Source: Blastocystis sp. Blastoise (taxonomy: Eukaryota > Protista > Bigyra: Opalinata). Taken from it: 64,000 bases of DNA. This document shows positions 1-64,000 of the stretch, piece by piece. Below the pieces are notes generated by a model. It was not told the DNA's origin, searched no databases, and saw only the letters and a list, made by a program, of their open reading frames with translations. The first letter of the stretch is position 1. Each line of letters begins with the position of its first letter. The position numbers and the translations under genes are program-made. The DNA is taken from contig JBBPEB010000013.1 in assembly GCA_039096225.1 (NCBI GenBank), forward strand, positions 1,674,001 through 1,738,000. Reading direction: 5' to 3'.

Positions 1-365
1 TTTGTAGAAACCAAAAAAACTGTTGTTCAATTCCAGTAAAATAATATCTTTGTAAAAATGGGCAATTTGAAAAAATAGTCGCGATTATTCTCGGTTCAAA
101 ATTCTTTGTATATGTGTTCTTGAAGAGAAACCTGAATTAAAAAGTCAATAACCGTGGGAAAAAGGAGTTAATGATGTTTTCAGACGCTTTAAGTGATTCT
201 TTTAACAAATTTCAGAAGAAAAAAAATAACTATACCAAGAAAATTTATTTTAATTCAATTATTATTGAATTATCATTTATAGTAGTTGATACAAAGATAA
301 TTGTTGATATTAGTATGTTATACATGATATGTTAAATTAAATAAATAAAAGTACTAGATTAATTC

Positions 366-1136
366 ATGGATTCAGAAAGTAAACAACAAAAGCGTAGTCT
401 AGAACATCCAGAACCAGTCTCTAAACATACAAAGAATACTGCTGATTTCATTTTTAACGATAAAAGTAAAGTGAGCGTTGAATTATCTTTTTTGAAGAGA
501 TATCCAACGTCGTTATTATCGAAAGCACTTGAGAATTCTGCTAATTATTTACAAGATGAAGATGCTTACTATATAGATTCTTCAAGATTCTCTGTTGATT
601 CTTTGATTTTATTAATGGAAGGAAAAATTACACTTGATTCTTTACCCATGAATGAAATCTGTGAAATAAAAAAAGCTGCTAATTATTTCTTTGTAAATGA
701 TATACGTGATGTTAAGGCTAAAATAGAAGTTACTCTCCAATTATTTTTAAGTGCTTTTATGAAGCAGAACGGTTGTTCAATGTAACTATATATTTTATTA
801 TAATATAAAAATATCTTTATAGAGAAGATAAACAACGAAATGGTGAAAATAAGCAAACATTACTTATAAATGGTATATATGATAATAAATATATTTATAA
901 TATTTTTTTTAGGTATACTAACTAAGGAAAGAAATGTCAAGTTTCTGGAATATTCACGATTATTTGAAATAATGAACATTAAAAGAGTAGTAATAAAATG
1001 TATGTTTATTATTATTATTGAAATATAGAAATATTATTATAATATAGTTAATTTTTCAGAAGATATTCCTTATGAATATATATATCCATCAAATCTACAT
1101 GAACTATTTCCACAATTAGAAGAATATGAACTTAAA

Positions 1137-1206
<70 letters not shown>

Positions 1207-3771
1207 CCGGTAATAAAATTAATTAAGGAGATATGTATACGTCATTCTGATCCTCATTATATATTATTATATAAAGAATATAAACGACAATATTACAAAG
1301 AATGTTATCCTGAAGCTTATAATGCTTATATTTCTACTCATCCAGATATAGAATCATTCTCTTTATATTGTAATAAAATTCGATTACATTCACGAAGAAA
1401 CAATGCGAATAATCATCAAGAAGAAAATATTATTCATCATGAAATAATACCTATTAATATTGATGAAGAAATACAGAATGAAAAAATTACCAAGAAACTT
1501 AATTTATATACAGATTCAATTTATGAATATATTCCAATTAGTCATGAACAAAAATTAGTGAAAAAAAGCAATGAAACTATTATTTCTAAAGAAGAATTTA
1601 GTTCTTATACTTTTTCTTTTTGTGACGAAGATGGACGTATATAATATTTATAATATATTTTATTATATTTTTTAAATATAGATCTGAATACTTCGCATCC
1701 AACAATATCGTATTTATAAACTTATTTAAATTTTTTAGTGTTATATATATATATTTATAGATTTATTGTAATACCCTATAATATCTAAATTATTATTTAT
1801 ATTATATATATAGCCGTGGAAGATGTGAACCTCCTTGTATTCAAATCGATAATTATCTACTCAAATTACCTGTTTTTAAACAATTAAGAAATTGTCTGGA
1901 CTGTATATTATATTTATATATATATATATATATATATAGTTGGCAGCTATTATAAATTAGAAACAGTTTCCCCTTTTTTCAAATCACTAAGTGAAGGAAT
2001 ATTTGATAATATACAGACAATGGCACTAAATAATTGTATATCCATCGTTTAATTTTATTTAACAATATATATATATATAGTTATTAACTGTAGTATGTAT
2101 CCTGAGTATATACAATTATTTAAAGATATTATAACAACTCATGTATTTCCAAATATTAAAACTTTAAAGATACGTAGTATATATATGTATAATAGTTAAT
2201 AATATATATATATATACTATAGTATGTGATCAGCATGACCCTGAAATACAATTATACAAAGAAATACTTCCATTAATAACAAGAAATAATTTCCCTAAAT
2301 TATCTATATATACTATTAATTATAGTACAAATTTTAATCTTCTTGAAGATCATTTTGGAATCATTTCTTTATTAACGCCTACTTCTTTAATTGAATTAGT
2401 AGATATTATATATCTATCTAATGGATATAAAACTACTATTCAATTAAATGAGTCTTATGTTAATACTATGTGTCAAGTTAAACAATATCATAAATTTAAG
2501 ATTCAAGGTATATTGATTTATATATATATATATTAATTATTTATAAATAACATATTTATATAGTTGATTTTGATATTAATAATTACAATGAATTATGGAA
2601 AAAGTTATTTGATTCTGAAGTTATCAATTTTAATACATTAACTATTAACTGTATATGTTATGAAATATTCTTTATAAATATAATATATATTATATATAGT
2701 AAGTAAAATAGACCCGCTGATTCATGATTATTCATTTGATATAAGTCATTGCTCTATAAAGTGTCTTAATATAGGTATATATATATATATTCTTTTTGAA
2801 ATAGCTTTATTTCTTATTTATATAATTTTATTAAAATAATTTATTATATATATAGATATTAATAATGATTCAATAGATAAGATGAAAGATATTCAAAATC
2901 TTCTACAAACTATCAATACTACAAATTTGGAAGAAATCTATTTTCATTGTATGAATATATATATTAACACTGGTATTGTAATCTATATATTTATAATTTA
3001 TAGTTGAACATTATGATACTGATACTTTTACAGAATTCTTCAATGCATTATTACATATTCTACATAATAAATTTTATAATAATGTCACAAAAGTTGATAT
3101 TAGTATAATTATTAATTATTTACTTTTGTGTTTAAATGTTTATTATAACAATAGGTGTTAAATATAATTCAAACATAGGTTTCCTTAATGAGAATCAAAT
3201 GATTGAAATGAATAGAATTCTATTAGAATTCTTCTCTTTATTTACAGATAATATCCGATCTTTATATATACGTATATAAATACTTATATATGATTATTTA
3301 TATATAATAACAATTATTTGTACAGCGACATATCTATTAAATTATTTATGTTTAACAAATGAATGCATGAATTTACCTTTATGGGCTAATTTAAAAGAAA
3401 TGAAAATATATATGCGTATATATATTATTTATATTATATATATTATATATATTATAAACTATTTATATATAAATATAGGTGATGAAACTCATAATTATCC
3501 AGATGATGCTGAAAAATATCCATTTAAAATGTTTGATAATATATCTGAATTAATTAACAATAAAAAATTAATTCATCTTCAATCAGTTACTATGGTTTGT
3601 GATTATATATTTTATTGTATATATGTATAAATGATATTTTATTTTTAATAAATGTTCTTTATAGCACATGACCCAGAGACATATGAATATGCTTATCCCT
3701 TTATTCAAACAATTACGAATTGTTCTTTAGATTCTCTTCCTTGTTTAAAACAATTCCTTGTAGATGATGGT

Positions 3772-3806
<35 letters not shown>

Positions 3807-4337
3807 CTTATCTATTTATTATTATAATATAAAGCCCTCGACAAAATGAATCTTTTTAATGTATTTCCTTCTCTTTATTTTGATCATCATATGATATGTA
3901 ATACGATTAAAATGAACTATGAAATCATTTATTATTATGATGCTTTTCTTGACTATTCTGAATATATATATAAGGAACTACAAAAACCATATACAAAAGG
4001 AATCACTAATTTATATTTACGTATATATATTATTATTATTATTATTATCATTTAAATAATGTTTACTATATACTTATGTTTCTATATATATAGGCATAGT
4101 AGACAACCTTTTTTTGATGAAATTTGTGGATTTAATAATAAATGATTCATTTCCTTATTTGAACAAATTAACTATTAAAATTGAAAGTATATATATATAT
4201 ATTAATATAATGGTTAATATATTGTTTTAGGTGACACAGATAAGATAGATATAAATGATTATATGCCATTATTGAATAATTATAAAGAAGAAACCAATAA
4301 TAATTTAGATATATCTATTTATATACCTAGTAAGTAA
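366..4337 (+). CDS. BTB/POZ (KCTD/T1-like) + LRR-like repeat protein, subfamily A; 20 introns by manual splicing
   Basis: ATG at 366. Exon 1 has a BTB_2-like pattern (FIFNDKSKVSVELSFLKRYPTSLL...YYID). Manual splicing keeps one open frame to TAA at 4335-4337 (...DISIYIPSK*). Downstream exons end in LxxLxI-type strands (FPNIKTLKI, NLEEIYF, NLKEMKI, FPYLNKLTI). One donor (1138) reads GA rather than GT. Confidence 0.75.
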
Positions 4338-4849
4338 TTACAAATTATGTATATATCTTCTCTTCTTATTTATTGTGTTGTTATATATCAAGATAAATGT
4401 ATATACTCCATATTTTTTATTATATATATTTTTTATATTCATTTTCTTGTATACTCTATTTATTATTTAATTATACTTTTTAAATATTTTATCATCTAAA
4501 TAATCAAGTCATTTATAATGTGTGTTGTATAAATATATGGTTTTAATGTTTACGTGAAATTTCGTTTAAAAAGCATAATGATAAACAATTCTCAAATCCA
4601 AATATCTTCAAAGATATTTAAGTTACATAATAGAAAAATAGATATTTAATGATAGTATTACAAAATGAATTAGTGAATTTATATTAATTATAAATAAGAA
4701 ATATTTAAAAGACAGTTGAACACAATATACAAATTAAAATATATAGATAATAAACTAATTATATATATATCAAATTTGATGAGTCATTATAATGTCAACT
4801 TTTTATATATCATTATTATTTACAAGATATTATTTCCATATGTTTCATA

Positions 4850-5700
4850 TATAAATATTCTTTGATAATTATATCAATAATTCTCTTTTTCTCTCTCAAA
4901 CGAATATATTCGTATATATTTCTTTGTTAAAATTAATATATTATGTAATATTCAAATCAAAATGATAATAATATTTTTTAAGAAATAAATCTAGTGTTGA
5001 TTATCTCATATTATCAGGAAAATATATAATTAAAAAAATAGAGATATTAAATATAAAAATAATTTATGATAAATTATTCACATTAAATTAATGTTATTTT
5101 AAAAAATATAAATTATATAGTACTCTATATAATAATATAGAAGTTTATAGAGATGGAAAAGAAAGTAGAACAACTTCGTAATTCAACTATTCAAATAATT
5201 AATGATATAATGTATGAAATCTTCTCTTTATCCTCTAATATTATAAAAGAGTTTTATTTGAAAGATATATATATATATAGCTTATTATTAGTAAAAAAAA
5301 ATAAATTTCCCTTTATGGTTACATATACAAGAATTATCATTGTTAATAGGTATAGATAAAATTATCTTTTTTTTTAAATATATGATAGTGAGAATACAAC
5401 AAGTATATTAAATAGTATAACAAAATTCTTATTATTGATGATTTCCATATACTTAAAACACTATATATGCTTTATTACTATAAATTCTATGTTAGTATTA
5501 TATTATTAATATTATATTTATATATACATAATTTTTATTTATTGAGTCTTATCTATTAAATCATTATAGTCTAGTAAATCTGTTTCTTAACGCATTTCAT
5601 ATACTTTTTTTGTTATGGTTCAATTATCTATATATTTATTATTTTAATATTTCTTTTTAAATATATATATAATATATATAGATTAAACATTATATATTGA
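4850..5700 (+). pseudogene. Degenerate relic of a BTB-LRR subfamily A gene (3' repeat exons only); limits approximate
   Basis: The ORF at 5153-5359 contains IQIINDIMYEIFSLSSNIIKEFYLK, which resembles MIEMNRILLEFFSLFTDNIRSLYIR (gene at 366) and IQMLYHFFSLFSNNLTRIELT (locus at 11497). The frameshifted stretch near 5400-5465 (SILNSITK...DDFPYLKTL) resembles FIQTITNCSLDSLPCLKQF. No intact frame. Confidence 0.5.
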
Positions 5701-6677
5701 TATATTCAAGTATTTTCACTCATTTTCATTCTTTTTTATAAACCTATTACTATATATATATGAATATACATTTATATATAAAGAGAAGAAAAAGAAAACC
5801 TTTTATATAAATATATGCGTAATCAACTTGAACAAACTTATTATAAACATATTTTGAATCTATATTAAGGTATATAAATATTTACTTTTCATATATATAG
5901 ATAAAAATATGTACTTTATGTGCGTAAAAAAAATATTTTATTCAAAATATTCGTTTATATTATTTTCGATCTCTCTGATTAATTATCTATTATTTATCTA
6001 GATATTTGTTTAATAATGATATATATATAATGATGATTATTCAATGTATTCATAAAATTTATATTATATAAGAAAACCAAAATCTTCATTTAGAATATCA
6101 TAATATATATTCTTATGATTATGATGAGTACTAATTCTTTAATAATATATAAAATAAAAATATTTTTTCTAATTATTCTTCATATAATTATTATTAATAT
6201 ATATACCGTATAAACAATTTATCTTTTAATAAGAGTATTCTTGTCTAAATATTATACATATTTAATGTCTCATATTTTTTAGGAATAAATCATATTATAT
6301 ATACATATTTCATGTAATACATTCATATGTAACTTAATAAAAGGTTCATATGAAAAATATCAATAAAAATATATATAAAATATTTATTTTTTGATAAAGC
6401 AATTATTTAGTTTATGTATTTCAATTAAAGTATGGATGATATTCGCAATCCTATATATGTTGTATCAATCACATAAGAAAGGGGAGTTTCTGATCAATAT
6501 ATATTTATTATAATAATTTACATGAATATGTATTGATTACTATTATTTTATTACTTTAAAAAACAATAATTATTTTTTATATAATTAATAGAATATATAA
6601 TAAAAAGTACATGAAATTATATTGATAACAGAGTTTAAGAATAGAAATATATATATATATATATATAATTATTTTAT

Positions 6678-9600
6678 TTATTTGAATTCATAATCTACAT
6701 GATTTTCTTTTATAAATGACGAATCCTTTAATTGTTGTTTATATATATTAATTTGCTCAGTTGAAATATCACAACCTATGTAATACATTACTAAAATAAA
6801 TAACTACGTATATACAGTGAAAGGAAATATATTTCAATTTAGGAATTTTTCCAATAGAAATAAAATTGATAAGTTTTGATAATTGGTTTTCTTCATAAAT
6901 ATCTATGAAAAATGAAATTTCATATAAAAATATAATTAATAATTTACATATTTTTAAATATTTTAATTTTTGAGTTTTATTTTCATTTATACAATCAAAT
7001 AAAGTCTCTATATCAAATTGACTCATCGTTTCATCTACATAAAATTATATTTTTTTAATAAGATATATATACTATATACCTTTTGTACCAATAATTGTAT
7101 TCATAAATGCATTACTATCATATTTAAATCGAAAGATTGAATGATTAGGATCATAAACATAATCATTATCTGAATAGCGACAACCAGTATCTATAGAATA
7201 ACACTAATATAAATATGAGTAGAATCATTTTATTTATGACATACTATCTAATTGGACAATACTTGAGGATGGAAAGTTATTATTATTCATATATGTACAA
7301 AATGTCTTAAAAAAAGAAATCCACCATTTATTATCATTTTTATCTATATACAAAATATTTAATAGAAATAATTAATATATAAAATTATTATTAATATATA
7401 TACAAATCTTGATAGATTTTAGTTTAGGGAAATTATTTGTAGTATATAGTTTGCAAAAATTATCATCTGGTATATCTCTAATTCCTAAATTAATATTTAT
7501 AAATATTAGGATGAAATATATAATATACTGTGATTAAAATAGTATATATATTCTATATATACTTAGAATTAATGTAGTTGTATTATGGAAACAACCTTTA
7601 GGAATTAATCGATTTAGAAAAGTCATAGTACAATCTAATATAAAGATAAAATTAATAAAAAAGTTATCATTACATATAATAATAATAAATATAAATAATT
7701 ACATTCTATATTAACCCTAGAAGCCTTAGAAATTAGTTTAATCATAATATTTTCATATGCACTTAAATATTCAGATGATAAGTCTTCTTCAATATGTACT
7801 ATATATATATATACTAATATAATATAATATACAGTCGATTTTTAATTCACGAATAATTTTAAACTTATTATCATTAAAAAGAGTTGATATCCATGTTAAG
7901 TATTCTATACTTATAGCATCAGCAACTATAGATATTATAAATAGAATAATAATATATACAACCATAATAAATATACATGAAATAGTTAACTTATTTAAAT
8001 GTTCTACTATATTATTCTTTAAAAATCTTTCTAATAAATTTCTGTTATCAATTTCATCTGGATCATCATCTATAAATGAATAAATGAATAAATATTTTTA
8101 TTCTATATCAACAATATATATTTTATATAGATTAATAAATACTTATAAATGTTATATCTAAACTATCAATATTTTGCTTATATTTTTCAAAAGAATCTAA
8201 TTTCTTTATATTTTCAAAACGAGAAGAATAAACTGTATAGAATAGTATATATATAATATAAAATATTTAAATAATATTTTTAAGAATAAAGAATATTTCA
8301 TACTTGAAAGATTATCAAATGAAATAAGATTCTTTTCAAACAATTCACTTAAATGAGGAAAATAACAAATATAATTATCTATAGCAAAAATAAATAAATG
8401 AAACTAATTAAGCATAGTATTATAATCTAAAATGTATATATATATGTACTCCATCCACATTCATCATCAATTATATTAATATGAATTGAATGAGTATAAG
8501 CTATTTTATATAAAAGAAGAGATATTTTCTCTTTCTGATCATAATCAATATTGTTAATACGAATAGTATCAATCATAGATATTAAATCAGCAGGAAATAA
8601 AGACTTAAAATTACCAGTATCTAGAATAAGAATAGTTGTATATTATTAATATACAAATATACTTATTTCAATGTCATAATTAATAATATGTAATTTTGGG
8701 AAACATTCTTTCTTTATTAAAGACAATTTGAATAATTCTATATATATATGATGGTATATACATATATATGTACGGTCATTATTATTATTATTATCATCAT
8801 CATCATCATTATCATCATCGTCATTATCATTATCATTATTATCATCATCATCATCATCATCATCATTATCATCATCATTGTCATCATCATTATCATCATC
8901 ATTGTATAGGAGTTCAGTAACATTTGGAAATACATGAGTTGTCATTATTGTTTTAAATAGATTATCACCAATTTCACAAGCCAATTCTCTAACTATATAG
9001 AATTATAATAATAGAAACAATATTAATAATAACTTTATAAAATAATACTCCAGTTAACATCTAATGTAGTTAAAGAATCGAAAACACCTTCTTCTAATAA
9101 TTTCATACAAATCACAGAATTATTTTGAGAAACAAGATCTAAAATAAATTATTATATTTTAAATATATTTATTTACATTCATTTAAAATGATTTCTGAAA
9201 TAAATAAATGCGAAGTAAGAAGTAATAATTGAGATATACCAATTTTAGAAGATACATTATTAATACTATTAAATATATATATATATAAATTCATGACAAT
9301 TCATTAAAAAAATAGAATTATATACCAAAATGTTTTATTTTTTGTTTTTTCTATATAATAATAATAAAATAAATGAATTTATTGTATATATTTACCATTA
9401 TATTGAATACTGACTTCATCATTTAATGTATACTTATCTTCTGTTTTACTTATTTCAACATTTGAATAATCATTTGTATATATAGCTTCATTAACTATAT
9501 TTTTATATAATTTACGTAACTGGTTGCTTGGTCTAATGCTATTATAGGACTCAATCAATTTATAAGAATAATAAAGTTTATTTAGATCTAAAGAAGAAAT

Positions 9601-10021
9601 CTTATTATATTCATTCATTTCGGATTCAGTATAGGACTCATATTTTTTACGTTTATATTCTCTACATACATCATTATATACTAAGAGAGTATATTCCATC
9701 ATATATTCATCACTATTTGGATTTAATAATAGTGCAGTCTCCTTATAATGCGTATTCACTATATAATAGATTTATTAGTATCAATTCTATATATATATAT
9801 ATACCATTTATTGTTATTTCTTTTAAAGATGGGAATATATCTTTAATACACAATGGACATATATATTCTAATGGAATATTCGAAGAATAATCATCTATAT
9901 ATATATCATTATTATTCATTATATAAAATTGATTTACATGTAATATTAATATTAGTAATATTCATCATTTTAAAAAGAAGAGAATAATATAACAATTCGT
10001 CTTTACGTTTAGGTGTAAATA

Positions 10022-10089
<68 letters not shown>

Positions 10090-10586
10090 ATTAATAATTA
10101 TTTTTTTCTCTTCTAAATTGAATAACTCCATAGGTATAGTTGAATCGATATAGTTATCATAAGATCCATTTATATTATAATTATTGTCTTTCAAATATTC
10201 ATAGAATAATTCTTTAACATGAAATAATAAATCACTTTGAATTTCATTATGAATGGTAACTGAATATTCATAAAGTGTTTTATATATATCATAACTATCT
10301 TTCAAATCTAATGAAAAAATATCCATGTTTTTATCCACTAAAAAAACAATCACTTTATTCATAGGAGAAGAAGGCATATCTATGTAATAACTACCATCTT
10401 CATATTTCTCAGAGTGTATGATGATATCATAAAACAGTAATTGCTGATATTTCTCAATAAATTCTTTAGGAATCCATAATTTTGTCTCATCTTGGAATGT
10501 AAATAAATCTAGAAAAGCAAATAAATATTTCTCAATAATATTTAAATACATTTATCTTCCGTTAATTGAAAATCACTTGTTGGCAT
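6678..10586 (-). CDS. BTB/POZ + LRR-like repeat protein, subfamily B, copy 1
   Basis: ATG at 10586 (MPTSDFQLTEDK), a 41-nt intron at 10509-10549, then YLFTFQDETKLWIPKEFIEKY...YYIDMP (BTB-like). It shares TTHVFPNV and FPKL motifs with subfamily A and ends ...KENHVDYEFK* (TAA 6678-6680). Collinear with 26997-30719. Confidence 0.75.
8778..8903 (-). repeat. (GAT/AAT)n coding microsatellite giving a ~40-aa Asp/Asn run
   Basis: ATC/ATT repeats on the + strand translate on the - strand as NDDDNDDDNDDD...NNNNND inside an exon. Confidence 0.9.
10025..10088 (-). repeat. Intron consisting solely of GT(AT)30AG
   Basis: Removing it joins IIN to ELFTPKRKDELLYYS, which matches the paralogue's GLFTPKRRDELLYYS. 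Confidence 0.8.
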
Positions 10587-11496
10587 CACTTGAATTCAAC
10601 TATAATGACAATGTAATCCGATATTAATATTCTTTAAAATATACTTTATTATATATATAATAAATAAATACTTTAGAAAATGTTATACTCTATTATAAAC
10701 AGAATAAATCATTTATAAAGAACAAACAAAACTTGCAAATTATTTAGAAGAATCTTCATGAAAATAAATAAAAAATAATAAGAGAATTGCTAAAAGACCG
10801 CGAATATGTTTTGTAAGTTTTATTTTGTTGTATATGTCTCTTTAAGCAATTTATGAGCATTTAAAATGTTCTTTTATATCAATTCATGCAGTATAGATTA
10901 GTATAAAGATAAAGAAATACTAATATTCATGGATTTTTGTTTTTTTCATTTGATTTTCTTATTATTATACTTTTTCAAACCTTGATTTTATGCTCTACGA
11001 ATTCAAAAATAATAGATAGATATGTTGAAGTGACTCAAATTTTGTTTCTATAATGTGAATGAAGTCATTTTGAGATTAGCTTACGAATTATTCAATAATT
11101 TTAATTAATATGATTTATATATATGAATATCCAGTTTATTTCATAATTAAGAATCAAAATATACCTTAGTTTAACCACGTAAAAACGTATTTTGTAAAAT
11201 ATTTGATATTAATATATAATAAAAATACTTTTTTGAGTATAATAACAATCCTAATATATAAATATTCATTAAAATGAATCACAGATACAATATTGACTGA
11301 TATAAATAGATAAAATAATCAAACATGGATTTTAAAATTTGTGAATTCATTTGAGGAATTCAGTTTATAACTGAAATTGTTTTAATAGTTTTATCATTTT
11401 ATTATTGTCTATTTTTCATTCATATTCAATATTTAACACGTATTTTTTATTTTAAATACAAATATCAGATATCTCTGTTATTAAAATAATTAAATA

Positions 11497-14400
11497 ATGT
11501 TTGAAGAAAAGATGGAAAAAACAAATTGTCAAGAAAAGCAAAGTATTCTTTCTATTCATACATACTAATCATAAATATATAATTTTTAAAGTATTATTTA
11601 TATTACAGGATGAATCAACAATCACAATTTCAAATTCTCTTCTACAAAAATATCCTAATTCCATGTTTTCTTCGGTATCTATGAATACTAATGATTTCAT
11701 AGAAGAAGGGAGATCTTATTACATTGATTTTTCATCTTTATCAATACATAAAATGATCCCATTTATGGAGAATGCAAAATTTCTTGATATTCTGCCTTTA
11801 AAAGATGTAATCTCAATTCATTCAGATATACATTATTTTTTTGGAGATGAATCCTATGAGGATAAGATAAAAATATATACATTTCTTGGGATTCTTTGAG
11901 TATTTTTATTGTAAATAATAATTGTGAACAGTATTTTATTTTATAAATATTTATAGAATAAATGAAAGTGATGAAATGAAAATAATACGATTTCAACTCA
12001 TTATTTATGGTATATTTATTTTATTATTATTATATATATGAATATATAGATATCATAACAGAGGAGAGAAATCAATTATTCTGTCAATATTCTCCATTAT
12101 TTGATTTCTTTAATATTACAATTGTTACTTTAAAATGTATATTTATATAATATATATTTATTATATATATATAGTTGATTTCTCTAAAGTTATCTCTTAT
12201 GAATATATATATTCTTCCAATTTACATGAAGTATTCCCAAAACTAGAAATGCTTTTTATAGAACGTATTTTATAATTATTTACATATATATATATTTGAA
12301 TTTATTTTATATAGCTTCCTATTATTCTCAAAGAAAAGAGATATATATACCTCCTTCTGATCCTCATTATACTCTATTATATAAAGAATATAAACGACAA
12401 TATTATGAAACTTATTTTCCAAAGAAATATTCTAATTATAGAAGATCAAGAACAGATAAAGAAAACGATTATATATATAACAATTTAATTCATATATATT
12501 CAAAAGAAAAGAAAAAAAAATTTGAATAAAAAAGAAAATGATATTTCTCACAAAAATGTAGATAAAGAAATAAATGAAGAAAACAATGAAATAAAACCAG
12601 ATCTATTTGTTATACTTTCATGCTATTCCCGTGATTATAATACATAACAAATGGAGTTCGAGAAGAATAATTTATTATTATATAATAATAAATATATTTC
12701 TTATATGAAATTTATATTTATCCAAGATGGAGGTATATATATATATATATATTATAGAATTTATATATATAGAACGAGATATACAACATCCAATTGTAGA
12801 GTATATAATCATATTTTATTGTTTTTGTACTCTATATAATTGAATAAATTATTTTATTATTAGAATATATTTATAATATATAAATATGAATAGGCTATCG
12901 TTATCTTCGTGTTCAACGATAGTCTTCTATTTATTCATTTTCCAATAATGAAGCATATTAAACAACTAGTTACTATTCGTATATATGTAATAACTATTAA
13001 ATATATATATATTAGAGAATCCTAGAGTGAAGATTCAATTCGATATTCCTCCATTATTAATAACAATTAGAGATGGATTAGTAGATACTATTATTATATT
13101 CCACATATTCAATTGTAATATATATAATATATAATATTTATTATTATTATATAGTTATTCGACCAGGATTATATCCTGAATATATTCAATTATTTAAAAA
13201 TATTATTACTACTCATGTATTTCCTAATGTAACCGCATTAAAAATAACATGTATATATATAATATATTTCAATATATTATATAAATAATATTTATAGATT
13301 ATTCCTATGATTTATATATACCTCTTTTACAAGTGATATTGCAATTAATAACAAGAAATCATTTTCCAAAGTTGCATATATATGATATCAGTGATATTAT
13401 TCAAAATGATACTTATATATATAAAGAGAATTATAAATTTGTTCTATTTTCTGAATCTATAATACAACTAATGGATACTATAATTTATGATAAAGATATA
13501 TTTTCTGATATCTTAGAGAATGTTGTGGTGTATCCAGAAATATCAGAAGCTATATTGAATACTAATAATACTAATTATTTTACTATTCAAGGTATACATA
13601 AATGGTATTATGAATTATTATTATACTATATATATATAGGTTCATTTTTTTTAAATGAATATGATGTTGTGTGGAATTAGTTAATGAATTCTAAAGTTAT
13701 ATTCTTTAATAATCTAATTATTGATTGTACATATATATATTATATCATTATTATTATTATTTCTATATTCTTTTAGTATATGAGATGAAATATACTAGAT
13801 TTGATATTTCTCAAATAAATCTAAAAAAGTGTATAGTTAAATCATTTGTTCTTAGTATATATATATTTGTATATATCTATTTAATATAATAGATGCGAAT
13901 TCATTTCAGTATAAGATATTAAATAAATTGAGGAATTGCATGAAAGATATAAATTATAATGAGCTTCAAACACTTTTTATTAACTGTATTTGTTTTTTTT
14001 TTATTTTCTATTTATTCTATTTATTATTCGAATTAATTATGTAATTTTTAGTAAATCCAGATGAAGATGAAGAGTATGAATATGATAGTGATTATGATTA
14101 TGATGAAGATGATAGTCACGATGAAAATGAAAATATTAATGTGAATCAATATATTTATGAATATTTCTCATTTTCATCTGTTGGAAACTATAAAAACGTG
14201 ACTACTTTGTCAATAGGTATGATTATGTATATCTTTATATCTATATATATAGATGATATAACGTTCTATTCTATTCATGGTTATATAAAAAACAAAATAA
14301 AAGTTGAAACCATACAAATGTTATATCATTTCTTCTCCTTGTTCTCTAATAATCTTACTAGAATAGAATTAACTTGTATATCAATTTAAATATTATATAT

Positions 14401-15377
14401 ATATACAAATAGATTGTTTCTTGGTATCCTATGTATTCAATGATTGCTTATCTCTACCTTTACTTGAAAATATCAATTATTTTAAAATATCAATTTGTAT
14501 GAATATAATATATATATTAGTCAATTATATATATAGTTAAGAAAAATGAATTGAATGATTTATTGAGGAATATCTACTCCTTATTTAAGAATAATAAATT
14601 GAAAAGACTTCAAATATTGGAAATTAGTTATATTTCTAGTATGTTTAATAGTTATATTGATAATATAAATATATATAGAAGATAACGATAGTTTTGATGA
14701 ATTATTTACATATATTATGCTATTTAAAGAAGACTATATTAAAACTCCTTCGTACTTCAAACAGATAATACTTAATATTCAACATATATTTTTGTATCAT
14801 TAATATATTTATATATCTTATATTCATTTTCTATTTAATTATTTAGTTGTAATTATTAGTTATATATATCCTTTTATTGTTAAAAATATATTCTTATTTT
14901 TATATATATTAATTATATTACTATTAGAATCTCAGAATGAATATACTATTCAAAATATATTGGAATCATTTCCTTCTTTTTCATTTTCTTTTCATAATTC
15001 AATTCAATGTATATCTATGAATAAAATAATGAAGAAATATAAAGATATATATATTATATATTGTAAATATATATATAATCAATTAGAGATGGAATATACT
15101 CAGTTAATTGTTCAATTAGATTTATGTATATATATAGTATTATTCCACATTATTCATTATATATAGTTATAGTAGATAATCCTTATATAAAGAATATTAT
15201 AAACTTAATTTCAAAGAATTCTTATCCTTATTTAAGAATACTTTACTTATATAACTCATGTATATATTTATATAGTATATGATGTTTAAATCTATAGATA
15301 TAGAGTTTGATTATAAATCTATTTTAGAAGATTATAAAAAGAAATATAATCCACAACTATCAATTATATATAAATGA
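11497..15377 (+). pseudogene. BTB-LRR subfamily A pseudogene
   Basis: Collinear with 366-4337 (SDPHY.LLYKEYKRQYY, TTHVFPN, ITRN.FPKL). It carries a frameshift near 11890, a frameshift in the A-run near 12515, an in-frame TAA at ~12645, an apparent 2-nt deletion near 12917 (GTT CAA --C GAT versus ATT CAA ATC GAT) and an in-frame TAG at 13678-13680. Terminal TGA at 15375-15377. Confidence 0.75.
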
Positions 15378-15696
15378 GAAAAATAAAGAATATCTAGATT
15401 TTTTTAATTGTTAATAAATAATGTTTTATATATTGTTATAAAATTTTGTTTATAACTTAATATTTGTTATTCTTATAAATGAAATAATCTATTAAAAGTG
15501 ATTATTTTTTTAACTATTTTAAAGCCAAACCCATTAATAAATATAAACATATAATTAAAATAAACACTTTTAGATATTTATATAAAAAAAATATACAATA
15601 AAAAAATATAATAGTTTATAAAAAATGTTAAAAAGTAATTACATATATAAATATATATTAAAGAAAATAGATATTTTTATATATAAATAATTGTTC

Positions 15697-17273
15697 TTAA
15701 GCTCTTCCCCAGACTTCATAATCTTCTACTGTAAAATCATTTCTAGAATTAGCATTAGCAGTATTCACAAATAATGAATGTTTTTGAGGAGTATTCACAG
15801 TAGTAAATGATTTTGAATTAGTCAATGCATTATTATTATTAGTATGGCAATTATCACCTATATATATATCACTGCCACCACCAAATACAGGGCCATAAGA
15901 AGAACGACAATATATACCTCTACCTATGCCATTATGTAGATATTGAGTAGGAGGAATATCATGTTCATTACTTAATGTAAAGAGAAATTCTTTAGAAGGA
16001 GATTTTTCACCTATAGAAAAGAATACGAAATAAACATATTTAAATGATAATATATACAGTTACTTGTTCTAGATTCCCAACTTTGATCTGTATATCCTCC
16101 AAATATATTAATATGATTATTATGACCTATATGTTTAATAAGAGTAACTGTTTCTCCTTTATTGTCACAATATTTATGGAATTCACTTGCTAAAAAATTA
16201 TGTTCACTTGCTCTATATATATAATGATATAATAAAATAATAATAACATACCTAAATAATAATTTCCATTTCTTTCCTTTACCAAGCCAATTCACTAATG
16301 GTTTTGTAAGTTCTTCATCAATAATAGTTGATTGTTTGAACCATCCCGGAATCATTGCTTCTTTCGCAGCTTCTCTTCCTTTTTCACCAAATAATTCAAT
16401 CATTTCTTTCTCTAATAATTCTTTATTAATATCACTTATCTTATCTTCTTCTATATCTATAGTTCCATTATTTATATATCCAGTAATATATTCAATATAT
16501 TCATATTGTTTATTCACATATAAACTATTTTCTATAGAATTATAATTAATAAATCCATTATCATAATTCTTAACATAATTATTCCATAATCCATTCTTTA
16601 TCAAATATTCTTTAATAGTATCATTCTTGTTTCCATTTATAATCAAAGAAACTTCATCTCCTTCTTCATATTTCTTTTTCTTTGTATCTCTTCTTGCTCT
16701 ACAATCTATTAATTCTAAAGGAATAGGTAAACCACAATATTCAAATAAATCTAATATTTTTAATTGTTCTTCATAACAAAAAGAATCAAAATCTACTTTC
16801 TTTCCATTCAAATAATTAACTAAATAATAAACAGCGGCATCATTTCCAGGATAATCAAGATATATAGATCCATCATTTGTCCTAAGTTCTTCACTACATT
16901 GTTCTTCAATAAAAGAACCTTTCAAAGAATCTAAAACAGATTTCGATATTTGAAATATAGGACCATTATTGGTAAATCTAATGGAATCCATATTATCATC
17001 ACATTTATCATCCATATTGACATTCATATCTTCATTATTCTTATCTTCATAAACACAATTCTTTTCAAATTCTTTTTTTCCGCTTTTATTATTAATATAG
17101 CCATCTCCAATATGTTTTATAAGTCTATTAATCGATATTCTAGAATGTATTCCAAGATTCATTACTGATCCAAATACATTAACTACATCTTTCATCAATT
17201 CTTCATACACATTGATATCCTCCTTCAATCTATTGAATTTATCAATATCAAATAACACCTTTTCTTTCACCAT
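15697..17273 (-). CDS. BTB (KCTD-like, with a possible second degenerate copy) + TLDc domain protein; 2 introns
   Basis: TLDc motifs WKLLFRASEH.F.ASEFHKYCDNKG.TVTLIK, IFGGYT, FLFTL, YGPVFGGGSDIYI and FTVEDYEVWG. BTB-like IRFTNNGPIFQIS...IYLD. Introns at 16213-16251 and ~16011-16063. ATG at 17273, TAA at 15697-15699. Confidence 0.85.
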
Positions 17274-17344
17274 TTTCAACAAATAAAGTAATATATCGAA
17301 TTAAAAATTTCAAAAAATTTCTCTTTGAAAATTTTGTTTTGAGA

Positions 17345-17363
17345 GTTGTAGTTTTTTACAAAA
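17345..17363 (+). promoter_or_regulatory. Candidate promoter element GTTGTAGTTTTTTACAAAA upstream of UBR copy 1
   Basis: An identical 19-mer lies at 59175-59193. Both copies start 69 nt before the ATG of a UBR paralogue, and the flanks are diverged. Confidence 0.55.
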
Positions 17364-17413
17364 GATTTAGATTTTCGTTTAATAACTTACATTTTCATAT
17401 TATTATATAACCT

Positions 17414-20400
17414 ATGAACTTGTTGCAACATTGTGAATATGAATCCATGGTATTAGATTTCCTTTCTGTTGCAAATGAAAAATGGTTTAACCTAGAAATA
17501 GTAATTTCGTTATTAAACTATATTTATCGAATCATAAACATAGTTTATGAACCAGGAAGCAAAGAAATATTATAATTTGAATACTTCTGGTATAAGATTT
17601 GAGAGAGAAATGAGTCAAACTAAAATGTGTGATTATTTTATAAATGAAGGAGATACTTACTACATTTGTAATACATGCAGCATGTCGCCAAACCTAGTAT
17701 TTTGCAAAAAATGTTGGAATGAAGCAAATCATGTTGTATATTTTTTTATTCTTTATGAATAACAAATTAGGGTCATGATTATCATGAAGTATTATGTGAG
17801 AATAAAGAATCGTATTGCCATTGTGGTCTATTCAATATAAAATATGATGGATATTGCGAGAATCATAAAATAATTCATGACCATTTCTTTTCTTCAGAAA
17901 TGATGGATGCTATGTATATATAAAAATTTTTATTATTATTATCATTATACTTTTATTTATTATTAATCTTTAATTAAATATGATTAGCTCATTACAATGG
18001 TATGAAACCTATTGTCATTTCTGTATATATGCATTATTTTATTATACAAAAATATCAAATGATAAATACCGCTTTTTAGTATGATAATAATTATATTTAT
18101 GTATATATATACAATATAGAAGGCAATATCAATAATTAATTCATTAATTTTATTATGTGAATCAGATCTATCTATATATACATATATATGTACCTTCTTC
18201 TCTTCTTCTATAGAGAAACATAATTCTCTATTTAATAAGAAAATAGTCGACATCGATCGTTCATTTTTAACTCTTATTACTATAAAAGATCAAGCACCTT
18301 TCACTTTGTTATTACTTATTAACTGTTTTATTTGTGAAGATAAAACATATCAAGTATAGTCTTCTAAATCAATAATAATCTAATTATTATATTATTATAT
18401 ATAGGACATTTGTAGATATTTTTTATGTTTACTTTTTAAAGATCCATCTTTTCTTAATCTGTTTTTTTACATTATTTCCTTTATTCTTATGGTATTCCAG
18501 TATAAACTATTTAAATTTTGATAGTATATATATATTTTATTATATTATTACTTTTATAAATTAAGTATATATGTTTCATTATTTATGTATTTATAGATCA
18601 AATGAATCTAACAGAATCATTTTATTTGAATCAAAGTTATGGTTTTTCAATATTATCAAGTTATTTCGATTTTTATGATTTTGATCAATTTAAGAATTCT
18701 TCTTTATTTTCTATTATTCATATTGCTGCTCTTCCTGATTTATATACATATATAAATGATACAACTAATTATACTCCTCAACAACAGTATTTTAGACTTA
18801 TTCAGTATATAATTAATAAAGTTGTGCATGTAGCAGTTAAGAATGCTTGTATATATATTATATTTAATTATACTGTATATTACATGCTATTACATAGTAA
18901 TTCAAAATAAACCAAGAATATTTATTATAAATATTTTGTTACAGTTGTATTACTGTAATCACAATGTATTGATGCCTTATATATATATTGATAAATACAC
19001 ATTAACTATAGAAAAATCAATTCTTGACACTTTTTTATGTATTCATGTATGTAAATATAGTAAATATAATAGATATTATTAATATATTAAAACAATACAT
19101 AATAAATATAATAAATATAGTCCATCCTATCAGGTGATACTGATAATAGAAATAAATTACTTTATACTACCCTCATAGAATGTGGAGAATATTATTCTTT
19201 ATGTGATACACTTAGAAATCTATTCTATTCTATATATAATGATATTAAGGCTTTTATCCATGTATACTATATTATATATATATATTATTATTATTGTATA
19301 TAGAAATCAACAAAAGAAGAGTCAATTACATTATTAACAAATGTTATTACAATATATAATAAGATATTACTTCGTGATATTCGAAAATGTTATAATCTAA
19401 ATCAAAATAATGAATATAATATTGTTCATATTTTTATTGTTATCTTATCCATGATTTTGTATGTTTTTTAATAATTATTTTTATTCTAATTTATAATCTA
19501 TATTATTATAATAAAAGTAATTATGTTAAAAAGATGATACATATATATATATATATAGATCTGAGATTTATAATTGTTTTGGTGTTTGTAAATTACCTCT
19601 AGAAATTCATTCTACATTATTCTTTATTTATCATATATCATTAAGTCAATTTCTATATATATTTCATTTGATCTCTCTTAATGATGATAATGATGATAAA
19701 AATAATTATTTAGATCTATTTGCTAGTTCAATTCAATATCATTTTTTAAGTATAGCTGAATATTATGGTATCTTACTTCAAGTATATTATTTATGTACAT
19801 ATTATTTAAATTTTGTTACTTTATTATTATATTATAATATAAAAATATCTATAGATTCTTCCTCTATTTATAAATGAATATGATTCTATGACTTTATTCT
19901 TATGGTATATATACAAGGGATATAATTATTTAGAAAAGAAAGAAATCTATAAGGATATTAACATGTTATATAATGATATACAAGACTCATATGAGTTATT
20001 TTCTGTAGTTGATATACATAATTATATAAATGAAATATGTCCATTTGTGACATTATATGATGTTATACGTTTATTATTATGTATTCAATATGATCCTTGT
20101 TATACTCTTGATAATTATGTATATAAATATATATCTATTTTTCTTTGCTATATTGAATATATATAGTTCATTTCAAAGAACAAATTATCATCATTATTTT
20201 TAAATAAACATTCTCCAAATAAAGATATATCATTAATTGTGAAAAGAAAATCAAATGCTTCTATTGACATACCAAGTGTACCAGATGTAAATTATATATA
20301 TTCTATTTATTATACTTATTATACTTATTAACATTATAGTATTTGCAATACATAATATATGATTATGTTTTTCAATCTGAATATGATGATCAAACAAAAA

Positions 20401-23400
20401 TGTATCATTATTTATTTATTTATTATAAACATTGCTTTCTAGAAGTCGTCTGTTGTATGCTATAAAAACAACTGAGAATCAAAATATATATAATATATAT
20501 CTATTTCAATTATTGTTCTTTAAACATGATTATTACCATGATGTATACATAATATATAATATATAATATATAATATATAGAATTACTTGAATAATAATCC
20601 TGATTTGATATATATTCCTTCTTCATGTTCAAAACTAAAGTATATATATATCAATAGTATTATTTACATATTTTATACTATATTTAGGACTTATATTGAT
20701 TCTCCATTCTATTTAACTTATATAACATATTATATACAAAACATAATATCTAATGAAAATGAAGAATCTATAAGAATAATGGAACTTCTATATCTTCTTT
20801 ACTTTTATATTAAAAGTATATATATACATCATTATATTTATTAAAATATATTATTATTATCATATTATATGTATATAGATTCCCCTATTGATCCAATAGA
20901 ATTATCTAAGAATATAATTATAAATGATGTATAGATATTTTTTATTATTAATTTTATATATATAGTTTTTAAAACATAATATAAGTGAAGGAATCACTAT
21001 TTATATTCAGCATTTATCAGCTGTCATTCAGCTATTAATTCAAACTCATAAAAGTTTCAATAAGTATAAAATCATTAATTCTCTTCTATATATGTAGACT
21101 AATAGAAGAATATGATACGACTAATGCACAAGTAATATATATATATTATATATATTATATATATAGAATGATTATATAAAATCTGATCTTATCAAACCCA
21201 GTTTCAATACAGGTATGTATATAAATGTAAATATTAAATATATATATAGATAATATTATATGTGCTGCATGTATGAAAAGAGGAGGTTTGTTCGTACTTC
21301 CAGTATATATAAGTAATCAATGTCAACAATGTATATATATATTATTATAATATTTAACAAGTATTTATGCATATATATATAGCCGATTCCTATTCATTTC
21401 AGTTTATATTAAATAAATTCATGAATAATTTATGTAAATATTTATTTTAATATATATCAAACATATATATATAGAAAATATATATATGTTCTTTCTCTAG
21501 TTAATGATAATCATTCTGAATATTCCAGTTCATATTCTATTTATAAGAATTTTTATCATTGTATTCATAAAAATCTTTTTCACAGATGGTTTGATTTTAA
21601 TGTTCATGTAATTATTATTAAAAATATTATTATTGAATAAAAAGATTATTTTATATATATATACATATATCTAGAGTTGTAATCATCCTATTCATTATAC
21701 ATGCTTTTCAAATATGAATTCTTCAGAACCATACTTTCTTGTATATAAATCTGCTTATATATATATATAAGAATTGAATAGGAGAAAGCAATTCCATGTT
21801 GTAAATGTGGTCAGTTATATACTTTCGTGATACCTATTCTTGATACTAGTAGTATATATGAAATATACTAATAGTACTATAATATTATTTATAGTGTTTT
21901 ATCATAATGTTACTAAAGAAGAAGAAGAAGCTATATATGACAAATACAAGTCTATATATAATGTATTATTATTATTTTATTAAATATAATGTTATATGGA
22001 TATAGAATATTATTAGTTCATCCTCATATTATGATTTAACATGTTCAGTAATTTTTATTATTATTATACTTAATATATACATGTATATAATTACATATTA
22101 TCTAGAATAACCCAAAAGATATAGACATAAGTTTTTATGTAGCTATTTTATCATTTTCTGGAATTTATCTTCCAAGAAATAGCAGGCTTTACGTATATAA
22201 TTTATAAATAGACAATATATATATATGTATAGAAATCAATGATATGTGACTTATTTCCAGAATCTATTCTTTCATCTGAATATTTCTCTCGATGTATATA
22301 TATATAACTATATATATAATATTATAAAATTAATAGTTTCATTATTAACAATGAATCAACAAAATCAACTATTATATACTCGAAACTTCATATTGGTTCT
22401 TCTTAGAATTCTTTTACATGTATGATAACATATTCATAATTATTCATTTACTCTTATTTGAATAATAATTCTAAATATTCTTCTTTTCCATTAATTTATA
22501 TATAGTCTGGTTATGTTACATCACATTGTCTTTCTAATAGCACATTTCCTCATTTTCATGCTTATTTTACACAAACCTTATTTACGATTAATGGCCTATG
22601 TCAGAATGATACTGAATTGATGGATTCATATTTCTGTCAACATCCTATTCAACAATTAAATAAAAGTATAGAATATACATTTGATATACATTTACGATTA
22701 ATTGAGGATCTATTAAAATTTTATTATTTATGGAATGATAAAACATTATATAATAGAGAGAAAGAGAAAGAGAATATTCAGAGAGATCGAGAAATATTAT
22801 ATGTTGATGAAAATGAAGTTGCATTTCAATATATTAATATACCTATAGATGATTATTATGAAGAAGAATATCAACAATATATACAAGATATGAAGAATAG
22901 TAAAGATATATATTCAGAATACATAAAGAAATTAATAGGAAATATTCCTTTTCCTATGTTTAATGAAGATAATAAACATTCTATTTTTAATAATGATCAA
23001 TATGGATATATATTTGAAAGATATAGATTTCGTTATATAAATATACTTCATTGTAGAAATACTATATTACAACCTTCAATTAACAATAAAATTCGTACTC
23101 CTTATGATGATTTTAATAATATATTTGTACCTCAATTAGAAATATATACTTCTGAAATTGATCAATATAAATTAGATCATGATATAAAAGATATAGATAT
23201 TCAATCAAAGTTAAAAGATGTTGAATATGTTTTTATAGAAACCTCTCAACATACTGCATTCTATTTAGATATTTTACAACAAATGATGGAAGATCTTTAT
23301 TTATATTATGAAGATATAATGTGTAACAATAAACAAAGTAATATACGATATATATATTTACTTATAGCAAATATATTCTATAATTTAGCTGATTATAACG

Positions 23401-26352
23401 AATCTCATTATCCAGTTGAAATTTCAGCCACATACCCTCGATTATCGTCATTATATACAAAACCAATTAGATATCATGAAATTATCAAGTATTGTTATGT
23501 GATGGAAGACCTATTATTATTTAAACCTTTATTAACTCAAATGACTCAAAATTATATGTCTATTTTTTCAGAAGAATCACTATTATCGATTATAAATAAT
23601 AATTCTACAAGTTTATCTAAACAAGATTCAAATAGTAGCAATAACAAACTATTACAATGTATTAATATATCAACTATAATTAAGAAAGATTATTCTACTT
23701 CTATTGATATTACTAGTGATGATTATTATTATTTCATTTATTTCTATTTAATTATTACAATTCATATAGAACTTTCAAAATTTACTGTTTTAAATGATCC
23801 TGAATATCAATATAATCCTGATTATCCAGTTATTTGGAATCAAAATAAAACAATGAATATACAAAAAACAAATAATACAACTAATAATATAGATGAAAAT
23901 AAAAATGAAGAAGGAAAAGAATCAAATGAAGTAATAAATGAAAATGAGATGATTTCTAACTCATCGAACTCATATAATAATTTCTTTAATCCTTTAAAAA
24001 TATTATTCCTTCAGTTGACACCAAAAGTATTTTCAGATGCATATATAAATTATTATAATACTCGAAAATATCCATTTGTTATACAAAATGATTATTCTTC
24101 ATTTCTAAATTTCCAACAGAATTATATATTAAATCAAACATCTATATATAAATCACATTATAACCTCCCATTACATTATTCAACTATAGAAATATCTTCA
24201 AAGAGTATTGTTGAATATTTACAATTGTTCTTTGAATTATATGATATTGATACTAGTATAGTAAATATTTATAATTTTATAAACCAATTATTCACCCAAA
24301 AATTATCATTTAAACAACTTTTATCTTCATATACTATTGATCCATGTATATTTATATATCAATTATATATATATATATTAGAATTACATATATATAAATA
24401 ATTTATTTTATATTATTCATAACATTCTATATAGTATTTGTTGATTATCAATATATATTAATTGGTTTACTTGCATCATATTCAGAAACTGGTCCGTCTT
24501 ATATACATCAACTTAATGTATGTTTAATGGGAATAATTACTTGTAACACTATGGTGGTTAATAACAGTACTTTTGTAAATGATATCAATTCATTTAAGTC
24601 TATTAATCAAAATATTGAAAATTATCTAAAAATTAAATTAGAATCTAATCATCCATATTTATCAGATCATGATATAAATCAATTAACACATAATTCGATT
24701 ATATTTAAACCTAGAAATATAGCCAAGGAATTTATTAGTTATTTATTTTGTCATTTTCCACTTGGAAATAATAATGGTAAGTGATTTATATTTTTTTCTT
24801 TCTTATATATATATATATAGAAATGACAATTTTATTATATAAACATTTCAAAGAATTATATCCAGTTATGTATAAGAATAATAAATTAATTATTTTACTT
24901 CAATTAATGGTACTTATTCTTCACAAAGATTGTTGTAAATATAACTATAAATATATATTTTATCTATATTATTTTATATATAGTAAAATATTTATTTTAT
25001 TACTATCAAAAAGCTCTTGAATCTGATATATGTATAGTTTTAATTATAATTTTTATTATTAATATATAATATATATAGTTGATTTTCAACGTGAATTAGA
25101 TGGAAATGGTAACATTGATGAAGATATTTTCACATTCTTTTCAATTGTTAAAGAATGGGAAAGACGTGAAATATATGTATATGAAGAGATTCCTTATGAA
25201 GAAGAAATAACGAATATGTTATTAGCAAAAGGAGTATTATAGATATTTTATATTAATACTAATAATTATATATATATAGATTACATATACTGTTCAACAA
25301 TTATCTGTTCCATTTATGAGATCGTTATGTATATATATATATATATAATACACATCATTCTGTAAAATATTCAAATCTATTTCTCTATATATATTTCTAT
25401 ATATAGATCTATTAAACCTTATTCTTTCTCCTTCTTTTATTCCTTCTTCTGATATTTCCATTCCTACTTCCTTCTCTTCTTTGTATACATCCATCTCTCT
25501 ATCTTCTTCTCCTTCTATTTTATCTCTATTAAAAAAGAAACCATGTGATTTTATTACTAAAGAAGTAATAGATGTACTCAATTTTGATGTATTAAAGTAT
25601 ATAGAATTGTTTAAAAATATATCAAATTTAAACATTCATTTTTTATAGATTATTTGAAATACCTTACTATTTTTTCATATTAGATTTTGATTTGAGTTTT
25701 AAACAATGTGAATTCCCACTTTTAAATAAATTAGTATGTTTTCTTTATAATACTATACTCTATTTCATATTTATTAATTAGTTTTATTTATCTGAAAAAG
25801 AAATGAAAGATCTTTCTAAGAATTGTGTTTGCAATCAATGTAATAAAAAAAATAATCAAATGATGTGTATGTGTGTTGCTTGTGGACAAACAGTATATTC
25901 TATATAATCATTATTTATAAGTTTTTATATTATTTTTATCATTTTACTAGGTTTGCTATTCATGTCAGCAAAATAGACAATGTATAAAACAATACTTAAA
26001 TGATGATACTAATTTTTGTCATTGTTGTGTTTTTATTCAACTATATAGTGGAACTATATATTATTTTGGAAGTGAAAAGTGGTATATAATACTTGGAAAT
26101 CTGTAAGTTGATATATATATATATTTTTAATTATAAACTAATTCTTTCTTTTTATATATAATACATTGTTTACTATAATTATAATTTTGTAGTTTTGATT
26201 TAACACATTCCTTGTTATTAGAAGATATAGATATAGAAAAGAAGAATGAAAAAGAAATGAAGGAATTAGCTATTCAAGAAATTACTTCACTTTTAAATAG
26301 AAATGATATTAGTCAACGAAAAAAATATTTAAATAAGATGTATGATCTTTAG
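17414..26352 (+). CDS. UBR-box N-recognin E3 ubiquitin ligase (divergent UBR1/2/3-like), copy 1; many introns
   Basis: Spliced zf-UBR: CDYFINEGDTYYICNTCSMSPNLVFCKKCWNEANHV|GHDY...YCHCG...CENH. Split RING-H2: CAAC...SCNHPIHYTC...CCKC (~21260-21810). Cys-rich C-terminal region CNQC...CMCVACGQTVC. TAG at 26350-26352. Confidence 0.8.
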
Positions 26353-26996
26353 TTTTTATAATATAATATATATGTTTTTCTATTTTTATTGTTATCTAAA
26401 AATTATTATGCTTATTTTATACTAAATACATTCATTTTTATTGTTAATTATTTTATTAAGTATTTTTATTGTTCTTTTTAATAAGCTTTAAATAGAAAAG
26501 AATATATTTCCAAAGTCATATTTAATATATAAATAACTTAATAATTTATATATCTGATATTCAATGGCTAAAAATAAAGTATATTCTTTTCACTACCTTC
26601 CCAACATTTTGTGACACTTGTGATGACTTTCTGCGACACTCACAAAAAACACTTTAAGGAAGATTTAATACTGCTTAGTATTAAAAAAATATTTTTTCAC
26701 TATGAAAAAAAGTTAAAGTGGTAGATTTTTCTGTGATAATTGCAGAACCATATAAAAAAGGCCTTTTAGAAAGCAGTGATTAAAAATATTATAATAATGA
26801 GTTTATGATAATCACATAAAATACTTTTTTATATATATAAAATAAATTTTACCTTATTTGTGTTATATTTAGTTACAACATTCTTAAAAAATTAAAAAAA
26901 ACAATTTTATATATATAATTAATAAAAGCATTAAAAATAAAGTAGATAAAAAAAAAAGTAGATTAAAAATATATATCTATATATACAAAAAAAAAA

Positions 26997-28970
26997 TTAG
27001 TTTTCTTTTATGAGTATATAAGCCACTTTATTTTCTTGAATAAATGGCGAATCCTTTAATTGTTGTTTATATATTTCTATTTGCTCATCTGAAAGATTAT
27101 AACCTATATAATATATATTATTAATACAAACAACAATATATATACAGAAATCAAAAATTAATTCTTTCAACTTAGGAATCTTTCCAATAGTAAGAAAATT
27201 GATAAGTTTTGATAATTGTTCTTCATCATAAATATCTATAAAAATGAATATAGTATATTACTATTAAAAAAATATATACATATTTTTAAGCTTCTTATGT
27301 TTTGAGTTTTATTTTCATTTATACAATCAAACAATGTTTCTATTTCATATTCACTTATCACCTTATCTTTAGTACAAATAATTGTATTCATTAATGAATT
27401 ACTATCATATTTACATCGAAAAATTGAAGTATTAGGATTATAAATATAATTAACATCATCAGTCATATCTATAGAAATATAATATAGATGAATATGAATA
27501 GAATCATTCATTTATAGCATACCACTTAATCGGATAATAGTTGATGATGGAAAGTTGTTATCATTAATAGAGTTACAAATTTTTGAATTAAAAGCACTCC
27601 ACCACTCTCTATTTTCACATTTATCTATATATACAGATATTATTTAATGAAAATAATTATTAAAAAATGATACGAATATATATAAATATACATGATTTAT
27701 TATATAAAATATTATTATTATTATTATTAATGAATATACAAATATTGATAAATTTTAATTTAGGGAAATTATCTGTGGTATATAGTTTGCAAAAATTATC
27801 ATCTGGTATATCATCAATTCCTAAATTAATATTTATAAAAATATTAGGATGAAATATATATTTAGTGTATTAAAATAGTATATCTATTTTATATATACTT
27901 AGAATTAATCGAGTTGTATTATGGAAACAACCTTTAGGAATTAATCGATTAATAAAAGCCATAGTACAATAATCTATATTAACACTAGAAGCCTTAAGAA
28001 TTATTTTCTCTACTAAATTTTCATATAGAGTTAAATAATCAAATGATGAATCTTCTTCAATAGACTCTACTATATATATATGCATATTCAAATGTTTTAT
28101 AATATAATATACAATTAATCGTTAATTCTTTAATAGTATTAAATTTATTATCATCAAAGAGAGTTGATATCCATGTTAAATATTCTATACTTATGGCATC
28201 ATCAACTATAGATAGTATACAAAAAAACACTATATTTAATGAAAGAAAATACATGAAATCTCTAATTCATTCAAATGTTCTAATGTATCACTCTTTAAGA
28301 ATCTCTCTAATGAATTTCTTTTATCAACTTCATCATGATCATCATCTATAAATGAATACAATTATTATATATCAACAATAAATCTATTATAAAGATCAAT
28401 AAATACCTATGAATGCAATATCTAGTTTATCAATATTTTGCTTATTATTTTCAAAATAATCTATCATTTCGACACATTTAAAATCAGAAGAATAAACTTT
28501 ATAGAATAGAGTAAATAAAATAATATATGTAAAAAACGAATATTAAATAAATATTTGATACTAGAAAGATTATCAACGGAAATAAAATTTTTAGTTAATA
28601 ATTCTTTTAAATGAGGGAAATAATAAGCCAAATCATCTATATAAAAAGTAAATAAATATAATTAATTATATAATATATATATAATACAAATATCTATATT
28701 AATTATATCAATATAAATTGAATGAGTATATATTAAATCATCGAAAAGAAGAGCTATTTTCTCTTTGTCATTATAATCAATACTGTTAATACGAATTGTA
28801 TCAATCATAGATATTAAATTAGCAGGAAATAGAGACTTAAAATTTTCAGTAGCTATATTTAAATAAATAGTTATTTATTAATAAATTAATATACTTATTA
28901 AAATTTCATAATTGATTATATGTAATTTTGGGAAACATTCTTTATTTATTAAAGATAATTTGAAAGTTTT

Positions 28971-29046
<76 letters not shown>

Positions 29047-30719
29047 TATCATCATATATGAGTTCAGTAACATTTGGAAATACATGAGTTGTCATTATTT
29101 TGTAAAATAGATTATAATCAATTTCATTAGTCAATTCTCTAACTATATAGAATTATTATAATAGAAACAATATTAATAATAACTAGAAAATAATACTCCA
29201 ATTAACATTTAATGTAGTTAAAGAATCGAAAACATCTTCTTCAAATGCATTAATAATAATTATAGATTCATATTTTGAGTCAATATCTAAAATAGAATAC
29301 TAAGTATATTATTATATTTATTTACATGAATCAAATGCAATCTTTGAAAATGAAAAAAGTAAAGGAACACGTAATAATTGAGATATACCCAATTTCGAAA
29401 ATATTTTATGTATACTATTTGATATATATATATTTAAATAAATTCATATATAAAATAATAATTATACCAAAATGTCTTATTATTTGTTTTTTCTATGTAA
29501 TAATATAAATATAAATGAATTTATTGTATATATATATACCATCATATTCAATACTGACTTGATCTTTTAATATATATTCACCTGCAGTTTCATTAATTTC
29601 TAACTTTGAATTATCATTTGAGTATATAGCTTCATTAATCAAATATCCATATAATTTAGGTAATTTACTCTTTTGTCTTTTTCCATTATAAGCATTAATA
29701 GAATTATGTGAATAATGTGAATTATTAAGATTTAAAGAAGATATCTTATTATACTCTTTCATATCGGATTCACTGAAATATTCATATTTTTCTGAATCAT
29801 CTATTTTATAATCATTTTCATTAAATAAACGAATATATTCCATTATATATTCATCACTATTTGGATTTAATAATAATTCACTTTTCTTATAATGCGTAAT
29901 TACTATATATTATATATTATATAAATTATTTAATTTATACCTGTAATTATTATTTTTTCCAATGAAGGGAATATATCTTTAATACATTTTGGACATATAT
30001 ATTCTAATGGAATATTTAAAGCATAATCATCTATATATATATATTATTATTATTGTTATTTATATAATAATATAATATATATATATATATACATTCAATC
30101 TCCACTCTAGTAATATTCATCATTTTAAAAAGAAGCGAATAATACAATAATTCATCTCTTCTTTTTGGTGTAAATAATCCTATATATATTATACTATTTA
30201 TAAACAATAATATACTAATACCTTTTATACACATTTTTTTTCTATTCGAATTAAATAATTCCATAGATATATATGATTGAGAATCTTTAATATAATAACC
30301 ATATATATCTAAACTACTTTTTTTCAAGTATTCAATAAATAACTCTTTAACATGAAATAACAAATCACTTTGAATTTCATTATCAATCGTAACTGGGTAA
30401 TCAACAAATGTTTTATATATATCATAACTATCTCGCAGATTTAAAGAAGAAATATCCATGGTATCGCCCATCAAAAAAGAAATCACTTTATTCATAGGAG
30501 AAGAAGGCATATCTATGTAATAACTACCATCCTCATATTTCTTAGAGTGTTCAATGATATCATAAAAGGGTAATTGCTGATATTTCTCAATAAATTCTTT
30601 AGAAATCCATAATTTCGTCTCATCTTGAAATGTAAATAAATCTAGAAAAGCAAATAAATATTTCTTAGTGATATTTAAATACATTTATTATCAGTTAAAT
30701 GAAAATTGGTGTCTGACAT
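26997..30719 (-). CDS. BTB/POZ + LRR-like repeat protein, subfamily B, copy 2
   Basis: ATG at 30719 (MSDTNFHLTDNK), a 41-nt intron at 30642-30682, collinear with 6678-10586. Ends ...QENKVAYILIKEN* (TAA 26997-26999). Confidence 0.75.
28973..29046 (-). repeat. Intron consisting solely of GT(AT)35AG
   Basis: Removing it joins IYDD to KKTFKLSLINKECFPKL, which matches the paralogue's LFKLSLIKKECFPKL. Confidence 0.8.
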
Positions 30720-32261
30720 GACTCAATTTTAACTAAAATGATAAAATAATAATATACTCTTATGCTTAAAAGATACCTTTTATATGAATAATTAATAAAT
30801 ACTTAAAAATATGTTGTAATTAGCAACATATATGATGATTCATTGAGATAAGCAAAGAATAAAACTTGCAACTTTTTTTGAATATTTTTTGTGAAAATAA
30901 ACAAAAATTGAAGTACTTTCTTATAAATATCCATGATTCTTTTTCAGTCATTTTCAGGTCTTTTTCTATAATTTTTTTCTTAGAAACAACTCATTATTCA
31001 TTATTTACGTCATATTATTAATTATTTAAAAAAATAAAAATTCAGTATATGTTCATACTCAAATCTTGAATGCATATTTATGTAATACTATCAAAAAGAG
31101 TTCTAATTATATTCATTAAATTATCAAAATAGAGTGAATTCTTATCGGCGATATCAAAACAATATGGTTAGATATAGCAAATATCAAATAACTAAAAATT
31201 ATTTATTTTATAATTCAAATTGAGATAGATGATCATACTTACATCATTATCTATTCATTTGAATGTCTTTAAAAATCAAATTGTGAATTTATGTCTATGC
31301 AAAATATATTATTAGATCTGAATTCTTCTATTCTAAAATGAAATCACATAAAAATAATATACTTTCTTCAATAAACTTCTTATGATGTTCGAAATTATCC
31401 CTACTTATGTCTATCAAAGTTACAATCATTTTAAAGCATTATCTAAGCATAAATCATTTTATATTAATCGAACTATATGAGAAATAATATCTTTTATTTA
31501 TACTTTTATTAAATAAAATATCATTAAATGTACTTATTATATATTTAAATATAAATAACATGAAAAAATGAACCTACTATATTCTTTATATTTTATTTTT
31601 ATTAAATTTTGTCAATAACAATTCATATTAAAGTATTCTTAATATTTTACTATATTTTTATTGTTTCCATTTCTTATATATATATATCCATCAAATCTAT
31701 TGACTATTCTATGATTATCAACATAAATAATAAATAAAGCTATATTCTTCATATTATCATAATAAAAATGATACTCTTAACTAGTTGAACTATCACTAAA
31801 TAATTTATTAAGTATTATTCTATTTATAATATAATCATATATTCATTAGTTTTACTAGTTGTATATATATATTCCATTCCCATATTATTTAATAATATTT
31901 TCCTTGATAAATATCATAATGATCTATATATAATAAAAAACTATTTTTTTGACATTAAAAAGTCTCTCATAGTATTTATATATATATATTATACATAATC
32001 CTAAGTTTCATTATAATAGGTTTTGAATAAACAAGAGAAGCTTTACATAAAAATGTTCTAAAAATATTTTACACTCAATATTATCAATGATTAACTTTTT
32101 AAAAACAAAACTCACGCATAATATTATTAAATAAATAAATGCAGAAATAAATACTAATACAATAATTATATAATAAAAATATATATAGATAATCAAAAAT
32201 ATATAAACACATAAAAATTTAAAACAAAAAATAAACAATTAAAATTTAATAAACATAAGAA

Positions 32262-35200
32262 TTACACAGATTTTAATACTTGAGTATACTCATTAATAAG
32301 AATATCATCAAACATATCTTCCATTTTTTGTCGAGTAGCACTACTAGTACCATTACTTTGAGAATCTACTAAAAAGTCTTCATCAAATATATAATTATTA
32401 CCTTCAACTCTTCTACCATCAAAAACATTATTATCAATTTCTTCTCTTAATTTATTTGCACTTAATAATATTTTATTACTTTTAATAGGCATAAAATGTA
32501 CTTTAACATTACGTTTAACAATAATATCACATATTTTATGATATTGTTTATTCAAATCAATTCCTCTATATGGATATACTAATCTACAATCTTTTACTAA
32601 ATTATGCATAGGATCTCCACCACATAATAATAATATATGAGTACAACCAGGTAATTTTTCAATTTCTTTTAATGCTTCTATTAAACCACCATTCACATCT
32701 TTGCAATTTGAACAACAACCTTCACAGAAACCACCACCTGTTTTTGTTTCACTACTTAAAAAGTCATCAGAGAAATCATTTGGTTTACTCATTCCACTTG
32801 AAACAATACGTACGTAATCACCATAATTACTATATTGAACAACTTGATAACGAATAGAAGCATTATTCTTTCCTAAAATTTCATTACGTCTTTTATCTAA
32901 TTTCTTTAATACATTGCCAAAGAATTGTTTTGTACTATCATAATACTGATGTTGATTACCAGATGTGCATATAACAATAGATACAACTAAATTTGTAGGT
33001 GATTTTATATCTCTTTTTTCACATTCTTCTGTCTTTATATTTTGATCTGTAAAAGAAGACATATCTACTTTATTATAATAATCAGGTATTTGTTCATTAC
33101 TAAGATCAGCTGCATGAGATTCATTACTTTCATTCAAATAATCATCAAAATTAAGTGACCAAATAACTGCATTACTTATCCAACGAGCAGTACCATCACT
33201 TGACCAATCACTATATAACTTACTAGCTGCTGTATCTATTACGATTCTACCATAATTCTGATATGCATCTTTTATCATTACAGCAGCATGACCATTTTGT
33301 TCTCTTGCAAATGTTTTAAAACCACAATTTACTAATTCATCTTCATTAATATTTGCTAATGTTACACCTTCAAATATTTTATTTAAACCATAATTTATAG
33401 GTAATCTACATTCTTTATTAAATAAACTTCTACCAATAGGAACAAATTGACCATAACCTGGATCTTTATCATCATCTACTTCATCTATCTTCTTCTCATA
33501 AATCCAACCACGTCCATCGATCTTCTCTTCAGTATCACATAATTCACTTATATGATAAGGACCATCTTCATAATTAAAGAATTTACAAGCTTCAAAATCT
33601 AATGGAGAATTCTCTAACATAAACATAATACCACCACGATGAGCATGGAATATATGTAAACATTTTATAAAACTATTCAAATAATTAAAATCACCTTGAT
33701 GTTCTGGATCTCCTAAAACACCATCACCAGGACTACATGTAATAACTACACTTCTATATTTACCTGATCTTAATCGATCCATAGCATCAAAATAATCATA
33801 TACTATATCTATTTTAAATCCTTTAACTTTTAATTTAGCTACAGGTCCTTTCTTTAAATTATCAACAGTAACATCAGGATCAACTTGATTTCCTTCTTCA
33901 TCTATATTATTAGGTCTAGCAGTATATAAAACAACAAATAATACATTAAATTGATCAAAAGCACCATCTCTACCTAAATCATCACTTGAATTATCACCAT
34001 TTTCATCATCATCTACTCCATCACCATTATTATTCTTCTTATTAGAATTCATATTTAAAAACTTAGCACGTCGTTGATATTCACCAAATTCATCAATAAC
34101 CTTCTTTATATCTGCTGGATGGAAAACATCATTGAATTTATTATTTAATAAATTTTCATAATATATAGTATCACACATATAATTACATATAGTATTAGGA
34201 TTAGTAGTAGGTGTATGCATATTCTCTAAAGCAGTAGGAAGTTGATGTATATCACTACACCATATAAAAGAAGGGAAAATATTCTCATAGTCTACTATAC
34301 TATATCCAATACCTATTCCTATAAAAGAAGTTTCACTACTTATAATTACATTCTTAATTTCTTTACGAGCTATTTCACAAGAAATACCATCAGTAAATAC
34401 AAATTCCATACTTGAATAAGGACGACTATTACATACAGAAGTAGCTTGCTTTATTACTTGATCTATACATGTAGAAGGAGTAGGAGAAGAGAAATGTTGG
34501 AATAAAGAAGAAAGAATTGTATATGTCCAAATTTCATAAGATTGTAAACCTGTTCCAATACAATAACATTTATCTTTTGCTATCCATATATCCACAGCTG
34601 ATACAGATAATTCACTTAAACATCTTATAAATAATAATATAGTATGAATTGAATGACGAATATTTAATATATTAAAAGAAGAACATTTACAATCTATTAT
34701 TATACTAATAGAATAAGCACGAATCTTACCTCCTGACTTCTTCTTAAATAATTTACCATTACCTGTTTTAGTAATTAAGAAATTAATATAATTTCTTAAA
34801 TGAATTGATGTACCTGTAACAGAAGCAATCCAACAAGTAGCCTTATTTGGAGGAAGAACACAATTATTCATAGAATCATATAGTAATTCTTTACTAATAA
34901 TACTACTCACTTGATTTAATACTAATGTATTTCCTCCATTAGGAACATGTTCTAAATCTGTTTGAGCAACAGAAGGAAGAATAATAGTTTCTCCTGTTTT
35001 TTGGAATAAACTAACTACATAAGGCATATCATAACATTTGTCAAGTTCTGATAAATGAGATATCTTATCATCCTTTATATCTTGTAGAGGAATAGATAAT
35101 ATAGATAATAAATCGATTTCTTTAGAATTCACACTATTTTGACTTGGATATACTACTTCTAATATATCTTTATTTGATTCAAGTAATTCAGATGAATAAA

Positions 35201-38200
35201 ACATATTTAACAATGAATCAGAAAGTGGTTGAGAACGTAAAGAAGCTATGTTTGATACATTCATCATATTCTCTTTAAAATTGTTCTTTAATTGATCATT
35301 CATTTCATTCAAAAGTACTTCAGGAAGTCTTTCATCTTGTATTAAACCATCAGATTGTATATGGAATAAAAATAAATGTTGAAGATGATTTGTAATGAAA
35401 CTAGTAATTTCAGGTAAATCACTTAATAATTGTTCAGAATAACCATCAGATAATATAAAGAATGATTGACTTAGAAGATCTTCGGATGGCTGACTAAAAG
35501 CAAATAAATCTAATGGTGTTGAAGGAATCTTTTCTACTTTTTCTAAATCATAAATAATAGAAATCTTTTCATATAAATTATCTTTTGTTGGTATTAATTT
35601 AAATGCTTGTGAACGACCTCCTGTACAATATAGAGAAGTTGGTATACCTAAACAATCACAAATAAGTAATAATAAACAACCTATTGTACTTCTTAATCTA
35701 GATTTGTTCACTTTATGACTAAAATTCACATCACATATCAAATTCACTCGAGGAATATATTTATTCTCTCTCTTTTCACTCCTACGTATACTATTCACAT
35801 AATATGATAATATACCTTTATAATTAACCAATATAAAATCTATAAGATTTTGATTTCTATTAATAGCTTCTATATTAATTTGTTTCAAACGATCTTCATT
35901 TGATGATGTTATTTTAACTAAATCTAATATATTCTTTCGAGACATTACATCTTTAAATAAATTAGATAAAGACATAGATCTAAACTCTTGTAAAATCTTT
36001 TTAATATCATTTCTTTTAATTTCAAATTGTTTACGATCTTCTTCTTGTTTTTGTTGTTCTTCAGGATTTAAATCAGCATCTATAGAAATCACATGTGTAG
36101 CAGCTGACGCTATATTCTTAGCTTGATGTAAGATATCTTCAATATCATTTGGATTAATATTACCACCACTAATCACAGGATTTGAAGACTTTGGTTGTGA
36201 ATCTGATTTAGAATCTGTTACCTTCTTTTCATATTTAAATTCTTTTGTATATCTATTTAAAATATTCTCTATCGAAGAAGATTCATTCATTTGATAAATA
36301 GAATCTTTACAATTAAACCATACTAATTTATATATATTATAAAATACACATAAACTCTTTTCAGCATAATAATAAATAGTTGAGAAATAATTATCTTTAT
36401 GACTTACTATATACTTTAATAAGGAATAAATCTTATTTATATCATCACTATGAGTAGAGTCAAATAAACAATAAGGAGATTGTTGAATAGCATATACATA
36501 TCGAGCAATATTCTTATCATTGAAATTCTTTAATAATGAACTACAAGTAGATTCTAATTGAATACTTTGGGTTATTCTATTATCTTCTGCTTTTGGTTCT
36601 TCAAATATATTTATAATACCATTAGAATCAATGTAAAACTCATTATATCGACAATTTATATTCATATTATAACGAATTAGATATTTAGTATTAAATACAT
36701 ATCTATTCTCTTTATTTCCTGAACGATAATAAAAAGTCTTACCATTCATAATAAACGATATACTTGAACCAGCTACATTAAAGAACTTTGATCCATCTTT
36801 ATGACATTCACAAGAACAATTCTCTTTTGTATATAAATATGAGATTTGACGTTCTACTGGAGCAATACACTTAATGACTGTGTCTTTATGTTGTTTGCTT
36901 CCATTTTTTTGATCTATATATTGAACACGTAAGACTAATGTGAACTCAAGTTTATCTTTTTTATCTATATCATATTCATCAGAAAATTGTATTTTTATTC
37001 CAGAAGAAACATTTTCAATAAGAATAGAACTATCATTACATTTACATATATATTCATATTTCATAGGATTTAGTATAGGTATTAATAATGTTGGTTTATT
37101 ATATGAATAAATATAAGTAGGTAAATGTAAAACATTATTATTATTCTCACTAGCTACAATTATTTGAGGAATAGATCTTAAAGATATTATATTAATACAA
37201 TTCTCAAATTTTGGACTCTTTGTATATTTTAAGTAATTCTCAGATCCTTCATCAATATTATATCGATCTACAAATACACGAGAACTTAATAAATGCTTAT
37301 TTGTAGCATTAATAGTTTCTTCTATTGTTTTAAGTTCTTTTTCCATTCCAAGCTTAGTTTTATATTTCGCATCATATTCCTTTACAATATTATTAATACG
37401 AATACTTATGTCTCGAAGATTCCTTACATACCTATCATTATTACTTAAATTAGGTACAGTATATGTATTTAATATATTTATTTCATCTGCATCTGTATAA
37501 TATAAATCTTCTTTATTATAATGTCTACCTTTATCAGAATTCAAATAAGAATAATCATTAGCTTGAGGTTCAGGATCCATAGAATAACAAGGTATTTCTA
37601 CAGATTTACAATCAGATCTAAAGTAAAAAGGTAATGTACAACAAGAAGAAGTAAAAGAAATATCATAACGATCATTAATATCATTAGTTGTATCATATTT
37701 ATAAAGCAGAATAGTATTTTCTTTTCGTTCACTAAAATCAGAATAAGATTGTTCACGATAAAATAATGTTTTTTCAATAACAGAAAATTGTTCAATTCTA
37801 AATGATCTAGAAATATTATATAATACATGGCTTTCTTTCATTATATTACATAAAGAATCTAAGAGATAATTACATAATAATAATTGTTCATCTTCAAAAG
37901 AATCATGTCTAAATAAGTCAGGAAGACTAACATAACGATATTCAATAGTTATATCATTCTCAATTCTATTTCTATTAATAATAACATCATACGTAGAAAA
38001 AGGAAGAGGAATAAATGAAGAATACATAGTCTTCTTTGATGATGGTTTTGATTCAATTTTAAGTGAATGAGGTTTAAAAGTAATTGGTGCAGGTTTTCCT
38101 TGATTATTGACTAATTGGAACTCAATAGGAATATCTCTACAAGTAGAAGGATATGTAATAAAAGCTACTTTAATAAATTGATTAGAAATAGGCTTTTCCT

Positions 38201-41200
38201 TTAAGAAATAACGAGATGAACGACTATCAATTAATTCTTGAGCTTTTTCTTGTAATTCTTTTGGTATGAAATAACGTATAGTATTAATAGAATTAATAAA
38301 TGCATTCCAACTATAATGATATAATTGTGTTACATACCATGATCGCATACTCTGTTTCTTCAAAATAAATTCTTTATTAATATCATAATTCTTATTAATT
38401 TCTATTAAAACTAAAGGAATATTACTATTAAATTGATTTACATTTTGATCATATTGAGATTTCAAATCAGCACATTCAACATCTATATTTTGTAATTTTT
38501 TATTTATTTCATTATTATTAGCATATAAAGTATCTAATTTGCCAGTTTTTTGTTCTAATTGTTCTATTTTATTAAATATATCATTAATTGAAGTTTTTCC
38601 TGAATCAGACATACTTTCAATAGCATCTTTAGCAAATTGTGAATAGGAACTACGAACAAGAATTTCAATTAATAATGTAGACACAGGTGTATAGAATGCA
38701 GGGAATAATAATTGATATTTATCACGAATATTTAATTTAGAATCAATAATATATTGATCAAACGGTTCTATCTCTTGATTATCCTTATTCTTTAATATTC
38801 CATAATAAATACATAAATCATTTGATGGAATTATCATATTATGATGATGATGCAAGAATCGAATATAATTAATATTATTAATAGTACATTTATCATTTAT
38901 ATCTAATTCACATTGAATACTATAATCTTTTGGTAATGATTTAATAGAATTAACATAATAACAATTCAATAATTGTTCATTAGGAGGTTCAATGCAACTT
39001 AATAATTCACAAGGATAAGATAATATAAGAACAGGATAATAATCATAAAGTTGAACTTGTATACTCATTGTACTAAATAATGTTTTAAATAGTTCTTCAA
39101 TTGTTGATATATCTGATATTTCTGTATTAGTACTACCATATAAACCATAATGGCAGCAATTCAATAATGCAATGCGTAATTGTTCAACCTTGACTTCTTT
39201 ATGAATATATAAATCCTTTGTATGAATTATTTCTAATAATTGTGGAGATAAAATAATATATTGTGCATAACCACAATATATATTCATAAAGAAATTAATA
39301 ATTATTTTGATATCTTTAATGCAATCAGTAATAAATAATATATTACTAGCCACATCTTGATTATTCATATTTATATAAGGTAATATTTCAGGTGTATTCA
39401 TAAGAATATGAACAGGATTCAATTCTGTTTGTTTTATATCAACCATGAAATGACTTAATCGTATATATTCTTTATAATAAGGCATTTCAATCTTCTTATA
39501 GTCTACATATATATCCATCGATTTATCAGTATTCATTAATAAATCTATCTTCTCTTCTATATTAGGATCATCTTTCGAAATTAATTGTTTAATTGATTCT
39601 TGCATACTTTTTGGTACACTATTAATAACATCATCAAGTAAAGAATCACCTGTATCCATATTTGATTCTCTTATACTACGAATATCTTCAAATTTACTTT
39701 GAGCATTTTTTATTTCTCTATCTAATTCTTCAAATAAAGGCATATATTGTTTTATTCTATTCTGATGACATAAAAGAGAATTAGAAACTTCAATAGAAAT
39801 CTGATATAATTCTTTTGCTTTTGAATTATCTTTAATAACCTCTTGATAATAGCCATCTAATTCTTCACATTTATTCTTTATATCAAATAATTCTTTTAAA
39901 AATAAATCTATATTCTCATCAGCAACTTCTTCAAGCTTTAAATCTAAAGCTTTTAAAACATTATGAAATTCTTTAAAAGATATTCTAGAAAGAAAACTTT
40001 TATAACTATCAGTAACATAAGCAAAATAAAAACGATCAATCTCATTAGATATTTCAAAATATTTAAATGGGTTAGAAGGAGAAGAATATGTATTTATGGT
40101 TTCATCAATAGGTATCGACATAATTGGCTCATAATATTTATCACTAAATTTTGACCACCTTAATAAATATTTATATTCTTTTTCATATTCAGATAATATA
40201 CAAGAAGTCAAACCACGTTTTGCAGATAAATGTTCACATATATAATTAAGTGGATAACATAATATACTACGTATCCATAATCGTAAAGAATTCTTTATTA
40301 TTTGTATATCTTCATTTGAAAAGATTTGAATATTTTGTTTAAGACATTCTACAATTAATGGACCAAATTTCTTTTCATTCTCAGGAGTATATCTATTTTG
40401 AATCATATTAATAAAGTCATTTTTAAATTCATTATCCATTTCTATATTCTTAAGTTGTCTATCTCTTGGATTATATTGTAAAGAATTTGAGAATTCTATT
40501 GCGTTAATAGCTTCAATAGATTCATCTGAATTTAATATACGAATTAATTTTCTTGTTGATAATCCTTTTATTTCACTATTATTATTATTATCTATACTTT
40601 TAGGAATATAATCACCAATTGGTTTATTAGAATTATTGTTTAAATCACATAATTCACATATATTTTTATATGTAGATAATGATTCTGCATATAATAATAT
40701 ACATCTACTTTGAAGAGGTGCAGGTACAGATACAATAGAATTTGATGATAATGTTAATATAATACGGAAATCAGGATGTATAGGTATAATACATTCATTA
40801 TTACTATCAGAATCTTCAGAATCTGATTTAACTTTATATAATAAAGGATTTATTATATTTTCAATAACATTTAATGTAGGTTGTTCTTCTAAAAGTGAAT
40901 TCAAACGTTCTAAAACATCTCCTGAAGCAAATTGAATACCATCAATATTAATCCAATAACCTTTTTCCATAGCTGTTAATAAAGGTCCTTTTCGGAAGAC
41001 TAAAATACTATTCTTATTATTGTTATTTATATTATTAATATCTTCTTCTGGATTACGAGGTTCCATTCTACCAATAAGAACTGATGAATTACTTTCATTA
41101 TTAAGAGGAACAACAAGTAATTGTTTACCCATTATTTTAGCCATATTTGTAAGTACATGTGTTTTTCCTGAAGGAGATGGACCATAAATTAATATACCTC

Positions 41201-44200
41201 GTTTACTAGAATAAGCAATAGATAATTGATATAATAATCTCATTTCTGAATTTGTTAAAGATAAAAGAGATGGGGATTTATCAATACATTCAATAGAAGT
41301 CACAAATGTACTTTGTAATTGTAAATAACTTTTATTAGTATATGAATCTACATAATAAGAACGTTGAATAATACCTGATAAATTTAAACCAAGTGATTTC
41401 TCTAGAGACTCACGATCTTCAGGTAAATATTTACATACAATCGTAAGCCATAAAGCAGCTTCTACAGGAATAGAATAATTCATGTGCCTAGATTGATCTA
41501 TTAAGCATTTTCCTTTTAAAACATCACGTAATGAGAAATTGACACGTGTCTGAGAACTACTATAAATAGCATTAGCAATCAGTGCCTTTATACGTGTGTC
41601 TAAATTCTTCTTATAGGATTCTGTACGACTAAAAGATTTATCAGATCTTTTATCACTTAAAACACATTCATAAAGAATAATAGTACTTATTCTTGTCAAT
41701 TCAAATACTTTAAATTCTATATTACGGAAATAAAAACTCTTATCAATAATAGATTTAGGTAAAACACCACGACTATTCGACATAACAGCAGGATTCTCAC
41801 AGATAACTATCAATAATCGTGGTAATTTATTAATGACTCTATCTCCTGGGATATAAAAACTACCTCTTTTACTAGCTTGTGTAATTAAAGTAGATATAGT
41901 ATCTAATAATTCAGGAGAAGCAAGATTTAATTCATCTAATAATAATCCTATTGTATATTCACCTTTATATAATGCATATTTCTTATCATTATTCTTATAT
42001 TTATCAATAACATTTGAATCATTAGGATCAAAAATATAACTACCTTTATCATCCATAACTCTATATTTATCTTCACCTTTTAATAAGAAACTTAATTCAC
42101 TATCTTTAAATTGAATACCACCATTAGAAGTAGGAGATACAGAACCAAATACATTTCCAATATCTATACTTTGAGCAAAATTCTGACGAATATAAGGAAT
42201 ATTTAATAATTCAAATATACGAATAGCTAAATAGGACTTACCAATATCTGGTGCTCCTTCTAATATAATTGGATAATAATCAATATCTGATTTATTCGGT
42301 TTAGGATCTCCTGTATTCTTTGTTAATAAAATAGATATTAATATATGTAAAGTAGTAAGAGATTCTGTTAATGGCTGAAAACCAGAAAGTATTTTTATTT
42401 TTTGAATTGTTTGGATACAAATACCAGAACCATTTCTAAAGACTTTTTCTAAATATTTAGTTGGGTTTTCATCGGATTTAATATCCTCTGAATAAGTAAA
42501 TAATTTTATAATAGAATCACTACATTGACATGATTTCATTAATTGAATACGTTCTTCTTTTGTCCCTGAAATATATTTTAAATAGAAATAAGCATCTTGA
42601 TAAGAATTCTTAAAGAATGGAGCAAGAGCATCAATTTTCTTTAAGAATATTAAAGATTCTTTTGCAAATATAGAATCAACTTGAGAGATCCACGGAATAA
42701 TCTTCATCTTTTCAGATAAATTATAATCAGAACAAGGTAAATAAATAAAATAATTACGAAGAGCAGTTTTAGTAAAGTTTTCTTCTTCAACAGTAGCAAC
42801 AAATCGACAATTCTGAAGATTTACTTGATATCCACTATCAGATTCATGTAATAAGAAAGAATAGCCACTTAAATAACTATCAAATAAAGAACTTAATCGA
42901 GGAATAACATTATCATTCAATAATTCAAAATGCTTTAATAATAAAGCTTTCTCTTTAAATATACCTAAAGTAATTTGACCAGGTTTAAAAATCATACTTG
43001 TATCTGATTTTTCTGATAAACATCGTTCAATATCGTTAATCCATTCTTTTAATGCTATATACTTATCATCTCCTGAATGAATATCAATATTTAATTTTGT
43101 AATTTCTGCTTTTATTCTTTCATATAATGATTGAATATCTGTCTTACTACAAACAGTAGATAATCCAGTTAAATAATCACATTCTAAAGATCTTGATAAT
43201 TCAATAGTATCCATATTATTCTGTAGTATATCTATAAATTGATCTTTTGATTCAGATCCACCAATAAGAATAGGAGGAATTGTACTTAAACTTTGAAGAA
43301 TAAGGAGACGGAATAAAGAAGAAATACACCAATGACAAGTAGATAAATTAATACTATCAGGATAGTATACTTGTAAAATAGAATTTGTTATTGTATTTTG
43401 TTTTGTTCCTTGAACAATTTCATAATTTACAAATTTCTTAATTTTATCTTTCATTTTTTCAATTTCAATATCTGAAGGTTTATAATCATCATTATGTGTT
43501 TTTAAACAATGAGTAGCAATAGCAATTAAAAATGGAGAATTCATATGTAGAAAAGAAGAAGGTTGATATAAACATACGATACCAGCCATATATTCATTAG
43601 ATTGATCAAAAGAGACATTACGACAATAACGTTGATAGATTTCATAATATATTAACAACTGTTGAATGGAAATAGATTCATAACGATATAATCGACATAA
43701 AAGAGGATGATGAAGAATTAATTCTATTTCTGATTGTGTATATAAATCTACATATACTCTTTGAATATAAGAAGGTAAATCATGATGAATCTTATTTTGT
43801 TGATAAGATTTAAATACATATATTAATCTGAAATTACTAGAAATATGATATTCTTTACCTAAATAAACAACAGATGTTGCTAAAGGATCAATAAATTGTT
43901 GAATAGATTCAATTAATTCTTCAGATAAATAATGAGCATTCTCTAATATTAATATAGTTCCTTTTTCTAAAGCTTCTAATAAAGGTCCTCGTTTAAATCC
44001 TGTACCTTGAGAAACTGATTCTTTTGAAGAACTTGAAGAAAATGTATAACTACCTATTAATTGACTTATATCTGTATCTGGAGTTAAGAAAACTGTTTTA
44101 TAACGTTTTATTAATCCAGTATTCTTTAGTACATTCAAAAGAAGATGTGTTTTACCTGTAGATTCTAATCCAATTAAACTAGTTGTTCTATGTTCACAAA

Positions 44201-47200
44201 TAGAACTAAATAATTCATTACATTTATCACAACGAGTAGAAGGAATATATTGATCTAATATTGATAAATGTTTACCTTCTGAAGTACAATAATCTTTAAT
44301 TAATTGTACTTTCTGTTCAAATGATAATTCACACATTTCATATATGAAATCTAAACTAATATAATATTTCTTCTTATTAAAAAAGTTAGATTGAGAATCG
44401 ATGAATTGTTTCATATTTATATATAAATTCTTTTCATTTTCATCATTTATATTCTGAATTACACTTGTAGAAATCTTATTAAAATAATCTTTTGGCTCTT
44501 TATATAATTTATAACATTTTTCATTAAGCATATCATCACTAATACGTAAATGTATATATCGGTTATTAAGAGCAGGAGAGAAATGATTAAGATCATTAAC
44601 AGAACAAGTAGCAATAATACGGAATAATGGATCTACAATAAGATCTCCATTACATTGTCGTTCATCAAAACGAACACTAATAGGCTCAATATTATTATTA
44701 CTAGCATCTAATGTATGATATTCTACTTCTAATAAATTATTTAATCTTTCAAGAGAATTAGAATTCATTAATCCTATATTTTGTATAACACATATATTAC
44801 CTTCATCAGCAGCTTTTAATAATTCTGAATCTACCCATTGAGGTATATATTCATGACTCTTAATATCTTCTTCTAATTTAGAAGAACCTATTAAATTCTC
44901 AGCTGTAATACCTTTAGAACAATATAAAGTTCTATATACACTAGAATAATGTAATTTAATACCATTCTTCTTTTTATTGATTTGACCATATATTTGTTGA
45001 CGATGATATAAGAATGCATATACATATTTACGAGCAACATATTCATCAGAAGCACATACTATTACATGACTACCACTATTTAAAGCAATATCTAATTGTT
45101 TACCTATATATTGGAATACAATAGGATCTAAAGGTTCACCAGGATAATCTAAGCCTCTTTCAGCATCACTGAATCCATCTGAATTCTTTGATCTTGTAGA
45201 TTGATCGTTTTGAAGAAGTTGTTCCATTAATTGTTTACGATTAAATCCTTGTGTATAATGAGTATTATATACTATTGGCCATATATCTTGAGAATTTTCT
45301 TTTAATCTCATCATAGAAATAGCTCTATTAGCATCTCGAATAGTATAATACTTATTAATAATTCGTTTTCCAGTATCAAGAACAGCTTCATTATGTATTT
45401 GTAATAATTGACTTTCAAATTCATCATTTCCAATATTCTTTTTCTCAATAAATTGTTGAATTTCTTTTGGAGATATAGGAGGAAATAATTCTTCATTTAA
45501 TACTCTGAAGTAATCACGAATATCTGTATTTAAACTATCTCTTTTATATTCAGATCCAGCAGGATTTTGCGTAGCTATAATACGGAAATAAGGATTCATT
45601 TCTCTTATTTCATATTGTTCCATATTATCAATAAAGATTTGTTTAGAATCTAAGAAAGATAAGATTGATTGAACAATAGATTGAGGAGCTAAAGATAATT
45701 CATCTAATAATAATATACCACCATGAATAAATGCTTCTGTGAATGCACCAGATTTAAAGACAAAAGTACTATGTTTATTATTTGTTTGTAAAGTAATATC
45801 ACCAATTAAATCTCCAGGAGAAGAAGTTTGAGAGAAATTATAACGAATAACACGAATACCACTTCTTTTACTTACATATTCTACACTATAAGTTTTACCA
45901 CTAGATGTTTCTCCTTCAATTAATAATGGAATATTATGTTGAATAGCTTGTTCAATATGATAAACACGTTGTTCAGCTTCAGGAGTTGAAATAAATGTAT
46001 TCTTTCGACTCATAAGATTAATAGATCGATAAGGATATATAGTATAAGAGTGATTATTTATAATGTAATTTAATGTATTCTCTATGGAATGAACAATCAC
46101 ATAATCAGCAGTAATTCTTAATCTACCTACTCCTTCTATAAATATACTTAATCCTTTATAATGAGGTTCTTTCTTTCCATTTTCATCACTAGTATAATGA
46201 ACAGGATTGTTAGGACGAATACAGAAGAAATTAATAGTTTTATTATTTAGATAATTCATATCTGATTCTATATTTTTAAGTAAAGGAAGATAGAAATAAA
46301 CTTCATTTTCAGTTGATTGATAACTAAAATTAACATAATCACCAAGAGATAATGTATCTAATCCATTATATAAAGCACAAGGAAGAGATAGAATAGAAGT
46401 ACGTTTATCATTATTTTGAGTTGATGGTTCTTCATGTAATGTGTGTAATATAAGGTTATTAGGAGTAATAAGTGCAGGAGATTGAGTATTTAAATCAAAA
46501 GCAAGATAGCAAGGTGCATAAGGGGTATATCCATAAGGAGAAGGAGGATTCACTTTAGTAGAGAAATAAGAAGAAGGATCTGCAGGACGATGAGGTATAG
46601 TGTTATCTATATATATAGATATATAATGAGTAATAATTTGAATAATAAAAATTATATAACATTAATTAATTATATATATATTTATATATACGAAGTTTAT
46701 ATTCTTGATCTTCAAAAGATTCAAGATAAGATTCATCATATATTAATTTATTTCCATTAAACTATATAGATAATATATAATATTATATATATATTTATAG
46801 AGAATAAATATACTGAGAAACGTTGTAGTTCTTCAGGAGTAGCATGATCATTAATATATCCTTTATATAAATAAGCAAAGAATCGCGGATATTCTTGGCT
46901 TTTCATATCCAGTTCTTTACAATTAATAGAAAAACTCTGTAATGATATAAGTTTAGTATAAAGTTCAGGAAGACGGAAAAACTCACATAATTCATCCTTA
47001 TAACAAGATACTATATATTATATATATAGGTATATATAGAGATATATATACCTTTTAGACACATTTTAGAAGGAGTAATAACTAAAGTATTATCTTTATA
47101 GAAACAAGTATATTCAAGACTATTCGTAGAACGATCTATATATATATATATATTATATTTATATTTATTTTCTTTATTTTTTGTTACATTTGTTACATTT

Positions 47201-47366
47201 GTTATATTTAATATATTTATTATGTTTATTATGTTTATTATATTTATATTTATTATATTTATATACTATCTACAATAATTTCTGTGACTGTAGAAAGGCA
47301 GTCCTCTTGAAATAATGAAATATCATTAAACATTTTAGGAGCACGAGGAAGATGAACTATATAATG

Positions 47367-47408
<42 letters not shown>

Positions 47409-49666
47409 TATATATACATAATAGACGAGGATGTATAATATTATTAATCCATTCAGAATATTGTTCATTAGATAATAATTTAATATCATTCAGAAAACTA
47501 AAATCTTCAGGAATATCTATAGAATTAATGTTATATATATATATATAAAGCTATGAAAAAATAAAACATCTAATGTATATATAACAATATATATTTTAAT
47601 AAAAATTCTTTTATATAAATCTAATAGCAAATATATCTACAGTAAAAACAAGGAAAATAAAAAGATAAATAAATCCTTTAGAGAAAAATAATCTAAATAA
47701 AATATATATACTGAATCCCATATCTAATTGTGGATTTCTAAAAACATATGGAAAATTGAAGTTATACTATATACACAATGTAATTCAATAAATATGTACT
47801 ATAATTATGTATATATAATATATATATTTATATATATATACGTTAAGAATAGCAATATCTAGTCTCTGAATATGTTTTTGTTTTGCGTAATTAAGATCTT
47901 CATGAGTAAGTATCTTATTATGATAGATAACATAGATACTCTCACCATATTTTCTCTAGAAATTAAAAAAATCAAATATTATATATATATATATATATAT
48001 ACAATTAAGAAGTCCATAAAGGGTTTATACGTAGTCATCTTTGCAGAATTATGGTATACAAGAGTGTCACGTGTATTTAAATTAAGAGCGTAAATATCTA
48101 CAGTAGAAATACTCTATATATATATATATATATATATATATTCACTAATATACATAAATATATATATATATACATATATATAATTATTAAAAGTTTGTTT
48201 TAAATAGTTTGTCTTTTTCCTATATATATGTGGTATTAGTAAGAAGGAATAATAAATAGTAATATATATATATACTCAACTTCAGCCCTGAATTCATTCG
48301 CTATATATATATATATCATATTAGTGTGACAAAACAAATAAATAGAAAAAAAACATAAAAAATATATAATATATATAATATAAAAAATATAAATACAGTT
48401 GATATCTACTTTACGTTCAAAAACAAGACTATTATACCAAAGATGAGTTGTAACATTATTCATTGGATAAATACTATCTAAAGCTTCTTGAATAGTTTCT
48501 TTAGTATATTTCTTTAATAACAATTCATATTGACTATCTAAAGAGGATAAATCGACTATAGTACATAATTTAATTAATTCATTTTGAAGGATTTCTAAAA
48601 TAGACAAATTTTCCATGGATTTCAGATATAAATCAGGAATATATTGCGGTATATGATCTTTTAAACCATGTAAAACACCTTTATTTATATCATTCGTATC
48701 TACAGAATTACTTAATGGAGCTATATATATAGTATAACTAATATATATATAAGTATAATTAATATATATATAGGATTATTAATATATATATATATATATA
48801 TATCTGCATAATTAATATATATATATAATTAATTAATATATATATATATCTGCATAATTAATATATATATATAATTAATTAATATATATATATATCTGCA
48901 TAATTAATATATATATATAATTAATTAATATATATATATATACATATAATTGGATGTAGAGGATGAGGAGAAGTTTCTTTCATCTATATATATATATATA
49001 TATATATATATAATGCTAAGTAAATACAGAAAAATAATATTATAAATAAAAAAAATAATCGTGAATATACCTTAAAAAGTAAAACAAATATAATAGGTAT
49101 AGGATTCTGTGGAATATATTTATTATTTTCAACTAAGTAATTAATCCATAATGACTGAATAATATATCCTGATCCATAAGCCCAAGGAAGGCTAGAAATC
49201 TATAATAAATATGAAATATAAATTTAAAAACAACTTTTTTTTTAGAAAACAATAAAAATTAAATTCAACTAGAATTATTATTATATACCCATTGTTTATC
49301 AGGTTGACTTTGTTTTGACATTGATTTCATTGGATAAAGTTCTTGAATTTGAGTATTCATCTTTAAAAAAGCATCTTGACTAGTATCTAAAGCAATATAA
49401 ATCGGTTCTTTTAAATGCATCAATTCCTCCATAGTAGAGGCGTTGTTGATCGACGGTGAGCCATGTACAAATACATTATAACCTATATGAAAAAGCTCAG
49501 GATCCCATTTCTATAAATAAATTCATAGATCTATCGATGAGTAAATTACCATGTATCTCGAGAGGAACACAGTAGCTGTTTCATTGTAAACAACGTTGGT
49601 TAATGCATATTCATATTGGGTTGTTTCACAGTTACACGTAAATTGGTATGCAACTTGAGGATTCAT
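32262..49666 (-). CDS. Giant (~5,350 aa) midasin/MoxR-like six-module AAA+ protein with three C-terminal vWA-like domains and possible N-terminal ubiquitin-like domains
   Basis: The 4763-aa ORF has Walker A motifs GETSSGKT, GLESTGKT, GAPDIGKS and GPSPSGKT, Walker B motifs LLLDELSLA and LLLDELNLA, and midasin-type F.RGPLL.A.EKG, LERLNSLLE and FRIIATQNP motifs. vWA-like motifs include SIIIDCKCS...FVFTDG...IGIGIG. About 15 GT-AG introns between 46607 and 49549 extend the frame to an ATG at 49666. Confidence 0.8.
47368..47406. repeat. (TAA)n intronic microsatellite
   Basis: Direct reading; it lies in the intron at ~47357-47417. Confidence 0.9.
48803..48940. repeat. Intronic minisatellite, 3 x 46 nt
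   Basis: TCTGCA recurs at 48803, 48849 and 48895, each followed by TAATTAA(TA)nATTAATTAA(TA)n. Confidence 0.9.
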
Positions 49667-51673
49667 TCACACACAAAATAATGCACACTAAAAAATTACG
49701 TGATTTTTTATTACTTTAGATTTTTTAAAAAAAGTAGTTATTCTAGTAGGATACAAACAACTGAAAATTTGGATTTTTTTTTCTTATGAGTAGTGTTTTT
49801 TCTAAAACCCATGAAAGAATTTAACAAGTTTTAAAACTTGGGAAAGATTTTTTACTTTATATTCATCGTTAATGTGATATATGCAGTTGATTTGAATTGA
49901 TATTCATATATTGCAATCGTTTTTGTACTCTTATAAATAATTCTCATTATGTATATATCAACCAGTACGATAAATGCATTCATTTTATGAACTTGTACCA
50001 TGTATTTTCATTATTTTCATTACGATAGAATATATGCTATTGATGCGCTTATGAAAAAGTAAAAAAGATGTTAAAAATACTAATATAATAAATGTGTTCA
50101 GAATATTAGTGACGGTTTATCACCTATGTACATGTTCATTTTTTTTTAATTCATATTTTGTATATGGTGTATGTAGAAATTCTTAATAATACATATATTT
50201 GTGAAAACACTTTACGTTATTCTTTTAAAATGATGACAAAATATTATATTACGCTCTTTTACATTTAAAACACATAGATTTATTGATTAGAGCACTATTC
50301 ACAGTTTAAAAAAAATAAATTGTCTAAAGAGAGTAATCGAAGACCTGTTACTTAATTATATTTCTTCAAGTATGATTAGATAATCATATGTATAGCACGA
50401 AAATATTAATATTATTGAATAATATGTAACTTCATCTGAATATGATCTAATTTATATTATAAAAATAGAATCAATATCACACAAACATATTCGCCTATTG
50501 CTTTCGAAGTCATAAATTCGTGAATCCAATGATCTAGAAGCTTTATTCGCGATGAAAAGTAAATTTATTAATCAAAAACTTATTGTTATCAGCAAATTCT
50601 TTCTTTAATATAAATCTATCATATATTTATTTATATAAAAGAACATCTTAATTGCTTATATGCCATTTAAATAAAGATATATAACAAAATAAAAAAAGTG
50701 AAAAAATGGCTTTTTTTAGAAATTAAAACTAATTAAGAAATTATTTCTTTGAAAATTATTAAAAAATAGGGAAGTTTCGTATTCTTTTCATGATTATTTT
50801 TATGGAAACATTTTCAGATAAATTTCATCCAGATTGTTTTTATAAAACGATAAATGATCAATTTCACACTTTTTATATCTGATTTTCGATCATTCACATG
50901 AGATAAATTTAATATATATTCTTCACTATGCTTTAGATATTATTATGTTATATTATTACTGGTATCATTCTGGTTACAACACCAAAATAAATTAATTTGT
51001 GGTTATATTTGTTTTATTTCTCTCAGAAAAGAAATGTGGTGTTTAAAAGTATATGCTGAGCGATATTATTGGTTATACTATTTGAAGTAATAAATGATTT
51101 ATTATATAAATTCTCAAAATCATATAGAAAAAAGATAATGAAATAATGTTATATAAAGATAATCATATATCTACTGGTAATAAAGTATGTTGGCTTTATG
51201 ATGTATGTTTATTTACAAAAAAAAACAGTATATATCTAATTATTTTCTTAATAGAATTCATATAATAAATCTTATGAATGATACAAAGTTTATAAAATAA
51301 GAAGATTTAACAAAACAAAGATATAAAAACAATAATAAAAATAGTATAAAATACATATTTACTTTGATTCAAATAGAATATTTTAAATGTACACAAAAAT
51401 GATTATATATTGAAATTAATTAAATAAGTATCTTTTAAATAATTTCAATATATAAAATTAATTAATTATTTTGATACAACAATTATTAGTAATATAAATA
51501 AATGTTATATCAAAAAAAAATTATATATATAAAATAGATGTATATAACTAGAGATACACACATATATAATAATAATATAAACAATGATAGGAATAGAGAG
51601 AAAACAATACATATAATAATATAAATATAATATTTATTAAAAAGAATATATATTTACAAAAATAAAAATAGAT

Positions 51674-54600
51674 TTATATCATTTTTATTTGCATTTGAAT
51701 AGATGAGAAATGGAATGGAATATGATTATGTAATTTTTGATTTAATAGAATAGTATTAAGATAATTATTAACAGTATCTGCATTCACAATAATTTCTTCA
51801 GGGAAAGAAATAGAATAACTTAATAGAAGAATACCTTTATCATTTGGTGTTGATTGTATATTAACGATAATAAGTTGATTAATAGGAATAATAATAGATG
51901 ACATAATAGATCTATAGAGAGTAATAAGTGTATTTGGATTCAATCGACTACCTTGAATTTCATTAAATATTATTTCTAATATATATTTAGGATTAGGAAC
52001 AATATCATAAGATCTAACTGGATTAATAATATAATCTAATTTATATTGTGAACAGAAATATATTTCAGAATGATAATATCCATTATCATTAGTAATAGTA
52101 GAATCATAATAATTCAAAGGAATACTTTTATTACTATCAAATGGATTTATACAATAGCCAATAGAATCAGTAATAAAAGGTTGTTTATTAATAAGAGATG
52201 AAGATTCAATAATAGAAGAAGAAGTAGAAGTAATAATAATATCTGTAATAAAAGACTCATGATGAGATGAAGAGGAAGCAATATATGAATTCATATTTGA
52301 ACCATAATAAACATGAAGACGAAGAGATTTTGAAGACTATATAAATAAATTTATAAATATATTTCTTTAAGAAAAAATATAAATTTATAAATATATTTTA
52401 TGATATAAATAAATAAATTTTTAATATATTTTATGATATAAAAAAATAAATTCATAAATATATTTCTTTATATAAATAAATAAATAGAAAAAAAAGTATA
52501 AAGAAAAATATAACATGAATATGAAATATTCACAAATTTATAACAATTTCAAAAAAATATATATCTATAATAAAAAATACGTTATATATATATTTAATAA
52601 TATATTGTAAATAAATAATATAACTATATATATATATACAGTAGATTCAGAGCTATAACTAGTAGTAAGAAGAAGATCCGTTAATTTATAAGCATGTGTA
52701 TGTATAAAAGAGCGAGCCATTGTTACTAATAAACTATATATATCATCAACTATGGTATTCAATTCAAATGAGAATTCTAAGACTTCTAAACCTTTACCTA
52801 TTTCAGGAACAGGTCTTATATCTATATATATAATTATTATAATCATGTTATTATATATATTATATATATATATTGAATATAAATAAATATGAAGATCATT
52901 AATTTTAATAATTCAAAAATAACAACATTTATATGCTAAACAAATATAAAAATATAAAGATTATTATTTTCAATCATACAAAAAACAATATATAATAATA
53001 ATATATAAAAATAATAATAACAATATTAAAAATTAAACTAAAATAAATATCATTAATATCTATATACAACAAAGATCTTTATTGATTTCATTAGACCATA
53101 ATGGAGTATTTTCTATATAATTACAAGATACATGATAAAAACCATATTGATTTTCATTAGTACAATTCACTGCAGCTACTTTATTAATTTCAGTTTCAGG
53201 ATAATCATAAGAATTCACAGTAGTAGCAGGACAAGTAATAATAATAGGAATACATATATTATTCTCTACATATTCATTTTCACCACAAGGAATACAATCA
53301 ATATTTATACCCTCTGACGTTATTATAATACCATTAATACATTCTTTACAATGAGTACCATTATTATAAGTATTTCCTGTGCATGTAAGAATTTCAATAA
53401 AAACACATTCATCTGTCTTTTCTTCTTCCCATTGTTTAAATTCATTACAATACCGTTTCTTTATTCCTTCATAACCTATAGGACAAGATACAGTAGCATT
53501 AGTAAATGGTTCAGTTTCTGGCCATTCCCCATCAGCAGCACACGTTGTTCCTTCGATTGTTATTGATATCGTAAAACTAATTTGTATATTTTCTTTATTT
53601 CTATATGATAAAGTATATACAGTAGTAGGAGAAACAATTGTAGGTGTTCCATAAAGTCTTTGATAAGTAGTATCTAATAATATACCATCAGGAAGAGAAG
53701 GAGTAATAGTAATATCAGCATCAACAGCATCCATAGTATAATATTGTTCATAATCTTGTCCTTTAGTCAAAATAATATTCGTATCTTTTATATAGAATTC
53801 TGAAGGATTCTCTTTTATACATATATCATCACCTATAGCATCTTCGAAATATCTACCTTTACATAAACGTTTTAAATTACTTTTATATCCTTTAGGACAT
53901 ATTTTATAAGAATACTCATTATTTAATGCTAAATTCCATCCTTCTAAATAACAATATATTCTATGTTCTTGAGAATATATATGTAATTCATTTAACATAA
54001 CATATTGATGACCTTCTTCTATAGGATAATCTAGATCTTGAGCACATTTTAATATATGTAATCGATAAGAAGTAAATGATTGTAAATTGGATACAATCTC
54101 TTCAAAATCATATCCATAATCATAATGTGTATCTTTATCATCTATAACAACCCATGTTTTCCAATTATCATTAGAAGCTTCTATTCGAAAAGAAATAGGT
54201 CTATAATTTATACTTAAATCATTTCGACTTGATATATAATAAGAATCAAAAGGAACCATTATAGTATTATTAGTAAATGTATATGTAATTAGAGTATCCT
54301 TGCATTCATGAGGAATAGAAACATAAGTATCATCGTGATTATCAAATAAATAATTGAAATCATACATATGAGTCATATCAGCATTAACAGTCCATTCACC
54401 ATCTAACATCAAAGACTCTGTATCAAAAAAATTTATAGTTATATTAAATCCATGATTTGGTTGAATAATAGTATTATATTTATGTATTTCTATAGCTATA
54501 ATATTATCACCTATAATATATAATTTAGAATCCATAATAAATGTAACAACAGAAATAAATGGTATATATTCATTATATTCTTGAGTAGCTAATGTATTAT

Positions 54601-57600
54601 AAGTAGGTTGTATATTATGATCTATATTGACACGATTAATTTCTATTCCATTTATATATATAATTATACCAGCATATGTAGCACCAGTTATATCAAATCT
54701 ATATGTTTCTATTGGTATATCTTCTATAGTATAATGTATTCTATAATATTGAGTAATACTATCTTCAGGTATATTAGGAAGAAAAGAAGAAGAAGGAACA
54801 GTTGACCATAAATAATCATTAAATAAATTAGTATTCCAATGTTTTGGAGGATTCGAATTAGCATAAGAATACGTAATAGGCATTGTTGAAGAATCAACAT
54901 AATTATTCATAAATAAAAGAGCAAAATTCATCAAATTTAATTCATCATAATATTTATTATTCACATAAATATAAGATATAGTTCCAATTTTATAATTATC
55001 ACTTACTAACCAAATAGAATAAGAATTCGGTTGTAAACATAAATTAATAGTATCTTGATTTTGAGGATGATGAAATATTTTTTCATATATAATTGATCCA
55101 TAATCATAACTAACAGTAAATATATAATCAGCATTTATATCAAAATTAAACTGAACATTTAAGAGAAATTGTGGTGTAGAACATGATTGTACTTGAAATA
55201 CTAATGGATATTCTTTTAATATACCAAAAATAGATATAGCTTGAATCTTATAATAATTATATCCAATAATTCCATTATAGATACCATCAATGCATCCAGT
55301 ATTAGAATCAAATGTTATTCCATCAGGAAGAGGAGGAGATATAGTAAAATCATGATAATATTCTGAATTCTTGAAATAAATTGAAAGTGTTATATTATTA
55401 TATATTTTATAAGGATTAGAAGAAGTCATTAAAGGTGGTAATGTTTCAGGTGTAATATTATCAATATAGAAATTAATTCCATTAATATAACAATAAGTAA
55501 TTTCATTATTGACAAGACTAGATATATTAAAAAATAATGTATTTATTCCAGTAGTAACATTAGAAAGAAGATAACATTTAGTAATTGGACCATTTATATA
55601 AGAAAATGCATTTGATACTTGTGAATGTATATGATAATTATTACTATTATCTATAGAATAAACTATCCATGATGAAGGAGAATGTTTAAAATTAGTATCA
55701 AAAGCAGGTGTAATACAATATTTTGAAATATATTTATATCCATCTTTACTTTTTATTGTTAATATTTGATAATTATTATTTGAATAATCACGATTACTAT
55801 CAACTGAAAAAGAATCAAAATCAGTTATATGATTATCATAATTTATACTTCCATCTTTCATAATAATACCATATTCTCCATAAATAGGAAGATTAGAATC
55901 AGCAATTATTAGAAGAGAAGCATCAAAAGATATATCAATAGTATGTTTGTTATCATATATTAAAACAGAAATAATAATATCTTGTTTATTATCAAATAAT
56001 GAGATAGGAGCTGTTGTAGTTTCAGTAATAATAGTTGTTATATCTGTTGATTCTTCATATCCTTCTTGAAAACCATATATAGCTATTTCATGTTCATTTA
56101 TATAGATTTTAGAATTTGATAATGTTTTATAATTTAATATAAATCCATTTTGATTGTTAATAAAAGGATTAATAAAAGTTTTACGAAATACAAAAAATTG
56201 ATTAGAAGAAGTAATAGGAATAGAAGAAGAAGCAATAGTAGAACTCCAAGTAGAATCAGTAATAGAAGATCCATACCATTCTAATGGTTTTTCATTATAT
56301 ATATTATATTTCCATTCAGATTGCATTAAAAATGAGAAATTTGTATTTATAGAATAAGTTTCTGATACATGAATAATAGTTCTCATTTTTGAAATAATTA
56401 AATAAGTATTTGTATTTGTATCAAGAATAGATATAATCATGTAAGAATCTCTATACCATGTATTGATATCTAATGCTATTAATTGAAATGACCATATACC
56501 AATAGGTCCATAATAATCATAATTCTTATTATTATTATCACCTTGAGTTAATATACCTATAGTATTACGATCTTGAGATCTTATAATAACTTTTTCATAT
56601 TCAGATTGACTTGTAGTGACTCTATTAATTCGAATATGTGAACAACTATTAGAATTACAAATTGTTTTTAGTTGTATATTTATAGAATCAGAATATTCTT
56701 GATTATTATCTAAATATTTATAAGATAAAGAATATCGTGTAAGAGATGTTATTTTTAATGGTTTACCGGAAAGAATACAAGTAGAAGATAATATTAATCC
56801 TTCAGGTAATTTAGGAGATATGGCACAATTGGAGAGTGTAAGAGATAATTCTGAAGAAAAGTCAATAGATTCTATTTCTTCAAATGTATTTAATGTATAT
56901 TGTTTAGTATCTTGTAAACGTCTAGATATTCGAGCAGGAGAGATAGAAGAAGAAGGAAGAAGAAGTAATTGTATAGAAATTATATGAAATAAAGAAGAAG
57001 ATGAAATCATATCAAATTTATAATATTTATATTGTTGACTAATAGAAGAAAATTTAAATAATGTTACATCAGTTATAGGAGAAGCAGTATCTAATAATAT
57101 CCAATTATTATTATTTTCTTCATTAGAACCAAATATTTTCCATTCTTTTAATACATTATTCTTATCCAATTGAAGTCTATATCCATTTATATATAGAGGA
57201 GAAATAGTAGATATATAGAAAGAAGCATGATTAGAATAGATAGTAATTGGTTTCTTATTATTTTCATTGAGAATAGTATTACAAATAGATTGAGATAAAA
57301 GAGAAGACGTAGAACAACCAATAGAAAGAGGAGACATAATACTCAAATAATCTATATTAAATAATGTAGAATAATAATATAATAAGTAATTTAGAATCAT
57401 AATATAATTTAGAATAATAAAATAATAAATAATGTAGAATAATAAAAAAATAAATAATGTAGAATAATAATATAATAAGTAGTTTAGAATAATAATATAA
57501 TAAGTAGTTTAGAATAAACAAAATATATAATTATATATATACCTGTTGAATGATTACTATAAGTAAGAACATCAAAAGAAGAAAGAAGTTCAGGATGATC

Positions 57601-58636
57601 AACAGTAGTATGTAATTCTATAGCTATTTTTAATGTATTAAAAGAAGAAGAGGAAGCAAATAATTCTTTAGGAACAAGAACTCTATAAAATATTATGAAT
57701 TATAAATATTACTTATATATATATTTACTGTTTATAAGTAGATATATTTTCAAGAGATTCAGAAGGAACATTCGAATTAATATCAGAATAACTATATATA
57801 TATAATATTATATATATACATAACAATAAACATACTCAGGTAATAAATAAGTATACACACGAATACCATTAACATAAACAATAAATCCACTTTGACTTTG
57901 AATAGATAATTGAAGAACAGCAAAAGAATCATCAACATTAATATCCTTTCTAAAATAAGTAGTAATTCCATTATTCTTGATTTCTTTATTTATATAATCT
58001 TCACCCCATTCATCAATTTTACTTTCCTTCCAAGACGCAGCATCGACTGAAGTAGAATATTTCCAGTCATTATTTGTAGAAAGAAGAACAGATACTAAAA
58101 TATAATTTATTAATATTAAATAATAAATATATACAGTTAAACTTTATTACTTTGGATCCATTATCAGCATCATTTAAGCGAGAGTTCACAAGAGTAATTT
58201 GATTATAAATCAATATTACACTAGAGTCTTTAGCCCAAGCTGCACCACTTCTAAGAATATAATATGTATAATACAATAAGCACAGTAACATAGAGAAATA
58301 ACTTAGAAAACATACGATGATGATAATTCCATTGAGTATTCAGTATTTCCATTTAAGCAAATGTTATGAATGACTATGGAATCTTGATCAGCAGAAGATT
58401 CGTCACGAAAAACAAAACTTTTTCTTAAGAATGATGACTCAGCATTAATAATTTGGACCTTCTCACCAGGGTTATTCGCATAAAGACGTTTGAGGATGAT
58501 TTCATGATCTCCAGAAGAGCAAGCAGAAGCGACTAAAGAGGAATGAAAAATGATGACGTCAGCTCGTTTTAAATGGAAAAAGAAATATACTCAGAGTATA
58601 TATCATGAAAACTGTGAAGTAACAGCACGATTTCAT
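51674..58636 (-). CDS. Secreted/surface multidomain protein (~2,000 aa): signal peptide, three galactose-binding-like jelly-roll modules, discoidin-like modules, three He_PIG-type Ig repeats, Cys-rich repeats
   Basis: N-terminus MKSCCYFTVFMIYTLIASA. Repeated W..W...YFRK/FRK/YYR...G.I(V/I)Y.NG pattern. Ig repeats ISPKLPEGL.L, ISPPLPDGITFD..TG.I.G and ITPSLPDGI.LD...LYGTPT. Cys-rich CAADGEWPET...CP.GY.G...R.C. TAA at 51674-51676. Confidence 0.7.
52340..52480. repeat. Imperfect intronic tandem repeat (ATAAATTTATAAATATATTT core, ~4 copies)
   Basis: Direct reading; it lies in the last intron of the surface-protein gene. Confidence 0.7.
57361..57516. repeat. Imperfect intronic tandem repeat (TAGAATAATAA core)
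   Basis: ATAATGTAGAATAATAA and ATAAGTAGTTTAGAATAA units recur several times. Confidence 0.7.
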
Positions 58637-59174
58637 TGATTTTAAAATTTTTGAATAAGAGACAACAAAAAATACTTTCTAAAACAGAATGAGAAGGATA
58701 CTGAAACTACAGAAAAGCATAAACGTTAAGGAATTAGTAGTTGTCTGTTTTAAGTATGATATTCATAAAGAAACACTAATCAAATACTAAAAACCTAACG
58801 GAACAATTTCTTCGCCCCTCAAAGAAAGGGAGTTCCATATAAAAAAGGGAAATAGAACTATTTTCATGGGAACAAAAATGATTCAGCGTCAAAAACGATT
58901 TGTTTAATATGAGAATGAAATTTTTATTTATATATGTATTTTGCAACAGTCTAATGACGTTAGTTAATGAATATGCTTTCTTAGACAATATTTACACAAT
59001 ATACATCTATTTAATATATAATTTCCAACATTTTGCTTAGCAAATTAGTGAAGAAAAATGGTAACTTTTTTAATGAAAAGAGATTACGTTATAACAAGAT
59101 CAAACATTGCATTGATTTATAATAATAATGAAATAAATAAATATAAAAGAGCAACATAGAAAAAAAGAAAAATT

Positions 59175-59193
59175 GTTGTAGTTTTTTACAAAA
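59175..59193 (+). promoter_or_regulatory. Candidate promoter element upstream of UBR copy 2
   Basis: Identical to 17345-17363, with the same 69-nt offset to the ATG. Confidence 0.55.
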
Positions 59194-59243
59194 ATATAAT
59201 ATTCTTCTTTTTCATATTGATTAGAATACTCAAACGTTCAGAA

Positions 59244-62200
59244 ATGAATGTAACAGACAACTATACATATGAGTCGATGGTTCTAGACTTTCTATCAGTA
59301 GCTCCTCAGAAAACATTTAACCTTGAAAGAGTAAATTCTTCGTTTAAGGTTTTTTATTAATATGCATAATTAGTTTATGAAAAAGTCAGCAAAGAAATAT
59401 TACGATTTAGATAATTCTCATTTAAAATTTGAAAAACAAATTGGGAAAACGAAGATTTGTTCCTATAATATTTATAAGGATGATCCTTATTATGTATGTA
59501 CAACATGTAACTTATTATCAGACACTGTCATCTGTGAAAAATGTTGGAATGAAGAAGATCACGTTGTATTTTATTTGTCATGAATATTATAAATATAACA
59601 ATATAGGGACATGAATTTAGCAGATTTATATGTGATGTGAATCAAATGTATTGTGATTGTGGAACCTATGCACTTGACTACAATGGATTTTGTGAGAATC
59701 ATAAAAAAATATGTGATCATGTTTATTCTTCAGTAAATATAAAAGCAGAGTATATATATATAATATATATTAGTTTATTTTTGAATAGTTTATATCAGTG
59801 GTATGAAACGTATTGTCATTTTTGTATCTATGCATTATTTTACTATACAAAAATATCGAAAGAAAAATACAGATTTTTAGTATGTGTTTATTATTTATGT
59901 TTAAATAAATATAAATATATATTGAATAGAAATGTATATCAATTCTAAACTCTTTAATACAACTATGTGAATCCGATCTATCTATATATACATATATATG
60001 TTCCTTCTTCTCTTCCTCTTTAAAGAAGCATAATTCTCTATTTAATAAGAAAATAGTAGACATCGACCGTTCATTTTTAACTCTTATTAATATAAAAGAT
60101 CAAGCACCTTTTATATGTATATTCTTATTTATATCTAATATCTGCGAAGATGAGAAATGTAATGTATATATATATATTATCTTTATTATATATTATACTA
60201 TTTATGCTATGTTTTTTATATTATTTATTATTTAATATATTATATTATATATTATATTTATATATTAATAATTTTAGTAGCTACTACTATTATCTCTAGA
60301 TGGCATTTGAGCAATTATTATTACTATTAACAAAAGATCCAAGATTCTTAATTCATTGTTTATCATTATATCCATTTATTATATGGTTTTCTTCAGTGTG
60401 TTTCTTGCATTTCTTTAGTATATTTTATTCTTTATATTCTTTATTACATTTATGCTATTTTTTTATTTTATTTTATTTATCTTTTAGTCTATCCTATTCA
60501 TCATTTCATTATAAATTATTTTATATTATTACCCTTAGTATTATAATAGAATAAATACTATTTTTTAATATATTTTCATGCTATTTATATATCATTATTT
60601 TTATAACTATCATTTTATATCTCCTATAATTTATATCTATTCATACTTATTATCTCTTTAGATACTATCAGCACATATAATTCCTTCTATAATCATCATC
60701 TTCTTCTGGGAACATTTTTAAATTCTTATTCTCCTTTTTTTAATTATAAACAATTTATAAATCCTTCAAACTTAGATTCTATATATATACCTCTTCTTCC
60801 TGATATTAATAAGTATATAAATAATGAAAATACAGAGAACTATGAGCAAAATTATTTCAAACTACTTTTATATACTACTTCTACAACTTTCAATCAAGCT
60901 GTTAATAATAAATGTATATATACATAATTTAAATAATTTTTTTATCTATTTAATTCTATATATATATATATATATATAATAGCATTAAACAGAAAACAAA
61001 ATATTATTCTTTTCGAAATACTATTTTATAATCTATATTCTTTATTGAAAGAAAGATCTAATTTATTTATATATATAAATATTCATGATTTATCGATAGA
61101 ACAACCATTTATGGACACTATTCTATCTATAGAAGTATGTATAAATATAGATAATTATTTTATTATTATTTTATGTATTATTCCATATTTATTATATTCA
61201 TCATATTATAAATAATACTATTATTATTCCTATCTTATTCTATATATAATCTATTAAGAATCTTCTTTCAAGTGATACAATACAGAACGATATAAATCTA
61301 TTCTTTTTCCCCATTGAAAATATTAATTTCAAATACTCTTCTTTTCTTGGTCTACAATTCATACTATCCACTATATATCAAGAAATACATTCTTTTATTT
61401 ATGTATATTTTATTATATCCATTTTTTCTATTTTTAATGAATCTCGTGTTTTTTTTTCATATTTTTTAGAAATCCACAAAAGAAGATGCATTATCTCTTC
61501 TTATACATACTTTAAATACTTATAATAATGCTATTCTTAATGATATAAAAAAATGTTATAATATAAGCAAACATATAAATCATTTCAAATTTTATATTTT
61601 TATTATTATCATCGCTATGGTACTGTATGTTTTTATTTTTTTTTTATAGTTTATTTAATAATTATGATTTTTTTTTATTCTATATTAATGAATTATATAT
61701 ATATATATAGTTCTGAGTTTCATTGTCACTTTGGTATATGTTCATTTCCTGATGATATTAAACCAATATTAATATATATATATCATATTTCTCAAAGTCA
61801 ATTTATATATTTTTATCAAATCTTAAAGAATAAGAAAAGTGATATATATATACCAATTCAAAAAACATTTTTACAAGATATTAAAAATCATTTTTTGAGT
61901 ATTATAGACTATTATGGTATACTATTACAAGTATATATTTATTATTTATAGAGTCTTTATAATTATATTTTTTTATATTATTTATATTATTTATAGAGTT
62001 TTTATATTATTATTTTTTTATATTATTTATATTATTTATATTATTTATATTATATATATTATTTTCATTTTATATATTATTCATATTATATATATGATTT
62101 CTCTATAGATAATACCTCAATATTTGCCTTCAATCGACCCTATGTCTTTATTCTTATGGTATATATATAAAGGATATAATTATTTAGAAGAGAAAGACAT

Positions 62201-64000
62201 ACTAGAAGATAACTATGCTTTTCTTAAAGATATTAGTCAATCTATTGATTCTTTTTCACTTCAAGATATATATAATAATAAGAAGAATATATGTCCATTC
62301 GTATCACATGAATATATTATACAATTACTTCTTTGTATTCAATGTGACCCTATATATACACTTCATAATTATGTATATATATATATATTGTATTCTTTAT
62401 GAATATATTACATATTTTTTATTACATTAAATATTTTGTTATTTATAGATATATTATATATATTATTATTCAATGAATGTAATTATATATGTTTATTTAT
62501 AGTATATTCCAAAGAATAAAGGATCAGTGATGTTTCTAGCATATAAATGTAATAGTTCGGATATAATAGAAACCAATTATAGCATATTAAATGATGACGC
62601 TCATACACCCTCTCTTCCTAATGTAATATATATATATATATTATTATTATTATTATTATATTATTATTTTTATTATTGTTTTATTTTTTATATAGATTAC
62701 ATTCACCATATATATATAGATATATATATATAGTATTATCATTTTTTCTCAACTAAAAATACACTTGAACCAAATGAAAATGAAAAGATAAAAATGTATA
62801 AATATAATAAAAAAATATAGTCTATTCTTATTACTATAGTTGTAATATAATTAATGAAATCAAATCTGGTGAAGATCAACATATATATAATATTTATATA
62901 TTTGCATTACTTTATTTTAATCATAATTGTTTCTACAAAGTATATATATATTATATATATTATATATATTATATATAGTCATTCTTCTATAATAATCCAG
63001 ATACTATATATATACTTCCATCAAATTATATTTCTGTGTATTTACCTATTGTATCTTTTTATTATTATTATTATATATATAGTCATTATGTCAATTCTCG
63101 CTACTATTCATCTTATTTACTTTATTATTATCATTATATAAACTCAAATAAAACTATTAATGATATTATTATAAGTGAATTTCTCCATTTAATTTATTGC
63201 TCGATTCGAAGTATATTTATAATTATATAAATATACATATATATATATATATTAGATGCAACTATTGTTTATGAAGAAATATGGATTAATCAAGATATAA
63301 ATAATGTATATATTAAGAATTATTATATATATTATTATAACTCTATTTTTTCTTTATTATATATATTATTTTTTAGTATTTAACAAAATTATTTCAACAA
63401 GAAATGACTCCCAATATTCAGCATTATTCAGCTATAATTCAGTTATTATTAAAAAAACATAAACTCTTTTCTCAGTATTATTTATAAATATATATATATA
63501 TTATGTGTTATACGTATATATAGATTAGATAAAGAACATGAATTAAATGAAAAAGTATTTATATATATATTTATATATATATTAATATAGAATGATTCTC
63601 TTTTTTTACAAAAAACTGACTCAGAATCTATTCAAGGTATTATATATATATACACATATTATATATATATATATATATATATAGATGACTGTATATGTTC
63701 ATTATGTAATAAGAAAGGAGGTCTGTTTGTTATTCCTGTTTATATAAATAACCATAATCAACAAGGTATATATATATATTTATAATATTATATGTAATAC
63801 CATTCTATAGAAACAAATATATTTCAACAAATAGTAAAAAATCATATTCAAAACTTATGTATATATATATATATATATATATTATAATATTTATTTTTTT
63901 ATGTTTAATTTACATATATTATTATATAGGTGACTTGACAACATCTATATACACATCAATTTATACTTTATATAATAGTATATATTATTGTTATCACAAT
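59244..64000 (+). CDS. UBR-box N-recognin E3 ligase, copy 2 (3' end beyond the window)
   Basis: ATG at 59244. YESMVLDFLSVA is shared with copy 1. zf-UBR CSYNIYKDDPYYVCTTC...VICEKCW..EDHV|GH...YCDCG...FCENH. RING start CSLCNKKGGLFVIPVYI at ~63696. The intron positions I checked match copy 1. Confidence 0.8.
61940..62090. repeat. Intronic (TTTATATTA)n-type repeat
   Basis: Direct reading. Confidence 0.75.

Follow-up and report, generated by a model that had tools for sequence, protein, structure and literature searches.

The gene at positions 366-4337 on the forward strand of the window (the whole 64,000-nt stretch of Blastocystis sp. Blastoise DNA analysed here) is divided into short exons by introns that are nearly all of one phase, which raises the question of whether this layout serves the present diversification of the gene and its relatives or records how they were built. 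A preliminary description had read the locus as one of an expanded family of BTB-LRR genes, whose symmetric exons, each with about one leucine-rich repeat (LRR), can be skipped, duplicated or swapped without frameshift, and which would act as variable sensors feeding a cullin-3 ligase. Taken as a whole, the data are best explained, with a probability of roughly one half, by a lineage-specific BTB-LRR family that has an inherited exon layout, mosaic copies produced by gene conversion and a putative adaptor role. The earlier interpretation stands with respect to the BTB_2 domain, the LRR fold, the size of the family, the phase excess, the incongruence of exon genealogies and the existence of skipped forms; duplication and swapping of exons did not survive the analysis.

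Splicing was re-derived using a dynamic-programming splice model, corrected against paralogues and checked base by base. The gene consists of 21 exons and 20 introns, all on the forward strand, with an open coding sequence of 2862 nt that ends in the stop codon TAA at 4335-4337. The intron phases, 5′ to 3′, are 2, 1, 1, 1, 1, 2, followed by 14 introns of phase 1, reproducing the count of 18 phase-1 introns among 20 (the other two being phase 2) and the uninterrupted phase-1 run from position 1903 onward (14/14) that had been obtained by manual splicing. The introns are 37-104 nt long, most commonly of the form GTATAT..TATAG, and 19/20 have GT..AG borders. The exception, intron 4 (1138-1204, phase 1), as read from the sequence, contains a (TA)n run and has the donor GA instead of GT; the paralogues L001 and L003 have a GTATAT donor at the same place. 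L001, which is 93 % identical to this gene, carries a disrupted linker exon. The corresponding public protein (P0044, NCBI WA158_004114) contains 15 of the 20 junction peptides unchanged; it comes from an annotation of Blastocystis sp. 'Blastoise' that was guided by poly(A) RNA-seq and whose pipeline prefers introns with RNA-seq support.

Exon 1 (366-781), whose 3′ junction is in the public model, encodes an N-terminal tail and a candidate BTB_2 (T1/KCTD-type POZ) domain (Pfam PF02214) and is followed by intron 1 (782-822, phase 2). Exons 2-4 (823-872, 913-999 and 1048-1137), separated by the phase-1 introns 2 (873-912) and 3 (1000-1047), were placed by paralogue comparison, and exon 4 carries the family signature 'NFSEDIPYEYIYPSNLHELFP..'. 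Exon 5 (1205-1636) encodes a 143-aa family-specific linker domain containing '..DPHYxxLYKEYKRQYY..' and belonging to no Pfam family. Between introns 1637-1681 (phase 1) and 1710-1813 (phase 2) lies exon 6 (1682-1709), a micro-exon of 28 nt that is in the public model and that paralogues keep at 25-28 nt. The remainder, exons 7-21 (1814-4337, with the 14 phase-1 introns between them and the stop codon at the end), encodes the predicted LRR solenoid: exons 7-9 at 1814-1902, 1940-2035 and 2081-2176; exon 10 at 2223-2507, which holds three repeats; exons 11-14 at 2564-2650, 2700-2774, 2856-2948 and 3004-3102; exons 15-18 at 3155-3271, 3326-3415, 3479-3616 and 3665-3772; and exons 19-21 at 3835-4020, 4094-4186 and 4231-4337. 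Searches used the exons of this gene one at a time, with database paralogues standing in for the spliced protein.

The KCTD-type BTB domain proposed for the N-terminus appears as a marginal but recurrent signal. Exon 1 matches Pfam BTB_2 at E 2.5e-4 and 21.8 bits (curated cut-off 21.4), the paralogue L015 reaches 22.6 bits, and 12/19 family members match at E<=0.1, the best at E 5.7e-5. The nearest ESM clusters of exon 1, taken as a lead only, all belong to the BTB/POZ clan. No KCTD chain was found by sequence when the family BTB profile was run with hmmsearch against solved structures. By its sequence, exon 1 probably encodes a divergent BTB_2 (POZ) domain. BTB_2 is the sole Pfam domain detected in the family members examined, among which neither an F-box nor a NACHT/NB-ARC NTPase domain was found.

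For the tail, structure was predicted for the paralogue P0013 (residues 391-922, 532 aa) rather than for the gene at 366-4337. The AF2 model is confident (pLDDT 85.1, pTM 0.85) and contains 17 strand/helix units, in agreement with the LRR solenoid anticipated for these genes. Foldseek returned 56 matches at E<=1e-3, and among the matches listed all are LRR proteins (37/37), including NLRP5, D3/MAX2, TIR1, COI1, NLRC4, Dia2 and ribonuclease inhibitor. When exons are mapped onto this model, each short exon corresponds to one helix plus one strand and terminates in or directly behind the strand, as had been noted for the exon ends, where an LxxLxI-type pattern is visible. Sequence searches gave less: Pfam LRR models had no match at E<=10 on a 265-aa L015 exon, ten full-length members likewise gave none at E<=0.01, phmmer of an LRR exon against solved structures gave nothing meaningful, and the ESM neighbours, FBXL15-type LRR clusters, are a lead only. 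The 532-aa model replaced an earlier one of a 156-aa L015 exon (pLDDT 71), which had no Foldseek matches and for which VIA-align gave Z<=6.4, the full-span matches being mostly LRR proteins and two non-LRR. Dia2, TLR2, ribonuclease inhibitor and a Bacteroides LRR-like protein were the full-span LRR matches of that shorter model. Because of the repeats, 67 exon fragments aligned wrongly to the long exon of L015, and that alignment was set aside, as was a smaller one. Since the Pfam LRR models and the KCTD structures remained without a match, the BTB and LRR calls rest on weak sequence signals together with the predicted fold, which models the tail as an LRR alpha/beta solenoid.

The phase-1 excess extends through the family and is beyond chance. 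In 23 family gene models, 377/456 introns are phase 1; of the internal exons, 317/433 belong to class 1-1, and their sizes peak at 29-33 aa. Within the window, the same rule had been claimed for three further members. It applies to g2 (6678-10586, reverse strand; 22 exons, 20/21 introns phase 1) and to its sister g4 (26997-30719, reverse strand; 20 exons, 18/19 introns phase 1), and the third, g3 (11497-15377, forward strand), is a degenerate copy whose BTB exon is cut short by a stop at 11897-11899 and whose linker exon also closes on a stop; of this copy, only a 489-aa 3′ part (P0029) is retained in the public annotation. In g2, there is an additional first exon of 12 aa, exon 8774-8992 has a poly-Asp/Asn insertion, and the three-repeat exon of the gene at 366-4337 is represented by several shorter exons. 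As background, the non-family genes of the window have 27, 19 and 14 introns of phases 0, 1 and 2 (n=60; about 45/32/23 %), a tally that comes from our own intron finder in one window and is not an annotation. Against it, the excess is family-specific within the window, both for the gene at 366-4337 (Fisher p 5e-6) and for the three intact family genes (Fisher p 9e-13). These background introns were taken from frame-consistent chains, in place of an earlier naive finder that produced many antisense false positives; the phases of those false introns were uniform, and the method is thus without bias to one phase.

A genome-wide copy count bears out the claim of an expanded family, with roughly 70-105 clustered loci: the BTB exon has at least 132 matches in the genome, signature exon 4 at least 105 and the three-repeat exon 50. 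Most of the 23 modelled copies have open frames of ~900-1050 aa across at least 20 exons, and some family copies carry in-frame stops. L015 is intron-poor, with fused exons of 156 aa and 327 aa in which all internal paralogue boundaries are in frame. Among the proteins searched, members were seen in this genome alone. A profile run against 1.84 billion proteins gave 33 matches, of which the 31 that could be checked are all from Blastocystis sp. Blastoise, as are 32/32 matches of a word-based search. Family members are annotated publicly as 'hypothetical' and are unmentioned in the genome paper of Blastocystis sp. Blastoise, and our literature search found no paper using 'BTB-LRR', nor one on Blastocystis with BTB and leucine-rich repeat.

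The LRR exons of the gene at 366-4337 are all class 1-1, so any of them could be removed in frame. This favours a reading in which the symmetric one-repeat exons are in present use, being duplicated, swapped or alternatively spliced to give a combinatorial receptor repertoire, as has been proposed for the LRR-ROCO genes of brown algae. In Ectocarpus, the 72-nt LRR-ROCO exons are scrambled in order even among recent duplicates, and local exon duplications occur (PMC3341825). Both families belong to stramenopile hosts, and in both an exon holds a single LRR, is symmetric in phase and has a length divisible by three; however, the family described here lacks a ROC-COR domain and has exons of 75-99 nt whose order is strictly collinear, with no violation in 1087 reciprocal-best exon comparisons across 212 gene pairs. 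Unlike in Ectocarpus, comparing the exons of a gene with one another gives no match at E<1e-3, i.e., intragenic exon duplication is not seen. The claim that these exons are duplicated or swapped thus finds no support on either count.

Exon genealogies are nevertheless incongruent, as the combinatorial reading would have it, and site patterns vary from exon to exon (chi2 134, 16 d.f., p 1e-20). The mosaic tracts responsible are ~100-250 nt long, cross introns and end inside exons; consequently, the incongruence is independent of the symmetric-exon design. Short tracts of homologous gene conversion, placed without regard to exon borders, have made mosaics of the family copies; conversion of this ordinary kind has no need of exon symmetry. 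Skipping without frameshift does find a counterpart in public models: that of the gene at 366-4337 leaves out exons 3 and 4 in frame, and the public models of several paralogues lack a shared set of three exon types, again with the frame kept, in an annotation that, as stated above, leans towards RNA-seq-supported introns. These omissions speak for alternative splicing but may be annotation artefacts of a multi-copy family. With skipping on one side and fixed exon order on the other, we regard a combinatorial repertoire in present use as unlikely and favour an inherited layout overlaid by conversion.

Selection was examined with Nei-Gojobori estimates, which are crude at 19-23 % GC. dN/dS is 0.4-0.9 in every domain, the BTB domain included, and shows no excess at the exposed strand positions of the LRR. 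The hydrophobic core of the repeats has the lowest values (0.15-0.19) in two of four divergent pairs, g1-L003 and L003-L004, but not in g1-L004 (0.72) or g2-g4 (0.45). Variation that is not concentrated on the exposed strands is not what a classical arms-race receptor would show, and high dN/dS together with pseudogenes would also fit weak or absent function of many copies. On that account, most copies would be functionless or nearly so, a drifting, selfish expansion that duplication and gene conversion sustain within a genome grown to 33 Mb, and the stops in some copies, the degenerate g3, the GA donor of the gene at 366-4337 and the disrupted linker exon of its twin L001 are all in keeping with it. 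It accords less well with the long open frames over at least 20 exons in most modelled copies, the low core values in the two pairs, the high-confidence fold predicted from family covariation and the inclusion of these genes in a poly(A) RNA-seq-guided annotation, and we consider it improbable as an explanation for most of the family.

What the proteins do may be approached through related architectures. Like F-box/LRR proteins (FBXL; TIR1, COI1, D3/MAX2, Dia2), they would carry, N-terminal to a long alpha/beta LRR solenoid, a small adaptor domain from the POZ/Skp1-related world, and Foldseek places these four proteins near the top of its matches to the family tail; however, BTB_2 sits where FBXL proteins have the F-box, each repeat is longer, at about 31 aa, and escapes Pfam LRR recognition, and there are ~100 copies in one protist. 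The N-terminal domain resembles that of KCTD/T1-type BTB proteins, some of which are cullin-3 adaptors, but its BTB_2 scores are marginal, and KCTDs carry short C-terminal domains instead of LRR arrays. In nematodes and plants, the MATH-BTB and F-box families are lineage-specific expansions of ubiquitin-ligase adaptors, with a conserved docking domain, a fast-evolving binding domain, tandem clusters, many pseudogenes and birth and death; here, the binding domain would be an LRR, and no selection focus was found on its surface. The LRR exons of vertebrate NLRs and ribonuclease inhibitor belong to the same structural class and follow the same phase rule, although they usually hold two repeats each, and the family has no NACHT domain. 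Such modular exons can be skipped in frame, and when skipping of NLRP3 exons is induced, the resulting deletions should keep the reading frame (PMC11398476).

In the genome, two F-box-like matches and a single cullin locus (G000 C15:290059-291924) were detectable; assigning this cullin to the CUL3 type would be tentative. The lone cullin lends some weight to a different role, in which the T1-type BTB domain only builds tetramers or pentamers, each displaying several LRR arcs, and the proteins are oligomeric scaffolds or sensors operating without a ubiquitin ligase. BTB_2, the closest Pfam family, is the tetramerisation type, and lattice-building NLRP LRRs are among the best structural matches; against this, many BTB_2 (KCTD) proteins bind cullin-3. 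A complex prediction with four copies of the BTB domain (score 0.31, mark 0.32) counts neither way for oligomerisation. We view a purely oligomeric role as rather doubtful, while giving it some credence.

In our proposed model of a conversion-diversified adaptor family, roughly 70-105 loci specific to one tortoise Blastocystis lineage would encode intracellular proteins of ~950 aa, arranged as a divergent BTB_2 (POZ) domain, a 170-aa family-only linker and an LRR solenoid of ~17-20 repeats in the ribonuclease-inhibitor/F-box-LRR structural class. The uniform phase-1 layout, with one repeat to each exon, would, we infer, be the footprint of the first growth of the solenoid by tandem duplication of an exon-plus-intron unit, inherited by every copy afterwards, with intron change confined to loss, e.g., in L015. 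Present change would proceed by duplication of whole genes followed by decay, by short-tract conversion between paralogues, which turns their LRR arrays into mosaics, and possibly by skipping of single-repeat exons without loss of frame. If the F-box-LRR and MATH-BTB families are a guide, the BTB domain may oligomerise, dock onto a cullin-RING ligase or both, and the LRR surface may bind variable protein targets. Of this model, the data establish gene structure, folds, number of copies, mosaicism and confinement to this genome; exon duplication as the origin, target binding and a ubiquitin link are its proposed parts. A bolder extension, in which the ~100 genes form a putative intracellular recognition repertoire whose conversion-made mosaic surfaces and exon skipping serve to catch viral, bacterial or transposon proteins for the single cullin ligase, seems to us quite improbable.

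No eukaryote is commoner in the vertebrate gut than Blastocystis, whose genomes are usually called streamlined; this tortoise lineage has ~1 % of its genes in one unnamed BTB-LRR family. BTB and LRR modules are each well known, and the genome paper makes no mention of a family that joins them. The family offers a clean natural case for the construction and diversification of repeat proteins, since the apparently ancestral one-repeat-per-exon scaffold is intact, intron loss is visible in progress, and diversification occurs by gene conversion, not by the exon shuffling at which the layout hints. If its members are ligase adaptors or sensors, the idea of expanded adaptor families as defence, so far one for nematodes and plants, would apply to a gut symbiont among the stramenopiles as well, and if the recognition-repertoire reading were true, this would be an innate-immune-like system in which BTB-LRR takes the place of NLR or F-box architectures.

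We re-derived the structure of gene 1, the BTB-LRR gene at 366-4337 (+), using a dynamic-programming splice model followed by paralogue-based correction and base-by-base verification, in a window of 16-27% GC with numerous short GTATAT..TATAG introns. The gene comprises 21 exons and 20 introns, with an open coding sequence of 2862 nt and a stop codon at 4335-4337. Its intron phases in order are 2,1,1,1,1,2 and then fourteen 1s, reproducing the preliminary description's count of 18 phase-1 introns. The intron at 1138-1204 consists of a (TA)n run and begins with GA, not GT; at this site L001, a family copy that is 93% identical to gene 1, has GTATAT. (TA)n microsatellites at 1138-1204, 10025-10088 and 28973-29046 occupy both homologous and non-homologous family introns.

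The phase rule, previously extended to the other family members, holds for the minus-strand paralogues at 10586-6678 (20/21 introns in phase 1) and 30719-26997 (18/19), while the copy at 11497-15377 (+) is degenerate, its BTB exon being broken and its linker exon truncated; its locus is publicly annotated only as an LRR-only protein of 489 aa (P0029, WA158_004116). Phase 1 accounts for 377 of 456 introns across 23 family models (three in the window and 20 from further loci); the rest are mostly the two conserved introns of phase 2 and spurious extensions of the splice model at the 3' end. Internal exons of class 1-1 number 317 of 433, with a size peak at 29-33 aa. Unrelated genes in the window have no equal phase-1 excess: frame-consistent intron chains of its non-family genes (n=60, window only) give phases 0/1/2 of 27/19/14, an ordinary eukaryotic distribution, from which gene 1 (Fisher's test, p 5e-6) and the three intact window genes (p 9e-13) both differ. 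An unfiltered intron finder returned uniform phases outside the family; therefore, the method is not biased towards phase 1.

No Pfam LRR model matched any piece or full-length member searched. A profile of the three-repeat exon (2223-2507), run against 1.84 billion representatives, recovered 33 proteins of ~700-950 aa, whose LRR parts were aligned (33 rows) ahead of AlphaFold2. The structure work used intron-poor copies and database relatives in place of the spliced product of gene 1, which has no reference. The model of the paralogue P0013 (residues 391-922; mean pLDDT 85.1, pTM 0.85) contains 17 alternating strand-helix units, and a Foldseek search of the PDB returned 56 matches at E<=1e-3; those listed at this threshold are LRR solenoids without exception, including NLRP5/SCMC, rice D3, TIR1, COI1, MAX2, NLRC4, Dia2 and ribonuclease inhibitor. 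The predicted solenoid agrees with what had been proposed from sequence, as does the mapping of P0013's exons onto it, where each short exon corresponds to a single loop-helix-loop-strand unit, its end falling within the strand or just past it. Judging from this paralogue model, the LRR solenoid is genuine, as is the rule of one repeat per exon. As a separate observation, the LRR exon at 8774-8992 (-) of the 10586-6678 paralogue carries an insertion of ~45 Asp/Asn residues ('DDDNDDDNDDD...') right after the strand, and a similar (Ser-Thr-Asp)n run lies close to the C-terminus of the intron-poor locus L015 (L015:3835-3960).

The proposed BTB domain is likewise recognizable, if marginally: exon 1 of gene 1 matches Pfam BTB_2 barely over the cut-off, and of 19 aligned exons from the family, 12 match BTB_2 as well. 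The ESM neighbours of this exon belong throughout to the BTB/POZ clan (a lead only), and a BTB profile search did not find KCTD among solved structures. The family is as expanded as had been supposed, with at least 132 genomic matches to the BTB exon, some carrying in-frame stops, at least 105 to the 29-aa signature exon (exon 4), and 50 to the three-repeat exon, each with a BTB match ~1.8 kb upstream of it; copies are clustered and occur on many contigs. All 31 traced hits of the 33 from the profile search, and all 32 from a word-based search that took a full-length member as query, come from the Blastocystis sp. Blastoise genome.

The exon shuffling envisaged in the preliminary description is not supported by the data. 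Among 1087 reciprocal-best exon matches in 212 gene pairs, none breaks collinearity, and no pair of exons within one gene is similar at E<1e-3; the Ectocarpus LRR-ROCO genes, with their scrambled exon order and local duplications, show the reverse (PMC3341825). Intron positions vary: the 10586-6678 and 30719-26997 paralogues divide the three-repeat exon of gene 1 among shorter exons, and L015 (G000 C3:1698800-1705300), with fused exons of 156 aa and 327 aa (L015 coordinates 2174-2644 and 3038-4019), has lost about nine phase-1 introns, mainly in its 3' half. This fits one ancestral intron per repeat with losses afterwards. The 3' skew of the losses in L015 is what intron removal through cDNA would be expected to produce.

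The anticipated incongruence between exon trees was observed (overall heterogeneity, chi2 134, 16 d.f., p 1e-20). In genealogies based on informative sites among gene 1 and the family loci L003 and L004/L005, most sites of the BTB exon unite L003 and L005 (52 vs 7 and 6), those of exon 2081-2176 unite gene 1 and L004 (15 vs 0 and 4), and those of exon 2223-2507 unite gene 1 and L003 (42 vs 24 and 15). A sliding window resolves tracts of ~100-250 nt that take in introns and terminate within exons. These mosaic tracts represent short-tract homologous gene conversion, which preserves the reading frame at any intron phase. The family is better described by an inherited scaffold with gene conversion than by shuffling.

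Of the 20 derived junction peptides, 15 recur unchanged in the public protein of gene 1 (P0044, WA158_004114, 864 aa), where exon 2 runs straight into exon 5 and exon 15 into exon 17; its frame remains intact without exons 3, 4 and 16 because the introns concerned are all in phase 1. All three exon types, namely the exon 3 type (28 aa), the 'LNYLxLTNE..LWxNL' type (29 aa) and the penultimate repeat (30 aa), are also missing from public models of several paralogues. Such models may be real isoforms, given that the annotation pipeline (BRAKER3, StringTie and Mikado) was set to favour RNA-seq-supported introns; equally, they may be artefacts of a multi-copy family. The (TA)n run of gene 1 adjoins the GA that replaces the GT donor, and the two exons upstream of it are skipped in the public model.

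Between close paralogues, Nei-Gojobori dN/dS lies in the range 0.4-0.9 for BTB, linker and LRR regions alike, and is no higher at exposed strand positions than in helices; hydrophobic positions are clearly lowest in two pairs only (0.15-0.19). The method is crude at this base composition, and therefore diversifying selection is neither proven nor excluded.

Other genes in the window include a second, different BTB architecture between the BTB-LRR genes, a 423-aa open frame at 16011-17282 (-) with a BTB-like stretch ('..DGSIYLDYPGNDAAVYYLVNYLNGK..') followed by an intron-split TLDc domain (Pfam TLD, E 1.9e-8). At 32262-46553 (-), one uninterrupted, midasin-like open frame of 4763 aa with four dynein-related AAA_5 modules is intron-free at ~25% GC amid intron-dense surroundings of 19% GC. 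The 1446-aa open frame at 53060-57400 (-), in which a putative Ig domain (He_PIG, E 8.5e-13) is accompanied by a C-terminal region rich in cysteine, resembles a secreted or surface protein.

The family has no name in public records, where NCBI lists its proteins as 'hypothetical protein WA158_... [Blastocystis sp. Blastoise]'; we found no description of a BTB-LRR family in the searchable literature, and the genome paper on the Russian-tortoise isolate Rus-B (Genome Res 2025, PMC12129017) mentions neither BTB nor LRR. A six-frame search of the 33-Mb genome located a single Pfam Cullin locus (G000 C15:290059-291924) and only two F-box-like hits, an apparently very small cullin-RING system beside ~100 BTB-LRR genes. 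A role in cullin-3 ligation and immunity is speculation; by analogy with the F-box-LRR and BTB adaptor families, BTB-LRR proteins might serve as ligase adaptors. Our data support an expanded family that combines a BTB domain with an LRR solenoid and is built from family-specific, phase-1 modular exons.
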